DNA from: a virus
Length of the DNA: 64,000 bases
Reading direction: 5' to 3' (one strand)
Virus record (IMG/VR): IMGVR_UViG_3300009128_000003
Span: 51,051-115,050 of that record
The position numbers were made by a program, and so were the translations under genes. Shown one piece after another: positions 1 through 64,000 of this stretch. The notes beneath the pieces are model-generated. The model was not told the DNA's origin. It worked only from the letters and a program-made list of their open reading frames with translations, and searched no databases. Every line of letters begins with the position of its first letter. The stretch's first letter is position 1.

Positions 1-340
1 TAGCATCGGGATCGGTTGTGCTGGATTCGGCGGCAGTCTTGGTGCACCAGTGGCTAAAGCCGTTCGAAAACGTGATCCCAGTCGGAAACGCAAAACTCAT
101 TTTTGTTGAAGCTGGAACCATCAACACCAATCCGGCTGCTGTAGTGCCTGCTGTCGCATCAGTCACGTCCGCCATCTTAAAATACACGACAAAAGCATTT
201 CCTGTGTTATCGACCTCGACCATATAAAGTATGCCGGAGTCACCGGTGGTGTTGTCTGCAGCGGTACCGTCTGCATCGCTATCGTAAACGAGCTTAGTTC
301 CGATGGGATTTACTTGAGTGCTAACTGTGACAGTAGACAT
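1..340 (-). CDS. Hypothetical virion-associated protein, 3' end runs off the window
   Basis: Hand-translated (not in ORF track): ATG at 340, MSTVTVSTQVNPIGTKLVYDSDADGTAADNTTGDSGILYMVEVDN..., open towards base 1; AGGAG SD upstream; follows the capsid terminator. Confidence 0.7.
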   Translation of the reverse strand, partial: MSTVTVSTQVNPIGTKLVYDSDADGTAADNTTGDSGILYMVEVDNTGNAFVVYFKMADVTDATAGTTAAGLVLMVPASTKMSFAFPTGITFSNGFSHWCTKTAAESSTTDPDA

Positions 341-385
341 AATGAATGCTCCTTTGAGTTGTTATAATATATAGTCTCTTGAAAG

Positions 386-418
386 CAAAAAACCCGCCCT
401 CCGAAGAGAGCGGGTTTC
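386..418 (-). terminator. Rho-independent terminator after major capsid gene
   Basis: Minus strand AAACCCGCTCTC-TTCG-GAGGGCGGGTTTTTT: GC stem, cUUCGg tetraloop, U-tract. Confidence 0.9.
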
Positions 419-438
419 TTTTAAGCAATTACCAGTGT

Positions 439-2244
439 TTAGCTAGTAGCGCCTGCCTCACCGAGGAGTCCGCGGACGATAACAAGACCGTACATATCAG
501 GACGCACCATCTTCTTAGCGTAGCGCGTCATGACTCCCTTGCGGGGCACGAAGTCTTCGGGTCCGAAGATTGTGGGTGTAGTTTGCAGCGGCACGTACGG
601 AGCGTACACATATCCACTTTCAAGGAAAGAGGATCCGCGACGTCCAACGAGGACCACGTTGCGAAGGAAGTACGGGTCAACAATGACATCGAACTTCTTG
701 CTCAGTGAACCAACGTTTACAGCACCGACGCTACCCTTCTCATCATCATGAGTGACGTTAGCACGGAAGCCAGCGGTGAACTCAAGAATGTTGGCAACTT
801 CAGGTCCGCAGACGAGGAAGTTAGCGCCACCACGCAGAGTCTTGCGATGGATTTGTGCAGACACATCATTGATGGTCTCGATAAGGGTCTCATACCACTC
901 GGAAACAGTACCGGTGAAGTCGGGAGCCGCAGAAGCAGCACCGATCTCAGTACCAGTTACCTTGTTGAGGAACAAGCCGGGGGAACGCGACCAGTAGTAG
1001 GTAGCACCCTTAGCACCGTTCACAAGGTCACCGAGGATCTCACGGTCGATCTCAAGAGCAACTTGCTCAGAGAGAATCGAGGTAAGCTCGACCTCAGCAT
1101 CAAGGTTGTGATAGGCGTTAAGGTCTTGACCTAACTCCGGAGTCCACTTAGCCTTGAGCTTCTTGGTTTGCGCTGTGACAGCCACAGAGTCGACCTTGAT
1201 GTCGATTTCTGGGATGGCAGCGTTACCTTCGAGCCCCCATGCAGTAGCACCCTCGATTGCACCGAGAGGACCAGCCGCTTGGAATCTATCAACGATAGGA
1301 CCAGAAGCGGACATATACGGACCAGAAAGACTCGTTGCCTTCTGTGCGGCAGTCGTCAGGAAGATCTGGTTAACATAAGTTGCGCTATCTTCTGCAGACT
1401 TGCTCAAGGTTGTCAAACGACGAGCCTGTTGGCAATTATCTGCCGTGATGGTTGTGGATGTTGCAAAGACGTTATCCAACTGCTCGATGGAAGACGAGAG
1501 AGCCGCGAGGTTGTCAAAGTCAAATGTACCAACCGTCGGAGACGATGCAGTAAGATGATCCTTGTTAACCGTAACACGAACAACCCATGTTGCCGTAGCA
1601 GTACTTGAGGATAGAGTCAGAACATCCGGATCAAATCCGATCTTCTTCTTTTGAAGCTCGGAAGAGCCAGTGACACCCCAAACTTCGACCCACTGGGTCG
1701 CGAGACCAAAGGCTCCTGTCGGAGATGCATATGCATAACCGCGAGCACCAACCGTCCGTGCACCACCGAGGTCACCCTCGATAGAGCCAAGCAGATCGAT
1801 ACCACCAGTCACTTGCATACCAACTTCGTCAGAACCGTAAATTGACTTGTTGCCAATATTACCCATTCTCTTCGCGTCCTCGTCTGAAGCACCGGCAATA
1901 TCCGGTGAGAACACGAAGTCGAGGAAGAAGATGAGACCGCTTGGCAGACTCATCGGCTGAACACTAACGAGATCGTTTGCGATCAGCCCTGCGAAAACAC
2001 GCCGAACGATGGGGAATGCGACGGCAGCAAAGCCCTCAACATCTCCAGCACTCATGCTACTACTCTCGCGTAGAAGCTCTTTCGCTTGATTTTCAAGCAA
2101 ACGAGCCATTGAATTTTTTTGTCGGTCATTTCCAAGTCCTTCGAGAAGACCTGTGCGCTCCCACTTTGACATCAAAGCGTGACCTTCAGCGCGCATATCA
2201 CGGTTAACAACTCCTTCGGTTAACCGTTCAACAATACCAGCCAT
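439..2244 (-). CDS. gp23: Major capsid protein, T4 gp23-like
   Basis: KWERTGLLEGL, LLENQA, VSVQPMSLPSGLIFFLDF, KLKAKWTPELGQDLNAYH, YAPYVPL, KGVMTRY motifs; strong GGAGG SD. Confidence 0.95.
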   Translation of the reverse strand: MAGIVERLTEGVVNRDMRAEGHALMSKWERTGLLEGLGNDRQKNSMARLLENQAKELLRESSSMSAGDVEGFAAVAFPIVRRVFAGLIANDLVSVQPMSLPSGLIFFLDFVFSPDIAGASDEDAKRMGNIGNKSIYGSDEVGMQVTGGIDLLGSIEGDLGGARTVGARGYAYASPTGAFGLATQWVEVWGVTGSSELQKKKIGFDPDVLTLSSSTATATWVVRVTVNKDHLTASSPTVGTFDFDNLAALSSSIEQLDNVFATSTTITADNCQQARRLTTLSKSAEDSATYVNQIFLTTAAQKATSLSGPYMSASGPIVDRFQAAGPLGAIEGATAWGLEGNAAIPEIDIKVDSVAVTAQTKKLKAKWTPELGQDLNAYHNLDAEVELTSILSEQVALEIDREILGDLVNGAKGATYYWSRSPGLFLNKVTGTEIGAASAAPDFTGTVSEWYETLIETINDVSAQIHRKTLRGGANFLVCGPEVANILEFTAGFRANVTHDDEKGSVGAVNVGSLSKKFDVIVDPYFLRNVVLVGRRGSSFLESGYVYAPYVPLQTTPTIFGPEDFVPRKGVMTRYAKKMVRPDMYGLVIVRGLLGEAGATS

Positions 2245-2275
2245 TTTTAATACCTCCTATTTATATGTATTTGCA

Positions 2276-3421
2276 TCATTTGATGCCAGCTAGCCTCTTC
2301 ATCCTTTCATTGAAAGGATCCGAGGGCGTGCTCTCTTGACGAGTTGCACGCAAAACAGAAGTCCGACGACCGATTGCTTCGCTCAGTGATTGTGGGCTTC
2401 GCTTAGGCTTAGCCTCCACTGTGCTTTCAAGCGTGTGGTATATTGTCTTCGCTTCTGCTACTGAACCAGCGTTTGAAATCGCTTCGGCAATCTTAGTTTT
2501 CTGCCGCTCATTTAGGGAGGTATTTCTTAGCACACGGTTCGTATATAACAAGCGAGCGTTAGAAAGATTCACATCTTGTAAATTTTCCTTAAGCTCGTTA
2601 AATGCTTGCTTATATTGTGAGTTTTGCTCGTTGAGTTGGTTATTTTCGAAAACCAACTCTTCTTGAGCCTTCTTCAAATCTTTTAATTCTTCTTCCATAT
2701 CAGTGGAACGTCGATGGGCTAATGCTTTTTCCATTTCCCACTTCACACTGTCAGAGGAGCGACCAGCCCAGCCGGCAAGTTCTGCTCCCATATCTACTGT
2801 AAGCTTTTCCACGATGGCATCGATGAGTTCGTCGTTTCCAACACCCTCTTCAAATGCGCCTTTCTGGGCAGCATCGGTGGCGTTGACGGCTGCGGCACTG
2901 CCTGCGAGGGCGGCGGCACTATCATCATCGTCATCTTCTTCTTCATCGGCTTCTTCGCCGGCGAAAGAACCAGAGTCTTCAACTTCTTGAAGCTCCTCTT
3001 CTTCCTCTTCAAACAAGGCAGCGAGTTCTTCTTCATTGATCTCCACCTCTTCTTGCTCTTCTAATTCGTTTTCTAATGCCTTGACAGCTTCTTGTAGTGC
3101 ATCAAGATCGATGTTTACTGGAACTTCCTCTCCTTCTGTCGGAAGACCGGGAGGAATTTCCCCTTCCTCCTCATTAAGGTTGTCTGTTGCGGCAAGCGGG
3201 ATGTTGGCGGCTACTTCTTCTGTGGAACCTGCTGGTTCTCCCCCAAGCGCTGGCTCTTCTGCTCCTAGATCGGCAGCCAGCTCATCTTGTTCTAAAAGTT
3301 GTTCGAGAGTTTCTCGGACTTCGCTCGAATACTTCTCAATGATAGCAGTCTCGGCGTTTTTCAAGGCGGAATCACGTAGCGCTTTGGCGTCGACGATAGC
3401 TTCCTTAAGTAAATTTGACAT
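2276..3421 (-). CDS. Prohead core scaffold protein (gp22-like position)
   Basis: Very acidic coiled-coil protein directly upstream of the capsid gene; NLSNARLLYTN motif; C-terminal RMKRLAGIK. Confidence 0.75.
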   Translation of the reverse strand: MSNLLKEAIVDAKALRDSALKNAETAIIEKYSSEVRETLEQLLEQDELAADLGAEEPALGGEPAGSTEEVAANIPLAATDNLNEEEGEIPPGLPTEGEEVPVNIDLDALQEAVKALENELEEQEEVEINEEELAALFEEEEEELQEVEDSGSFAGEEADEEEDDDDDSAAALAGSAAAVNATDAAQKGAFEEGVGNDELIDAIVEKLTVDMGAELAGWAGRSSDSVKWEMEKALAHRRSTDMEEELKDLKKAQEELVFENNQLNEQNSQYKQAFNELKENLQDVNLSNARLLYTNRVLRNTSLNERQKTKIAEAISNAGSVAEAKTIYHTLESTVEAKPKRSPQSLSEAIGRRTSVLRATRQESTPSDPFNERMKRLAGIK

Positions 3422-3452
3422 TCAGTATGCTCCTAAAAGGCAATTGTTCAAA

Positions 3453-3462
3453 ATAAATAGTC
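3453..3462 (-). promoter_or_regulatory. Putative phage late-promoter motif upstream of scaffold/capsid genes
   Basis: GACTATTTAT; identical copy at 9927-9936, variants in other intergenic gaps. Confidence 0.55.
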
Positions 3463-3537
3463 AGTAGGGTACTAAAAACCCATTTTTAATGATATGCGCG
3501 CGGCGTACTAATTGCCACAGTAGTTTATTCGTCTATA

Positions 3538-4545
3538 TTAAAAAGGCTTCACCTTATTGTAGTCTATCACAAGAACTTCTTCCGCGGAGGTGTGTCGCAG
3601 TGTCCACGACTCGCCGTTGTCGGTTGATGTGTGGACTTTGTTGTCTTTACCTCCGCATACAATTGTTGTTCCATCTGACGCTAATGCCATAATTTGACCA
3701 GCGCTCGGGGTGGCCACATCGGTGGTGGTCCACGATGCGCAGTTGTCTGTTGACAGGTATGGCTGATTGCCGAAGTTGGCAGTCATCCACGTATCTCCGG
3801 AGATATGGCAGATTGCCCACATTTGTTCAGAGATGCCCGTTACGGCGCTCCAAGTATCTGTTGTATCGCTATTCGCAATCGAAGTTATACGGTAGGAGGT
3901 GGTACCATGACCGGTCATAAACCATACTCCGTTGTTATACTCGATGCCGTTCGCTCGCGTGGCGGTAGATTCGTACCAATTTAAGCCGTCATCCCATGAT
4001 TTAAGAACCTTTACTGTGCCCCCAAGCAGCCAAGTTCCTGCACCGTCAGTTGCCAAGCAGAGCATCAGACCGGCGCCAGAAGCCACTGCGGTAATCTTGG
4101 TCCAGCTGTCGCCGCCATCAGTTGATCTAAACACATCATTACCTGTTCCGGCAATCCAAGTCCCGGTGGCGCCATATTCGACTGTTCGAGCCAAATCGCT
4201 GGTGCCGGAGAAATCGATTGATGACCAAGAACCGGAGTTTGTAGGGTCTGCTGAGTACCTGAGTTCCGGGTTTGTATTGGTAGCAATAATCCAACGCGGA
4301 CCATCGGAGTCGTCCTTTCCAAAAGATATGTCCCAGTAATCCGACGTTTCTCCGGCTGGGCTTTCATACTCAGTCCAACTTTCAGCATCTGATGAATACA
4401 TTACACGACCGTCTCTTCCAACTCCGGTCCACAATGGGACGTGGGCGCTGGCGCCATTGATACTTTGAATGGAATTCGCGGCAACATCGTTCACCGATGC
4501 AATATTGTCATCATCAGTCCCGTTTACTGATGTGTAATTAGCCAT
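3538..4545 (-). CDS. BNR/Asp-box beta-propeller protein, probable fibre tip or receptor-binding protein
   Basis: Repeated Asp-box motifs STDGGDSW, SWDDGLNW, STDNCASW, STDNGESW. Confidence 0.7.
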   Translation of the reverse strand: MANYTSVNGTDDDNIASVNDVAANSIQSINGASAHVPLWTGVGRDGRVMYSSDAESWTEYESPAGETSDYWDISFGKDDSDGPRWIIATNTNPELRYSADPTNSGSWSSIDFSGTSDLARTVEYGATGTWIAGTGNDVFRSTDGGDSWTKITAVASGAGLMLCLATDGAGTWLLGGTVKVLKSWDDGLNWYESTATRANGIEYNNGVWFMTGHGTTSYRITSIANSDTTDTWSAVTGISEQMWAICHISGDTWMTANFGNQPYLSTDNCASWTTTDVATPSAGQIMALASDGTTIVCGGKDNKVHTSTDNGESWTLRHTSAEEVLVIDYNKVKPF

Positions 4546-6296
4546 TAAACAATTACCAGATAATCCGGGCTCGGATTAAAATATATCACATTTGCTGTGG
4601 TTGTGCAGGTGCCAATGACCCTTAGCGATTCTCCCGACCCTGACGGGCGGTCGGTGGTAATCCCTCCGCTAGCAGTCAAGTATAACGTTGTTCCAATTGC
4701 AAACCCTCCCGATAAATATGTGTGGGCATCAAAAAATCCACGAATTAACATTCCATCGGATGCGGGAGATGTTCCCAGAGCCACTCCTATCATTCCAAGA
4801 CCGCCAGATGCGGCGATCATAATGCTTGTTTCTTCCCAGTCGCCACTAGAGTGGAGATAATAGGTCTTACCTTTAACTGTCGTTCCTCCACCAAAGAGGA
4901 CTATTTCGCCGGTGCCCGCATCGTTAGCCAAAGAAGTTGGATTGTGTCGGATGGTTAACCCAGCCCCATCGAACGTCAAACCCGACTCACCATTAATGGA
5001 TCCGGAACCGGCAGATGTTAACACATAGTTATCGGTGGCGTTCGTATAAGTTGATATGAGTCCACCGCCGCCGGCTACATTAGTAAGGTGTCTCCCGTCG
5101 CCATAGAAATATGACGCGCTGACTGAAAGTGAGCAACTGAGGGGGACTGATGCCGTGAGCGCAGTTCTACCCCCATCTAAAGCGAAGTAGGTGGTTGAAA
5201 CTCCGCCGGGCTTTGCTTTAAGTTCAAGGTCTCCACCGGTGGCGTCTTGTGCCATAATAAAATTTCCACCGGAGCCGAGCTTAACATATGATTTGGCGAC
5301 GCCGGCGGTTCCAAATCTCACAAACGCGTCCGAACTACCGCCGCCATCCACAAACACCGTGGTGCCTCCGGCGCCGTTAACGTGTAAATCATAACTTGGG
5401 TCGTTGGTGTTGATGCCTACGTTGCCTGTGATATATGCGCCGGCGCTGGCGGTTAGTTTATTCGTTTTAATCTCGCCAGAGCCCGTATAGTCCATTGCTA
5501 TAATGCGATAACCAGAACCACTGAGGTCTGAGCCATCGAAGGTGAGTGCAGAACCATTCACTGTATTGGATGTGGCGGCGCCCACTACTATTTTGTATTG
5601 TCCAGCGCTACTGTATGTTGTAATGGGACTAAATGTAAGGTTGCTTTGTAGGTACGTCGCCAACGTTCCCACGGTCATGCTTCGGAGTGCGGGCGCTGAT
5701 GGGTTTGCGCCGGCGACGTCTTGTACAAAGAGCTTATCGCCAGTTGCCAATGATTGACCGTTATTAGAGATATCATATGTAGTCGTGGCATCAAGCATCA
5801 ATGTGGTGGCGTTAAAGTTTAAACCACCGTATGTGTCTAGACTTGGTTTAATTCCTCCGGCATTTACCACAATGCCGGCGCCGCCTGATACAGCGAGGAC
5901 GCCACTATCAGACCGCAGCCCATCTCCAAACTTAATGCTCGATGCGCTGATGGTTGTCGTAAAGCGATCTCCGCGCAGGGCGGTTAGCCCGGCGCCTGAG
6001 CCTGTGAATGCGCCCGTGAGGGTTGTGCCGTTAAAGGTAAGGTTGGCGCTACCCTCTAACCCCGAAGCTCCATTAAAAAACGAAACACGAGTGGCTGATG
6101 CGTTCGTAACACTATTGACCACGGGCGCTGTTATTTGGTTGCCCGCCCCGTCATATAAAGCCACACTCGATGTAATTGCACTAGTAAAAGTTTTAACTCC
6201 GCCTATGCTTTGTGCTGTGGTTTGATCCACTGTGTTTTCTAGGGAGCCGTTGTCTCCCGTAAATTCAACGTTGCCTTTTAAAATATTGTAAGCCAT
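4545..6296 (-). CDS. Fibre or capsid decoration protein
   Basis: G/S/T-rich beta-repeat; GNVGINTNDPSYDLHV and SASYFYGDG fibre motifs; C-terminal GVAL...LYL..SGGIT..RPSGSG..RVIG domain. Confidence 0.6.
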   Translation of the reverse strand: MAYNILKGNVEFTGDNGSLENTVDQTTAQSIGGVKTFTSAITSSVALYDGAGNQITAPVVNSVTNASATRVSFFNGASGLEGSANLTFNGTTLTGAFTGSGAGLTALRGDRFTTTISASSIKFGDGLRSDSGVLAVSGGAGIVVNAGGIKPSLDTYGGLNFNATTLMLDATTTYDISNNGQSLATGDKLFVQDVAGANPSAPALRSMTVGTLATYLQSNLTFSPITTYSSAGQYKIVVGAATSNTVNGSALTFDGSDLSGSGYRIIAMDYTGSGEIKTNKLTASAGAYITGNVGINTNDPSYDLHVNGAGGTTVFVDGGGSSDAFVRFGTAGVAKSYVKLGSGGNFIMAQDATGGDLELKAKPGGVSTTYFALDGGRTALTASVPLSCSLSVSASYFYGDGRHLTNVAGGGGLISTYTNATDNYVLTSAGSGSINGESGLTFDGAGLTIRHNPTSLANDAGTGEIVLFGGGTTVKGKTYYLHSSGDWEETSIMIAASGGLGMIGVALGTSPASDGMLIRGFFDAHTYLSGGFAIGTTLYLTASGGITTDRPSGSGESLRVIGTCTTTANVIYFNPSPDYLVIV

Positions 6297-6381
6297 TCAG
6301 ATATTGTTCCTTGGTGTCTATAAATAGATAGTCCGTTTCTTTGCGAGACCTCCATTTAAAACTCATCTATAAGTAGTCTCC

Positions 6382-6414
6382 AAAAAAGAGGACGCCCCCA
6401 CAAGGAGGGCGCCC
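6382..6414 (-). terminator. Rho-independent terminator after the 469-aa fibre gene
   Basis: Minus strand GGGCGCCCTC-CTTGT-GGGGGCGTCC-TCTTTTTT. Confidence 0.8.
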
Positions 6415-6453
6415 AATATAGAAGATAAATCTTCCGGATTGCAAAAGCAAATC

Positions 6454-7863
6454 CTAGTAGACTGACCAGCGGTTAGTAGCAACGTACACAAGCGAAACAG
6501 AACCACTAGGTGATTCAAGAAGAAGCGATGCTTGTCCATCAATCATCTGGCTACCTGCGCCAGCAATAGTGAGAGCATACGCGCTATCATCTTTCTTGAC
6601 ACGAACAACATCCGAGATGTCCGGAGAAGCTGGAAGCGTCCAAGTGCGAGCTTGGCTAAGAGAAGCAGTAGCAACATTGAAACCTTCTTGCAAAGTAACA
6701 GCAGCATTACCCCATCGGATAACCCCGGTAGCAGCGTCAGTTGTTAACTTACCGGAATCGACCTTCAGACCAGCGCCGGCGATATCGCCAAGATATACAC
6801 TGTTGAGCATGCGCTTCATCGACTTCGAGCCAGCGTCATAATAGAAAAGACTATCAGAAGCTTCCGCGAAATCAGCGTCATCAGCCAAACCGTAGAATCT
6901 AACTGTAGATCCACTGAATGTGGTGGCACCATTGTTACGCCCGAGAGTCGTAGCTCCGACGACAGTCAAGGTGCTAGAAGCAGACAAGCTTGTAGCCTTG
7001 ACACCAGCGTTAGCAGTCAGAATACCGTGAGCGATAACAGTACCATTGACTGTAGCGTTATCAGCGATATTCAAATCGCCAGAAGCCGAAAGTGAGGTGA
7101 ACTGACCAGAAGACTGCGAAGCAACACCGATAGTCATCCCATCGATAGAGCCGCCGTTAAGATCGGCAGTCGTGACCGAACCGAGGTCCGCACAAGTGCG
7201 AGTAGTAGCCGTCCAGTTAGAACCGAACGAGAAGCTAGCACCATCAGCAGAAATGCTATCGAGAGCAATGTCACCAACGTTTGTGATGTTTGCATCACCC
7301 ATTGAGGCACCACCGTGAGCAGTGAGCAACCCATACACACCAGCAGTACCATTCACAGTTGCGTTATCCGCAATGTTCAAGTCGCCAGAAGCCGAAAGTG
7401 AGGTGAACTGACCAGAAGACTGCACAGCAGCACCAATGGTTGCGGCATCGACAGAACCGCCATTGATGTCGACAGTCGTGACCTCACCAAGGTTCGCACA
7501 AACGCGACCAGCAGCCGTCCAGTTAGAACCGAACGAGAAGCTAGCACCGTCGGCGGAGATAGTATCAAGTGCGATATCGCCAACGTTTGTGATGTTTTTG
7601 TCGTTGAACGACGTAGCACCGAGGCTGGAACCATCAGTAGTAGCTGCGATAGTGCTGCCGAAAACTGCGGCGCCGCTTACGTTAAGCGTGCTCTTGAGGT
7701 GGGCTGAACCCACAAGGCGCAAGTTACCAGAACCAGAGACGAGACCGTTGTCGCGGTTAACGCTAAAGCGTAAAGAACCTTCGTCGTCAGAAACCTCCAG
7801 TGTGCCTTCTTGCACAAGGGCGCCGCTCATAATTGCGTCGCCTAATTGAAATTTATAAGCCAT
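6454..7863 (-). CDS. Fibre-like virion protein with internal duplication
   Basis: Two copies of an ~84-aa unit; C-terminal TLP..VKK..TI..IDG..LESP domain shared with the next two genes. Confidence 0.65.
   Translation of the reverse strand: MAYKFQLGDAIMSGALVQEGTLEVSDDEGSLRFSVNRDNGLVSGSGNLRLVGSAHLKSTLNVSGAAVFGSTIAATTDGSSLGATSFNDKNITNVGDIALDTISADGASFSFGSNWTAAGRVCANLGEVTTVDINGGSVDAATIGAAVQSSGQFTSLSASGDLNIADNATVNGTAGVYGLLTAHGGASMGDANITNVGDIALDSISADGASFSFGSNWTATTRTCADLGSVTTADLNGGSIDGMTIGVASQSSGQFTSLSASGDLNIADNATVNGTVIAHGILTANAGVKATSLSASSTLTVVGATTLGRNNGATTFSGSTVRFYGLADDADFAEASDSLFYYDAGSKSMKRMLNSVYLGDIAGAGLKVDSGKLTTDAATGVIRWGNAAVTLQEGFNVATASLSQARTWTLPASPDISDVVRVKKDDSAYALTIAGAGSQMIDGQASLLLESPSGSVSLVYVATNRWSVY
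7041..7596 (-). repeat. Intragenic direct repeat, two ~250-bp copies, period 306 bp
   Basis: NITNVGDIALD...SGQFTSLSASGDLNIADNATVNGT occurs twice; gccgaaagtgaggtgaactgaccagaagactgc starts at both 7085 and 7391. Confidence 0.9.
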
Positions 7864-7984
7864 GTTTAAAAACCCTCCAAATTATAGTTTTATAATAGCA
7901 TTGAATAAGATACACTTATCCAATTTTGATCGCCGGATTCCTCCGACGGTCGCTTATAATTAGAGTGACGGGCACGATAAATTC

Positions 7985-8710
7985 TCAGCAAATAAAGTAT
8001 TTGTTCGAGCCGTTACAATAAAGCTGAACAGATGCATAGGGTGACTCCAAAACTATCGAATTTTTACCATCGATTGTTTCGGCGCCAGACGCTAAAATGG
8101 TGATGTTGTTGCTATTGGCAGCACCGCCTTCATCTTTTACAACGTACGTTTGACCATCCAACAGGAGCGATGCGCTTGGTAGTCTAATATCGACGACATT
8201 GTTTGTTGTGTCTACGCCGATATAATAAGTCTTAGTGGAAGCAGTAAGGGTGGCAGCTGTGGATACGCGGGCGAATTGAAGTCCTCCTGCTACTGCCAGC
8301 CTGTCGCTCTCAAACCGCAATCCGAAAGAGCCTGTTAAATTTCCGCTAGCATTTTTAAACTGAACCGAATAATTGGGACCAACAGGGTTAGCATTGCTGA
8401 TTCCGGTTAGCTGGCTTCCATCTCCGTAAAAGTACGAACCGGAGACTGGTGCACTAGCGCTCAACCCTCCAACGATCCCCATGAGTGAGCCGTTAAATGT
8501 GAGATTCGTCTCACAATTTAAAGCATTGGCGTCTCCACCTACATTTGTAATGATGCCATTGTCAGTGGCGTTCTGCACGCGGGGGACATTAATGATCGAT
8601 TGACCATCAGAGGTACTAAGGTTACCCGATAGAATATTCGTGCCGGCATTGAGACCCGGACCAAAATAGCTTGGGGCGATTACGGTGCCCGTCAGTGAAT
8701 TATGAGCCAT
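7985..8710 (-). CDS. Fibre-like virion protein
   Basis: Shares NATDN..LTF.G and S.SYFYGDG motifs with 4545..6296 and its C-terminal domain with 6454..7863. Confidence 0.6.
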   Translation of the reverse strand: MAHNSLTGTVIAPSYFGPGLNAGTNILSGNLSTSDGQSIINVPRVQNATDNGIITNVGGDANALNCETNLTFNGSLMGIVGGLSASAPVSGSYFYGDGSQLTGISNANPVGPNYSVQFKNASGNLTGSFGLRFESDRLAVAGGLQFARVSTAATLTASTKTYYIGVDTTNNVVDIRLPSASLLLDGQTYVVKDEGGAANSNNITILASGAETIDGKNSIVLESPYASVQLYCNGSNKYFIC

Positions 8711-8733
8711 TTACAGGTGCCTCCTAAAACTAA

Positions 8734-9450
8734 TTAGAAGACAAACCAGTTGGTACCATCTGAATACAAGTTAATTGCTGGCATTGTGCCGGTTAATTGA
8801 TAGTAAGAACCGCCCTCAACAAGATCGCCGTAGCCGCTCTTAGAGAGGATCAGCGAACTTGTTCGTGCTGTGACTTGATCTTTTACTACCATAACATGAC
8901 CTTGTTTTGCTCCTTGGGCGCGCGCATCATCTAAAGTAATTGTTGTGTTAGCAGTGGCTGTGACGCCGTATAGATAAGCTCTTTTGGTTAGGTTGGCGCC
9001 ACCATTTAACGTAACGGTGCCGGTTACTTCAAAATAGTTACCCCGAATCGACTTCAAGTAAGTCATGTGATTGGTAGCAGATGAACTTAGAACAGGAGTA
9101 ACCGAACTCCAAACTGCCCCAACGGCGCCCGACACAACATTCAAACTACCGGTTCGAAGATGGATATCGTCGGCACTATTACCAAAGATAGTAGAACCAG
9201 AGATGACCTCTGTGTCGATGATCTTATAGGCGCTGGCGGTGATAGCGCCGCTAACAATAAGGGCGCCGGTCAATACCAGTGTACTTGTAGTGCCGCCCGG
9301 TGTGCCACCGCGAGACGCAGTGAAATACATAAGATTACGCGAACCTGTCATATTCGATCCGCTTGTATGAAACTGAATCGACCCTGTGGGTCCGGTAGCT
9401 GTTCCACCGGCGCTAGCTGTACAGCTTATATATGCCCATCCGGTAGCCAT
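8734..9450 (-). CDS. Fibre-like virion protein
   Basis: ISGSTIFGNSADDIH..TGS motif; C-terminal VKD...LYSDGTNWFVF domain paralogous to neighbours. Confidence 0.6.
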   Translation of the reverse strand: MATGWAYISCTASAGGTATGPTGSIQFHTSGSNMTGSRNLMYFTASRGGTPGGTTSTLVLTGALIVSGAITASAYKIIDTEVISGSTIFGNSADDIHLRTGSLNVVSGAVGAVWSSVTPVLSSSATNHMTYLKSIRGNYFEVTGTVTLNGGANLTKRAYLYGVTATANTTITLDDARAQGAKQGHVMVVKDQVTARTSSLILSKSGYGDLVEGGSYYQLTGTMPAINLYSDGTNWFVF

Positions 9451-9896
9451 TATCCGACTCCGGCAGAACCTGACCAGTTCGGACCAAGGCGCCCTGCTGT
9501 CTTCTTGCGATCAATACATGTGAGACCGGCTACGACGTCGACTCGTGAAGAGCCCGAGGGACTGGAAATCCAAATGCCCGACACCTTTACGCGAAGCTCG
9601 CCAGTAGTGGCAGCGTTACCCCCGAACGTCTCACTGGCGCCTGAAAGCTCTATAAAGTTAGTGCCGCCAACACCGACCGATGAAAAGCCAACCCTAACAG
9701 TGTGAGCACCATGGTTGGTCACTTTGATCCACGACGAGACCATGGGAAGCGCTACCTCGGCTGCGCTGCCGGCTATCTGTGTGCTGACGAATGGTCGACC
9801 GCTTACTTGATATGAGCCGACATTGTTGAGTCCTACTTCGGGTACCCTGATTGAACCCGATGGATAATATGCTGATCCTCCGTAACCACGTGCCAT
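9450..9896 (-). CDS. Small virion structural protein
   Basis: GLNNVGSYQVSGRPF motif, beta-rich, SD present, inside the head/fibre cluster. Confidence 0.5.
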   Translation of the reverse strand: MARGYGGSAYYPSGSIRVPEVGLNNVGSYQVSGRPFVSTQIAGSAAEVALPMVSSWIKVTNHGAHTVRVGFSSVGVGGTNFIELSGASETFGGNAATTGELRVKVSGIWISSPSGSSRVDVVAGLTCIDRKKTAGRLGPNWSGSAGVG

Positions 9897-9926
9897 TAAA
9901 ATTCTCCTAATTTAAACATGTTCATT

Positions 9927-9936
9927 ATAAATAGTC
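9927..9936 (-). promoter_or_regulatory. Putative phage late-promoter motif
   Basis: GACTATTTAT about 30 nt upstream of the 9896 start. Confidence 0.55.
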
Positions 9937-10180
9937 ACTTATTTCTTCTATTACGCCTTTCTTTTGCTCGCTGGCGTTTTTGTTCATCGCGAGCTTTCTG
10001 CCTTCGGGCTCTCTCACTCTTCTCTCGCTTCGCTACCGAAGGCTTTGTATATTCTTTGCGATTGCGAATCTCTTCGATAATTCGTGACCGCTTTGTTTTC
10101 TTGATAAACTTTCTTATCATTTTCTCATGGTTGCCGCGGCACTCTTTTGATGTTACTTTAAAGTTAGATTTTTTGCGCAT
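9935..10180 (-). CDS. rpsU: Phage-encoded ribosomal protein bS21
   Basis: 81 aa, very basic; EKMIRKFIKK...IIEEIRNRKEYTKPSVAKR matches the bS21 pattern (aLrrFKr...e.r.r..YeKPs..r). Confidence 0.8.
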   Translation of the reverse strand: MRKKSNFKVTSKECRGNHEKMIRKFIKKTKRSRIIEEIRNRKEYTKPSVAKREKSERARRQKARDEQKRQRAKERRNRRNK

Positions 10181-10187
10181 GATGCTC

Positions 10188-10613
10188 CTACTTCATCGCT
10201 TTCCAGACAGCAGAGGCGCCGCCCACTAAAGAACTAATATCAACGCCAGAATCGGCTGGGGCCCCCAAATCAACGTTGCCGCCGCCCGGACTACTAGCTT
10301 CATACTGGGACATCGGCGCAGTTCCTTCAAACAGATTAACGCCGTTATATGCGTCTTGTCCAATAGCTTCCATCATTTTCTTTCGCTGGGCTGCAAGCTG
10401 CTTGTTCGTTTCGCGAGTCTTTCGGGCGCGAATCTCTGCCTCTGGCTCCTGCGGTGTCTGGGGTCTTTGGACACCTTCAACCACAAGACCTCCTTGCATG
10501 CCTTTCGCTACCTCTGCTACTACATTGGACAAAAGTCCTTCTTCTATTAAAAGCTCGTGAATGCACTCTTTGACCATAGGCTTCATTAGCTCTTTAAGAT
10601 CTTTCTTTTTCAT
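10188..10613 (-). CDS. Hypothetical protein with leader-like N-terminus
   Basis: Start moved to MKKKDLKELMKPMVKECI (ATGA overlap with upstream stop at 10610-10612). Confidence 0.65.
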   Translation of the reverse strand: MKKKDLKELMKPMVKECIHELLIEEGLLSNVVAEVAKGMQGGLVVEGVQRPQTPQEPEAEIRARKTRETNKQLAAQRKKMMEAIGQDAYNGVNLFEGTAPMSQYEASSPGGGNVDLGAPADSGVDISSLVGGASAVWKAMK

Positions 10614-13090
10614 TTTATTCCTGCTAGCGTCTTCCAACGCTCAATTGTTTTGGATTCTTTAAGGGTTTTGCCTTCTTCGTAACCTACAGCCTGTTTCATA
10701 AACGGCTGGGACGATTTTAAACCACCACTTCGTATGCGTTCTTTAGATCTCGCGATGTGGGCAGTACGGCGCTTAGCGGCATTGGCGGCGGACTTGTCGC
10801 GGTCGGCTTGGGTTCGGCGCTGACCCAAATCGACAACTTCGCCTCCCTTTGTCTCGGGAGCCTCTTCTTCCGCTGCCTTCACTCGAACTTTTTGTAACAG
10901 ATCGTTTAACAAGCCTCGGGACTGCTTCTTCTGAAAGACTCTCGCCATTCTTTCCACTTTCCCTGCTTCTACCTTGTCTCGGGTAGCTAAGCGCTCCCAA
11001 GCCTTAAGAATTTGAGTCTTCTTGGCGGTAAGGTAGTTGCTGTCAGCAATCTTCCCCACGGCCGATTGGCGATCTCTTTCTCTAAGAAGCCTTTCGGGAA
11101 GGAATGGTCCAAAGAAATTTAGGAAGGAATTCAAATCGTCTTCAAACTTCATTTTGGAGCCGCGAACTTGCTTGCCCCTGTTGACGTTCTTCCAGCTTCC
11201 TTTTAGCTTGTTGGTATTAAAGTCGTCTGAAAGGTAGTATACTTTGCCTTCTCCGGGGTCCGCCTCTTCTTCGGCTTCGCCTTCTGCGTCTTCTGCGCCT
11301 TCCTCGCCGGGTTCGCCTTCTGCGCCGGCGGGGGCTATATCTTCCGCCCCTTCAGGGGGAGCTTCGCCCGGCGCGGTACCGAGCATTGCGCTGAGATCTC
11401 TGAGGGGTTCAATGTACTTATCGCCTAGTTTTTTCAACTCTTCCATTCCGGGCTTGTCGGCAACCTTGTCATACAGTTCGAGCGCCTTGTTAACACCCTC
11501 TTGTACATCTTCGACCGATGCCTCGATGCCTGCTGCCTCTAGAGCATTTATGATAGCATCCTTGGCACCTTGGGCGCCGCGGACTTTGTCCATAGCTTTA
11601 ACTAGAGGTATTAACTTAAGGACCAATGGTCCAAACTTGCCAGCTTTCGCGGCGATCTTTCCAAAGGGAATGAGGGAAAACAGTGCCAATGCCGCCGATT
11701 TCAAATCCCCTTGTGCTATATTAATGAGAGATTCTGCGATAGACGCCGGTATATTGGCGCCGGGCACCAGTGACAATACGCTAGCCAAACCTTCGACCGC
11801 TTTAACAGCGGGCGTGTTTGCTAAATCTTGAACTTTATCTATAACACTTTCGTCTTCTCCATCCGTATCGGTGGTGCCCTCTGGGTCGATTGCTGGCTCT
11901 TCAACACCGGTACCGATGTCCCAACCGCCTTCGCGCAATTGAGTCTTGCAACAATCATAAATGGCTTGTGCAACTTCTTGGTCGGCAAAGATCTTAAAGA
12001 TGCCAGAAAAGTCAACTGCATGCGACTTAGCCGGCTTTGAGTCACTTCCCTTAACTTTGCGCCCTTTGCGTGGAGATTTTTCAGGGGTAGTTACGCCGGC
12101 GATGTATTCTCGGATAGTGCTGTCTGCATCCATTTGTTTAATGATGCCGGCACTGACGCTTTGCTTGACCATATAGTCACGCAGTTCTTTATACTTCTCC
12201 GGTGCTATTTGATACTCATTCTTTATCGCCGATAAAAAGTATGCTAGTGTGTAGCCGGGATTGCTGGGCTTTGGCTTGAATTTGATTTTGCTACAGTCGC
12301 CGACCACTGCGTCCGGATATTCTTCCACGTCGACGGGGGTCGGCGCCTGAGTCCCATCTTCTGGCTCTTCCTCTTGACCGGGTGTGCCACCCTGCGGTTG
12401 TGGCTGTTGTGGCTCTTGGGGCGCTTGTGGTTCTTGGGGCTTTTGGGGTTCTTGCTGCTTGGGCTTTGATTTTTTAAACCAGTTGGGAAGGTCGTTCCCT
12501 TCTTTGCCGAAGAAGCCGGCACGTGCAAGAATCTTATAGAGATGGTCTTTGGTCTTTTGTGTAGTGAGCGCAGCGTTGAATACTTTAGCAAGATTTGGGT
12601 ATTTATTTACGTCCAACTCGCCGTTGGGACCCAACTTGGGCATCCGGCTAAGAATTACAGATGCCTTGTGAATTGATTGTTCCTCGATTGTATAATTATT
12701 TCCTTGAGGGTTTGTAATAAGGTCTTCAAGTTCGTTATATAATACATCGCGCTTAACTTCTACGTTTAAAATTCGACGGATGTCGTCAATTGCCTTATAA
12801 AGAGCAGCTACGTCGTCGGCGTTATAAGTTTCAGGCTCGTTGCCTGCGCCCTCTTCCTCTCCATCGCCGCCGGCACATTTGTCGCCCGGCTTGCATACCA
12901 GATCGCCTGTATATTGATGCTTGTCATAGCTAAGTCCGTGTTTTCCTCCGGTCTTTCCCCACTTAAGTTTTCCGAAAAACTCATCAAGAGGAACATCTTC
13001 TTTGATCTTAGGTTCGACACTCTCGGCTAAAAAGCCTTTCCATGCGTCGCTGCGCTTTTTAGCGTCTTTAAAACTACTCCAGTCACTCAT
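10610..13090 (-). CDS. Large modular protein, putative internal head protein, with a pre-toxin-TG-like segment
   Basis: N-terminal AWKGFLAE, Q/P/E-rich linkers, LVPG...GD..AAL..IPFGK segment, C-terminal RWKTLAGIK shared with the scaffold. Confidence 0.6.
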   Translation of the reverse strand: MSDWSSFKDAKKRSDAWKGFLAESVEPKIKEDVPLDEFFGKLKWGKTGGKHGLSYDKHQYTGDLVCKPGDKCAGGDGEEEGAGNEPETYNADDVAALYKAIDDIRRILNVEVKRDVLYNELEDLITNPQGNNYTIEEQSIHKASVILSRMPKLGPNGELDVNKYPNLAKVFNAALTTQKTKDHLYKILARAGFFGKEGNDLPNWFKKSKPKQQEPQKPQEPQAPQEPQQPQPQGGTPGQEEEPEDGTQAPTPVDVEEYPDAVVGDCSKIKFKPKPSNPGYTLAYFLSAIKNEYQIAPEKYKELRDYMVKQSVSAGIIKQMDADSTIREYIAGVTTPEKSPRKGRKVKGSDSKPAKSHAVDFSGIFKIFADQEVAQAIYDCCKTQLREGGWDIGTGVEEPAIDPEGTTDTDGEDESVIDKVQDLANTPAVKAVEGLASVLSLVPGANIPASIAESLINIAQGDLKSAALALFSLIPFGKIAAKAGKFGPLVLKLIPLVKAMDKVRGAQGAKDAIINALEAAGIEASVEDVQEGVNKALELYDKVADKPGMEELKKLGDKYIEPLRDLSAMLGTAPGEAPPEGAEDIAPAGAEGEPGEEGAEDAEGEAEEEADPGEGKVYYLSDDFNTNKLKGSWKNVNRGKQVRGSKMKFEDDLNSFLNFFGPFLPERLLRERDRQSAVGKIADSNYLTAKKTQILKAWERLATRDKVEAGKVERMARVFQKKQSRGLLNDLLQKVRVKAAEEEAPETKGGEVVDLGQRRTQADRDKSAANAAKRRTAHIARSKERIRSGGLKSSQPFMKQAVGYEEGKTLKESKTIERWKTLAGIK

Positions 13091-13688
13091 CTTCAAGTAC
13101 CTCGTTTAATAATCTGTTGATGCGGTCCGCTTTGGTGAACACTCTGTTGGTGTATCCTTTAGCTTCTTTCATCATAAAGGCGCCGGGCGTGGAAGGTTCA
13201 GATACAAAATCAAAGCAGATAAGCTGGAAATCGTCTTCAACAACTGTGTTGCCGGCGGATTCCGATACAGAACCCATTCCCCGAGACGAAATGCCGATGC
13301 TTACGCCGGCTTTCACTAGGGAATTTAAGACCTGACCGGACGGAGTATCGAGCACTTTGGCTTTGCCCATCACATTTTTGCCGTCCCACCAAACTTTGGT
13401 CATCATGTGGGACGCGTTCTTAAGGTTGATCACAGAGTCGTCAGGGTGGTCCAACTCTCCCAAAGCTCGGCGCTCGCTAACTAATTTTTCATAGTTCTTT
13501 ATCTCGCGCATGAGGACCTTGTGAGGATAAACTCGACCGTTGCCGTTAACTGTGTCTGCTTTCTGAATAATTCCAGTAAGGTACATGCCGCCATCAGCGA
13601 CATATGCCTTCTCTTCTTCAGTCAGCAAGTCTTGACAAATGCCGCCTTCGCAGAGTTCATAATATTCTCTAAGTAACTTCTGACCCAC
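13083..13688 (-). CDS. gp21: Prohead core protease, T4 gp21-like
   Basis: NGNGRVYP, ALGELDHP, TPSG, GISSRGMGS, FDFVSEPS motifs; probable GTG start at 13688. Confidence 0.93.
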   Translation of the reverse strand: MGQKLLREYYELCEGGICQDLLTEEEKAYVADGGMYLTGIIQKADTVNGNGRVYPHKVLMREIKNYEKLVSERRALGELDHPDDSVINLKNASHMMTKVWWDGKNVMGKAKVLDTPSGQVLNSLVKAGVSIGISSRGMGSVSESAGNTVVEDDFQLICFDFVSEPSTPGAFMMKEAKGYTNRVFTKADRINRLLNEVLEDE

Positions 13689-13690
13689 AG

Positions 13691-13759
13691 TTAGGATCCT
13701 TTGCAGCAACGCCTAACGGGCTGCAGCATCCATTTATTTGTCCAAGTATTTGTGTTCAT
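13691..13759 (-). CDS. Putative 22-aa peptide MNTNTWTNKWMLQPVRRCCKGS
   Basis: Hand-found; GGAG SD 6 nt before the ATG; fills the gap and stops 2 nt before the protease start. Confidence 0.45.
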   Translation of the reverse strand: MNTNTWTNKWMLQPVRRCCKGS

Positions 13760-14057
13760 GTTTAACTCCGTTGTCTCCAAAGACCATGTTTAATATATAG
13801 GATGTTCCCGAAGATAACCATCCAAGAAGGAAGAAATTGAATACGGAAACGTCAAAACTAAATAGTTCTGTGTATGGGGAAAGCAGCATCAAAAGCCATC
13901 CGACGTGAAATCCCATGCACATAGGGCAGTGAAATACCTTGCCATAGCCGCCGGCGGCGTCCTTTGGGGGGCGTAATTTTTGTAAAGCGGGTAGATCGCT
14001 ATATACTAAAATTTGAGTGAGCCCGTAGGCACACAAGACAAATGTCAATAATTCCAT
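13734..14057 (-). CDS. Small membrane protein with CxxC (DUF1360-like)
   Basis: Three hydrophobic segments; FHCPMCMGFHVG. Confidence 0.6.
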   Translation of the reverse strand: MELLTFVLCAYGLTQILVYSDLPALQKLRPPKDAAGGYGKVFHCPMCMGFHVGWLLMLLSPYTELFSFDVSVFNFFLLGWLSSGTSYILNMVFGDNGVKHEHKYLDK

Positions 14058-14072
14058 TTTGTTTCCTAATGT

Positions 14073-15002
14073 TTAAGTTGTAGCAGCAGTGTACTTGCTA
14101 AGGTTTATCTTTTTTCCACCGCCCGTGTAGCGCGAGAATCTCGATAAAGAAGTGCCGAGGGCTTTGATAACCAACTGGACGCCGCCGACTGCAGAGACTG
14201 CTGCATCCCACCATCCCTTGACGCCCGTAGATACTGAAATGAGTTTTTCTACCATTCCAACAAACTGAGTCTTTAAAACATTTAAAAAGGTGCTGTTGAC
14301 TGCGGCTTTGAGCCAAGTCTTAAACTGTTCTGCCATTCCTTCACTCTCATCCGATTCAAGCTTTTTACTCCACGTTCTATAGCCTTCTATAAAATCTTTA
14401 ACCTTTTCCCATATCCACGTAAACCCTATGGATAATCCAGCAGTGGCGATTGCCTTCTTCCATCCTGACAGGGATTTAACCGACTCGATTACTTTATTTA
14501 TAGTGTCTAAGGCTCTTTGTGCGATAGAAGCAAAGTTGGGCATATCCCACGTCGGCAATCTTTGTATTAAATCTTCCAATATGGGCTTTAGACCGGTGCG
14601 CCACTTGTGTCTTAAATTTACTTTCCATATGGCGCCCGTGAAATTGGGAATTAGATCTGGGTTTGTTGCAACTCGATACAGTTGTTTTACGATAGCCCAA
14701 CCTTCTTTGCCAAACTTTTTAATCCCCTCGGCAGCGTCGATAAACTTGCCGGCAACTTTTCCGGCGGCGTCCTTAACCGTTTGGACCGCGTCATCCCAAA
14801 AGGATTCAAACAACATTTGCTCATGCAGAATTTGTTTTTTAAGTTCTTCGCTTAGAGGGGCAATATTGCCCGACTCAGTAAGAGGGAGTACGATCCCAAG
14901 TACGCCCGCAATATATGCTGTGTCTTCAAAAAGCGTTTGGTTCTTATACTCTTGGAGGAGGTAACCTCGCCACCCATTCATAATTAAATGCATTTCTGAC
15001 AT
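14073..15002 (-). CDS. Hypothetical helical protein with W-type leader
   Basis: MHLIMNGWRGYLLQE leader; amphipathic/hydrophobic helices in the C-terminal half. Confidence 0.65.
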   Translation of the reverse strand: MSEMHLIMNGWRGYLLQEYKNQTLFEDTAYIAGVLGIVLPLTESGNIAPLSEELKKQILHEQMLFESFWDDAVQTVKDAAGKVAGKFIDAAEGIKKFGKEGWAIVKQLYRVATNPDLIPNFTGAIWKVNLRHKWRTGLKPILEDLIQRLPTWDMPNFASIAQRALDTINKVIESVKSLSGWKKAIATAGLSIGFTWIWEKVKDFIEGYRTWSKKLESDESEGMAEQFKTWLKAAVNSTFLNVLKTQFVGMVEKLISVSTGVKGWWDAAVSAVGGVQLVIKALGTSLSRFSRYTGGGKKINLSKYTAATT

Positions 15003-15011
15003 TGCTCTCTC

Positions 15012-15551
15012 CTAGATTGTATATAGATAGTTTAAGGAATAGGGATCTCGGGTAAAGCCGGGTCGAATCGAGCCCTTCTCAGTTGATTGAGGTACCTCGC
15101 CTAACTCGGTGGAGTCTGTGTTGTCTGGGTGCGTCAGTTCGTCGTCCGTCATCGAGACAATCGCTTCTGTGGCTTCAAAGTACGGACGTTCTTCGTTAAT
15201 AAAGTTCGAGATATTGATAAGTGTGAACTTAGCCGCATTCAGGCTCTCTTTAAACGGCTCTTCCATTGTCGCCTCAAACGAGCCGTAAAAGGCTCCGGCT
15301 TGAATTGACTCTGGGATCACTAGTCCCTTTTTGCGCAAGTGGGCAAATAGACGATTTTGTGCACCATATACCATATCATTCATCGTCTCTTTGGGAAATG
15401 CTACAATTTTATTTTTAGAGGGAGACAACACAATGTCGATATCTCCATGATCAAAAATCATGAGATCTCCGTTGAGACTCTTTCGCAAATCCATTTCCAA
15501 TCGGACGACTGCCGACTGGTGTCCTCTTCCGATCTTAATCGTCAGCGCCAT
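15012..15551 (-). CDS. Hypothetical head-module protein
   Basis: Overlaps upstream gene end, SD present, lies between portal and protease. Confidence 0.65.
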   Translation of the reverse strand: MALTIKIGRGHQSAVVRLEMDLRKSLNGDLMIFDHGDIDIVLSPSKNKIVAFPKETMNDMVYGAQNRLFAHLRKKGLVIPESIQAGAFYGSFEATMEEPFKESLNAAKFTLINISNFINEERPYFEATEAIVSMTDDELTHPDNTDSTELGEVPQSTEKGSIRPGFTRDPYSLNYLYTI

Positions 15552-16368
15552 CGTTATAGATCTCCCCTACTAATTCTTGTGCTTTAAGCACGGTGAACAA
15601 CACTGCATCAGAGGGAGGCTCTTGCGCAAACTTGTTCAGCTTTTCGACTACTTGATTAGCCTTCTGTACCATTACTTCGTCATCTTTAAAGCACTCGGTC
15701 GCGGAGGCGCCCTCTAATTCTTGCTTAAGCCGCGCAATCTCTTCGTTAAGATACATTTTAAGCGCAAGAGAATTATCAACAAAAGACGAGATATAGGTGC
15801 TTAAAAGCTGCTGTTGCTCTTCGCGGAGACTCTCTCCGTACTTGTCATTAAACTTTGTGACAAACGTATTAAGGAGTAATTTATCAACTGGTTCGGGCTC
15901 TGTGTTGTCTGGTGCTGCCTGTGTCATGTTGGTGACGATTTCGTTTTCGAGCATGATTACACTCTTCGGATCAGTTTTGATATTAAAAATCTGATCGATG
16001 GTAGCTAAAGTTTTGTAATTGGGAACAAAATTGTTAAAGACCTTGGTGTCAATTTCTTTATTGACGTCATGAATCATTGCACTCTGAGCAGCGAAGAGTC
16101 CTGCAGGGTTTACAAGCATCTTTTGCATTTTGGCTTCGCGCAGGATCTTCTCGGATGTTTCTTTGGTTAGGTTTTGGTTCTCATATAATGAGCGGTAACA
16201 CTCTAAATCTTTTCTCAGAATGGTCTTGGCTCCAAAATGTTTCTTAATCACATTAACAACGCTCTGCTTTCGCTCGGCGTCTCCTTTGATTATCGACAAT
16301 GTAGCTTCTTTGATTAAGGCTTCATAAACAAAAGCGGTGTTTCTTTTTTTATTATGTTTTGTCTTCAT
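15535..16368 (-). CDS. Hypothetical head-module protein downstream of portal
   Basis: KHNKKRNTAFVYEAL and NYKTLATI motifs, helical; overlaps portal end. Confidence 0.65.
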   Translation of the reverse strand: MKTKHNKKRNTAFVYEALIKEATLSIIKGDAERKQSVVNVIKKHFGAKTILRKDLECYRSLYENQNLTKETSEKILREAKMQKMLVNPAGLFAAQSAMIHDVNKEIDTKVFNNFVPNYKTLATIDQIFNIKTDPKSVIMLENEIVTNMTQAAPDNTEPEPVDKLLLNTFVTKFNDKYGESLREEQQQLLSTYISSFVDNSLALKMYLNEEIARLKQELEGASATECFKDDEVMVQKANQVVEKLNKFAQEPPSDAVLFTVLKAQELVGEIYNDGADD

Positions 16369-18379
16369 CTTTCTTCTGCTCCGTTAATAATTTTTTATTT
16401 TCTAAATCTTGGATCAATACCCTAAGAGAATCATTGATGTTAAACAACTTATCTTCTTCGGTTTGTTCTCTCAAGTTATAAATAGACTGTTCTTGCTCGT
16501 AAATCCCTGCTGCTGCGCTGGGGATCTTGTTGATCTCCGCGCCGGGGAAAACGTTTCGCAGTGTGGCGCTGGCTTTTTCTCTAGAATATTTAGCGGCATT
16601 TGAGCGTTTTCGGGCTCCAGCCTTTCGCTGATCGATAGTGGTGGGGTGATATACTTTCCCCTTTGCGCCCGGAGTAAGACGGGGCTCATTTCGCGATCCC
16701 GGGGGAACTGCGAGAAGTGGAGACTCTTCTCCTCCGCCCTCGGCGCCTCCACCAGCATCACCTGCCGGCATCTCTTCCGGACCGCCCAGATCACCGCCCA
16801 GATCGTCTCCGCCTCCAAGATCATCTCCCCCGAGGTCACCGCCACCGAGGTCACCACCAAGTCCTCCGCCGAGTCCTCCGCCGAGTCCTCCGCCGCCTGC
16901 TGCGGCTTCGCCGCCTTCGGCAACAGCTTGGAGTGCTGCATCGTGCTTACGGTCGTAATACATTTCTTTCTGGTTTCGCGCGAATTCTTCGTGAGACAAG
17001 CCAAAGATGTTATCAGCAACCCAACGACGAGAGAAGTAACCCTCGGTGGCTGCGCCGGCAATATCAAACTTAGCTTTCCAGTGTTCCACTTCTTGAAGCT
17101 CTGCAATCTTGGACGGATTGTTGAGTGCCAATTTGAAGCTTAACAGGTCGTCGCCGCGGAATCCTAAAGTATAAAGATGAATAATAGATATCTTTTCTAG
17201 TTCAGCGATAATAACGCGCTGAAGCCTCTGGACTGTGCGTGCAAATCGAATGTCTTTCTGTGCGAGTGTGGTCTTATCTTCTGCTGCTCCTTCGCCCATG
17301 GCAAGATATGCTTGGGGAATCTTTAACGCAGAGAACAGTTTATCGCGCAGATACTTAATATCGTCAATCTGTGTAATATTCTGTGCGCCGGCTAAACTTT
17401 GAATGTCAGTGACAGAGCCAGCGCGCACTGGAATAAAGTAATCTTCTTCGATGCTCATCGGATTATAACGAAGGTCCACTCTACCTGTGCTAGGATCTAC
17501 TACCGAATGGCGCTTGAGTTGTGTTACAATCTTTTGCATATACTGCTCGACATCTTGTGGGGGGATCGAGCCTACGTCGATCTTGAACACTCGGCGCTCG
17601 GAAGACCGAACAACACGATACGCCATCATCGCATCTTCCATAAGCGTCAGTTGGCGCCAGATGCGGCGGGCAGGCTCAAGGATAGAGGTGCCGTACGGGA
17701 TGTACTTGTCGTTTCCGAGAATACGGAAATGGCAAACCTGCCAATTTTCAAACGTCATTCCGGCAGAGTTCCACTGATATTGCACATAGTTGGGGTTCGT
17801 GGAGTCTTCTCCTTCCAAGCGTTCGATTTCTGGGGAAGGGAGTGCAATAACTGATTTGATGCCGTACTTCTCATCAATGTCGAGATAGAGAAAGAAGTCT
17901 CCATACTTACACATTGTCCGTGCCCAGCCAAAAAGATTGTATTGAAGGCTAAGAATGTTGTCAAAAAGAATTGCTAAGACTGCTTTGATTTCTTCATTCG
18001 GACACTTGATACTAAGCATCGGTCGCAAGTCTGAGTAGGTGGTCATCTCATCGGCATAGATATCCATGGAGGACGCGATTTCTGGCATATACTCCATCTG
18101 ATCAAAATCGATGTATCTCTCGGAGCGGCGCTGATTTGCAATTGCATTGGTGGCAATTGTATCAAGAGGATTGTATAAGGCTTTCTTAAACTGTTGACCG
18201 GATGCAGACTTGAACCGTGCAGCATATTTGTCCATATGCTGCCGCCGGATCTTGCGACCGGATTGAGACCGATAATTAACGATTGGTCCCGAGAACAATC
18301 TCGTCAGCGCTTTAAAGAGATTTGAGTCTTCGTTCGCTGGGTTTTTGCCTCTTGATTTATTTCTATTGTTGTTTGCCAT
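16352..18379 (-). CDS. gp20: Portal vertex protein, T4 gp20-like
   Basis: YGTSILEPARR, MEDAMMAYRVVR, ERRVFKIDVG, EEDYFIP, DDIKYLRDKLFSALKIP, DIRFARTV. Confidence 0.93.
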   Translation of the reverse strand: MANNNRNKSRGKNPANEDSNLFKALTRLFSGPIVNYRSQSGRKIRRQHMDKYAARFKSASGQQFKKALYNPLDTIATNAIANQRRSERYIDFDQMEYMPEIASSMDIYADEMTTYSDLRPMLSIKCPNEEIKAVLAILFDNILSLQYNLFGWARTMCKYGDFFLYLDIDEKYGIKSVIALPSPEIERLEGEDSTNPNYVQYQWNSAGMTFENWQVCHFRILGNDKYIPYGTSILEPARRIWRQLTLMEDAMMAYRVVRSSERRVFKIDVGSIPPQDVEQYMQKIVTQLKRHSVVDPSTGRVDLRYNPMSIEEDYFIPVRAGSVTDIQSLAGAQNITQIDDIKYLRDKLFSALKIPQAYLAMGEGAAEDKTTLAQKDIRFARTVQRLQRVIIAELEKISIIHLYTLGFRGDDLLSFKLALNNPSKIAELQEVEHWKAKFDIAGAATEGYFSRRWVADNIFGLSHEEFARNQKEMYYDRKHDAALQAVAEGGEAAAGGGGLGGGLGGGLGGDLGGGDLGGDDLGGGDDLGGDLGGPEEMPAGDAGGGAEGGGEESPLLAVPPGSRNEPRLTPGAKGKVYHPTTIDQRKAGARKRSNAAKYSREKASATLRNVFPGAEINKIPSAAAGIYEQEQSIYNLREQTEEDKLFNINDSLRVLIQDLENKKLLTEQKKDEDKT
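16860..16895. repeat. 3 x 12-bp tandem repeat in the Gly-rich portal tail
   Basis: agtcctccgccg three times, encoding (GGGL)3, within a longer degenerate GGD(D)L run. Confidence 0.85.
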
Positions 18380-18387
18380 TTATCGCC

Positions 18388-19971
18388 TCACTTAATAATC
18401 CATTTATACTGATCGTATAATTCTTTTGCTTCACCCATTTTATCAAAAATATTATCTTTTTTGTAGCCTTGTTGTCCGTTAATTTGAGTGTTCATAGAAG
18501 TCTTCGAAGTAACAATGGCATTCACAAAAGCTTTTTGATAGTTTAGGTCTCGTGCGTTTGATTGCAATGCTGTGTCCCTCACCCAGCAAGCAATCGCTAG
18601 CGCCATGATGAGATCATCATGATATCCTTTCATTGCCTGTGGTTTACCGTTCTTCCAAATAAAAGTTTTCATCTCATTAATTGTGCGAGATGAATATATC
18701 TTAATTAGTTTGTTTCTGATAAACTCCTCTAATTTCGCAACGATGAGCGGGCGCGTCTTCATTGAGGTTGTGAACCCGGCAACGGCAGAGTTTCTAACTT
18801 CTGCTTGATGTTGCTCTATATACTCATGTGTAGACTTAATAGAGTAGTACAAATTTGGATAACCGTGTTCAACGAGTTTATCGAGAACCGTGTAACCGAT
18901 GTTATTGTTCTCTACTACAAGCATCGCATTTCCAAATTCTCTCCCTACTTGATTCAAGAAGTTTGCATACATATCGGGCGTTGGCTTCCCTTGATACTCG
19001 CCCACGATTTCCAGCGTCTCTAATTTAATCATGTGTAATGTTGAATAGTCAGCGCCATCGCCTCGCGAAACATCTGCCACCGCAAGATAGTTACATGTGG
19101 GATCGAATTCTTCCCAAATCCAGAAATTGCGATCAAAGCCGGTTCTGTGCTTTGGCTCTTTAACATTTTCTAATAGCCACTTCATACAGTCAGGGTCTAT
19201 GACAGTCTCGCCAGAAGTATTGAAATTGCACTCAAGCTCTTGTGCAATCTGGCGTTTTGACATGTTCTTGGTTTCTTTCTTATACCAAGCTTCATCACGC
19301 TCGGGGTGAACGTCCCACTGGAGTGTTGTAAGGTTAAAGTTATTGCTGCCGCCTTCAGCATCCATACATGTTTTATGGAACCAGTTACCGACCCCGTTGG
19401 GCGTTGAAAGTGCTATGCATCGCCCACCAGTTGATAGTGTAGGATACAGACCGGTCCACAGTTCTTCAAGTCCTTCAATGTGTGCAGCCTCATCAAGAAC
19501 CAGCAAAGACAGTGCCTCAGAACGACCGGCATCACCAGAGGTAGACGCTGCTTTGATAGATGACCCATTAGAAAGCTCAAAGGAAGTCCGGTTATCCACG
19601 TCAATTGTGGCGATCTTAAGCCAATCTGGCAAGTTGCGCATAACGCCCTTGACCTTCTTTACTAAGTTGCCCGCTGTTGCAAATTTGGTCGCCATAACAA
19701 GAATTGATTTGTCACGGTGAAACAACATCAACCAAACAATATAGCCAGCAGTGATTGTTGAAATCCCTAACTGGCGCGCCTTTAAAATAACATTAAAGCG
19801 ATAATCATTAAAATCTTTAAGAAGGTCGTCTTGGAAATCATAAGTATCAAATAAAATAAGCCCATACATGGGATGGGAAATTCTTGCGTAAGTCTTTAAA
19901 AAATAAGCGGGTTCCTTCCCGCATTTAAGTATTTCTTTAACTTGTTGTTTTTTGTCTAATTGGAACGTCAT
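18388..19971 (-). CDS. gp17: Terminase large subunit, T4 gp17-like
   Basis: Walker A KARQLGIST, Walker B LVLDEAAH, STPNG coupling motif, nuclease residues ADVSRG.G.D and HDDL. Confidence 0.95.
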   Translation of the reverse strand: MTFQLDKKQQVKEILKCGKEPAYFLKTYARISHPMYGLILFDTYDFQDDLLKDFNDYRFNVILKARQLGISTITAGYIVWLMLFHRDKSILVMATKFATAGNLVKKVKGVMRNLPDWLKIATIDVDNRTSFELSNGSSIKAASTSGDAGRSEALSLLVLDEAAHIEGLEELWTGLYPTLSTGGRCIALSTPNGVGNWFHKTCMDAEGGSNNFNLTTLQWDVHPERDEAWYKKETKNMSKRQIAQELECNFNTSGETVIDPDCMKWLLENVKEPKHRTGFDRNFWIWEEFDPTCNYLAVADVSRGDGADYSTLHMIKLETLEIVGEYQGKPTPDMYANFLNQVGREFGNAMLVVENNNIGYTVLDKLVEHGYPNLYYSIKSTHEYIEQHQAEVRNSAVAGFTTSMKTRPLIVAKLEEFIRNKLIKIYSSRTINEMKTFIWKNGKPQAMKGYHDDLIMALAIACWVRDTALQSNARDLNYQKAFVNAIVTSKTSMNTQINGQQGYKKDNIFDKMGEAKELYDQYKWIIK

Positions 19972-20225
19972 ACATCTTTCAATGCTGCTATAACTTCTTC
20001 GCGATTTGCAAGATCCCCTTCTCCGTCCAGAACAATCATTTCTTCCATTCCATCTACATGCATCATGTCGACAAGCTCAGCATCGGACATATCTTCGATT
20101 CCGTGGGGATCGAGGACATCATATGTCTCGTCTTCACCGCCCATATCATGATAATGACCCTCGCGCAAAACACTTGAGATCTCTTCTTTGATGATCTGCT
20201 TAAGGTATAATTTGGAGAATTTCAT
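19968..20225 (-). CDS. Small acidic protein with K-type leader
   Basis: MKFSKLYLKQIIKEEISSVLREG. Confidence 0.7.
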   Translation of the reverse strand: MKFSKLYLKQIIKEEISSVLREGHYHDMGGEDETYDVLDPHGIEDMSDAELVDMMHVDGMEEMIVLDGEGDLANREEVIAALKDV

Positions 20226-20228
20226 TGT

Positions 20229-20780
20229 CTATTCTTTCTTTCTTTTATCGTTGTCGGGGCGCTTGCCGCCTTCGCCATTCCAGCCACCAAGATCCAAAAA
20301 CTTTTTCCAGCTAGCCTCTACGGGATTGGTGGAGCCGCTGTTGTCGACGTTCATTTGCTCGGATAGACCACCAACGCGAAAGTGGAGCTTAGCCACAACC
20401 CATGAACGAACACGGGAAGAGTTCTCAACGCGCACATCAGCTTCGCCCTCTTTGGTCAGCTTGACTGATTCGCCAGTGATTCTCTTATACTCTTTCTTGA
20501 GCCATCCAGAAATATCAACAAGTCTTTGCTCAATCTCTTCTTCAAATCCGCCGGCATAAACCTCTCTGAGTTGAATATCGGACTGATATGTGAGACACAT
20601 CATGTCTCCGTAAAACTTCACGTTGAAGCCGTCCATGACCCTCTGATCGATAAGGGCGTTGCCCTCTTCTCTGCGCAGGGCGCCTACGGTTACTGGCGAC
20701 TGATCTTCTCCAAGCGCACCGTCATATGCGTTTGCTGCGGCTTGTGATAAGCCTTGAACTATTTCGTAAACTGTTGCCAT
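20229..20780 (-). CDS. Hypothetical protein upstream of terminase
   Basis: 183-aa ORF with SD, abutting neighbours. Confidence 0.65.
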   Translation of the reverse strand: MATVYEIVQGLSQAAANAYDGALGEDQSPVTVGALRREEGNALIDQRVMDGFNVKFYGDMMCLTYQSDIQLREVYAGGFEEEIEQRLVDISGWLKKEYKRITGESVKLTKEGEADVRVENSSRVRSWVVAKLHFRVGGLSEQMNVDNSGSTNPVEASWKKFLDLGGWNGEGGKRPDNDKRKKE

Positions 20781-21085
20781 TATTGGGGTTCTCCTTGTGG
20801 TGCTGCGGCGGCAGCTCTTTGGTCTTTCTGAACAGCGGTCTTCACTTGTGTTAGTAGCGATGGATCGATGTCAAGCGTCTGCATCAAGCCTTTTAAAAAT
20901 TCTACTTGGGCGCTGCGGCTAACCTTCGATAGGCGCACACCCACCTGCTCGATAAACTTCTGCACTGCTTGGTTCTTGACGGTCGTCTTTGCAGAGCCGC
21001 CGAGGTCCGAGACGGCAGTTCCGATGTCGGACTCAGCAATTGCTTCTCTAATAATTTGTTTAAGTTGTGATTTATTGATTCTCAT
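20780..21085 (-). CDS. Small protein with K-type leader
   Basis: MRINKSQLKQIIREAIAES. Confidence 0.7.
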   Translation of the reverse strand: MRINKSQLKQIIREAIAESDIGTAVSDLGGSAKTTVKNQAVQKFIEQVGVRLSKVSRSAQVEFLKGLMQTLDIDPSLLTQVKTAVQKDQRAAAAAPQGEPQ

Positions 21086-21458
21086 TTGGTCTCCAGCCTT
21101 TTTTCCATCTTTCTTCTCTATCTTCTACATATTCAATGTAACAATTATTGCAACAATCAAATTTTACAAGACAGACATCATCCATTGCACTCTTTGGAAA
21201 ATTTCCGCAGACAGGACAAGTTTTTAAAGATTCTCTATTAAGTAGTTTTTTTGTAACCTTTATCCCATTAACGTCGACTTTTTCTTCCCACTCTTTATTC
21301 TTAGAAGCGTGGCGATAGAGTTCTTTCATTTGCTGAAGATATTCTTTTTCTTTGGTCTCGTCCCAATCGGACCGAGGATTTTTAATGGCTTCTTCACCAT
21401 ATTTCGCAGCGATTGCGCGCTCAATGGCAGCTACCTCATTTAAATCTTTCTCACTCAT
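21072..21458 (-). CDS. Hypothetical zinc-finger protein
   Basis: CPVC...CCNNC; start moved to MSEKD. Confidence 0.65.
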   Translation of the reverse strand: MSEKDLNEVAAIERAIAAKYGEEAIKNPRSDWDETKEKEYLQQMKELYRHASKNKEWEEKVDVNGIKVTKKLLNRESLKTCPVCGNFPKSAMDDVCLVKFDCCNNCYIEYVEDREERWKKGWRPNENQ

Positions 21459-21882
21459 TAAACACCTTATATGCACCGTAGCTTAGTGCTATTCCAGATG
21501 CTACCCCAATTGTCACCCAAAGTGCAGGATTTTTTTTACTTTGTTTTTTAAGAGCATTTGCTAGCGCACCACTCTCGCGTTCTAGCGAATCAATTCGTAA
21601 AACATATTCTTGCAAAAGGGCTTCGTGGCGAATCTGTAAGTTTTGTAATTGTAGATCATAGTCTGCTGCTTGTATATCCAGTTGATATTTCATCCTTATC
21701 TCGCAATCGTTATTTAAGGCAAACCGATCCGCAAGGATGTGAGCGGTTGCTTTTGGGTCGAACAGGACACCCTCGTATGGCGCGCATTGATTTTTCCCCA
21801 AAAAGGTAAACCTTCCGTTGTCGGCGCCGAGTGCCGGATTACTCAGCAGTGCGCTCAAAGCCATAAGTATTAACAATCTCAT
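21451..21882 (-). CDS. Envelope coiled-coil protein, possible lysis accessory
   Basis: N-terminal signal peptide, coiled coil, C-terminal transmembrane helix. Confidence 0.5.
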   Translation of the reverse strand: MRLLILMALSALLSNPALGADNGRFTFLGKNQCAPYEGVLFDPKATAHILADRFALNNDCEIRMKYQLDIQAADYDLQLQNLQIRHEALLQEYVLRIDSLERESGALANALKKQSKKNPALWVTIGVASGIALSYGAYKVFNE

Positions 21883-22225
21883 TGGCTAAATCCTCCGGGT
21901 TCGATGAATAGCTTTTCTCTAAACGATCTCTTTTCTGTTTTTTTAATCTTTCGACTTCTTCTTGAGATTCTAAATAGCCTCTTTCGATTTCTTCAAGAGT
22001 TGTACGGTAGCTCCTCAATGCCGCGTCTCGCTTCTTAAGTTCTTCCTCGTGAATCTTTTGTAAACCCTCTACTTGTTCTTGGAGGCTTTGTTGCGAAATC
22101 TCATACGCTTTATTAAGCGCACGATAATCAAGCTGTGTCTTAATTACAACTGCAAGGAGGGAGCCAACGACCAGCAGTTCTCGCCAGTACTTTAAACCAA
22201 ATTTAATTACTGCCGACCAATTCAC
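21839..22225 (-). CDS. Membrane-anchored coiled-coil protein, i-spanin-like topology
   Basis: N-terminal hydrophobic helix followed by a long coiled coil; directly after the holin-like gene. Confidence 0.5.
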   Translation of the reverse strand: MNWSAVIKFGLKYWRELLVVGSLLAVVIKTQLDYRALNKAYEISQQSLQEQVEGLQKIHEEELKKRDAALRSYRTTLEEIERGYLESQEEVERLKKQKRDRLEKSYSSNPEDLANEIVNTYGFERTAE

Positions 22226-22419
22226 GCGACACCCTTAAGTTTAGCGATACCATCGATGACAGTTTGACCCCCAATGTAAATTGCTGAAATAATTACCCAG
22301 TCGCCCGACTGTAAGTCTGAAAATGCGAGGAGTCCTGTTGCGGTTAGCCATACAAGAAACTTCCGAGAAATCATTTTCTCGACTAATCTGTCTAGTTTGC
22401 CTTGTACATATTCCATCAT
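22222..22419 (-). CDS. Putative holin
   Basis: 65 aa, SRKF motif then two transmembrane helices. Confidence 0.6.
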   Translation of the reverse strand: MMEYVQGKLDRLVEKMISRKFLVWLTATGLLAFSDLQSGDWVIISAIYIGGQTVIDGIAKLKGVA

Positions 22420-22462
22420 CTTGTCTCCAATTATTAGCTTAAACTAAGCCTTCCTCTTCCGG

Positions 22463-23320
22463 TCATGCGTCTTCTTCCACTTTGGATGTACACATCTCTT
22501 CTGCCTCTGCTGCGGATAAGCTGTCTGCTCTTTCATCGGCGGGCTTGTCTTTTTGTGCGCAAGCCCAGCGGCGTTGCTTCTCGGAAGACACCTCTTCTAA
22601 GCCGTAATCTTGTTCAATATTTTCGCTAGCTGCGTCCATGAGTTGTGCCACCATATCGGCTAGTTGTTGTAATTCCTCTGGGTCTCCGGTGTCTAAGGCA
22701 GCTATTAATTTCATCAACTCTGTTCTTGTTGGTTCTGAGCGCTGGGCGATCCCTGCGCGAGAGAGAGTGCGAGCTACTGGAGCCATTCTGCCCGTACCTA
22801 GCGCCTCTGCGATCTCTTGTTCGATGATCTCGGCTAATTCCGCCGGCGGTTGAATCTTCTTCTTGCGGGCGGCTCTGCCAAACGCTGCCTGTCCATACCC
22901 AAGAGAGAGAGGATCTTCGCCGGTAACAGAAGCGGCTAAGTAATCAACACTAACATCTAAGTTATCAATCTTGTCTGCTAATTTATTGATCGCGCTTAAA
23001 AGGGCGGAATCGGTACTCATTTCTTCTTTGATTACTTTTATCAAGCTCTCTTCGAAGCCGATGCGCTCTGGTGCTCTATTGGATACTTCTTCAGGTTCCC
23101 TATCAAAGCCAATTTGTTGGGTCGCTTCCGGCTCTTCACTTGTTTCGGGTGGCGGACTGCCTCCCTCCATCTCCTTGAAGACAGTGGTGAAAACAACACC
23201 CACCAACTCCGGATCCATGCCGTCGACGAGACTGCTGATTCCGCCGATTAAATTCTCAATCGGAAGCGAGTCGATATTCTCTCGTATAATTTCTTTGAGT
23301 TGTGATTTTGTGATTTTCAT
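22463..23320 (-). CDS. Modular acidic protein with K-type leader
   Basis: Start moved to MKITKSQLKEIIRENI; internal LIKVIKEE and LAEIIEQE repeats; terminal SSEKQRRWACAQ module. Confidence 0.7.
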   Translation of the reverse strand: MKITKSQLKEIIRENIDSLPIENLIGGISSLVDGMDPELVGVVFTTVFKEMEGGSPPPETSEEPEATQQIGFDREPEEVSNRAPERIGFEESLIKVIKEEMSTDSALLSAINKLADKIDNLDVSVDYLAASVTGEDPLSLGYGQAAFGRAARKKKIQPPAELAEIIEQEIAEALGTGRMAPVARTLSRAGIAQRSEPTRTELMKLIAALDTGDPEELQQLADMVAQLMDAASENIEQDYGLEEVSSEKQRRWACAQKDKPADERADSLSAAEAEEMCTSKVEEDA

Positions 23321-23324
23321 GTTG

Positions 23325-23648
23325 TTAACCCATACCTTGCTTTTCAAATTTTGCAATCCAACGAAGGGCGTGACGTAGCTTATCTGATGGTTTGTTGCCG
23401 GGGAGGTCCGAATCCAGCAAGAAACTATGCAATTCGTAATAGGCATCGTAAGAAGCTTCTTGTTCTTCATCGGAGAGTGGTTCAATATCAATGGAGCCGC
23501 CAGTAAATCTTTCTTCTTCGGGCGGTGTGTGGACCGGGCGTTCCCATGCAGGAAGGCGCGCCTCCTCAATCTCTTCTTTAATAATATCAGTCTTCTCGTC
23601 CATAAAGTAACGAGGATCAATGAACTTCTTGTTTTTTCTAAATGCCAT
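23325..23648 (-). CDS. Small protein with IDPRYF-type leader
   Basis: MAFRKNKKFIDPRYFMDEKTDIIKEE; motif shared with 31452..31964. Confidence 0.7.
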   Translation of the reverse strand: MAFRKNKKFIDPRYFMDEKTDIIKEEIEEARLPAWERPVHTPPEEERFTGGSIDIEPLSDEEQEASYDAYYELHSFLLDSDLPGNKPSDKLRHALRWIAKFEKQGMG

Positions 23649-23670
23649 TATATTATTCCTTTTATATTTA

Positions 23671-24135
23671 TTATCGGCTTGCTAAATCTTGTTCAGCACT
23701 ATCCATTTCATCCTTGTGGCGCTCAAGCCAACGCTCAGCTTCTTCATCAGAAAGATCATGAGTTAAACTCTTTAGCGCTTCCTTAGCACTTAGTCCTGTT
23801 TTCATCATCTTTTTAACGACGTGAGAGGCTGAATGTGGTTCAGCTGCTTCATTCATTTCTTGTCGGCTTGCTAACTCTTTGTACATCTCTTCTGTGTCGT
23901 TATACATTGACAATTTGCCGTCTTGGTGCTTTACTATAATAGAAGGCTTTCCATCGCTAGCAATCTCAACGAAGGCTTCGACATTAAACTTGTCAGCCAA
24001 GTCTTGTACCTCTTCGTCCCTAATTTCTTCGGGGCTCATGTAATCTTCGCCAGTATCAATATCGGCAACAGCACGACCGGGTTCGTATGCTGCTTCGTTT
24101 GTGTACTTTCGCCAATTTTCAAATAGTTTGTTCAT
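23671..24135 (-). CDS. Acidic protein with W-type leader
   Basis: Start moved to MNKLFENWRKYTNE (ATGA overlap with the tubulin stop). Confidence 0.7.
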   Translation of the reverse strand: MNKLFENWRKYTNEAAYEPGRAVADIDTGEDYMSPEEIRDEEVQDLADKFNVEAFVEIASDGKPSIIVKHQDGKLSMYNDTEEMYKELASRQEMNEAAEPHSASHVVKKMMKTGLSAKEALKSLTHDLSDEEAERWLERHKDEMDSAEQDLASR

Positions 24136-25280
24136 GTTGCTAATCCATTCATACTTAGTATCGCAATCAATCCGGGCACATTCTTGCGCACGTAAACGCC
24201 AGAGAAAAGTGTCTCGCACCGACCGCCGACATAAGCGATTGCAGACTCAATGTTTTTACTGACCTTTGGGTCAGCCACCATCTCTTCCGAGACCACCAAC
24301 ACTAACGAACCGGCGCCTGCCTTCCCCTTGGGGGGCGGACACGCAGAACGATTCATACAGTTATGAAGGATCACCGATCCAAGCTTTGCTGTATTTGGAT
24401 CTTTTATCATTGTTGAGCCCATAAAGGCTCTGCCATTATTGCTCAAGCAAGTTTCCAAATCTTTAGAATCGAAAGATTGGATCGGTGAATCCTCGGTGGA
24501 GAGTTTTAAAACTTGAGCAAGTGACTTAGCAAATGTTGTGTTAGCGACAGGATACATGCCAAGCATGCCGATTCTGCCGCGGAGTAATCGTGTGGCACGT
24601 TCGTTGTCGAGAACGATGTGCGGATGGCGGGCAACGTCATTCACGAGCGTAAGCGCGTTGCGAGCGATAGTCGGGTTCAGTGCCTCTTGCGCGGTTGGCC
24701 AAGAAACAATATAGACCACTTTTCCAGAAGCCTGAACTGATTGCATATATCTTTCGAAGACTGGCTGCAGCGCGGTTACCGAACTGCCGGTTCCGCCGCC
24801 TCCACCAGCCATAACGAAAAGCCAATCGACTTTTCCAAGCTTAATACGAAGTGCATCTTCAACGATGGCGCCATTTTGGGAAAGAATCTCTTTGCCGTAA
24901 ACGACGTTCTTTCCGATGCCGTCGCTATCGGGGATAAGAACGACGTGATCTTCTTCGACGTTCTTCGGAATGTCTTTCCCTGTGGAGTTTACCATCAGTG
25001 TTTTGTTGAATCCAAGTTCAATGAAGGCGTTCGCCATTTTGTTGCCTCCGCCGCCAACGCCAACAAAGCCCACATTAATCGAAGAAGGGGCAGTGTTTTC
25101 TGGGAGGAGATCTTCATCAGAATATTCCATCTGGAGACCGAAGTCCTCAACCATGCCGAAATCCTCTGCTGCGACTTCTTCGTGATAGTGGTCTTTCTCC
25201 TGATTAAAGGAGGGTGGTGGCTCTGCGGGAGGCAGAAAATCAAATTCGTTTTTGTCATCTTTATTTTCGTTATCAGACAT
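24132..25280 (-). CDS. Tubulin/FtsZ-family GTPase (PhuZ/TubZ-like)
   Basis: VGVGGGGNK, DGIGKN, signature loop GGGGGTGS, LDN, and T7-like FDSKD; ~65-aa acidic N-terminal extension. Confidence 0.88.
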   Translation of the reverse strand: MSDNENKDDKNEFDFLPPAEPPPSFNQEKDHYHEEVAAEDFGMVEDFGLQMEYSDEDLLPENTAPSSINVGFVGVGGGGNKMANAFIELGFNKTLMVNSTGKDIPKNVEEDHVVLIPDSDGIGKNVVYGKEILSQNGAIVEDALRIKLGKVDWLFVMAGGGGGTGSSVTALQPVFERYMQSVQASGKVVYIVSWPTAQEALNPTIARNALTLVNDVARHPHIVLDNERATRLLRGRIGMLGMYPVANTTFAKSLAQVLKLSTEDSPIQSFDSKDLETCLSNNGRAFMGSTMIKDPNTAKLGSVILHNCMNRSACPPPKGKAGAGSLVLVVSEEMVADPKVSKNIESAIAYVGGRCETLFSGVYVRKNVPGLIAILSMNGLAT

Positions 25281-25295
25281 TGTTTATTCCTTATT

Positions 25296-26321
25296 TTACT
25301 GGTTTTCGTCTTCGGGATTGGGACCCTTTTGCTGGCGACCAAGTGCGTTCCCTACCGTAACCAAAAGAGGGATGACTGCATCGGCTGGCGCCTTAACAAT
25401 ATGAACGCCGGTATGCTGAAGTGCACCACCGGTACCGATAAGGGCGCCTGACCAACGATGGTGACCGTCGAGAATCTTTCCATCACTAGTGACAAAGGCT
25501 CCGCCCATATCTTTGAGTTGTTTTGCTGGATTGTTGTATGCAAATAATAGTGACTTAGCTGCCAAAATATTACTTTGCGTTGGAATCATTTTTGAGTTTG
25601 TGGCGCCGGCGTCTTTTTCAACGGCTACAGCGTCACCCGGCGCGCCGTCGAGCATCCCTTTGGTTAAGAACGCCAATGCGGCGCCCTTAATATTTTTAAG
25701 ATTGATTTGTTCTTTTTCTCCAACAGCGGGGGCGCCGGGCATTGGACCTTTTCCAAATCGTGGAAACTTGTCTTCACTGACGTTTTGTTGGGGGGTCTGT
25801 TGGGTTGCTTGCTGTACTTGTTCTACAGATGGGATCTTCCCTGCTTCGTACATCTGTTTAATCGGCTCGGGTAGTGCCTCCCACCACTCTTTAAAGCTTT
25901 CGATTTGGTTCGCAAATTTCGAACTTAGATCAACTCCCAAGGCGCCATCTTGATCGCTTAGTGCATCTACTACTGCATCGGCGTCTCCGCCCTCCAGAGC
26001 AGGCATATTAAATTTAGCTGTTTTTGCTGTAGAGATCAGTTTTTGAACTTGTTGAACTCTCGCTATGAAGGCTTCTTGTCCAATCTGCCCAAACCTTTGT
26101 TTAACTTGTTCTGGGGTGCCCAAGACGCCGCTTGCCCAGCCAGTGGCATTTTTCATCGCATTATAGAGCGGACTCTCCTGTCCGGACACAAGCTGCCTCC
26201 AGAGTTCATCAGCCTTGACGGCTCCAATATTAGTATCGGGAGTTATTTGGGCAAATCCTTGTTGTGCGGCTTCTTCTTGTTCATTAACAAATTTACGCCA
26301 GTTTTCCATTAAAAGTTTCAC
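25296..26321 (-). CDS. ParB/Sulfiredoxin-like domain protein with W-type leader
   Basis: C-terminal IPTQ...ILDGHHRW; N-terminal MKLLMENWRKFVNE; GTG start. Confidence 0.7.
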   Translation of the reverse strand: MKLLMENWRKFVNEQEEAAQQGFAQITPDTNIGAVKADELWRQLVSGQESPLYNAMKNATGWASGVLGTPEQVKQRFGQIGQEAFIARVQQVQKLISTAKTAKFNMPALEGGDADAVVDALSDQDGALGVDLSSKFANQIESFKEWWEALPEPIKQMYEAGKIPSVEQVQQATQQTPQQNVSEDKFPRFGKGPMPGAPAVGEKEQINLKNIKGAALAFLTKGMLDGAPGDAVAVEKDAGATNSKMIPTQSNILAAKSLLFAYNNPAKQLKDMGGAFVTSDGKILDGHHRWSGALIGTGGALQHTGVHIVKAPADAVIPLLVTVGNALGRQQKGPNPEDENQ

Positions 26322-26848
26322 TGTTTTTTATCTCCTTGAATCTCTTGTAGCACTTCTCTAATAATGTCCTTAATCTTCTCTATGGATTCGCCGTAAGCAA
26401 GGTTAGATGAACCAACAGCGCTGGATGCGCGATGGGCAGGGGATTTATCACGTCGATACGACGACGACGATGACGACGATCTTCCAGAGCCGCGCTTCTT
26501 CCTGGCTTGCTCAATATCCCATTGAGCCTGTCGATGTTGTTCGGAGTCAGCTACATGCTTGGTTCTCCATTTTAAGAAGTCCTGGTAAGCCTCATATGAA
26601 CTCGTATCGTCGAAGTTCTGTCCTCGGGCATCTTCCCACTTGAATTGACCGGCGGCGCCTCCACTACGAAATTCTTCATAGTCTTCGCGCTCATCTTCTG
26701 GGACATTTGCCATTGGATCGGCTGCTGGGGCTGCTTTCTTGCCGCCAAGACCGAGGGCGCCCTTGATAGAGTCCACAAAACCCTCATCGACGGTGTTTTC
26801 TATTTCTTCTCTGATTACGCTTCGAAGCTGCGATTTGGTAATTTTCAT
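26318..26848 (-). CDS. Protein with K-type leader
   Basis: MKITKSQLRSVIREEI; C-terminal IKDIIREVLQE. Confidence 0.7.
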   Translation of the reverse strand: MKITKSQLRSVIREEIENTVDEGFVDSIKGALGLGGKKAAPAADPMANVPEDEREDYEEFRSGGAAGQFKWEDARGQNFDDTSSYEAYQDFLKWRTKHVADSEQHRQAQWDIEQARKKRGSGRSSSSSSSYRRDKSPAHRASSAVGSSNLAYGESIEKIKDIIREVLQEIQGDKKQ

Positions 26849-26860
26849 GCTGTTGACTCC

Positions 26861-29800
26861 TTATTGGTTTACTCTTGCATATCCATTTTTCTTTTCAATT
26901 ACAATTTGCATGTCAACACAGTCTTTGAGCGAATCAAGGTGCGAGATCAACAAAACGTTCTTAAAATACACTTTAATTAGTTCTAAGATCCTAATAAAAC
27001 CTTCCATATTTTCTTCATCTAATGCTGTGCCGGGCTCGTCGAGGATGAATAAGTCGCTTTTGGGCAGTGAAGAGACACTCAGAAGAGCCAAACGAATTGC
27101 CATCGCCGCCATGGTTTTCTCTGCGCCAGACGCCATTTCAATAGGGCGCTCGTCGTATAGAGGGTGCTTGATAAAGATGTCAAACTTATTACCAGAACTC
27201 TCAAAGAAAATTTCAAAATCTACAATATTTGCCAACACCTTCGCTATCTCTTGATTGATAACAGGAATCTTCTTTTTAATCACATCGTATGCAATTCCGT
27301 TTGGGTGCATGCACTGCATAAACAGATCGTAGGCTGCATATGAGTTCTGTAGTTCTTTGTATTCAGTTTGTTGCTCTCGCAAGTTTTCAATCTTTTGTTC
27401 GCAAGAACCAACGAGTTTAACGATATCTAAAGTCTCTTGTTCGCAAGTCGTTATCTCATTCTGCTTACTGTTCATGTCTTTTTGGTGCTTATCTTTTTCC
27501 TTTATAAGTTTCTCAAGATTCTCAATTGCTTCTTTATTTTCTTCGTATTCCTTAATTTGATTAGTAATATCTTTCAAAGATAATTCTATCTTAGATTTTG
27601 TAGCCTTGTTGCGCTCTCGCTTAAGCTTCAACTCAGAAATCTCTTTTTCAAAATTTAAAGACTTTATTTGTAAAGCGTTGTGTTCTTCAATCTCCAACTC
27701 GATTTCTTCGGGATTTAATGCGCTGCGGGCTTCTATGGACTTATCGCGCTCGTTAGCTGCAATATCCCTTGTGGCAACTGAGACGTGTGCATCTCTAATA
27801 AACTTGCACGTTGGGAACGAATCACCGCACGGGATTCCCTCTAGCAGCTTCTGTTTCTTAACGATACTCTCTAGTTCTTGATTTAACGAGGCAATCGTTT
27901 CATCTAATTTCTCAATCGACAACTTATTCTCAAGGTTCTTCTGGTGATCTATCGCGCCGAGTAGCTTCTCGGTTGCCGCGATTTCCTCGCTCTTGAGAGA
28001 TATGAACTGCGATTGTTCTTTGATTGTTTCGCCCAAAGCAACAATAGAATTAACTTTCTTTTTGTGCTCTTTGCGCAAGTTAGTAATGTCCACCACTTCC
28101 GAGGGAGTCGCTTTGATTTGTTCTTCCAATAAGCGCACAACATCCGTCAATGTATTAAGCTTAATACGCAAGGATTCACAGAGGCTCTTGTTCTTCTCTG
28201 ATTTGTTCTGATACTTATTCAACTCCTTCGTGGCGGCGGTGATGTCTGCCCCATAGTCTCGGTCTTCGTGCTTCTTAATCAAGACTTTGGCTTCTACCGA
28301 GTCTTCCTTGGACATCCTAAACTTCTTTTCAAAAATCTCCAGGTCCAAGAACTTAGCAATGATCTCTTTACGTCGAGTAGAGCCCTCATCAATAAATGCT
28401 AACGCACCATGCTGCGAGGCTAGCGAAGATACCATGAAATCATCGATAGAACCAAAATGCTTTCTGATAATTGCATCTGTCTGATTTCGCGTTGTTCCGT
28501 TCAGAGATGTTGTTTCTTCGGTGATGCGATCATATACTTCAAAATTCAAATCGGTTTTGGCTTCTAGGGTTTCCTCGCCCTTAAGCCTCTTAACGTACTT
28601 CTCTGATTTCCTTTCAACCGTATAGACCTTATTGTTTGACTCGATAGTGAGCTTGCCTGCGCATGAATCTCTGTTCTGATTAATGACGTTTAAGTTTTTG
28701 CGTTCGTTCTTGGACGTCGTATTAAACAAAGTATATAATGCAGCATCAATCACAGAACTCTTTCCGGAAAAGTTCTTTCCAAAGATGCCGATGATACCAC
28801 CCATATTTTCAAAATTAATTGAATTGTCTGTTCCATAATTAAACAGATTGTCAAACTCAAAGGTCTTAAGTTTCCAGTTTACATTGCGCGAGACTTCCTC
28901 TGTCTCCTCAATAATTTTGTTGTAAGCCCGATTGAGTTCATAAACTTTTTCGAGCGTCTCAGAGGGCACCTGATAGTCCTTAAGGTACTCATCGATAAGT
29001 TCTTCCTGAATCTTTGGATCTCGCAAGTTCTCGGTCTTGAGTCCGTCTGTAATATCTTCAACATTTCCGCGTTCACCGGTGGCTCTGTTCAAAAACGAGA
29101 TGCTCTCCGGTTTGAATCGGTGTTTGGCGATATCCATTGCGCGCTTCATCACATTGAGCGGAAGATTGTTGTTGCTCACCAAGCGCAGACGAGCGCCGGT
29201 TGGCACATCAATCTTGCGTGGCATGCGCCCCTTCATCGTTAAAGGAATTGTAAAGAATGGCTTTGGATTCTTAAGCACAATGGGCTCGATTTCCCAATCA
29301 TCCTTTGACTGGATATCCCAGATGAGAATCCCCTTATCATTTGTTTCGCCATGATTCTGCTGTACAGTTGAGCCGGCATACCAAACGCGACCTACTTCAT
29401 CTAAATATTGACGACGGTGAATATCGCCGAGCATGGCGAAATCAAAGTCTTCAAAGATAGTTAGAGTATCTTCGCCATTTCTCATTGTCCAGTTCATGTC
29501 AGTCTTACAGTTGCTGATTGAGCCGTGATACAGGGCGATGTTGATTTTATCAGTATCGCTTGGCTTTGTCCAATTATCTCGATCAAAGACTGAAAGCACA
29601 TTCAAACAGAACTTATCGTCTATGTGGGTTTCGCCAGATTCTTTGAGCAGATGCAGAGCTGGCAAGTTTAACGCATCTACAATCGGCGTCAATGCGTCTT
29701 GGCGACTACTATTCTTTAGATTGCCATCGTGGTTGCCCAATATAATATATGTGGGTGCAATCTCCGCTAAACTGCGGAAGAAATCAGAACACATTTCCAC

Positions 29801-29986
29801 AAACTCTGGTGAGATCTGTGTCTTTGTGTGTGCGATATCTCCGCAATGAACGATGTAATCGACTTCCTGCTCTCGCAGTGTCTGGTATAATTGTTCGAAT
29901 ACAATTCTATATTCGTAGTGATACTTCAAATTTTTGATATGAGTGTCACTGATGTGTGCAAACTTCAAACTTCCCTCCGAGCACAA
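26861..29986 (-). CDS. Mre11/SbcD-Rad50/SbcC fusion recombination nuclease (gp47+gp46-like)
   Basis: Phosphoesterase motifs DTH, GD, GNHD, HG, GDIH; Walker A GKNFSGKS; hook-like CGDSFPTC; signature ASGAE; Walker B ILDEP; ISH. Confidence 0.92.
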   Translation of the reverse strand: MCSEGSLKFAHISDTHIKNLKYHYEYRIVFEQLYQTLREQEVDYIVHCGDIAHTKTQISPEFVEMCSDFFRSLAEIAPTYIILGNHDGNLKNSSRQDALTPIVDALNLPALHLLKESGETHIDDKFCLNVLSVFDRDNWTKPSDTDKINIALYHGSISNCKTDMNWTMRNGEDTLTIFEDFDFAMLGDIHRRQYLDEVGRVWYAGSTVQQNHGETNDKGILIWDIQSKDDWEIEPIVLKNPKPFFTIPLTMKGRMPRKIDVPTGARLRLVSNNNLPLNVMKRAMDIAKHRFKPESISFLNRATGERGNVEDITDGLKTENLRDPKIQEELIDEYLKDYQVPSETLEKVYELNRAYNKIIEETEEVSRNVNWKLKTFEFDNLFNYGTDNSINFENMGGIIGIFGKNFSGKSSVIDAALYTLFNTTSKNERKNLNVINQNRDSCAGKLTIESNNKVYTVERKSEKYVKRLKGEETLEAKTDLNFEVYDRITEETTSLNGTTRNQTDAIIRKHFGSIDDFMVSSLASQHGALAFIDEGSTRRKEIIAKFLDLEIFEKKFRMSKEDSVEAKVLIKKHEDRDYGADITAATKELNKYQNKSEKNKSLCESLRIKLNTLTDVVRLLEEQIKATPSEVVDITNLRKEHKKKVNSIVALGETIKEQSQFISLKSEEIAATEKLLGAIDHQKNLENKLSIEKLDETIASLNQELESIVKKQKLLEGIPCGDSFPTCKFIRDAHVSVATRDIAANERDKSIEARSALNPEEIELEIEEHNALQIKSLNFEKEISELKLKRERNKATKSKIELSLKDITNQIKEYEENKEAIENLEKLIKEKDKHQKDMNSKQNEITTCEQETLDIVKLVGSCEQKIENLREQQTEYKELQNSYAAYDLFMQCMHPNGIAYDVIKKKIPVINQEIAKVLANIVDFEIFFESSGNKFDIFIKHPLYDERPIEMASGAEKTMAAMAIRLALLSVSSLPKSDLFILDEPGTALDEENMEGFIRILELIKVYFKNVLLISHLDSLKDCVDMQIVIEKKNGYARVNQ

Positions 29987-30004
29987 ATGTGCCTCTACTA
30001 TACA

Positions 30005-30033
30005 AGTATATCTTGTTCAGTAGAGGCTGTCAA
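30005..30033 (-). promoter_or_regulatory. Sigma70-type promoter for the Mre11-Rad50 fusion
   Basis: TTGACA-17 nt-TATACT on the minus strand in an intergenic gap. Confidence 0.85.
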
Positions 30034-30049
30034 GTATTTTTTTGTGCCA

Positions 30050-30388
30050 TTACTCAGAGGGCATATCGCCCATAAAATAATCACTTAACAGTTCCATGCT
30101 GTATATTACCTGATCTAACTCTTGAGAAAGCTCTGACGCTACTGGATCGCCTTGTTGTTGAAGGTAAAGCTTTGCGTCGTTAATTCTCGCCAGCATATGA
30201 TTGTGGTTAAGTTTGCGTTGTGATCGTTGTGTAAGAGGAGGCTCGCCAGTATCGTCGCGAGAAGGCTCGTCAGACTGCTCATAATCATCGTGAGTGATCA
30301 TGGAGTCATCGAAAGGCTTTTTCACGACGCCTTCATTGGCGACCTCTTCCGCGATAATCTTACGCAATTGTTCTTTTGTAATCTTCAT
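30050..30388 (-). CDS. Small protein with K-type leader
   Basis: MKITKEQLRKIIAEEVANEG. Confidence 0.7.
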   Translation of the reverse strand: MKITKEQLRKIIAEEVANEGVVKKPFDDSMITHDDYEQSDEPSRDDTGEPPLTQRSQRKLNHNHMLARINDAKLYLQQQGDPVASELSQELDQVIYSMELLSDYFMGDMPSE

Positions 30389-31299
30389 TTCTTTTTGTCC
30401 TTTGCCATCTTGCGGAATGTTTTGGCTAGATTATATCTCTTCGTTCCCGGCTTGCAAGTAGGTCCGCCAAACTTATCGCCGGTGCAGACACCTTCTGTGC
30501 CGCTCTTTTCAATATCTTTTTCTGCATCTTGGATCCAATCATCCTTTTCTTCTGAGGGGGCTTCTTGCATCTTTTTCTCCTCCAGTGCGGCTTCGACTTC
30601 CTCTTTAACGATCTTCAGCATGTGTTCTCTATATGTTGATTTAAGTCCGCGCATATTACTAAGGAATCCCGATTTGATCTCTTTTTTAAGCCTATCTCTA
30701 ATCCCGGGTGGTACCGGGCGATCTAAACCATATTCAATCGCGAATCGCAATTTTAATGCTTGTTCTCTGAGCACTTTTCGGGGTTCGTCGTAGTTGTCGA
30801 AGCCATCTATATACATGTCAACTGGCATCCTCTCGTACGGTCCTCCGCGAGTGGCGCCGGATACAAGCTCATCTCCTAGTGAGCCAACCTTCTTAATTAT
30901 ACGCTCGACTGCATCGTTTGTATGCCTTAAGACTTCAGAATGCCCAGATCCTCGACCTTCAGTCACTGGCTCTGATTCGGCACCTTTTACATGCTTGGCG
31001 TATTCTCTAGTAATATCAGCCAACTCCTTAAGGGCACCTTGTTCTCGGATGGGTAACCCATAAACAGTTGTGTTCTGAAAGTGTTCTGACTTCTTCTGCA
31101 CCATAAGGTTTGACAACTCAAACATTTGTTGTAGGGTTCGGGCTATTTCATTTAGCTCGTCTCTAGCGTCTCTGTGTTTGACTTTCTGAGTGTCGTCGTC
31201 TCTGCGCGCATCCATGCCGGCAAGCCGGGCTTCAAGATCCTCTATCGAACTTAGCTCTTCTTTGATGATTTGTTTAAGCTGCGTTTTTGTGATCTTCAT
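30385..31299 (-). CDS. Modular protein with K-type leader
   Basis: Start moved to MKITKTQLKQIIKEEL; internal MLKIVKEEV; terminal DWIQDA...LAKTFRKM module. Confidence 0.7.
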   Translation of the reverse strand: MKITKTQLKQIIKEELSSIEDLEARLAGMDARRDDDTQKVKHRDARDELNEIARTLQQMFELSNLMVQKKSEHFQNTTVYGLPIREQGALKELADITREYAKHVKGAESEPVTEGRGSGHSEVLRHTNDAVERIIKKVGSLGDELVSGATRGGPYERMPVDMYIDGFDNYDEPRKVLREQALKLRFAIEYGLDRPVPPGIRDRLKKEIKSGFLSNMRGLKSTYREHMLKIVKEEVEAALEEKKMQEAPSEEKDDWIQDAEKDIEKSGTEGVCTGDKFGGPTCKPGTKRYNLAKTFRKMAKDKKK

Positions 31300-31436
31300 C
31301 TTCCTTTCCACCACTTTGTCTTTTTCTTCTCCGGAGAACATTTGCTTCCCGAGGGGCACCATTTGTATATGTTGGACAAATAATTACTAAGCTCTTCTTC
31401 GATAATATCTTTAAGTCGGGATTTGGTGATTTTCAC
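31296..31436 (-). CDS. 46-aa peptide with K-type leader (below ORF-track cutoff)
   Basis: Hand translation from GTG: MKITKSRLKDIIEEELSNYLSNIYKWCPSGSKCSPEKKKTKWWKGR; AAGGA SD; ATGA overlap with next gene. Confidence 0.75.
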   Translation of the reverse strand: MKITKSRLKDIIEEELSNYLSNIYKWCPSGSKCSPEKKKTKWWKGR

Positions 31437-31451
31437 TTGTTTATTCCTTAG

Positions 31452-31964
31452 CTACTGTTCGACGATCTGGCTAACTAATATTCCGATTGCCATTAACGCC
31501 ACGCCTCCGGTTAATCCCAGCGCAAATACTGCCGGCGTGGCGACTGCTGCAGCGCCGATCATCATGATTCCGCCGGCGCCGAGTCCGGTAGCTAGGGCTG
31601 CATCCGATAATGGATTACCCCCAAGCACCCCGTCGCCTTCTTGCATTGCGTCTGCCTCCGCTGCACCTTCCTGCGCAGCGGCTTGGACTTCGGGATCCTT
31701 CGCTGCCTGTTGTACAGCAGCCATGACTGCCGGACTTTGGGCGAGGACTTGAGCAAGCTCTTGTGCTTGTGTCATGTCAGGTTCGCGAGTTTGTAATCGT
31801 GGGGTTCGACGTGCGGAGGGCGACGGTGCGCCGGCGCCTACGCCAGCAATCTCCTTCATGCGCGTGACTTCTTTTTCTTCCTTGATTACTTCTGCCTTCT
31901 CATCCATAAAGTATCGTGGGTCGATTCTCCTGACGTTTTTTCTTGGTTTTCCCCATCTGGACAT
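31452..31964 (-). CDS. Protein with IDPRYF-type leader and C-terminal hydrophobic hairpin
   Basis: RRIDPRYFMDEKAEVIKEE, RMKEIAGV, Gly/Ala-rich hydrophobic C-terminus. Confidence 0.7.
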   Translation of the reverse strand: MSRWGKPRKNVRRIDPRYFMDEKAEVIKEEKEVTRMKEIAGVGAGAPSPSARRTPRLQTREPDMTQAQELAQVLAQSPAVMAAVQQAAKDPEVQAAAQEGAAEADAMQEGDGVLGGNPLSDAALATGLGAGGIMMIGAAAVATPAVFALGLTGGVALMAIGILVSQIVEQ

Positions 31965-31974
31965 GCTGTTCTCC

Positions 31975-32913
31975 TTATAGTGCTGATAGCAAATTCAACA
32001 GTAAATAGTTGTCATTATCTATAAATACAGCGTTCTTTTTTCTTTCTTCGAAAACTTCTTTCGACATGGACCCTACGTCTTCGTAGTCCGAAACATCGAT
32101 CTTATACATTTCGATATCATATTTAAGAAGTGTTTTGATGATTTTGTTTTCTTTGTCTCGCGCATCGGGGTCGAGGGCGATGTAGATTGGGGTATCGTTT
32201 GTGACGATTTTTCGGACCAGTTCGGAACCAGTTCGTAACGTGCTACCCAAGATAGGTACAGCGTTTCCGGCGATAATAGCATCAAAAATTCCTTCGACTA
32301 AAACTAAGTCTTTGTTCCAATCGATATATAGTTCATTAAATACAATATTCTTTGAAGCCTTCGGGTTCTTATACTTGTATGAGTCGCCGTTATAGGCTCT
32401 CGCAACAAAGTAACTTACGTCTCCTTCGCTGTCAAAAGAAGGAATAACAATCCTATTACGATATTCTCCGCTAAAACAATATCCAATTTTCCATTTAAGA
32501 ATATCCGTCTTGGTAAGTCCGCGCTTTTGTAAATATCTAAGCGCATACATGCCTGTGGCGGGGATATTGTCCGAACAGAGGCTTACGAATTCTTCCGGGA
32601 GTTCCGGTTTTTCCGCGTCTTCTCGACGCTCTGGTTCCATAAAGAGATCAGCAAATCTCTCAAGATCTGACCTGTTCGTAATTTCGTCCCATTTCTGTAG
32701 TTGTGTATACGAACCAAAACGCCTAACAACACGCCTAAGATTGCGACCGCGATAATCACAAACCCAGCACTTATAAAAACCTTTATCGAGATTAACAGAG
32801 AACTTACGCTTGTGGTGATTGCAGACCGGGCACGCGAAAAGTAGTTCGCTGCCTTTGTCTGCGTAGTTTCCAATTGCTGCATGTAGGATCTTCTTCGCTT
32901 CTTTCTTATTCAT
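31975..32913 (-). CDS. DNA primase, DnaG/TOPRIM type
   Basis: Zinc finger CPVC...CWVC, RIVIP, VAR, KYKNP, VEGIFD, LDPD, D.G. Confidence 0.88.
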   Translation of the reverse strand: MNKKEAKKILHAAIGNYADKGSELLFACPVCNHHKRKFSVNLDKGFYKCWVCDYRGRNLRRVVRRFGSYTQLQKWDEITNRSDLERFADLFMEPERREDAEKPELPEEFVSLCSDNIPATGMYALRYLQKRGLTKTDILKWKIGYCFSGEYRNRIVIPSFDSEGDVSYFVARAYNGDSYKYKNPKASKNIVFNELYIDWNKDLVLVEGIFDAIIAGNAVPILGSTLRTGSELVRKIVTNDTPIYIALDPDARDKENKIIKTLLKYDIEMYKIDVSDYEDVGSMSKEVFEERKKNAVFIDNDNYLLLNLLSAL

Positions 32914-32927
32914 ATGCCCTCATATAC

Positions 32928-32956
32928 AATCTAACATATGGTGGCTTGGCTGTCAA
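32928..32956 (-). promoter_or_regulatory. Sigma70-type promoter for primase
   Basis: TTGACA-17 nt-TAGATT with TG extended -10. Confidence 0.8.
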
Positions 32957-32958
32957 GC

Positions 32959-32985
32959 AAAAAAACCCCGCCGAAGCGAGGTTTT
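32959..32985 (-). terminator. Rho-independent terminator after the PPIase gene
   Basis: Minus strand AAAACCTCGC-TTCG-GCGGGGTTTTTTT. Confidence 0.88.
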
Positions 32986-33004
32986 ATTTGCCGATCAGAA
33001 TTAA

Positions 33005-33559
33005 TCAAGCTCCAAGTGCTTGGATAATCTGAGCCTTTGTGGACTTGGTGTTGACTGGCAACCCACGGGACTTTGCAACCTCTAGAAGCTCTGCTTTTTT
33101 CATTGAAGCAGACCAGTTAGCGGTGGTAGTCTCGGACTCGGCAGACATCAACTCAATCTCAAAGGTGAGTTCTTCGCCAGCGAGGGGATGGTTCATGTCC
33201 AGAATCACATTGTCTTCTTGAAGTTCGTGAATCTTAGCAAGGAAAGGACCTGCAGGACCATTTCCTTGAATAGTTTCGCCAACTAAAAACTCGAAATCTG
33301 GACCAAATGCCGTCTTCGGTACTGGCTGGAAGGCGTTCGGATTACGTAGACCGTACGCCTCGTCCGGTGCGAGAGTAAACGTCTTTGTCTCCCCCACACT
33401 CATTCCAACAACTGCGTTGTTAAATCCGAGAATCATGCGACCAGAACCGATTTCAAAATCGAGTGTCTCGCCGCGTACCCGCGAATTATCAAATTCGGTA
33501 CCATCAGTGAGGGTACCCCTGTAGTGGACTTTTACGTTATGTCCATTTGTTACTTTCAT
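33005..33559 (-). CDS. FKBP-type peptidyl-prolyl isomerase (SlyD/SlpA-like) with C-terminal helical domain
   Basis: VKVHYRGTLTDGTEFDNS, GMSVGE, PDEAYG, DMNHPLAGEELTFEIEL; tail MKKAELLEVAKSRGL....TKAQIIQAL. Confidence 0.9.
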   Translation of the reverse strand: MKVTNGHNVKVHYRGTLTDGTEFDNSRVRGETLDFEIGSGRMILGFNNAVVGMSVGETKTFTLAPDEAYGLRNPNAFQPVPKTAFGPDFEFLVGETIQGNGPAGPFLAKIHELQEDNVILDMNHPLAGEELTFEIELMSAESETTTANWSASMKKAELLEVAKSRGLPVNTKSTKAQIIQALGA

Positions 33560-33595
33560 TTTATCTCCTAGGTATGATGAAAGATCATCTTATGT

Positions 33596-33624
33596 ATATT
33601 AACATCGTTTAAATAGCTCGTCAA
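33596..33624 (-). promoter_or_regulatory. Sigma70-type promoter for the PPIase
   Basis: TTGACG-17 nt-TAATAT with TG extended -10. Confidence 0.7.
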
Positions 33625-34187
33625 GCTTTTTCTTGATTATTTTGTTCTACCCTATAGCCAGCTTTGGCAACTATGATAGCATCAGCCCTATCATAGGACT
33701 CTGGCTTCGGGTTTCCGTGCTTGGTATACTCAATACTAAATGCTGGCTCATTCTCCAATAAGTGCTGCAGCACAACTTGTTTTGCCTTTTGTCCTCTCGG
33801 GACTTTAATGCCAGCTTGCTTGCGTGCGGATGAGGCGCCAATGAACTTTGGTTTGATCTCAAACAATTCATAAATTAACCACGATACGATTCCATTAAAG
33901 CGAGTGAGAGTTGATAGGGTTTTGGCGGACGATTTTCCGCCCATGAACATATGAAGAGACTGCTCAATATAAATGTGTTCAATGGGATATTCTGAGGATC
34001 CCACAAAGGCTTCATTATCGCACTGGTACATCTCGAACAAGTCTAAAAGCTTTTCTTTCAACACAATAGTCTTTTCAAATATATCCTTATACTTCCTCAA
34101 ATCAACTGAATCATAATAAAGAATCTGGTCGTCAGCAACAATAGCAAAGCCAGTGATGCTGGTTGAAATGTCAACCCCTAAAATCAT
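33621..34187 (-). CDS. RuvC-like Holliday junction resolvase
   Basis: ILGVDISTSITGFAI, YIEQ, DRADA catalytic pattern. Confidence 0.8.
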   Translation of the reverse strand: MILGVDISTSITGFAIVADDQILYYDSVDLRKYKDIFEKTIVLKEKLLDLFEMYQCDNEAFVGSSEYPIEHIYIEQSLHMFMGGKSSAKTLSTLTRFNGIVSWLIYELFEIKPKFIGASSARKQAGIKVPRGQKAKQVVLQHLLENEPAFSIEYTKHGNPKPESYDRADAIIVAKAGYRVEQNNQEKA

Positions 34188-34188
34188 T

Positions 34189-34530
34189 TTATACCTTGTA
34201 GTTTTTCCAGCTATATGACTGTCGAGTGTCTAAATAAGTTTGCGTATACATGTGTTCGTAAGCTTCTTGTTCAAATCTAATCTGAAAATATGCTTTGTTT
34301 TTGTCTCTGTATTTCACAAAGCCTCTTAGGTGGTCCCAGCCATACAATATATAAAAGAATACCACAAGTAATTCTTTTTGTTGAGCGATATGTATACTTT
34401 CGTGATTTAAAACGTCTTCGGACATTTCTTCTCGCGCAATTATAAAGGGATATAGGGTAATGGCGCAGATATCGATTACCCACGATATCGCTTTGAGAAA
34501 CCTTGGTGCTAAAATTACAATGGGCTTCAT
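34189..34530 (-). CDS. Small HExxH metallopeptidase-like protein
   Basis: LNHESIHIAQQKE and FEQEAY. Confidence 0.55.
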   Translation of the reverse strand: MKPIVILAPRFLKAISWVIDICAITLYPFIIAREEMSEDVLNHESIHIAQQKELLVVFFYILYGWDHLRGFVKYRDKNKAYFQIRFEQEAYEHMYTQTYLDTRQSYSWKNYKV

Positions 34531-35964
34531 TTATACATCCATCTTCAATTTGAATGTATAGCTTTGATCTTCTTTTTTTAAAATTGGATTTGAAAGTGTT
34601 GCCAATCCAATTAAATTCTTGCTTTTGTCATATACTCCGATGCGCGAAATGTATACCTGCCTTTCGAACGAAGACGTATAATCAAAATTATTGGTCGTGC
34701 CGAAGCTTGAGCTAACGGTGTTCTTCATCAGCAGATTTGGATTTTCTTGATATACATGAGATGACGTGTAGTTAACTTTCTCTTGTCCAAATTTTAGAAA
34801 AGTTGGATTATTGGAATAGTTTGCCTCGCCGCGGCGCGCATGCGCAAAAAGTGTCATCACCTGAGTTTCGGTATTGCCCTTAAAGGACATGTCGAAGGAG
34901 ACATTGGCAAATGTTGAGTCTATGCCACCAGAACCTTTCACGGTCCCGTCATTTGCTCCAACGCCCCAATAGATCCATTTGGGTTTGACCGCGGAGGCAT
35001 CAATTAGCCTTGCAGTTTGATCGCTCATATCCCACGAGCCAGTTAAAATAACGATTCCTTCGTCATACATAACAACCCCAGCACAACTTCCACTGTATCC
35101 GAGTACGCCCGTTCCATCGTCAGTATCTGATTGTTGAATAAGCTCTCCGTTGCGACGATCATCTCTTAACTCGGCAACTAACGAGCCTGTCCAGTAGAAT
35201 TTCAAGGAGACGGTGCCGGGTTCAATTTTCGTTCCATAGAAAATAGATGGAATGTGAATCATATTAAGGGTTTGAGTGTCTTTGTCCCAAGTGGGTCCCT
35301 TCACAATATATTGCTGGCTTCTGGCGCCGTAAAAGTTTAAGCGATTCCGTAACGCGACGTAGTGCTTATTGTAGACCCCTGCTGAAGAGGAGGGGGTTTC
35401 GATATACTCGCGTGTAATGGACGAGGACAGAGGATATTGGAACGATTGGACTGCGCCGTAGGAATATTCAGTATTATATGAAACTGGCGCTACTGTTTTG
35501 AAGGACGAGCGGGCGCTGTCTTTTGAAATATATGCGTATATCGTGCCGTTGTTTGGCAAGAATGTGACGGGCTCGGTGGTGTCGTCATAGGCTTGCTTCA
35601 ATGCATTATAGCTTGCGGATGAATGAAGCCCCATAACGCCGCCGGGGTAGCCGAACGCTACCGGACCCTCGATCACTGCAGCGGTCTTTCCGCCGCCGGC
35701 GATGTTTCGGTTCGCCCAGTTCGATCTTCCCACGTTACCTGAATGGGGGCGATCTATGTTGTATTCATATAGACTAACGAAGCCGCGAGGGACATTCTTT
35801 ACTGTGCGTGCTTGCGAGCCCGTGTTCCGGTTGCCGGAGGATCCCGTCACTAACGACTCGTTATTATAGTATACGTAAGTGTCGAAAATGAAAAACTTAT
35901 TATGCGGCTGCGCCTTCATCGTGTTAAGAAAGAAGTCGTTTTCTCCTATCTTGCGGAACGCCAT
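34531..35964 (-). CDS. Virion structural protein (baseplate/tail region)
   Basis: C-terminal NYSNNPT...YISRIGVYD..NLIGLATLSNPILK, paralog of the next gene. Confidence 0.65.
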   Translation of the reverse strand: MAFRKIGENDFFLNTMKAQPHNKFFIFDTYVYYNNESLVTGSSGNRNTGSQARTVKNVPRGFVSLYEYNIDRPHSGNVGRSNWANRNIAGGGKTAAVIEGPVAFGYPGGVMGLHSSASYNALKQAYDDTTEPVTFLPNNGTIYAYISKDSARSSFKTVAPVSYNTEYSYGAVQSFQYPLSSSITREYIETPSSSAGVYNKHYVALRNRLNFYGARSQQYIVKGPTWDKDTQTLNMIHIPSIFYGTKIEPGTVSLKFYWTGSLVAELRDDRRNGELIQQSDTDDGTGVLGYSGSCAGVVMYDEGIVILTGSWDMSDQTARLIDASAVKPKWIYWGVGANDGTVKGSGGIDSTFANVSFDMSFKGNTETQVMTLFAHARRGEANYSNNPTFLKFGQEKVNYTSSHVYQENPNLLMKNTVSSSFGTTNNFDYTSSFERQVYISRIGVYDKSKNLIGLATLSNPILKKEDQSYTFKLKMDV

Positions 35965-35966
35965 TT

Positions 35967-37115
35967 TTAGTAATCCAATCTAACTCTTAGCGTGATCTCG
36001 TTCGTAGGATCTTTTCGAAGCGGCTCTGAAAGCTTAGCGACCGCCAAGAGTTCGTTGCTAGCATTATACAGACCCACGGTTGTAATGTAGCTAATTGGTG
36101 GATCTGACGCCTTTTCTTTCACTCTGATTTTACTTGCGCTAGTATATGTGGGGTTCGAGCTATAGTTATACTTGTTGTGCGGAACGCGGCAGAAGTAAAT
36201 CTTAGAGTTGATCTCGGTTGTATTGTTAAACGAGATGTTTTGGATTCTCTCACGCACAATGTCGCACGAACCTGTAATGGTTCCCGTAACCATTGTTTGA
36301 ATGGCTGTGTAGGTGGCGCCGCCCATCGATTCAGAGACTATGGCTGTCGGAATTTGATTCGGTTGCCGGGGGGCGCCGGTGGATCCTGTTCCAAATACCG
36401 AGCTAGTTAATACAATAACTCCTGCCTGATACCATATGTTGCCTACCGCTATTCCTGTTGTACTGTATTGAGAACCAGACACATATAGGACGCCGTAGTC
36501 ACCGCCGGGGAGTCCGGACTTGTAGCCTCCGCTATCGCCGGACGAGGCGGAAGCATCGATAAGCGTGATAGAATATGCAGATGCGGTGGGATAATTCGAG
36601 CCAGCATTCCTGTGAGATCCTGTGCCGAGCGTCATGCTGAAGGTGCCTTTCTTAATTTGCTCTTTCATAAGAAGGCGCGATAGCGTAACGAAATAGCACG
36701 ATGTCATCTGCGCAGAATTGTCGCTGATATTCAAGTCGCTCTCAAAAATCTCAACAGTGTTGTTGCTGCCCGTATATCCCAAAAGTACTTGAGAGAATTG
36801 GTTATACATGTTGATCTTTTTGGCGACCTGTACGCCACTATAGCGCGCTGACGCAGAGAGAGTTTGCGCTGAGCCTGTCACAGCGGCTCCCTCATCAAAG
36901 CCGCAAGTAACATCAAAGAGATGGTTAGCCGAGGAGCTTAGATAAGGATAGTCGTAAGTCGACTGGAACATCCCGTGAGAATAGTTTTTGATGTTAAGAT
37001 CACTGTAGGTGCCCGAAACAATTGTGCCCGTCAGCGGTATTACTTCGTGTAATAGCGTCCGGGTTGTCGTGACATCTGTGTTTGTGTCGATATTTTCATA
37101 ATTCTGTACAGGCAT
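35967..37115 (-). CDS. Virion structural protein (baseplate/tail region)
   Basis: NYSSNPT...YITTVGLYNASNELLAVAKLSEPLRK C-terminus. Confidence 0.65.
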   Translation of the reverse strand: MPVQNYENIDTNTDVTTTRTLLHEVIPLTGTIVSGTYSDLNIKNYSHGMFQSTYDYPYLSSSANHLFDVTCGFDEGAAVTGSAQTLSASARYSGVQVAKKINMYNQFSQVLLGYTGSNNTVEIFESDLNISDNSAQMTSCYFVTLSRLLMKEQIKKGTFSMTLGTGSHRNAGSNYPTASAYSITLIDASASSGDSGGYKSGLPGGDYGVLYVSGSQYSTTGIAVGNIWYQAGVIVLTSSVFGTGSTGAPRQPNQIPTAIVSESMGGATYTAIQTMVTGTITGSCDIVRERIQNISFNNTTEINSKIYFCRVPHNKYNYSSNPTYTSASKIRVKEKASDPPISYITTVGLYNASNELLAVAKLSEPLRKDPTNEITLRVRLDY

Positions 37116-37131
37116 TTATAAACTCCTAATT

Positions 37132-38133
37132 TTAACTAACGTTCCTGATAATTCTAGCCGGCAATTGGATCACGGCAGATGTGTTGTTGCCGACAACGTA
37201 AACAACCGTATCTATATAATCGTAGGTGTCGGAGCCTCCGAATGGCGTGGCACTGATTACTCCATAATCATTATAAAGAGAGGATCTCGTGTCCGTGGAT
37301 CCCAATTCGCTCACGGTGTTGAAGACCACGCCACCGATGGTCCCTTTGGGTCCGTTGAGGGCACTCCACTGAGAAGCCCCTGATGATGTGTCTGTTATCG
37401 CGTCGGTTATGCCGGGGACAGTAAAGTTGTTGTAATTGGCTAGACCCGTCGCGGCGACACCGCTGATGCTGCCAGCGCCTACGGATAGGTTTGCCACGAG
37501 ATTATCCTCAAAATCGTTTGTAAAAGTGCTATTGGCGGCGAGTCCGGCGACTGACGCGATAAAGCGACCGTCTACTTGAACCGTAAAACTGCTATCTACC
37601 ATGTCGGTTGACACCAAAAACTTGCTGCGATTTGCCGCAGTAGATGCCAGCTTCGAGTTATTGATACCAGATTCGAACAAAATAATTCTACCGTCTCTCT
37701 GCGGCGTACCGGTGGCTTTTGAAATATACTTAGTATTGCCAATGCTGGTGGCGAGAGCTAGCTTGTTTGCTGTTGCTTGGTTGGTGGCAACATAATAAAC
37801 ACTTCCGGTCTTGAATACTGCCAGATCTGGAAGCAGTTCATTCATGTCAATTGCTGGCATATAAAGTAGCTGGGTATTTGTGATAGACAGTAGACCATAG
37901 TTGATGTTAGAGTTCATCTGGGTAGTCGCCTCTAATACGGGCGTCTGAAGTATCTCTAAGTCATAGTATGCCGAGCCTGATGGGTGATTCTTGTTATAGG
38001 TTGTATAGTTGATTTCATCATCGCCTAGGGCAAATTTCGAAATGCCAAAGTTGCCGTTTGCCATTCGTTTGCGACCGGTCTCAGTTAATACTGCATCAAG
38101 TATGATGTCGCCGGAGTTATCCAAAAAAGCCAT
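37132..38133 (-). CDS. Virion structural protein (baseplate/tail region)
   Basis: IILDAVLTETGRKRMA..F.ISKFALGDDEINY N-terminus. Confidence 0.65.
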   Translation of the reverse strand: MAFLDNSGDIILDAVLTETGRKRMANGNFGISKFALGDDEINYTTYNKNHPSGSAYYDLEILQTPVLEATTQMNSNINYGLLSITNTQLLYMPAIDMNELLPDLAVFKTGSVYYVATNQATANKLALATSIGNTKYISKATGTPQRDGRIILFESGINNSKLASTAANRSKFLVSTDMVDSSFTVQVDGRFIASVAGLAANSTFTNDFEDNLVANLSVGAGSISGVAATGLANYNNFTVPGITDAITDTSSGASQWSALNGPKGTIGGVVFNTVSELGSTDTRSSLYNDYGVISATPFGGSDTYDYIDTVVYVVGNNTSAVIQLPARIIRNVS

Positions 38134-38152
38134 TTATTATTTCCTCTCTTTC

Positions 38153-38162
38153 ATAAATAGTT
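38153..38162 (-). promoter_or_regulatory. Putative phage late-promoter motif
   Basis: AACTATTTAT about 20 nt upstream of the 38133 start. Confidence 0.5.
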
Positions 38163-38204
38163 GGTATTTTGTTTGTTCTACTTATATAAGTACATTTCTT
38201 TGCT

Positions 38205-39233
38205 CTACGTACCGGCATATCTAGTGATCCTTATCGGTATTTGAAGCCGGGCGTTACTCGACAGCCCTTCAATGTATATAGTAGTATCAATATAATCGTA
38301 CAAATTGCCGTCGCTAAAAAGATCGGAGCTTCTTGTACCAAAAATATAATAGGAGTCGTCAGCGGTTGTTGTCGAGTCTCCACATAGTTCATTGAAAATG
38401 TTAAAATTAAGTGCTATTACTGTGCCGCGGGGACCTATGAGGGCTGAATTGGCATTCCTCACACTTGTGCCGGTACCGCTATTGCCGCCAAATATTTCAG
38501 TGTCTACTGCAGGAATCCTGTAACTCTCATAGTAATCTACGACTGGTGCTAATGATACTTTGATGTTCCTTTGTAGGGGTTCGAAGTTCATGTATAGATT
38601 ATTGGAAGCGTCGGTCTTAAAATATGAACCTTGGGGTTGACTTAGGACGTTCTCAACAAATCTTGAATCGACAGAAATAATGAAGTATGAATCATATAGG
38701 TTCATCTGCGTCACATATCTTTCTTTTGCCAATTTGTCGTCTGGGATCGATGTTGTCCCCAAAATGTTTATTCCTGACTCAATTAAAAGCTTGGTTTTCA
38801 ACTCAGAATTGCTTTCTAAAATATATTTATCCGAAGCCAGCGCTGTACTCAACTTGAGTTTTTCTGTGGTTTCATCATTCACTGACAGATAGTATCTCCC
38901 CACTTTGTGATCCGGGTAGGGGGTTGCTGATTCTGCTACTCTGTCATGATTTACAACAACCTCGGGCACGAAATAAATATCCAAACGTCCGTAATCTATA
39001 AGTCCGTGCAAAATTGCCGCGTTTTGTCCTGCAAACGCTTCCAAAACTGGAGTATTTTCGATGTTCGTCTGAGCGCTAAAGCTGTCTCCGGGCGCCCACA
39101 AGCCATAATCAATTTCGTCGTCTCCCATGGCGAATTTAGCAACTTTAAAGTCCCCTTGGACCATTCTTTTTCTGCCGATGTCGGTCAACACTGCGTCCAA
39201 TATGATGGTGTATGATGTGTCCTGAAAAGCCAT
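38205..39233 (-). CDS. Virion structural protein, paralog of 37132..38133
   Basis: IILDAVLTDIGRKRMV..F.VAKFAMGDDEIDY; shared GP.GT and YDYIDT..Y motifs. Confidence 0.65.
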   Translation of the reverse strand: MAFQDTSYTIILDAVLTDIGRKRMVQGDFKVAKFAMGDDEIDYGLWAPGDSFSAQTNIENTPVLEAFAGQNAAILHGLIDYGRLDIYFVPEVVVNHDRVAESATPYPDHKVGRYYLSVNDETTEKLKLSTALASDKYILESNSELKTKLLIESGINILGTTSIPDDKLAKERYVTQMNLYDSYFIISVDSRFVENVLSQPQGSYFKTDASNNLYMNFEPLQRNIKVSLAPVVDYYESYRIPAVDTEIFGGNSGTGTSVRNANSALIGPRGTVIALNFNIFNELCGDSTTTADDSYYIFGTRSSDLFSDGNLYDYIDTTIYIEGLSSNARLQIPIRITRYAGT

Positions 39234-42010
39234 TAGTAGCTGCTCTCTCTTATTCTATATGTAATATTAAGATCTATTTTCTTGCCAGTTTTTTTAGAGG
39301 TTAGGCGCACTTTGAAGGGTGTGTCCCAGATCGTATCATCAACACCTGTTCCAATCTTTACGTTCTCCAATTGAGTTGATGCTTCTTGCTCATAGTCAAC
39401 TTCGGAATCGTCCATAAATATGTGTCGGGCGTTCGGAATAATTCTCATTAATTTTTTAAATGGTTCGGAAACTACCGCGTCATCAGACTGAGTGAGTTCT
39501 GTCTCATATAATACATTAAATTTGGAATATTTGTAGCCCCCATCATTAACTAATTCTGCTACATGTATCGGCGATATAAGACCGCTGATTCCGTGTTCGT
39601 TTAGAAACCTAAATAAATAATAGTATTTCTTGTTGGCTCGTATTTTTTCTTCGTAGAAGCAATTGGTTTTTGTGCTTCCGTACATTGTTACCGATAGATC
39701 TTTGGTTGCAACGAGTTTTCCAGCAAAGTCCGAAATAGATGCGGGCTTCTTGTCGATCCTATAAACCTCTAAAGACGACGCTCTTGAAACTGAGCGGAAT
39801 TGAGCATTTTCGGAATCCAGCAGGTTATACGAACGTAGATAATCTTGCTTATATTGCTCCTCTTGTGTTGGATCTATGGACGTCGGAAAAAGAGATGGCG
39901 TGAACGACTCAAGGTTAGCATAAAATCCTATTATTTGAGAATCGTCCATCCTTTGGTAGGGTGTAATATCCGGCGCGGATGGCATGTGATCCAAAATTGT
40001 AATTGTCTTGCTCGCCACTTCCACTTCCATTATTTTCCACGAAGGCTCAAGACTTAGATAGAAATCTGCCATATACCTGTTTTCGCTTAGCACTTGTGCA
40101 TTGGTACTAAATGCATTTGCGACAATAAGCGGGTTCTCATCAGCCGCCACATACAGTTGCGGGGATGCAGCACCATTTGACAAGTTAAAAAACTCTAGAC
40201 AATGGTCGGCTCCTGTTGCAACTTGCACGAAGCTGTTGAAATAGTCTTCGCCATGTGCATGAGAAACAGCATCACGCGTCGCATCATTCTCGCCGAGGGC
40301 TTCCAACTCTAACCCAAGGGCTGACGCCACTTTTGATAATGTGTGATCTGCGTCGCCTATCAAACGAGTCCCCAATAGATTAGTATATCGATAGTTATAG
40401 CCCTTCACAAGCACATAAGCATATGTGGTATATGTATACGTCTCGCCGTAACGAACTTGTGTGTCATAGTACGATACCCTGTTGGGGTGGGGGTTAGACA
40501 GAAAAACATTTTGAACGAAGGCTCCCCTAGTGGCGTTAGTTTTCGCTATTCTATATGCGAGAGTGTCCGCGGACACGGAGGCTTCTGCCATGGCTAAAAA
40601 GTCGACATAATTTATCGTGGATCCGCCGACACACGCTAATGGTTCCGAGTTCATTTCAGCGACTGCTGCGCTTAACACAGCAAACGCTGTTGTGCTTTTG
40701 GCGAAGCGGTAGGCGCCGTTAAAATTTCTTAGCATTAAAGTCTCTGGTGTCAAAGGCTCAAACAAATATTGATCGCTCAAAGCGCTAAAAGATGCCATAT
40801 TGGCGCAATTAAGCAGGAATTCTAAGTAATCAACACTACGATATGATACATTTCGTGTCTGCCCAAAGGGAATGATGGATCCGTCTACCAGCGCATCGTT
40901 CTCGATAAGTGCTGTGGTTGGGTAGTCTTCGACCGAGGTGGATTGGATAGCGGTCGATTCAAAGTGCGCACGGAGATTCGACAAAAACATATCCTCAAAT
41001 CCTAAACCTGCAAAGGTGCTTCGCATGGTATTATCCCCGATAGCAGGAATATCCATCGAAACATAGAAGGGTGCCCTGTTCACTGCGTTATCCTCCATGA
41101 CTGTCTGGTTATACTGTCCTTGTGCTTCCTCATTAAATAAAAAGTTCGAGAATCGACCGGTGATATAATCGAAAGTGGCGCCTGATAGCTCGCTGTTCGG
41201 GAGAGTGCCTGTCAAATAATCTCGCGCATTTCTAGTGGCGTCACGATAAAGGAAGGTGCCCCTGGGGAGATCAACCCCCGCTATTGACCTTGCGCTCATC
41301 ACATAAGGTGGTGGGTAAGTCCCGAAGTAATCCTCAAGTATATCATGTGGATCAACAGAGAGGCTGTTGCCGGCGGTGACAAAATCTGTAAGTTCTTCGT
41401 CAAAGTTATCAGTTTCATATTTTTGCCTATACATTTCTAAAATATAGAAATTGGGGATCAGTAAATCACTGTCTAAACCTTGTACATAAGTTTCATATTG
41501 TGGATAGTAGTCTTGATAGTTACATTTTATGTCGTAATAATCATAGTCTGCATAGTTTTCCGGCGTTATGTTTTTTGCGTCGAGCTTCGAATATGGCACT
41601 TCCATCGTAAAATTGTGCGCGTCGAAGGTGCCGTTGGATAAGATTCCATCATATGAAGATGTGCCATAAGTGCCTCCTGCCAAAATTGCAGCCCAGTGTA
41701 CGTCATCCTTAACTATATCAGGGTTGCCAATTACGCGGACTGGAATCCTGTAGTTCGGCGCAATAGAATCAGCAGAAGCCGTGGTCCACGGCGCCTCGGG
41801 ATGCATATCAAACTCACTTGAGTGTGCCGGCGTGACTGTCGTACCTGTGTCTGTGGAAGGTGTTTCGCTGTATATCAACGACGATCCATAGTCGGCTTCG
41901 TCTTCTGAAGACATTACGTGCCAATAACCACCGATCATATTCCTAGTCTTATCTTGCGAGCCAGAGACAAGATTGGTGTCAATGGTCGTTATTTTAATGT
42001 ATTCACTCAC
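39233..42010 (-). CDS. Large putative virion protein
   Basis: 925-aa ORF in the tail module; YYDTQVRYGETYTY and KKYYYLFR beta-sandwich-like motifs. Confidence 0.55.
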   Translation of the reverse strand: MSEYIKITTIDTNLVSGSQDKTRNMIGGYWHVMSSEDEADYGSSLIYSETPSTDTGTTVTPAHSSEFDMHPEAPWTTASADSIAPNYRIPVRVIGNPDIVKDDVHWAAILAGGTYGTSSYDGILSNGTFDAHNFTMEVPYSKLDAKNITPENYADYDYYDIKCNYQDYYPQYETYVQGLDSDLLIPNFYILEMYRQKYETDNFDEELTDFVTAGNSLSVDPHDILEDYFGTYPPPYVMSARSIAGVDLPRGTFLYRDATRNARDYLTGTLPNSELSGATFDYITGRFSNFLFNEEAQGQYNQTVMEDNAVNRAPFYVSMDIPAIGDNTMRSTFAGLGFEDMFLSNLRAHFESTAIQSTSVEDYPTTALIENDALVDGSIIPFGQTRNVSYRSVDYLEFLLNCANMASFSALSDQYLFEPLTPETLMLRNFNGAYRFAKSTTAFAVLSAAVAEMNSEPLACVGGSTINYVDFLAMAEASVSADTLAYRIAKTNATRGAFVQNVFLSNPHPNRVSYYDTQVRYGETYTYTTYAYVLVKGYNYRYTNLLGTRLIGDADHTLSKVASALGLELEALGENDATRDAVSHAHGEDYFNSFVQVATGADHCLEFFNLSNGAASPQLYVAADENPLIVANAFSTNAQVLSENRYMADFYLSLEPSWKIMEVEVASKTITILDHMPSAPDITPYQRMDDSQIIGFYANLESFTPSLFPTSIDPTQEEQYKQDYLRSYNLLDSENAQFRSVSRASSLEVYRIDKKPASISDFAGKLVATKDLSVTMYGSTKTNCFYEEKIRANKKYYYLFRFLNEHGISGLISPIHVAELVNDGGYKYSKFNVLYETELTQSDDAVVSEPFKKLMRIIPNARHIFMDDSEVDYEQEASTQLENVKIGTGVDDTIWDTPFKVRLTSKKTGKKIDLNITYRIRESSY

Positions 42011-42768
42011 GCAGAACTCCCATAATCGGCGCCCATTCTTTCAAGTGACAGAGTTACATTCTGATCTCCTTCAGAAACTGCGAAAGCAGCCAAATTTGAC
42101 GTTCTTAACATTAAAGATTTCGCTTTAGAAAAGTGGAGATCTCGACTGGGGAAAGTTTGGAGAACTTCTATCGCTAAAGAGCGCATTTTCTCGGATATTA
42201 CTTCTTCAAAGGTGGAGCCCGGGACGCCACCAAATCTGTCTATCAAACCTTGCACTTCTTCGGGAGTATACTCCACCCTCCACTCATCAGCAGCCTCATA
42301 ATAAGAAGGTGTCGGCGTTAGAAAAGTTGCCCCGCCGGATGAATCTTCGGCAGCAAAGTTTTGAACTGCGGCGACATTCCTAAACATTTCGTATTGGTAC
42401 GCTTCGGTAAACGTTTGGGCGCCCATTATCTCATAATTGCAAATCCCAATAGCTTCGTTGCCCAAACCCTGCAGGATTGTATCAAATTGATTTTCACCAG
42501 TCAGAGCTTCAGTAAATAGATCATCGGTTGCGTCCTGATTATACCAAACAGGCTCTACAGAATTCGGCTTAATAAGCCCATCACTATCGAGACTATTCGC
42601 AGTAACTGTAAATAAAAGGCAAAATTCGCTCTCTGGCACTACGGTCTTGCGGGATTGGTATCTCAGTTCAGTGCTGGGGTCGACAGCGACGTCGCGGAGA
42701 ATGCCCTCCGAACTCCTTGGGGTGTAGCCGTCGCCACCACCGACTTCAGCTTCGTATTCACTAGTCAC
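42007..42768 (-). CDS. Hypothetical protein
   Basis: 253-aa ORF with GTG start, abuts neighbours. Confidence 0.55.
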   Translation of the reverse strand: MTSEYEAEVGGGDGYTPRSSEGILRDVAVDPSTELRYQSRKTVVPESEFCLLFTVTANSLDSDGLIKPNSVEPVWYNQDATDDLFTEALTGENQFDTILQGLGNEAIGICNYEIMGAQTFTEAYQYEMFRNVAAVQNFAAEDSSGGATFLTPTPSYYEAADEWRVEYTPEEVQGLIDRFGGVPGSTFEEVISEKMRSLAIEVLQTFPSRDLHFSKAKSLMLRTSNLAAFAVSEGDQNVTLSLERMGADYGSSA

Positions 42769-42771
42769 TTC

Positions 42772-43353
42772 TTATGCCCCTCCGTATCTTGTAAAGTTTC
42801 TCAATGTGGGCTGACGTGGATCTTCGGTTATCTTATTCATGTCATAAGCTATAGATATTAAATTCGGCACAGTTTCGGCTGACGCGATTGCTTCCATTTG
42901 AGTTTGTTTTCTTATGGGGGGCGCGTCATCGAGCACATATATAGGATCGTTTAAATTGGGAAACATCGGTCCTAATGTTATTTTTCTTTTTTGAATATTT
43001 GTATATTGTGACGGATTCAAAATATTTGGATTGTCTAACGTTTCCGTGTCCAGTTGAGATGCGATCAGCGAGAAATCTATTTTGTTTCGATTTGTGTGAG
43101 TTGTGAGTGAAATGCCGGCTATCTGTAGAACTCCGGATGCTAAATTTTGAACGCTGACGTTCGGATTGCTGTTGTTTTTTAGTCCCGCCCGTTGCATTCG
43201 TTTGTTAATTTTTCTAATCGTCAATTGGTCAAAGTCGTGGGCTGGCGAATAGACTTGACCGTCGATCACCTGAAGATTGTTAGCGTTCTTTATGCGCCGA
43301 CGACTGCTTTTGCTTTGTAGGAGTCCGGAGCTTAAAGTTGTGGAGAGTCCCAT
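42772..43353 (-). CDS. Hypothetical protein
   Basis: 193-aa ORF, preceded by SD and a CTATTTAT motif. Confidence 0.55.
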   Translation of the reverse strand: MGLSTTLSSGLLQSKSSRRRIKNANNLQVIDGQVYSPAHDFDQLTIRKINKRMQRAGLKNNSNPNVSVQNLASGVLQIAGISLTTHTNRNKIDFSLIASQLDTETLDNPNILNPSQYTNIQKRKITLGPMFPNLNDPIYVLDDAPPIRKQTQMEAIASAETVPNLISIAYDMNKITEDPRQPTLRNFTRYGGA

Positions 43354-43410
43354 TTAAAAAATTCCTTTTCAACAATAAATAGAAAGCTGTACAATTTATA
43401 AAACTTATTA

Positions 43411-46400
43411 TTAGGTGCCATATGGTGCAGTAAATTTATAACCGGCGAAGGTCCGCCAATCTGGTTCCGCCTCGATATTTTCCCACAAGCTCTGGTCCGC
43501 ATCATAGAATGAGGATTTGGTCTTGCCAAAAAGTCCGCGGCGTGACGCACCCTCGAAGGCATTGGTTCGCTTACAGCCGGCGCGTAAGACATAGTAATTA
43601 TAACGACTGTCCGTTAGTTGTGCTTGATCGTCGATCTTCTGACCACTATTTTCTTCAGAACCCTCTATGTCGGCTCCACCGGTGCCGGGCTCTCCCGTAG
43701 GCACAGTGATTGTGGCAGTCGTGTAGATCAGTGGCGCGAGATCGCCGCCGTATGCGGTTCCGCCTTCAGTCGCGCGCGCATACCACATAATGGTATATGT
43801 AATGCCGGGATAAAGCCACACTGTGCGGTATTTTTCTGTGCTTGGTCTACATTTGTTACCATCGTAATCCCAATTACTATTATACAGGTAAATCCCGGTT
43901 GCGTCGGCTTTGTCGCGACCGTAAGGGGAGCATATTTGCTCCAGCGTGGCAGCGGTTGAGGCGGTGGCGTTTTCGCCATTGGGAAGCTCTTGAAGTCCGC
44001 CAACAGGCGTAATCCTAATGTATCCATCAGAATCGTGATCGGTGCTGTGCTTGGGGATCTGTTTAAATCCAAATGCCATCTTGACCATCTTTAGACCGCC
44101 GCGGGTGAACGGCGTCACGGCGCCGCCTTGGTCATCTTCTCCGAAGATATCGTCAGGGTCGACGTCGCCCACGACCAGCTCGGTAGGCATGGTGCTAATT
44201 TGGGCACCAACCGGCATGTCGGTCTTCAATTCCGGGAGCGGAAAATATGTTTTTCCGGCGCCGCCGAAGATTGTGCGCGAGTTGCGCAACCCCTCAGCAT
44301 GTGCTGGTAGTCCCTCTGGATTGGAGGGTTCATAGTTTATGTTGTATAGCTCTTCTATCTTCTCTCTAAACGTTTTTACGTCCTCCAATCTTCCTGTAGT
44401 TGGATTTATGCCTTCACTTTCGCGAATAGCAGCATCGATTATCTTATCGAAGCTTCCGCCAAATGCATCCGTTAGTAGATCAACATGAAAATAATATATA
44501 ACTGGCGCCATAATCCATGGGGCTTGTTCAGGTTCCTCTGAGTTTTGTTGTTCCATGGCTGTCTGAAAAAATGTGTTGAAGTTGCCATCAACGTTGTTGT
44601 AGCTGCAAAATTCATATGCAGCATCATAATACTCAATGAACGTGTCTCTCATTGACATATATTGAGAAATAAGCAAGTCATAGACGTCTTTCGTTTTATC
44701 TTCCACGACAACCGAGAACATCAAATAATCGTTGAAGGTTGGTTCATAGTCGTAATCAGTGCGCTGGTTTTTTGATAACTCTTGGAACTCAAATGCCATG
44801 AGGCGGTACGGCTCTCCGTCGATTGTTAGCTTATCGAAAAAATCAAAATTCCTTATGAAATCGTGAGTCGTGTGTGTGGTGCCGGCGGTTACCCCAAATA
44901 TCTCGACATCATCTTCTACGCCGTCGATATTTTCCCGTAAGAAATGAGGCAGCGCGCTGATGTTGCGGTCTTCCGTATATTGTATTGACCCCCAAGTGCC
45001 CCCTCCATACTCGTTTTTGTACTCTGAGTTTGTATAATTTCTATAATATTTCACGGTGGGGTACAGGTTGACATCGGCGTCGGTCTCGCCGGAAAATGCT
45101 TCGGCGCTAAAGTCAAACGCGTCAGTGTCATATATTGTTAAACACTGGTTAACTGCTACCGTGGGGGGGATCTCGGTGACTTCCGAAAAGTTTGTGTTGT
45201 TGCCCCATGGGTTGGATGGGTCGGGACCCACCGAGGGGGTGCCCGCATCCGGGGAGGGGCAGTCCGACTCATGTCGCGTAAGTTTACCGCCCCAGCCGAG
45301 GAAGTATGTATTTATATTATCTAAAATACGCTTGCGCGCATGTAATGTGTGCATCAAATTGAAACAAGAATTTAGCACCCCTCGTCCGAAATAGGCATCT
45401 ATCTTTTTAACCCCATTGTGAAAAATGCGGGCGATGTTTGATGTTTTCCTGAGCGCTCTTTCATAATCAAAAAACCAGTATCCGTTTATGTAAATATTCT
45501 GCTTGTTCTCGCCGGTGGCATGGGCATATCGACCTATGTGCAGTCCGTATTTGTTAATTTGCATAAGATCCGTATTAATAAAGTTGTGCTCTAATTCTGG
45601 CGCGCCGATCTCTATGTCCTCGTCTGCCGGTGGTTGCCACGTGAGCGGCTCAGTTGAGCGATAGTCCATTACTACCGCACTTTTAATCAGCTTTTTCATC
45701 AGCACGGTGCCTCTTTTAACTGCGTTGTCTGCGTTATAAAGCATCACTTTGAAACTTTGATATATCTTGCCGGGGGCGGTAGCTGTACTCGTGTCCGGAA
45801 ACGTTTTTCGGAAGACATCCAGTCGAGGCAAAAGCTCGGGACTATCTCCATATTTTTCCAAAATATAGTTTAGGCTATCATATATGTCTTGTATTTGACT
45901 ATCTGACGATAGCCCTGTCCCCACAAACGCCTTAAACTTGCTCCTAATTTCTTCCAGCGTCACATCAACTGGGGCGTAATAAACGCTGTCAATCGCCTGA
46001 ATTGGTGTTTCATCATATTCTGACTGGTTCGGCAACACATAAATTGATATAGGGTCCGAGTCCACGACACCAAAATTTGTTACTTTCTCGTACGTTGCGT
46101 CGGACACTTTAGCATCATATAGCTTGCCTATGCCTTTGTTGGAGCGAGCAGCAGCCAAGAAGTCATAATTGGTGGAGGTAATGTCCAGATCGTGATGAGC
46201 AGTAAACGCCACCATACTAAGCTTGGGTATTCGGTGGAACTGTAGGATAAACTGATGCATCGAGGCGTCGTCAGTGGCAAGATCTAGACCGACCACGTAT
46301 TTATAAATGGGATTACCATTGGCGTTGTATATGGTTTCCGGAATAGAAGTAAAGCTGTCAAACGCAAATCTGTAAAAATTCTGCCTGTATGTTCCAAACG

Positions 46401-47007
46401 AGGGGTACAGTAGGGGCGTCCCCATCAGAGTAGTGGTCGACGTCACCTCAGTGGGAATATCAAGACCACCATCAAGAGCGCAACATTCGTCGGGATCTGA
46501 CGAATCGCCGCCCGAGTAGATGGGCTCTCCATCCCATTCGCCATCAATTTTGTCGATTCCGTCGATGGTAAAAACATCAGCGGCGTTGTACGGAGAATCA
46601 CGGTCGAATTCTTCCTTGGCTGCAGCCAAAGCACACATGGATGGCTCGCCGGCGTATCTCACGAGGTCTAAAATCGTTTTTTCGCCGCTTAACAATTTCT
46701 CAAGACGGCGGGTGCCTTCTACTCCTATTTCATCAATCGGATAGTATTCAGCTATTGCCGGGTTTGTCGAAGATGCCCAATATGGCGAGGTTTCACCGTC
46801 AAGCACAAACATCACGTAATAGTTTAAGTCATTAAGATAGTCAGTGGCGTACGCTGCGAATGCGTCTTCTTGATCTTCAACAGCATCAACATACATGGCT
46901 AGCTTAACCCTGATGTGAGTATCGTAAAGGTAGATCTTCTCAAAATACAGGGTTGGCAACATCTTGCCAAACTTGTTAATTGTGTTTCCAGAGAATTTTA
47001 CAGACAT
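43411..47007 (-). CDS. Large putative virion protein
   Basis: 1198-aa acidic ORF in the tail module. Confidence 0.55.
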   Translation of the reverse strand: MSVKFSGNTINKFGKMLPTLYFEKIYLYDTHIRVKLAMYVDAVEDQEDAFAAYATDYLNDLNYYVMFVLDGETSPYWASSTNPAIAEYYPIDEIGVEGTRRLEKLLSGEKTILDLVRYAGEPSMCALAAAKEEFDRDSPYNAADVFTIDGIDKIDGEWDGEPIYSGGDSSDPDECCALDGGLDIPTEVTSTTTLMGTPLLYPSFGTYRQNFYRFAFDSFTSIPETIYNANGNPIYKYVVGLDLATDDASMHQFILQFHRIPKLSMVAFTAHHDLDITSTNYDFLAAARSNKGIGKLYDAKVSDATYEKVTNFGVVDSDPISIYVLPNQSEYDETPIQAIDSVYYAPVDVTLEEIRSKFKAFVGTGLSSDSQIQDIYDSLNYILEKYGDSPELLPRLDVFRKTFPDTSTATAPGKIYQSFKVMLYNADNAVKRGTVLMKKLIKSAVVMDYRSTEPLTWQPPADEDIEIGAPELEHNFINTDLMQINKYGLHIGRYAHATGENKQNIYINGYWFFDYERALRKTSNIARIFHNGVKKIDAYFGRGVLNSCFNLMHTLHARKRILDNINTYFLGWGGKLTRHESDCPSPDAGTPSVGPDPSNPWGNNTNFSEVTEIPPTVAVNQCLTIYDTDAFDFSAEAFSGETDADVNLYPTVKYYRNYTNSEYKNEYGGGTWGSIQYTEDRNISALPHFLRENIDGVEDDVEIFGVTAGTTHTTHDFIRNFDFFDKLTIDGEPYRLMAFEFQELSKNQRTDYDYEPTFNDYLMFSVVVEDKTKDVYDLLISQYMSMRDTFIEYYDAAYEFCSYNNVDGNFNTFFQTAMEQQNSEEPEQAPWIMAPVIYYFHVDLLTDAFGGSFDKIIDAAIRESEGINPTTGRLEDVKTFREKIEELYNINYEPSNPEGLPAHAEGLRNSRTIFGGAGKTYFPLPELKTDMPVGAQISTMPTELVVGDVDPDDIFGEDDQGGAVTPFTRGGLKMVKMAFGFKQIPKHSTDHDSDGYIRITPVGGLQELPNGENATASTAATLEQICSPYGRDKADATGIYLYNSNWDYDGNKCRPSTEKYRTVWLYPGITYTIMWYARATEGGTAYGGDLAPLIYTTATITVPTGEPGTGGADIEGSEENSGQKIDDQAQLTDSRYNYYVLRAGCKRTNAFEGASRRGLFGKTKSSFYDADQSLWENIEAEPDWRTFAGYKFTAPYGT

Positions 47008-48455
47008 ATTTCGGGCTCCGTCACTGGTCCATAGATATCGTTAAAGACCGGGTCATCGGCTTCAGGCGTGCACTCAAAGTCAAGATCGATATAATAAGAG
47101 TCCTTGTTGTATATCTCGGCGCCTTTGCATGCAACCTCTTCGTTGATCTCATAATCTTTATAGATATCAAAGTAGTAAGCGACACTGCTTGTTAGTTCGC
47201 TCATATCCACAACTGCTGATCCCATATATGATTCGCCTCCCAAGAGACCGCCGGCAATTCTTTCGGTGTCCTTCTCAAAATATTTGCGTCGGAACGCGTC
47301 GGTGGGCACTTCGCTGTTGGCTGGGTTAGGGGGATCAGCTTCGGTGATATTGGTTGCTGGGATCTCGCCTTCCAAAATTTTAAATACCTCGATATCAAAA
47401 TTTTCTGTGAGCAGTACAGTGTTTAGTTCTTCGGCATATAACATGAGATCTTCGCTAACTAATTTAATTACATTCCCATCAGAGAATTCATAAGTAGAAG
47501 CCAAGGTATTTCTATAGTCTTCTTCTTCTATGCTGCCGATCATATCATATGGTTCAACTTTTTTAAAGTAGTTTAACTCAATGTTTATTTGAGGAATGTT
47601 AATGTTATTTAAAGTGTCTGTTTGGGAGGAAGACTTTATCGTTCCGTCTAAAGTCACTATCTTCCATGCCGGGGCTTTTTGAGTGTTGCCCTCTAATCTG
47701 GCGTCCCCCAACATGCCCTCGAACCGATAAGAATCCATTCTCGGAATTTGCATTGTTGGGGTGATATCAATTTCAAAGTAGGAACGCGAATCCGAGCCAT
47801 CGGCTTGGAGTTCAGCCCATGTTCCGTCCATGGTGAAGGTGTTGCCCCCTTTATCGATGTCTTCAAAAACTACTTGCGTTCCCAAGTACTGCGTATCATT
47901 TTTAATTCTCGAATGAATTTTGTTTTGAGGTTCTGTGTTAAACTTAAAAGCGGTTACAGTTGCCGAACCGTCAGAGAATGCCGTACCTGTGACAGTTTTT
48001 CCAACGCCAGCAGAGCCGGTCGCGGTCATTGTCAAAATAACGTGTTGTTCGTCTTGCTCTGCTGTGATTGAGATGTAGCCGCCTGCATATGCAAAATTGG
48101 TCGCAATTGCTACTTGTGCAGCATATTGTGTGGCGTTTGAGAGACCATTGATTCGTATGATAGATGCATCCACAGTCGGCGGAGAGAGACCATCGTTGAA
48201 TGTCATCGTATGCGTTCTCCCGGTCGCATCCTCTAGAATTAAAGTTTCGTGGGTAACGTCCGCCGGTGTCGTTTCAACATGTGTATAGACGGCTGTTGGT
48301 TGTCCACTCGTCGCGTAAACACTGTCGTAAATCACGTTATCGTCATAAAACCCATAATACTCCGGTTTAAACGAGCCCACCGAGAACAGGTAGTGTCCGT
48401 ACGGAGTAAGCCTGAAATCATATGTTCTCTCTTTCTTGTTGATAAATTTAGCCAT
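46998..48455 (-). CDS. Virion structural protein (baseplate/tail region)
   Basis: DFRLTPYGHYLFS.G.FKP.YY.F.DD..IY N-terminus resembles the DAVLT..GR..DDEI.Y paralogs. Confidence 0.6.
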   Translation of the reverse strand: MAKFINKKERTYDFRLTPYGHYLFSVGSFKPEYYGFYDDNVIYDSVYATSGQPTAVYTHVETTPADVTHETLILEDATGRTHTMTFNDGLSPPTVDASIIRINGLSNATQYAAQVAIATNFAYAGGYISITAEQDEQHVILTMTATGSAGVGKTVTGTAFSDGSATVTAFKFNTEPQNKIHSRIKNDTQYLGTQVVFEDIDKGGNTFTMDGTWAELQADGSDSRSYFEIDITPTMQIPRMDSYRFEGMLGDARLEGNTQKAPAWKIVTLDGTIKSSSQTDTLNNINIPQINIELNYFKKVEPYDMIGSIEEEDYRNTLASTYEFSDGNVIKLVSEDLMLYAEELNTVLLTENFDIEVFKILEGEIPATNITEADPPNPANSEVPTDAFRRKYFEKDTERIAGGLLGGESYMGSAVVDMSELTSSVAYYFDIYKDYEINEEVACKGAEIYNKDSYYIDLDFECTPEADDPVFNDIYGPVTEPEICL

Positions 48456-51400
48456 TAGTAACCTCCTTTAAACTTCATTGAGCGCCGGCTGGCGACACGT
48501 GTCGGAGCAATAGGTTGAATTGAAGTCGCTCTAGACACTGACGTAATTTGCGGAGAAGCTGCCCCCAGCACCCCTCTCAAGACAGGCGATGGAGTGCTAG
48601 TGGATCCTCGATAGCCGGGTGCAGTGACGAGATCATTGACCATGCTCCCAAAATCTTGGGGAGCAGTAGAGGCAAGTACTCCCGAGGTGCCGATGGTATC
48701 ACGTGAGATCGTGCGTGGTTCAGAATAAAGGATCTGCGCATCAATCTTAATTAATTCGATAAGTGAGACATAATCATATGGCCAGTTATATTTAACGACG
48801 CTTCCGCTCTTAGTTTTAATCTGTCCTTTGTTTCCTGTTGGGACCGTTGTTCCGCCGACTCCTAATATTTGAGCTTCACCAACTTGCGGCAAAGTCAAGT
48901 CATAGTAATCTGCTTGAGCCTTTTGTTTGACCTTAAACACCATCCAACGAAGGTTCTGGTTTTCTGCCAACTCTGTTTCGCTTAAGAGTTCTGTGTTGAT
49001 GAGTTCGTGAGCTACAGACTGCGATTGAAAGGAGATCTTTTGGGAATCTCGCGGCGCTAGGTTCTGCCACATATAGTTGAGATCGTCTTTGTCAAAAGTG
49101 TATTCAAATTCGAAGATATACATGGCAATCGCTGGTAGTGATTCGTTGTTCAGAAAGTCCATCTCAGGCGGCAGTACATAGCGCTTCATCTTTTGCAATT
49201 GCTTCCTAATCGATTCTCCAGCAGTTATCAAGGAATCTCCCTCGGCAGATCCGATCCTATCGTCTTTCGCTGCCCTCAGTCTCTCGGGACTTATCTCAAT
49301 GAATTTTTTACGATTTGCTGTTGCTGCGGTTGTGGCGCCGATATCTTGCGCGTCTACCGTCTCTGTGATATAAGGCACCGCCACAATAGCTTCTCTTATC
49401 GTTCTGCTTTTTGCTAGCTGCCCTAATCTCTTGCGAGGCTTACCTTTGTCAAATCCGACAAGACTTGTCAATGATTTGATCTTTGTGTAATCATTCATCA
49501 TGCCGGCTTCGCCGGGGATGCCGTGACCGATCGATGTCAGTTGAGGGGTGTACTTGTTATAAACGCTCCCCGTATTAAGCATTGTCCAATGGTATTTGAG
49601 CCAAGCTTCTGGGATATCTCCGATTTGCATGAAAATGCCTTTATCGGGATCCGGCTCGATTATACCAAACTGATGCCACATTCCGCGGGGAACTGAGGCT
49701 GATAGGTTGGGGGGTGAACTTAAGTACCCGGGTTCTCCTGCGCCGTCTTCCCACCGCTTGATACCGTCGTCGTCCCTTAAGGAACCAGATTTGATCGGGT
49801 GTGGTCCCGTATCGGTGAAATTTAACATCGGAGTTTCGTATTTGGGCTTGATGACCCAGCGCTGCCCAACGGAATCATTTCGCGTGGTGGTCAGGTTTCC
49901 GAAAGCGTCAGTTTCTTGGAACGGTACTTCTTCAATTCCAAACAGATTGAAGCTAGCGCTTAACTGCATTGCGTTTTGATTAATCGCGATACCAGCAGAG
50001 GGGTACTTAGAGCCGGCTTCTACAGCCAAGTTACCCGAAACACTTGGACTTCTAAACGAACTGCTAATAAGTAGTGTTTGCGTTTTGCTAGTTTGGTTCA
50101 AAAACTCTGCGGGTCCGGCGTCACAACGCCAGTATTGAGTAATTGTTTCTGCCATTATTTGTTGAATATCGTAAGACTTGGTGTGATTTGGTCGGAAGAT
50201 CAAATCTGCCCAAGCTTCGCCGTGGTAATAAGGTGGAGTAAACGACCAGTTAAATCCATTAAATGAATCAAGCGGATAATGATATGTATTTTTATTATAC
50301 ACAGTGTCGGACCCACTCGCTTGAGACCACGGCATTCGTCCGGATAATTCCGGTCCAAAGGCAGTCGGTCGGCTGTACATCGTGAACGATTCGCGATATC
50401 CGGGCATATGATATGGATCTTGTGGCAGAGGGTATTCTGCTGATGCGCCGGCAACGCTGCCGCCTGTTATGAATGAGCGAACTCCTTGTAGGTGGTTGAA
50501 CGCTCTCGCTCCTAGGACCCCATATCCGTAGGCGTAAGTACTTGATGCGCCGGCGGAATTAGTGACATGAATGCCTCCCTTTTCATTTAGATAGGATCTA
50601 GATCCTGTCATTGAGCGATTAATTTTAACACGTGCCATGTATGTGGAGCCGGAAACAAACCGCAAGTTTTCGCGCAAAACGCCGGACTTCAATGAAGTAT
50701 AATCGGCATCTTGCAAGAAGAACGCTGCTGTTTCCCCAAAGAAGTTGCTAGCCATTAAAGTATATGCGTCATCTTCCTCGTCTCCAGCAAAAGAGCAGGT
50801 AACATTCCATAGAGATGCTGATGGGTGTGCTTCTTGATCTGGTACTGATAATCCGTTAAGATACTTAGCTGGCGTTAACATGGTCTCGAATGGCAGGCGC
50901 TTATCCCAAAAAACTTTTTTGCTGTGGGAACTGTCGGCAGCTGATATATCACTATTTGTGTATTGGTTCGGATTAAATGTCAAAGCATAGTTATCTTGAG
51001 CACCATACTGGTGTAGGTCCAGAGCATTAAATGTGGTGCTGCTAATCGACCCTGATCCAAGTGCACCATAATATTGGCGCATCATTCTGTTGCCATTCAG
51101 TACGAGTGGATAATCCACCGCTAAGCCGGATTTTATAGAATTATACAATATGCCGGGAGAACAGATCGCGCTCAAAAGTGGGCGCGCCGAGACTGGGCGA
51201 GTATGGCTGCCGGCTTTTCTGTAAAATATCTCGTCGCGGTTGCCTCCGCCCGGGAAGATATCATCAGAATCGGGTTCCCGACCGGTGATGGAAAATAGCG
51301 ACTTTTGATAAGACTTTCTAAACTGAGATACCAAGTCAATCGTCCGTTCTGCTGGATAAAATCCCTTATACGGGTTAAATCTTAAGGCGGCAGAACAAAC

Positions 51401-54400
51401 CATTTTAATCTGTGTTGCGCCGAGCAATGTTTCGCGCTTAATTTTTAAGAAGTCTTGTAAAAATTCTGTATTTGAGTAGTCTATGAAGAAATTCTGAGTG
51501 TTCAAGCTATTATACGAAGCTGAAACATCTACATCGACGTTGAAGGTCGCGAACCCGTCATCGGGAACCTTGTTGGTGCCCACGATCTCATATGTTCCCT
51601 TGTACGGTAAATCGCCGTCTGGAGATGTATCAACCGTTGTCTGACGTGTTTCGAGCGGATCTTTTTGCAGGTATTCATTCACATGCTCGCTAATTCTGTA
51701 TTCAGGTACAATCCCATAATCTTTCGCCAATAATTTAAGCTCGTAACGATAATCTTCGTAAGTATCAAATTTCCATGGCGCGGATTGAGATAGATTAAAT
51801 CCCCACGAAGTGTCAGAACCTTTGATACCCAGTTTAGCGTTCTCTGCGGAACCACCGTAGTCAGCAGTCACAACGCCAGCTTGGGTGCCTGCCTCCCATA
51901 AGGCTTCTCCGCCGCCGATTGGCCAGATTTGTGCAGCGTTTGACCATGCATGACCGGCGCGTGAGCTTGTTTCCGGGATCTTCATTCCGCTTGGTCCCAC
52001 CACCGACGCCGAAATCGACAAGAGGTGCTTTCGCGAATACAAAGCTCCGCAACCTACAACTGCGAGCATCCAATGGTCATATGATCTCGGACGCGATGAC
52101 CTTGTCCATGGATTTTGTCCGGACCATGGATAGAAGGTCTTGAAAGAGGCTGTAAAGTAATTAGTGTATGCATTTTGTAGCTCGCCGGCAGATCCAGTGC
52201 CTCCCCGATACAAATAGGGCAGCGTGACCGATGAGTACTTCCAAAACATCGGGCGTGTTCTTGTCATAAAGTCGTCGGGGGCGTCTAATGGCCAAGAGCT
52301 TTGTTTTACGATAATTCCCAGACTATTGTACGAAATATCGTTGTTTCCAAATTCAACGGCGGCAGGCGACGTGGTCTGGTATGTGTATGCTCCCTTCGAA
52401 TTTCTAGCTTCGCGGTTGCTTGTCCAGAACCTGTTGTCGTATTTTATTCGCTCGTTTGATCCAGATGTAAATTCGTTTCGTGATGATGGGAAAAGCTTTT
52501 GAGTGTAGAGGACCCAGTTCAACTGTGTGGGGGATGCCGGCTGCTTCACTGATTTGATAAGCTGTTCAAACGGGGTATCGTATAAATCATATTGGATATC
52601 TAATTGATTTTCCATAGCTACTGAAGGGTAATAAACCGATTCATTGTTGTGAGTGACGTCCAAGCCGAAGCTCATACCGTTCGCTGTTAAGTTTACTGTC
52701 ACCGGGCGACCTTCCATCGATACCGGCGGAACGTTATAACGTGCGATGTCACCGCGGGCGCCAGTGAGACTCATCATAGAAACAACGTTATTCTTTCGTT
52801 CCCAGCGCGTGATGGGGTTGTCTCCAGTTCTAACTTGTCGCCATATGGGATATCCATAAATGCCCTGTCGGTTTAGTGTGAGGGCGTTTAGAATGCTGGC
52901 AGATGATTCTGCGTTTTGTACTTGGTTAATTATATCATAATTGATATAGTCTTCTGCCGGCAGTCCAATCCGCGGGTTTGAGCCTGTTCGTCCCATAGTG
53001 TTGATCGATGTATTCAGTTGATCTACGATGATCGTATTCATTCCCACAAAGTCGACTGGAATAAACTTATTGACACTTATTCCCGCAGCGACGCTAGCCG
53101 ACGTCCAACCAAATCGGCTTCGGTTTGAGCCGGCGGAGGTTTGATAGTATCTACCGAAGTCACTTTGACTCACAAAATTATATGCGTTCTTTGTGCCGCC
53201 GGTGCTGGAGGATATCCTGAATGTTGCTGGTGCGTATCCAAACACACCGTTAGTGCTGGCTAATGAACGGGTTACCCATGTGTACTGTTTCGATGACCGG
53301 GGGATCGGATGCTTAACGTAGAAATTGTCATAGATGGTCCTGTCGGTGCAGGTGGTGGTTGTGGTGGCTCCGGTTATCACCGAGGCGCAGCCTGCCAATA
53401 CTGACGCATGACCAGCGCCGCCTGTTAATTCAAATGCGGGGTTAGTGCCACCGTTAACTGCCAACGGCAAATATGTTTTGGTACCCGTGAAACCGACGAC
53501 GCGGTTGCCTATACCATATGTACCGGCATTAGCTGTTCGGATGTCGGTCTTCTCGTTGGTGCTGCCGGTACCGAATCTGATCCAATCCCACAGCTTCGAA
53601 ACATCTGAAGTATATGCAGTTGATTGGGTAATATCACAGGGTGTTCCACTATTATATATGCTGCGGACTTCAAGCGGGGTGAGCGGGCGAGTCCAATAAG
53701 TATATTCGTCAATGGCGCCTGACATGGGGCGAAGACCGGTGAAGTCTCCGCCAATCGAAAATGCGCCGTTATAGGTTACGACAATGTTGTTGGGAGGAGT
53801 AGAAAACCCAAATGCTCCAGATTTGGTTGCATCCCATGTGCTATAATAGTTTTTAGTTGTGTTGCTATCTACCCGCGAGGCTTCTGTATCGACTCCATTA
53901 TAGTAAATCTTCATGTATTTGTCAGCAACTGAAGCCAGAGAGCCATTGGAGACGGCGCTGGCATCCCACACAACCGAAAAGTGGTTCCATCCCGAAGACC
54001 AATTATCAGTGGAAGTGAACTCCCATAAATTATAGTCGCCCGCTCCGCCGCCGGTTCTCCATCCGCCGGCGGTATTTTGAAGACGTAAGTATACTTGAAA
54101 TTTGTACTCGCCTGAACCGTGTGTTTTCTGAATTTCGAAAAAGGTTTTGTCAGTATGGCGTAAACCAAGAGCTGTGACGCTCTGGGTCACGGCGGATCCC
54201 TGATCTCCAAAGTTGATCCAGCCGGTCCATGAGAGACCGCTTGATGTAACAGCGCCGATTAAAGGCATGATGGTATTGGTCGCATCGTTGTTGTCTGCGC
54301 CAGTCAAAATGAGCGTCGATAAATAATTGGCAGCGCCGAAATCATAACCGGAACTGTTTGTAAGCGCTTTATTGTATCCATAAGTAATTGTATCAAGACA

Positions 54401-57400
54401 CTTAGGGCGCCCCACATTATTACGGTGGACTTTGTGGAAGCCGGGCAATTGATTGTAGGTACCTCCGGGTGCGGCATTACCATAAGGAACAGCTGTACTT
54501 GTCACAAACAATGAGTCGCGACCAAATCGCGCCGTGTGTCGCGAAAGCTGTGAGCGCAATCCATAGTCGAATCCGTGAATATCCGATACGCGGATGCCCT
54601 CAGTTTCCGAAATTGTGCCGCTGGGTCCTTGTGAGGGCTTGATAACCGTTAAATTCTTAAAGTTAAGAGCATTGTAGACTGAATACTCGGAGGATCTGAA
54701 ATCTTGATGTCCTCTCGACTGTACTTCTGGTCCGCCGTGGTTTGAGAATCTCCCCACAATAACTGACTTGTTAATCGCGCTTGTCAAATAAGATGTAGAG
54801 TAATCGCCAACAAAGGTAAAGTGACTGTCTTGAATTGCGGCAGGGACGGTTCCCGGGCGTAAGAGTCGCGGCATGTCCAAGATGGTATTGGTTGATGTGG
54901 CGCCTGTTGTATGTGTTTGGAACACGTTTGCGGGAAATGTCGGCTGGTTCTCTATGAAGCCGCGGGGGTTGTTAAAGGTCCCGACGGTGTTCACAAAATC
55001 ATATGTGTGTCTGTAATTTCCTAGGATGGTTGAGCCGGTCGTGAGTTTGATATTCTTGATGTTGACCGGGCGCTTTGCCACAACATCACGATAATAAACC
55101 GCCTTCAAAGCTGCAGTCATCGGATACGCTGGGTAATTCCCGGGAACGTCGGGATATCCGTTCCACTCTGGCCATGGGTAATCGGCGCCGACCATTCCGA
55201 TGGCGCCTGTGAATGTGGCATCGCAAGTTCCGAGCAAGATCTTCCATGCTTCGGGGCGCGTTCTCCATGTATCTAATGGGTGCGTAGAACTACTATAGTT
55301 TACACGAACGTGTCTCGACTGGTGTCCGCCAACCACATGCTCAGTAAATGGTCCCTGCAACGGCTTTTCCATATCTGGTCCATAAACGTCGTTATGGAGG
55401 TTAGTTATTTCAAAGCTTGCTGTTAATCTGTCATAAACTTCTTTCTGGTATCCGGTCTTGACCGACGAACTGATGAGATTGAAGGGGAACACCAATGATG
55501 ATTTGAGATGTTCATCGCTTTCTCCGACTTTGGCGCGACCATGATTTACAGTAATGTACCTCTTTATCTTTTCTATCGGCAGTTTTGGATCGTTATCGTA
55601 TGGGAGCGCAACCAAATCCTTCATAAAGGCTATTAAAACATTTTGAGGGACAAATCGCCCGCCGGACTGGTCTACTGGACCCGCTGGATGTAGGGCAGCG
55701 TATGTAAAGTGTATATTTTTGTTAGCATCAAAATTTACTCCTCCCTTGATACTTCCGCGGGTGTCGTATTTTTTGTCTGCTGTGACTTTGAATAACTTCG
55801 AAAGGGTGTTGATCTTAAACGCGTTGCCGGTGTATGTGTTGTTCGTTTTGTGGTCGTAGAAAGTCGGTGCAGATCGACTCATGTGAGGTGCAGAGACAAT
55901 AACTTTTCTAAACGTTTCGCGTTGGGCATCAATGATTGCTGCCGCTGCGGCGCCTACAAAGCGTGCGGCAGAGATCTCATCGGCGGAGCGAATTGCGCGA
56001 GTCTTCCAGAAAGGAACGTGGCGAGTTGTGTCGCGAGGTGATCGAGGAACAGTCGTGCGCTCTAATTTTGCGTCCCACGCGGATTCCGCTTCGCCCCCCA
56101 CAACTCCCACAAGATCGGGCACTTGAGCATCGAGAGTGGGATATTTGGTTTCGTATTTCGAGCGATCTAGCACGGTTGGTTCGATTGTGTTTAGCACTCC
56201 TTCTACTAAGTTGGAAGATGCTGGAACAAGCTGAGATACAATCTCTGTGATGGCATCATCAAACCACTTATAGTAGCCTACAAATTTCTCAACATCGGTG
56301 ACGGCTGTTACTCTTCTATAAAATGCCTCTCTTAATTTCTCCAGATTTTTGTATCGATCTCGATATCGATTGATGGGAGCGCCGATTAAGTTATTAAAGT
56401 CGATTACGCCGGCAAAAAAGTCAAGCATCTCGTCAGAAACTGCTTGCTGTTGGCTCTTCTCCAAAGTATAGATGAAGTCGGGTACTGTTTCAACCACGCC
56501 GAACACCTCGTCATCCTTGTCTAAAATTTGGATCATGTCAGACGAAACAGCTTGCTCCGGATCAATGAACTTGAACACGTTTGTAAGTTGCTTTTGGACA
56601 ACTGCTTTCTCTAAAGGCGGGAATCCCCAGCCATAACCACCGTGTTGATAGCCCACCACCTCTCCGAGCCAGCCGTAGTTGTCTCTCAATAGCGCAGAGC
56701 CAGAGCTATAGTCTGTCACATTAAAGTATCCGCCGGCGTTGGAGCTAGTTAAGTTGTCAAATCTCCAATTTAATGCGATAGTGTTGGCGTTTGTTAAGTC
56801 TAAGCCGGCATTGTTTGTATCTCGTGGCGCGATCTCCCGATAAGATCCGGAAATTCCTGCGTTTTCTAAGTCGTAAACATGCTGATCTAGGGAAAGGTTG
56901 TCTAATACTTTAGTCCAGTACTTTATGCTGCTGAATCTCACGTCAGACGGGTTTAAAACTGTTCCCGTAAGGTTTGTTCTGCGTGCGCCGGCATAAACTC
57001 TCTTCGCGCTATGCAGGAAATTTGTGCCGCTTAAGTATGAGTTAGCTGCGCTATAGCCGGCTGGGTAATGAGTTGGGGCGCCCATCACACCGGTAACTTC
57101 GAATGAATTTCGAACTGTGCCAAGGATAGTGTTGACGCCTCGGAATATAACATCATATGGATAGTTTGTAGTTGATCCAGTCACCATTCCATCGAGCGGA
57201 TAGCCTCTCGGCTTAATTCTTACGGATAAGTTCCATTGCGAATCATCATAGGCGCCGGGGAAAGTCGAACTGCTCAACGTTGGTATCGGATGAGGGGAGA
57301 TTGAAGAAGTTAATAAGAATCTTACATTCTTAGAATATTCTGCGTCGCGGACTGCAAAGATTTGGAAGTTTGTCTCGTCGGAGGCTCTCAGTGTGGTTGC

Positions 57401-59659
57401 TGAACCACTCTCGTTTGTGATACTACCCGTTGTAACTTGGTATAATCCAAACAGCGATGAGGAGATCCACGTTCTATTAAACTTGTCGTTAGTGGAAAAG
57501 AATTTTGGCAGCGTCAGCGATGCCTCGATAGTGGCGCCGTAGCGTGCTTCTGCGTTATAGGCGCCGGCGGTGCCGCGTGATGCACTTATATATCCAAGAG
57601 CCTGACCGCCTCTAGAAACCGGCGTGGCTGTTCCTGTTAGCGCCTGATAAACAACCGCATGAATATTGCCCGACTGGTTAAAGTCTAGCGATGAACGATC
57701 CAACATTGATTGTTGCAGATTGTTCTTTAGTTGATATGTGTTGTCCCGATTATAAACTTTTAGTTTAAGGAGCGAGTCATCGAGGTTGAAACATCTCATG
57801 ACATTTCGAATTGATTTTTCGGTGCCCTTAGATTTGTATATGTTTGTTAAGTTATTATAAAGATTGAGGTAAATGAGATTCTTGGCGTCGACCAGCTTGC
57901 TTTCAAAAAGTTCTTTCTCTGTTCGACTCTCAAATTTCTCTAAAATCGTAGAATCCACAAATATTTCTGGCGAATATAAGCCAAGCGACTGTGGCAAATG
58001 GTGCGCAAAGGGGTAGGGTCGATGAGACGCTGTTGTATAAGTTGTCTGACGCAGCGCTGGCATCTGACTGGTCAGCAAATACATTTTGTCGAAGTAAGCA
58101 CCCATGATGTGCGAAATAATCTTTAAGTTATCATTGCCTTCATTTTCGTGCTCTTCAATAACCCACGCCGGCGCATAATTAATAAACGAAGAATTGTTAT
58201 TTGAATCATAGAACGAACCCGATTCCAACAAATTAGTTTGTAATGTTGATACATCTGTATGCTGCGAGCGCATAATCGGATCTGGATCTTCCCGAGAAGC
58301 GGCTGACGCAGATACAATCGCAGAACCGGTGTTTCGAGAGGTACTTGTGTATCCAGTCCAAGCGCCGTTAGTTACGCGCCCAGCATAGTCCAAAACAATG
58401 CTATCCGTGGCGGCTACAGTGGTTATGCCCTCGTTAAATTTATAATAGACACCCAAGGTCGTGTTAGAAATATCTGTGTTTACGCCGCCGCCTACGGGCA
58501 CGAAGAAGCTCTCTCCAATTTGCTGCGCATTTCGTGCAACTTTCCAATAACGGAATTCGTCAAGAGACGCTGATAGCCTGCCATCGCCATTGCGCGCAGA
58601 GCTTGCAGAGACTCGGTTGGTCATCGGATTAGTTATAAGTGCGCCGATGCGACCGATCATACTTCCGGTGATCTCTCCCAAGCTTCCGTTTGTTGTACCG
58701 GGAGTTGAGAAGGAAGATGTGACGTCGTTAATATAGCCATTAACATACAGTTGGGTCTTGAGCATCGAGCCAGAATTTTGGAAGACGAAAGCATAGTGTC
58801 CCCAAGACGTTAGAGAACTAGGCGTAAGACCGCTTCCTATCGACTGAGTAACAAAGGAAGCTGATACAGTGCCGGATTGCGCTGTTAATAGGAATGGCGT
58901 TGCCGAGCCCGAAGAACCTTGAATCGTAATCGTCAATCGCCCGTAGTCTGTGTTTCCAACGCTTGCGCTGTTCCAAAGATCGAAAACAACTTCTTGCTGG
59001 GTTGCAGTAACATCGAAAGCCTCTTTCTTCAGCCAAAATTCAACGGTTACGCCGGTATCAAAATTAGCCTTTAAGTTCGATTGTCGAGTGCCTTTACCAT
59101 AATCAGTTGGCAGGTTCTCCGTAGTATAAATGTCCGTGTCATATATGTTACTGTAGTTAAACTTGTTCGAGTAAGCGTTTGGCGATTTCGACACCAATGT
59201 GCTGCCGGCAGAGCCTGTTCCGGGTCCACCCTTGAACGTGATGTATTCGTATGAGCTTGGAGTACCGTAGCCATCCGAAGTCATGTCGCCAACACGGGTA
59301 TAGCCGGCGGGACTTAAAACCGCATAACCAGTAGACTTCGGATAAAGATTGTCGAAAACATATTTCTCGACCCCCATCAATCCATTGTAAAACTCGTTCT
59401 TTTCAGCTTTTGAGCCATCGTAAGGATAGAAATCCAAGATCCTGTTCATCGCGCCGCTATAATAAAGATAAGCCGAGCCATACTTAGCGAAGTTTTCTGG
59501 TTCCGCAAAGTCCACTTGCGGTACAAACGTATTTTGTTTCAATTCAATAGCTTCCGCATTTCGCGCTGACTCTATTGGTTCGAAAGTTTCTTTCTGGTTT
59601 TTATAATCGGCTGACTGTAGGTCTCCTACGGTCTCGCCAAAGAGTTTCTTAATACTCAT
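48455..59659 (-). CDS. Giant baseplate/tail protein with LamG (concanavalin A-like) domains
   Basis: 3734 aa; TVEFWLK..WGHYAFV..LYVNG..LDEFRYW and WTGWINF..WNHFSVV..YYNG..IDEYTYW; KSKGTEKSIR baseplate-wedge-like motif. Confidence 0.75.
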   Translation of the reverse strand: MSIKKLFGETVGDLQSADYKNQKETFEPIESARNAEAIELKQNTFVPQVDFAEPENFAKYGSAYLYYSGAMNRILDFYPYDGSKAEKNEFYNGLMGVEKYVFDNLYPKSTGYAVLSPAGYTRVGDMTSDGYGTPSSYEYITFKGGPGTGSAGSTLVSKSPNAYSNKFNYSNIYDTDIYTTENLPTDYGKGTRQSNLKANFDTGVTVEFWLKKEAFDVTATQQEVVFDLWNSASVGNTDYGRLTITIQGSSGSATPFLLTAQSGTVSASFVTQSIGSGLTPSSLTSWGHYAFVFQNSGSMLKTQLYVNGYINDVTSSFSTPGTTNGSLGEITGSMIGRIGALITNPMTNRVSASSARNGDGRLSASLDEFRYWKVARNAQQIGESFFVPVGGGVNTDISNTTLGVYYKFNEGITTVAATDSIVLDYAGRVTNGAWTGYTSTSRNTGSAIVSASAASREDPDPIMRSQHTDVSTLQTNLLESGSFYDSNNNSSFINYAPAWVIEEHENEGNDNLKIISHIMGAYFDKMYLLTSQMPALRQTTYTTASHRPYPFAHHLPQSLGLYSPEIFVDSTILEKFESRTEKELFESKLVDAKNLIYLNLYNNLTNIYKSKGTEKSIRNVMRCFNLDDSLLKLKVYNRDNTYQLKNNLQQSMLDRSSLDFNQSGNIHAVVYQALTGTATPVSRGGQALGYISASRGTAGAYNAEARYGATIEASLTLPKFFSTNDKFNRTWISSSLFGLYQVTTGSITNESGSATTLRASDETNFQIFAVRDAEYSKNVRFLLTSSISPHPIPTLSSSTFPGAYDDSQWNLSVRIKPRGYPLDGMVTGSTTNYPYDVIFRGVNTILGTVRNSFEVTGVMGAPTHYPAGYSAANSYLSGTNFLHSAKRVYAGARRTNLTGTVLNPSDVRFSSIKYWTKVLDNLSLDQHVYDLENAGISGSYREIAPRDTNNAGLDLTNANTIALNWRFDNLTSSNAGGYFNVTDYSSGSALLRDNYGWLGEVVGYQHGGYGWGFPPLEKAVVQKQLTNVFKFIDPEQAVSSDMIQILDKDDEVFGVVETVPDFIYTLEKSQQQAVSDEMLDFFAGVIDFNNLIGAPINRYRDRYKNLEKLREAFYRRVTAVTDVEKFVGYYKWFDDAITEIVSQLVPASSNLVEGVLNTIEPTVLDRSKYETKYPTLDAQVPDLVGVVGGEAESAWDAKLERTTVPRSPRDTTRHVPFWKTRAIRSADEISAARFVGAAAAAIIDAQRETFRKVIVSAPHMSRSAPTFYDHKTNNTYTGNAFKINTLSKLFKVTADKKYDTRGSIKGGVNFDANKNIHFTYAALHPAGPVDQSGGRFVPQNVLIAFMKDLVALPYDNDPKLPIEKIKRYITVNHGRAKVGESDEHLKSSLVFPFNLISSSVKTGYQKEVYDRLTASFEITNLHNDVYGPDMEKPLQGPFTEHVVGGHQSRHVRVNYSSSTHPLDTWRTRPEAWKILLGTCDATFTGAIGMVGADYPWPEWNGYPDVPGNYPAYPMTAALKAVYYRDVVAKRPVNIKNIKLTTGSTILGNYRHTYDFVNTVGTFNNPRGFIENQPTFPANVFQTHTTGATSTNTILDMPRLLRPGTVPAAIQDSHFTFVGDYSTSYLTSAINKSVIVGRFSNHGGPEVQSRGHQDFRSSEYSVYNALNFKNLTVIKPSQGPSGTISETEGIRVSDIHGFDYGLRSQLSRHTARFGRDSLFVTSTAVPYGNAAPGGTYNQLPGFHKVHRNNVGRPKCLDTITYGYNKALTNSSGYDFGAANYLSTLILTGADNNDATNTIMPLIGAVTSSGLSWTGWINFGDQGSAVTQSVTALGLRHTDKTFFEIQKTHGSGEYKFQVYLRLQNTAGGWRTGGGAGDYNLWEFTSTDNWSSGWNHFSVVWDASAVSNGSLASVADKYMKIYYNGVDTEASRVDSNTTKNYYSTWDATKSGAFGFSTPPNNIVVTYNGAFSIGGDFTGLRPMSGAIDEYTYWTRPLTPLEVRSIYNSGTPCDITQSTAYTSDVSKLWDWIRFGTGSTNEKTDIRTANAGTYGIGNRVVGFTGTKTYLPLAVNGGTNPAFELTGGAGHASVLAGCASVITGATTTTTCTDRTIYDNFYVKHPIPRSSKQYTWVTRSLASTNGVFGYAPATFRISSSTGGTKNAYNFVSQSDFGRYYQTSAGSNRSRFGWTSASVAAGISVNKFIPVDFVGMNTIIVDQLNTSINTMGRTGSNPRIGLPAEDYINYDIINQVQNAESSASILNALTLNRQGIYGYPIWRQVRTGDNPITRWERKNNVVSMMSLTGARGDIARYNVPPVSMEGRPVTVNLTANGMSFGLDVTHNNESVYYPSVAMENQLDIQYDLYDTPFEQLIKSVKQPASPTQLNWVLYTQKLFPSSRNEFTSGSNERIKYDNRFWTSNREARNSKGAYTYQTTSPAAVEFGNNDISYNSLGIIVKQSSWPLDAPDDFMTRTRPMFWKYSSVTLPYLYRGGTGSAGELQNAYTNYFTASFKTFYPWSGQNPWTRSSRPRSYDHWMLAVVGCGALYSRKHLLSISASVVGPSGMKIPETSSRAGHAWSNAAQIWPIGGGEALWEAGTQAGVVTADYGGSAENAKLGIKGSDTSWGFNLSQSAPWKFDTYEDYRYELKLLAKDYGIVPEYRISEHVNEYLQKDPLETRQTTVDTSPDGDLPYKGTYEIVGTNKVPDDGFATFNVDVDVSASYNSLNTQNFFIDYSNTEFLQDFLKIKRETLLGATQIKMVCSAALRFNPYKGFYPAERTIDLVSQFRKSYQKSLFSITGREPDSDDIFPGGGNRDEIFYRKAGSHTRPVSARPLLSAICSPGILYNSIKSGLAVDYPLVLNGNRMMRQYYGALGSGSISSTTFNALDLHQYGAQDNYALTFNPNQYTNSDISAADSSHSKKVFWDKRLPFETMLTPAKYLNGLSVPDQEAHPSASLWNVTCSFAGDEEDDAYTLMASNFFGETAAFFLQDADYTSLKSGVLRENLRFVSGSTYMARVKINRSMTGSRSYLNEKGGIHVTNSAGASSTYAYGYGVLGARAFNHLQGVRSFITGGSVAGASAEYPLPQDPYHMPGYRESFTMYSRPTAFGPELSGRMPWSQASGSDTVYNKNTYHYPLDSFNGFNWSFTPPYYHGEAWADLIFRPNHTKSYDIQQIMAETITQYWRCDAGPAEFLNQTSKTQTLLISSSFRSPSVSGNLAVEAGSKYPSAGIAINQNAMQLSASFNLFGIEEVPFQETDAFGNLTTTRNDSVGQRWVIKPKYETPMLNFTDTGPHPIKSGSLRDDDGIKRWEDGAGEPGYLSSPPNLSASVPRGMWHQFGIIEPDPDKGIFMQIGDIPEAWLKYHWTMLNTGSVYNKYTPQLTSIGHGIPGEAGMMNDYTKIKSLTSLVGFDKGKPRKRLGQLAKSRTIREAIVAVPYITETVDAQDIGATTAATANRKKFIEISPERLRAAKDDRIGSAEGDSLITAGESIRKQLQKMKRYVLPPEMDFLNNESLPAIAMYIFEFEYTFDKDDLNYMWQNLAPRDSQKISFQSQSVAHELINTELLSETELAENQNLRWMVFKVKQKAQADYYDLTLPQVGEAQILGVGGTTVPTGNKGQIKTKSGSVVKYNWPYDYVSLIELIKIDAQILYSEPRTISRDTIGTSGVLASTAPQDFGSMVNDLVTAPGYRGSTSTPSPVLRGVLGAASPQITSVSRATSIQPIAPTRVASRRSMKFKGGY

Positions 59660-61577
59660 AGTCTTCTACTCGGAACTTAAATGTGTCGTCTTGTTCATTC
59701 CACGTGCTGAGTTCGCTGTTATAGAACGCAAACTTGACCGCGTATTCATATCCGGGTTCCAGTAGTTTCATGTTCAAGTCAAAGTAATTTCCAGACACAT
59801 CGTAGGATAGCCCAGTTGCATAATTTGATCCAGTGTTGTGTCTGATCGCTGGGTATCCGTCCAGCACTCGATATACCCGATAAGATGCGCTTTGAATAGC
59901 AGTCGTTGCCACGTTAGTATTGGCTTGTGTGTAAACTGTTGGGCTCCAGTTCTTATCTCTTACATAAAGGTACATGCGTGCGGTCTCATCAGCCCTATAT
60001 TCGTTCTGAAGATTGGTGATGTTGAGGTAGTGAATCGGTGTTCGACGCGTCATTTCGCCATCTTGAAGTATCGGCTGGATTGAACCGGTAAAGTATTCGG
60101 TGGTGCCGTCGTGCCAAACATCGAACAAGTGTGTGATTGATGAAGAGGCGATCCCTATGTCGCAGGAGTAGATGCCGGTCGAGACATATGCGCCGGTTAT
60201 GTTCTTGACGCCGGCGCCGATAGGAGTGCTGGCGGCAATGGACGACAACTTGGAGCCGGTTGGGGCAGAATTGTCTGAGGAGCCTGAGTAAAGGCTCACA
60301 TAAGGATTGCCAGTTCCGATGTTCGGAATGTTTACCAAGCGACCGCGGACGTAATTGTAAAGAAAAATGGTGTTTAAGTTGTCGGCGGCAGGCGCTAACG
60401 ATGAACTATAATGAAAGTCTCCGCGTTGGTCCTGCTTGGTGTCGTCCCATCTCGCTTCAATGCGTGGGCGCTTAAACCAATACTGTGATCCTCGCGCAAA
60501 GAAGCGCTTTGTATAATAAGATTTGGTGGCGCCATCGGTATTGTTAAGGACGCTGCCGCTGTTCTCACCATCGGAACCCGAGAAATACGCTTCATATGAG
60601 CGGGATAGGTGTACGCCCACTCCGTAGTTTTCATAGGTGCCGGCAATCCAACTTTCGACCAAGCCGGTAATATCTACTTCTAGATCTTCTAATCCGGTTT
60701 CAAACGACTGCTCAAAGAACGGATAAGAGCCGCCTGTCAAATAGCTTCCACCAACACTTTGCCAGCGAGAAGCATTGCCGCCGGCTTGAGGAACAGAGAC
60801 GGTCAAATAACTCAAAGTCCCGTAAACACTAGTATCCGTTGAGGAGCCAGAATTGCTAGCTGTAACATAGACTGTGGCGCCATCGATATTAGCTGAGAAG
60901 CCACTCTGAGCAGAAGCTGTGGTTTGAAATGCGCCGGCGATGGCGGCTGCTGATCCTAAGCCGTTGATGTCGACTCGGATCTCCGTTCCGTCTGCGTCTG
61001 GGAGTGAGTCGGCGCCGGTATTTTTAAACCAAAAATTGTACCGAGTAGACGTGTTATAAAGCTTTACATAGTTTGCGCCGGCGCCGGCGGCGTATTTTGT
61101 CGGATCACCAGAGCCAAACACAAACTTGGTGATCTCGGGGACGTCCTTACTAATTCTGTCAATCCAGTTGGCGCCGGTGTTGCCCTTCGTGTAATCTTTG
61201 TAGCCTTCTAAATCTAATCCGACGCCCTCTTCCCATGACTGTGAAACAGCATGAACTACAAGCTTATAATCGCGCGGTGTTGTCTTGGAAATCTGAGCAT
61301 TATATAAACTAAGATAGAACCTTACACTGCCACTGGCAGGCACCAATCCACTTGTTCTGTCGGCTGAAATTCCTGCAGTAGGAAATTTGATTAGCAATCG
61401 CGATAATTCTTGAGATCCTTGTGCGGCAGAGCTACTGGGTGTCTGCCTTCCGTAAACGGAGAAAACCTCCATAACATCTGCCATCCCCATATTGGAACCA
61501 GTTCCACGAGTCGATAAATTGGGCTGATAGGCGTTAACAATGGTGGTATCAGCAGATGCTGTATATTTTCTAATCAT
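59649..61577 (-). CDS. Baseplate-associated structural protein
   Basis: ADTTI...SRLLIKF...WEEG...DIT.LV..W...P.IE..W pattern; between gp6-like gene and the giant protein. Confidence 0.6.
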   Translation of the reverse strand: MIRKYTASADTTIVNAYQPNLSTRGTGSNMGMADVMEVFSVYGRQTPSSSAAQGSQELSRLLIKFPTAGISADRTSGLVPASGSVRFYLSLYNAQISKTTPRDYKLVVHAVSQSWEEGVGLDLEGYKDYTKGNTGANWIDRISKDVPEITKFVFGSGDPTKYAAGAGANYVKLYNTSTRYNFWFKNTGADSLPDADGTEIRVDINGLGSAAAIAGAFQTTASAQSGFSANIDGATVYVTASNSGSSTDTSVYGTLSYLTVSVPQAGGNASRWQSVGGSYLTGGSYPFFEQSFETGLEDLEVDITGLVESWIAGTYENYGVGVHLSRSYEAYFSGSDGENSGSVLNNTDGATKSYYTKRFFARGSQYWFKRPRIEARWDDTKQDQRGDFHYSSSLAPAADNLNTIFLYNYVRGRLVNIPNIGTGNPYVSLYSGSSDNSAPTGSKLSSIAASTPIGAGVKNITGAYVSTGIYSCDIGIASSSITHLFDVWHDGTTEYFTGSIQPILQDGEMTRRTPIHYLNITNLQNEYRADETARMYLYVRDKNWSPTVYTQANTNVATTAIQSASYRVYRVLDGYPAIRHNTGSNYATGLSYDVSGNYFDLNMKLLEPGYEYAVKFAFYNSELSTWNEQDDTFKFRVEDYEY

Positions 61578-61584
61578 GTGTTTT

Positions 61585-63381
61585 CTACCTGACCTTTCCT
61601 CTGATATCTACAGAAGGGTACTTAATCTGAAATATGGCGTTTGCCGGTGCAACTAGCGATGAACCATCTGGCGATAGGTTCTTTTGAACATTAAATGCAA
61701 CTGAAGAATAACTTCCTCCGAGTTTATTGTGTAGTTTTACCGTAACAACGTCTAAGACACCCTCAACTTGGCTGAGTGTGCTATAAATACTGCTAATTGA
61801 CATAGACTCGGCAATGAAGAACGACTCTTCGTATTTTGCTGTCAAGGCTAAGATACCGGCGTTTAACGTATCGGTGCGGTTTGCGCCGGGTGCAGTTTTG
61901 ATAACGAAATCAATTCCTATATCGATAATATGTGGATCGAGAATGTCCACAGTGTCATTAATCATTCTATACTGTTCAAGCCAAGTTTTTAAATTATTTT
62001 TTATGGTTGCGTTAGTTTTTGTAAGCATTCCAAAGCTATCCTCCGAAATAACATACATATTTAAATTTCTTTTAAGGGAATCTTGGTCTTTCTGAATGCA
62101 AACTCTCTTGAGAGAACCGTACTTCCCCGGCATGCGGTAGGCTAAATTTTCATAATCGCTTTGAGTGACTGCTCGATTTTGAGTCGGAAACGTATCAAAG
62201 ATTCTTCGCTTGATTTCCGATGTTGACGGTTCGGCGACGCTGCCGACTATGGGCGTCTCGTTAGAGACTTCCGCGGAGTCGATGACCGCTTGAACATTGA
62301 GCCCGCTTAAGCTGCTCCGATCTTCAAAGTCAAATAACACGGTGCTTACGCTATTTAGTGACCCCACTGCAACATTTGAGTTGGTCGGATTTGTAGTGCG
62401 ATAGGTAATGGTTAAAGTTGTGTTTGCTGGGCAAATTCCATAATTCTTGTTTTTAGACAATCTCGTTGGATCGAATGTGGTATCCGTAACATAGCTTTTT
62501 CCAAATACGTCAATTGCCACTTGTTGTGGGTTGGCGACGACATTCGATTCTGCCTCATTGCCGCTCCCAAACTGCAGGTATGTGTCTGCTATGTCCCGTT
62601 CTACGGTGAATTTTCTAGATACCAGCATTGGCTTTAAAATGGATGGGACGTTGTCGCTCTTGTAGTTCTGGTTAGCAAGCTCTTTGAATACCATATCTTG
62701 AGCAAGATACTCTACTTCAAAATATTGATTTCCTTCGGAATCGAACACTGAGATGATCTCTGAAATATCTGGGGATGCCACTCGGATACGCTTAAACCTC
62801 TCAAAAGCTCCCACCACAACTTGTTCCTGTGAGAATCGACCGGAGACTACGTTTCCGTAAGCTTTGATGGCATAGTAAGTGGGGGCGCCGGAGATGCTAT
62901 CCACCTGCGATACAACCACTTGGTTAACTGGTTCGGAAAACGATATATTCTCTGTTAAAACAAAGGACAGCCCGTTATCAGACGTAAACGAACTCCCGCG
63001 CAGCATGGTGGGAATATAGCGAGTGTCGGGTCCCATTCCAGTTGTGGTAGCCGGTACCTGAATGTATACAGCTGCTGTGCCATGGGTCGAGGGTCGACCG
63101 GGATTTTTATATCCGAGAACGCGACCATGGCGCACAACATTATTAAGCTGGTATGCTGTGTCTAGAAACGACTCGTTTACGTTGTAATCTAGATATAATG
63201 ATAGTTGATCACCGACATACGCAACCGCATCAAGCATCAGGGCTCCAAATGAAGCTTCGCTAAAATCTTGAAAATTTTCTGGGTAGTATCTTTCTGCCAG
63301 TTGCAGCAGGTCTTGCCGGATGCCCTGATACTCTCTGTGAGTATAGTTAATCGGTAAAATTTTCTTCTGTTCGTCAGCCAT
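61585..63381 (-). CDS. gp6: Baseplate wedge subunit, T4 gp6-like
   Basis: DFSEASFG, AYVGDQLSLY, NESFLDTA, FGSG, QNRAVTQSDY. Confidence 0.85.
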   Translation of the reverse strand: MADEQKKILPINYTHREYQGIRQDLLQLAERYYPENFQDFSEASFGALMLDAVAYVGDQLSLYLDYNVNESFLDTAYQLNNVVRHGRVLGYKNPGRPSTHGTAAVYIQVPATTTGMGPDTRYIPTMLRGSSFTSDNGLSFVLTENISFSEPVNQVVVSQVDSISGAPTYYAIKAYGNVVSGRFSQEQVVVGAFERFKRIRVASPDISEIISVFDSEGNQYFEVEYLAQDMVFKELANQNYKSDNVPSILKPMLVSRKFTVERDIADTYLQFGSGNEAESNVVANPQQVAIDVFGKSYVTDTTFDPTRLSKNKNYGICPANTTLTITYRTTNPTNSNVAVGSLNSVSTVLFDFEDRSSLSGLNVQAVIDSAEVSNETPIVGSVAEPSTSEIKRRIFDTFPTQNRAVTQSDYENLAYRMPGKYGSLKRVCIQKDQDSLKRNLNMYVISEDSFGMLTKTNATIKNNLKTWLEQYRMINDTVDILDPHIIDIGIDFVIKTAPGANRTDTLNAGILALTAKYEESFFIAESMSISSIYSTLSQVEGVLDVVTVKLHNKLGGSYSSVAFNVQKNLSPDGSSLVAPANAIFQIKYPSVDIRGKVR

Positions 63382-63397
63382 CAAAAAAACCTCACTA

Positions 63398-63763
63398 TTA
63401 AATAGTAAACTCTAATAAATCCTCTATTCCTATATTGGGTATTGCATATCGAATATGAACAGACAGCTTATTTAAGTCTGGCTCCATACCAAAATCAATT
63501 GCCTGAATAGAAACAGACGGCATATAGAGAGAGGTTTGTTGTAAGATCTTGCTCCTAATTTTTTCATGCGCATCCTCGCTATAGTTTAAAAACAAATACG
63601 TTCTAAGTCCTACTCCGTAATTTGGAGTCATCACGCGCTCTCCAGGATCTGTGAGTATCAACATCTTAAAATTTTGCTTAATTGTTGTTGCCAGAGTTTT
63701 AAGCATAGTAAACCCGTCGGCTGAGTCTTTTGTCAGCGGCAGGCTAACTCCTATTGAAGCCAT
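63398..63763 (-). CDS. gp25: Baseplate wedge subunit, T4 gp25-like
   Basis: IKQNFKMLILTDPGERVMTPNYGVGL..YLF. Confidence 0.88.
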   Translation of the reverse strand: MASIGVSLPLTKDSADGFTMLKTLATTIKQNFKMLILTDPGERVMTPNYGVGLRTYLFLNYSEDAHEKIRSKILQQTSLYMPSVSIQAIDFGMEPDLNKLSVHIRYAIPNIGIEDLLEFTI

Positions 63764-63789
63764 GTTTTAGTCCCTCTTATCATAAATAC

Positions 63790-63999
63790 TCACTTTTTGC
63801 ATAATTTACCGTCGGCATTGAAAGGATTAGTCCGGCGGCGCCATTTAGCCCATCCACTGAAAAGGTTCATGCCGGCGGGCGGTAACATAGCGGTTTTGAG
63901 ATTATTGATCCAAACTCTAGTAAAATCAAGACCCTCGCCATCTCCTTCAGAGTTGAAATCTCTAATATTATAAAATGCTTTAAAAACTTTCTTAATGCG
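63790..63999 (-). CDS. 3' end of a gene entering from outside the window
   Basis: Hand translation RIKKVFKAFYNIRDF...NPFNADGKLCKK, stop at 63790-63792. Confidence 0.55.
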   Translation of the reverse strand, partial: RIKKVFKAFYNIRDFNSEGDGEGLDFTRVWINNLKTAMLPPAGMNLFSGWAKWRRRTNPFNADGKLCKK

Positions 64000-64000
64000 G

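Follow-up and report, generated by a model that had tools for sequence, protein, structure and literature searches.

A swappable N-terminal peptide on varied proteins of a marine T4-like phage: a candidate capsid-targeting tag

The window analysed here is a stretch of 64,000 nucleotides from the 115-kb virus record of an uncultured, marine, T4-like phage. Its head module and a set of small genes bearing conserved N-terminal peptides are listed in Table 1. The N-terminal propeptide of the major capsid protein contains the sites LLEG, LLEN and LLRE61|S, at a position corresponding to the cut in T4 gp23. The scaffold-like protein is characterized by 15 [IL]-x-E sites, a C-terminus reading ..RMKRLAGIK and a late-type motif upstream of its gene; the [IL]-x-E sites of propeptide and scaffold lie at T4-like places. 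The 828-aa protein has DAWKGFLAE, a tag-B-like stretch, close to its N-terminus and, as in the scaffold, a related C-terminus (..RWKTLAGIK). The tagged cluster borders the upstream side of the head module (portal and large terminase, 16352..19971), where its genes are interspersed with those for replication and partition (primase, SbcCD, tubulin).

Table 1. Genes and motifs of the window discussed in the text.
Feature	Position	Strand	Remarks
Major capsid protein, gp23 family	439..2244	-	
Scaffold-like acidic protein, 381 aa	2276..3421	-	Candidate docking partner
Conserved small head-module protein X	10188..10613	-	Tag-like N-terminus MKKKDLKELMKPMVKECIHELLIEEG (MKKKDLKELMKPMVKECIHELLIEE)
828-aa protein after protease	10610..13096	-	
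Prohead serine protease, family S77 (T4 gp21 type)	13083..13709	-	Proposed cutter; PF03420, phrog_207
T4-type portal	16352..18379	-	
Large terminase	18388..19971	-	
Tag-A gene, 85 aa (MKFSKLYLKQIIKEE..)	19968..20225	-	Directly upstream of large terminase gene
Tag-A gene, 101 aa (MRINKSQLKQIIREA..)	20780..21085	-	
Tag-A gene, 285 aa (MKITKSQLKEIIREN..)	22463..23320	-	Two modules
Tag-C gene, 107 aa (MAFRKNKKFIDPRYFMDEKTDIIKEE..)	23325..23648	-	
Tag-B gene, 154 aa, internal ATG (MNKLFENWRKYTNE..)	23671..24135	-	
Tag-B gene, 341 aa (VKLLMENWRKFVNE..)	25296..26321	-	V12-x-E14 in register with tag A
Tag-A gene, 176 aa (MKITKSQLRSVIREE..)	26318..26848	-	SbcCD gene 13 nt upstream
Tag-A gene, 112 aa (MKITKEQLRKIIAEE..)	30050..30388	-	
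Tag-A gene, 304 aa (MKITKTQLKQIIKEE..)	30385..31299	-	ATGA overlap with both flanking genes
Tag-A gene, 46 aa, GTG start (VKITKSRLKDIIEEE..)	31296..31436	-	
Tag-C gene, 170 aa (..RRIDPRYFMDEKAEVIKEE..)	31452..31964	-	First gene of operon, followed by three tag-A genes
Late-type (structural-gene) promoter-like motif ACTATTTA	32002..32009	-	45 nt upstream of 170-aa tag-C gene

A preliminary description of this DNA held that seven genes share a common leader (here tag A) and are unrelated afterwards, and this is borne out. The leader, an N-terminal peptide of ~15 residues with the consensus MKITKxQL(K/R)xIIxE (or, in fuller form, MKITKxQL(K/R)xII(K/R)E-E), opens exactly seven ORFs of the 115-kb record, all between 19968 and 31436 of the window; six start with ATG (20225, 21085, 23320, 26848, 30388 and 31299, minus strand) and one with GTG (31436). 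In a search of the complete record translated in all six frames, an HMM of 18 columns built from these leaders gives them 32-37 bits (E 3.5e-10 to 9e-9), and as the eighth-ranked match reaches only 9 bits, the count of seven is exact and far above chance. Every start is preceded by a Shine-Dalgarno-like sequence or overlaps the gene before it by ATGA (7/7), and I-x-E occupies leader positions 12-14 in all seven. The bodies of the proteins have no mutual blastp match at E<1e-4, and no Pfam or PHROG family was found for any of the seven. Codons vary between the copies, and every one of the six Leu and three Ile codons is used across 301 distinct DNA copies of the leader; the constraint therefore acts on the peptide and not on the DNA, as had been proposed. 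The same description called the leader amphipathic, for which there is no support: its helical hydrophobic moment (0.27-0.35) is equalled by 20-35% of shuffles. A weaker variant reported at 10613 is present, but it falls below the HMM threshold and belongs to the conserved head-module protein X, not to an eighth cargo gene.

The tagged proteins are modular. In the 85-aa protein the leader takes up codons 1-15 (20181-20225) and the cargo is very acidic, with a net charge of -18. In the 285-aa protein a degenerate internal tag, ESLIKVIKEEMSTD, precedes a second module that in other phages is found by itself, with tag A at its N-terminus. The AlphaFold model of the 112-aa protein (start 30388) shows the leader as a free helix (5-17) on a disordered tether (19-44, pLDDT below 50), apart from the cargo fold, a separate and confident helical hairpin (54-105). 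Two further tags end in the same way as tag A: tag B, MKLxMENWRKF-[LV]-x-E (ENWRKF-L-x-E), which shares its register, and tag C, DPRYFMDEK..[IL]-x-E or ..KKFIDPRYFMDEK-xx-[IL]-x-E. P0005, which is orthologous to the 30388 cargo at 76% identity, bears tag C and not tag A, a second natural A/C swap was found (L118/L117), and the C-terminal 60 residues of the 154-aa tag-B protein occur behind a tag-A leader in a relative (G011). There are at least three interchangeable tags, B and C replacing A on orthologous cargo.

A conservation profile was derived from 101 HMM-found copies in five complete genomes. Entropy is lowest at L8 (0.08 bits), E14 (0.16), I12 (0.28) and I11 (0.52); position 13 is free (1.8 bits), residues are conserved by class (e.g. 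K/R, I/V/L), and conservation collapses beyond E14/E15, with every position from 16 on above 3 bits. The conserved block closes with a hydrophobic-x-Glu site, which agrees with the consensus for T4 gp21 and with how the T4 capsid-targeting sequence (CTS) is laid out.

The tag is widespread, being present on at least 315 ORFs at 113 IMG/VR loci, in 224 cargo clusters, and on 14,330 protein clusters of a library of 1.84 billion proteins. Complete genomes contain between 1 and 40 copies. Among 596 Gb of prokaryotic genomes only nine tag stretches were found, all in five MAGs, three of which also hold an S77 gene; the tag is virus-specific and essentially absent from bacterial genomes. Relatives whose tubulin and TerL are 88-92% and 79-88% identical keep the backbone genes and insertion slots, and none of the seven window cargos was found in those close relatives. 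Such complete turnover resembles the situation in T-even phages, whose sets of internal proteins are likewise variable (PMC3012670). The hundreds of unrelated cargos, the natural swaps, the full turnover and the predicted free helix strongly support the earlier notion of a portable tag on variable cargo. Cargos are 18-422 aa long (median 104), contain 0.4% Cys and mostly lack recognisable domains; some have a confident fold of their own or enzyme domains (HNH, DUF6321, and DUF5661 in the phage immuto). Most (74%) are net acidic, with a median charge of -5, while the internal proteins of T4 are, conversely, basic; the cargos also show no depletion of [IL]-x-E sites (z = -0.9). Both observations count against loading into the capsid.

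Orthologues of protein X are encoded immediately downstream of the S77 gene in three genomes (G010, where the protein begins MAKITKRMLKGIVKEC.., G003 and G001), and the tag HMM matches all three (E 2e-4, 5e-4 and 7.5e-3). In T4 the CTS of IPII/IPIII, MKTYQEFIAEA, resembles the gp22 N-terminus, MLKEQLIAEA, a likeness that the tag-like N-terminus of X parallels. Promoter-like motifs give a mixed picture. All 15 copies of the sequence ACTAT[CT]TA are on the gene strand, with none on the opposite one; 10 of the 15 have an ORF start 15-60 nt downstream (background 5.5%), mostly of structural genes. One copy, 32002..32009, lies within the primase gene at its 3' end and heads an operon of the 170-aa tag-C gene and the tag-A genes of 46, 304 and 112 aa. 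In G001 the motif precedes the scaffold gene and also stands 127 nt ahead of the tag cluster. Over 308 upstream regions such late-like motifs are only about two-fold enriched, and four of the seven tag-A genes of the window lack a late motif of their own, being preceded by a sigma70-like promoter and replication genes (SbcCD at 30033). The gene at 30388 may have its own sigma70-like site.

The gp21-like protease noted earlier in the window is confirmed by matches to PF03420 (6.7e-35) and phrog_207 (2.8e-57). Of 28 virus records that bear the tag, 22 contain PF03420, among them all seven that are at least 90% complete. Of the six others, five also lack the portal and one ends directly after it, so no tag-bearing record has a head module but no S77 protease; in every testable case the tag is, as predicted, confined to phages with such a protease. 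The S77 phages T4, Syn9, P-SSM2, HTVC008M and Mel-JY01 lack the tag, and immuto has a single copy. Since other S77 phages do without the tag, the association may partly reflect shared ancestry.

We hold with moderate confidence that the tag most likely works like the T4 CTS, loading varied proteins into the capsid. Docking on the prohead core and a cut at I-x-E would fit the conservation profile, the N-terminus of X and the one late-type promoter. A different view, which we consider unlikely, is that the tag is unrelated to the capsid and is an interaction motif sending early or middle accessory proteins to another hub (a phage or host protein, a chaperone, a protease, a membrane or DNA), the S77 link being one of lineage. 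The position of the window genes among primase, SbcCD and tubulin genes, behind sigma70-like promoters, agrees with this, as do the tagless S77 phages and the jumbo genomes, whose large tagged-gene arrays, some at record ends, lie 70-100 kb from the head module and resemble early-gene arrays. Forty capsid cargos per genome would, moreover, be without precedent: we know of no CTS repertoire that comes near this number, which counts against the capsid reading. Such a motif leaves unexplained why conservation stops exactly at an invariant hydrophobic-x-Glu shared by tags B and C, why X has a tag-like N-terminus and why one tagged operon has a structural-gene promoter motif ahead of it. Tubulin itself is ruled out as the hub, as G003 has 27 tags but no tubulin homologue.

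It is somewhat less probable still that the tag does bring about co-assembly into the prohead core but that the tagged proteins are auxiliary core or filler parts. Like T4 gp67, gp68 and gp22, these would be cleaved into pieces during maturation and expelled, or would remain as small acidic peptides, and would not be delivered as effectors. Cargos are small, acidic and partly disordered, as is gp67 (80 aa, acidic, containing DLIKEEK); tag-like IIKEE occurs 14 times inside tagged proteins against 1.6 expected; and the undepleted [IL]-x-E sites and the multi-module ORFs point the same way. Conservation is the rule for core components, however, while these cargos are replaced completely from one close relative to another, fall into 224 clusters and include confidently folded or enzymatic proteins. 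The fused ORFs also bear on the proposal, to our minds very improbable, that the conserved 5' ends act at the DNA level, as borders of cassettes or as regulatory elements favouring recombinational shuffling or translation, in the manner of the mobile regulatory cassettes of T4-type phages, and encode a functionless peptide. Fused ORFs retain a translated ribosome-binding site (..KENK-M..), the slots between backbone genes into which tagged genes are inserted are the same in related phages, and metagenome contigs join exactly across some slots (weak evidence, flanks being short); yet start-less internal copies retain the peptide, synonymous variation is free, with six Leu codons at position 8 among the 301 DNA versions, and conservation follows amino-acid class. 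Least credible of all is a leader of another known kind. Tandem arrays with a conserved N-terminus and hypervariable remainder recall RiPP precursors, but the lengths and Cys content of the cargos do not, and no modifying enzymes lie nearby; the tag, charged throughout and without a hydrophobic core, is not a Sec or Tat signal.

On the capsid-loading reading, docking, cleavage, packaging and injection are steps that we infer. The basic and hydrophobic first part of the leader (K2, I3, K5, L8, K/R9-10, I11) would form a short helix on a flexible tether and bind the very acidic prohead core, that is, the scaffold-like protein and/or X. Bound in this way, the tagged protein would be enclosed as the shell forms, and the S77 protease would cut after the invariant Glu of I12-x-E14, freeing the cargo inside the head. 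Tags B and C, with the same kind of ending, are interchangeable alternatives to A, and the cargos are small, mostly acidic proteins that form a rapidly changing set.

The closest known system is the CTS of T4 IPI, IPII, IPIII and Alt, which is removed by gp21 (Mullaney and Black 1996; PMC9026906, PMC3012670); its targeting residues are N-terminal and its processing uses residues 8 and 10 (PMC9026906). Both are short N-terminal peptides on unrelated proteins (10-19 aa in T4, ~15 here) with an (I/L)-x-E ending, in phages with an S77 protease, T4-type portal, major capsid protein and acidic scaffold; both resemble the N-terminus of a head-core protein, and in both the cargo set differs between related phages. 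The present tag has no sequence homology to the CTS (its HMM has no match in T4), exceeds it in length and is basic in its first half; it is found on 5-40 genes per genome against ~4, in at least three interchangeable forms, with multi-module fusions and mostly acidic instead of basic cargos. In the giant phages phiKZ, 201phi2-1 and SPN3US, inner-body and ejection proteins carry propeptides, and many head-internal proteins are cut by a gp21-related protease after x-x-Glu, as proposed here; the number of packaged species is likewise large, and the SPN3US paralogues gp53 and gp54 have conserved N-termini, the first 15 residues being identical (PMC5694885). Those propeptides differ in being mostly >100 aa and cut at (S/A/G)-x-E (PMC5694885), and they belong to paralogous families, not unrelated cargos, in phages where the rest of the head module is not T4-type. 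Encapsulin cargo-loading peptides and P1 DarA/DarB also let a terminal peptide or adaptor decide the content of an HK97-fold shell, anti-defence proteins being among the cargos (PMC9024508); encapsulin tags, however, are C-terminal and uncleaved, and P1 uses protein adaptors instead of a shared leader (PMC9024508). The PeSLs of T4-type phages similarly exchange accessory-gene cassettes at fixed backbone slots, but are DNA-level promoter and stem-loop elements, whereas here the element is a translated peptide with free synonymous sites (PMC2839356). We read the tag as the T4 capsid-targeting principle in a new form, in which the cleaved cargo would either stay in the head and be injected along with the DNA or leave it as scaffold fragments do.

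Seven genes of the window open with near-identical peptides of about 15 residues, hereafter tag A (MKITKxQL(K/R)xIIxE), and all seven fall inside 11.5 kb. In a six-frame translation of the whole 115-kb record, of which the window spans positions 51051-115050, these genes score 32–37 bits against a profile of their own first 18 residues; as the best non-member match reaches 9 bits, the record contains exactly seven copies. The bodies behind the tag, termed cargos here, display no mutual blastp match and no Pfam or PHROG family, which bears out the preliminary description in its claim of a common leader on at least seven otherwise unrelated proteins. Every tag-A gene is either preceded by a Shine-Dalgarno-like sequence or overlaps the adjoining gene through an ATGA start/stop, and all window genes are on the minus strand.

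The tagged genes are located directly upstream of a T4-type head module (major capsid protein, MCP; scaffold-like protein; prohead protease; portal; large terminase, TerL) and are interspersed with a tubulin/FtsZ homologue, an Mre11–SbcC fusion and a DnaG-type primase. The gp21-like protease reported earlier near 13083 is indeed encoded there and belongs to the S77 family. The nearest cultured phages are Flavobacterium phage vB_FspM_immuto, here called immuto, whose portal is 38% identical, and Microcystis phage Mel-JY01: the window phage is therefore a distant, uncultured relative of T4. Four sequencing runs, all from a single marine metagenome study, contain the window almost entirely (84–97% of sampled words), and it may have come from one of them; the same search gave no RNA run among the matches listed, a result that carries no information on expression. 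The SbcCD fusion is a single chain of 1041 aa, corresponding to T4 gp47 and gp46 joined. The phage also encodes an FKBP-type peptidyl-prolyl isomerase, and a 3734-aa ORF lies within the tail/baseplate part of the window. Inside the head module, a ribosomal protein S21 homologue adjoins a conserved small protein, designated protein X; the same neighbour is found in two other tag-bearing virus records (G001 and G003), and the counterpart in Mel-JY01 is annotated RpsU.

Features of the window, in window coordinates
Feature	Position	Strand	Remarks
MCP	439-2244	-	PF07068, 3e-72
Acidic scaffold-like protein	2276-3421	-	C-terminus ..ERMKRLAGIK
S21 homologue, 81 aa	9935-10180	-	PF01165, 29.8 bits (cut-off 27)
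Protein X	10188-10613	-	tag-like N-terminus
828-aa post-protease protein	10610-13096	-	tag-B-like sequence near N-terminus; C-terminus ..ERWKTLAGIK
S77 prohead protease	13083-13709	-	PF03420, 6.7e-35
Head-module protein	14073-15002	-	tag-B-like sequence near N-terminus
Portal	16352-18379	-	PF07230, 4e-79
TerL	18388-19971	-	
Tag-A gene starts	20225, 21085, 23320, 26848, 30388, 31299 (ATG), 31436 (GTG)	-	near-identical N-terminal peptides
Tag-B genes	25296-26321, 23671-24135	-	MKLxMENWRKF-[LV]-x-E; x-E in tag-A register
Tag-C genes	23325-23648, 31452-31964	-	MAxRKNKKFIDPRYFMDEK then xx-[IL]-x-E; 13 copies in 11 loci
Tubulin/FtsZ-family GTPase	24132-25280	-	PF00091, 1.4e-08
SbcCD fusion	26861-29986	-	Mre11/SbcD-type phosphoesterase (PF00149) fused to SbcC/Rad50-type ATPase (phrog_77, 7e-54)
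FKBP-type isomerase	33005-33559	-	PF00254, 6.4e-22
3734-aa ORF	48455-59659	-	
ACTAT[CT]TA	63406, 38161, 32009, 15031, 13866, 9935, 6332, 3461		candidate late promoter

The tag is real and widespread beyond the window. When IMG/VR was scanned with a degenerate DNA version of MKITKxQL[KR]x[IV]IxE, the matches listed comprised more than 117 stretches, often with 2–8 copies side by side, and at least 315 tagged ORFs (median 104 aa) in 113 loci, the tag always standing at the ORF start. From these matches, 298 cargos (residues 23 onward) fell into 224 blastp clusters, 182 of which are singletons, as anticipated by the expectation that a leader scan would return many matches on unrelated C-termini. 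Among 301 distinct DNA versions of the tag, position 8 is encoded by each of the six Leu codons, and each of the three Ile codons is used as well; selection thus acts on the peptide rather than on the codons, as had been argued, and a role as a DNA-level cassette border is effectively excluded. A tag profile built from 143 N-termini detected 14,330 clusters at E≤1e-3 among 1.84 billion representative proteins, and the ten top matches whose source was looked up all derive from metagenome collections, one being the Global Ocean Sampling data set. Complete genomes harbour 1, 5, 13, 18, 27, 31 or 40 copies, with large tandem arrays.

Prokaryotic genomes hardly contain the pattern: a set of 596 Gb gave only nine stretches, all of them on metagenome-assembled (MAG) contigs and one a 306-kb contig with 14 copies; no isolate genome in the set matched. 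An S77 gene is also present in three of the five tag-bearing MAGs. With two to three mismatches the DNA pattern had no match in immuto, Mel-JY01, Syn9, HTVC008M or P-SSM2; a profile search disclosed one truncated copy in immuto that the pattern had missed. A tblastn search of 50,697 cultured-phage records with the 25-aa leader and the 45-aa tag-C N-terminus returned nothing at E≤10, to which the low-complexity filter may contribute, and a full-text literature search for the leader strings found no paper with the motif. A word-indexed protein search with the leader region of the gene at 30388 gave only eight candidates, all orthologues, and is uninformative on distribution. The family phrog_7338, a weak match to one leader, reached only E 0.002–0.02 and was rejected as non-specific, five control bacteria having matched as well.

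As the DNA pattern had fixed several positions, 101 copies were collected anew by HMM from five complete genomes. Entropy is lowest at L8 (0.08 bits), E14 (0.16), I12 (0.28) and I11 (0.52); position 13 is free at 1.8 bits, position 15 stands at 2.0 and all positions from 16 on exceed 3 bits. Residue 12 is Ile in 96 of the 101 copies and Val in the rest, and E14 is present in 99. The conserved block therefore ends in hydrophobic-x-Glu, the gp21 site; in jumbo phages the tag runs on as ..EEKAKLLxE, a second L-x-E. In an AlphaFold model of a 112-aa tagged protein, computed from a shallow seven-row alignment, the tag forms a helix (residues 5–17), followed by a linker (19–44) with pLDDT below 50 and a confident helical hairpin (54–105). 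Given the unrelated cargos and a modelled helix that stands apart from the body, the tag is not part of a folded domain. The helix had been described as amphipathic, but its hydrophobic moment is no higher than in shuffled sequences and it is only weakly so.

Other kinds of leader fit poorly. A RiPP precursor would have a short core rich in Cys, Ser or Thr next to a modifying enzyme, but the tagged proteins reach 422 aa (median 104 aa), have a Cys content of 0.4% and have neighbours devoid of such enzymes. In the consensus MKITKxQLKxIIKEE charged or polar residues recur every two to three positions and no hydrophobic h-region follows a basic n-region, as a Sec/Tat signal peptide would have; both of these leader types are effectively excluded. 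A long propeptide of the phiKZ type (>100 aa, cut at (S/A/G)-x-E) was also rejected: the conserved block here spans 15 aa, or 22 aa in jumbo genomes, and its P3 residue is I, L or V instead of S, A or G.

Two further leaders, tags B and C, occur in the same loci as tag A and in the window. The three are exchangeable in nature: the database protein P0005 is 76% identical to the 30388 cargo, yet bears tag C; a second A/C exchange distinguishes the IMG/VR loci L117 and L118; and the C-terminal part of the window's 154-aa tag-B protein stands behind tag A in the relative G011. The top database matches contain two to four tag-plus-cargo modules per ORF, some with internal tags that lack Met (P0014, P0011). 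These are fused neighbouring genes, since a translated ribosome-binding site (..KENK-M..) is often still visible, and a 285-aa protein of the window is an older fusion of this type.

Cargo sets are exchanged rapidly between close relatives. G011–G013 share 88–92% identity with the window in tubulin, 79–88% in TerL and 59–74% in primase, and retain the order primase, SbcCD, tubulin, five small genes, TerL; they lack all seven window cargos, and other tagged genes occupy the slots. Such differences between related phages are a trait of T4-type internal proteins. Contigs from the same metagenomes join across 23664->24136, exactly the 154-aa tag-B gene, and across 25250->26862, the SbcCD–tubulin slot; the joints are a weak hint, because their flanks are short (20–33 nt, 90% likeness). 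The single tagged protein of immuto, immuto35A_190 (L121:12556-13314), has a DUF5661 domain (PF18905, 9.6e-10).

The tag is associated with the S77 protease and resembles proteins of the head. S77 was found in 22 of 28 tag-bearing records, including all seven that are at least 90% complete. Of the six without it, five have no portal either and the sixth breaks off right behind its portal, so no tag-bearing record has a head module without S77; among these 28 records the earlier proposal that the tag is confined to phages with a gp21-like protease held. The link could nevertheless reflect lineage, as several S77 phages carry no tag. Just downstream of the S77 gene, with one ORF between, G010, G003 and G001 encode protein X (128–153 aa), with the N-termini MAKITKRMLKGIVKECLVEIL, MPKKVTRSLLKEIVKEC and MKKSELKNIIKEC, which the tag profile detects at E 2e-4, 7.5e-3 and 5e-4, respectively. 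The weaker leader variant previously noted at 10613 is present and, in an alignment of orthologues, proves to be the window's own protein X. In immuto a 73-aa head-module protein (MKKSQIVKAVQEVLEE) resembles the phage's single tagged gene (MKKSQLRQIIKEAL, E 3e-7). T4 offers a parallel: the capsid-targeting sequence (CTS) of IPII/IPIII, MKTYQEFIAEA, resembles the N-terminus of the scaffold gp22, MLKEQLIAEA. Protein X shows no similarity to T4 gp67 or gp68 by hhalign (probability about 0.1%), and an ESM Atlas search with it returned viral hypothetical proteins only.

Tag B, like tag A, has look-alikes in the head module, two of whose proteins carry MSEMHLIMNGWRGYLLQE and ..DAWKGFLAE, respectively. 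The propeptide of the MCP contains LLEG, LLEN and LLRE61|S at places matching those of T4 gp23, and 15 [IL]-x-E sites occur in the scaffold-like protein; both are consistent with a conserved protease specificity. T4 gp21 itself depends on a prohead context. The scaffold-like and 828-aa proteins share a C-terminal peptide, and the scaffolds of immuto, Mel-JY01, G001 and G010 end similarly (R[WM]xxLAGI/L..K): this end may be a shell-binding tail borrowed by the second protein.

The motif ACTAT[CT]TA, a candidate late promoter unlike T4's TATAAATA, has 15 copies in the whole record, all on the gene strand and none on the other. An ORF starts 15–60 nt downstream of 10 of the 15 copies (background 5.5%), and the genes behind it are mostly structural, the scaffold-like gene included. 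An operon of one tag-C gene (170 aa) and three tag-A genes (46, 304 and 112 aa) is headed by the copy at 32002-32009, which falls within the 3′ end of the primase gene; in G001 the motif precedes the scaffold gene by 41 nt and the tag cluster's first gene by 127 nt. Against late timing count strong sigma70-like promoters before primase (32956) and SbcCD (30033), the latter near-consensus (TTGACA-17-TATACT); the tagged gene at 26848 starts 13 nt past the SbcCD gene. A consensus scan of 18–34 kb for sigma70 promoters and terminators found no more matches than in shuffled sequence. In a k-mer test of the regions upstream of 308 tagged ORFs, the late-like motif appeared in only 18, about two-fold over expectation, and a second word, (C)GATACTAAGTA, in a subset of 8–13 of these regions (L004–L120), enriched about ten-fold; near-identical contigs, or a promoter used by another subgroup, may account for this second word. 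Some tagged genes are possibly expressed both early and late.

The layout of tag A mirrors that of the T4 CTS. Both are short N-terminal peptides on otherwise unrelated proteins, both end in the gp21 motif (I/L)-x-E, and the window genome, like T4, has an S77 protease, portal, MCP and scaffold. In the T4 CTS, targeting depends on residues 4 and 7 and processing on residues 8 and 10 (I-x-E) (PMC9026906); tag A likewise is a conserved block closing in I-x-E. The T4 sequences (MKTYQEFIAE / MKTFKEF..ITE) are not homologous to it and, since the tag profile has no match in T4 at E≤1, the relation is one of analogy, not descent. On balance we lean towards a CTS-like leader that would dock the tagged protein on the acidic prohead core and then be cut off by S77 after I12-x-E14.

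Several observations count against loading into the capsid. As capsid cargos, up to 40 tagged genes in one genome would be unprecedented, and in jumbo genomes the arrays lie 70–100 kb away from the head module. T4 internal proteins are small, basic and DNA-associated, whereas 74% of the 298 cargos are net acidic (median charge -5); [IL]-x-E is neither depleted nor enriched in them, and the lack of depletion is unfavourable. Pfam assigned to the 100 longest cargos only DUF6321, FliG_C and HNH, in one protein each, a functional blank that also weighs on this side. The tag might instead steer accessory proteins to some hub that has nothing to do with the capsid, a live rival that we nevertheless consider unlikely. 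Slightly less probable, but likewise a live rival, is a role of the cargos as auxiliary filler of the prohead core. Phage tubulin was rejected as the tag's target: no homologue of it exists in G003, which has 27 tags, or in G007 and G004. Tubulin homologues occur in 10 of 15 tag-bearing virus records (none in G003, G004, G006, G007 and G014), with 88–93% identity in close relatives and 52–56% in jumbo genomes of 240–290 kb: the protein is a conserved trait of some members of this T4-like clade, independent of the tag.

Should the capsid reading be wrong, it would still have to be explained why a single genome can carry one 15-residue motif on as many as 40 unrelated genes. Phage immuto, the only cultured carrier found, is through immuto35A_190 the most accessible test case and offers a clear experimental route. 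Packaged or injected phage proteins take effect ahead of all phage gene expression; those of T4 and P1 include anti-restriction factors. A broader scheme is possible, if doubtful: a large clade of uncultured phages, marine T4-like and jumbo, would employ no fewer than three interchangeable tags, removable by the protease, to load tens of proteins that are injected with the DNA, probably for host takeover or anti-defence. The products of as many as some 40 genes, about one tenth of a genome, could then be packaged, and the tag would mark a rapidly exchanged arsenal of more than 14,000 injected protein families, legible from sequence; scale and several interchangeable tags would set it apart from known CTS-type loading. 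If the tag is a capsid-loading signal, the packaged, possibly injected, proteins of a major uncultured ocean phage group could be listed from sequence, location and timing could be predicted for more than 14,000 protein families, and the tagged set would be rich ground for new anti-defence proteins. Short natural tags would become available for loading foreign proteins into capsids of non-coli phages, and CTS-type loading would be no T-even oddity but a scalable, multi-tag system.
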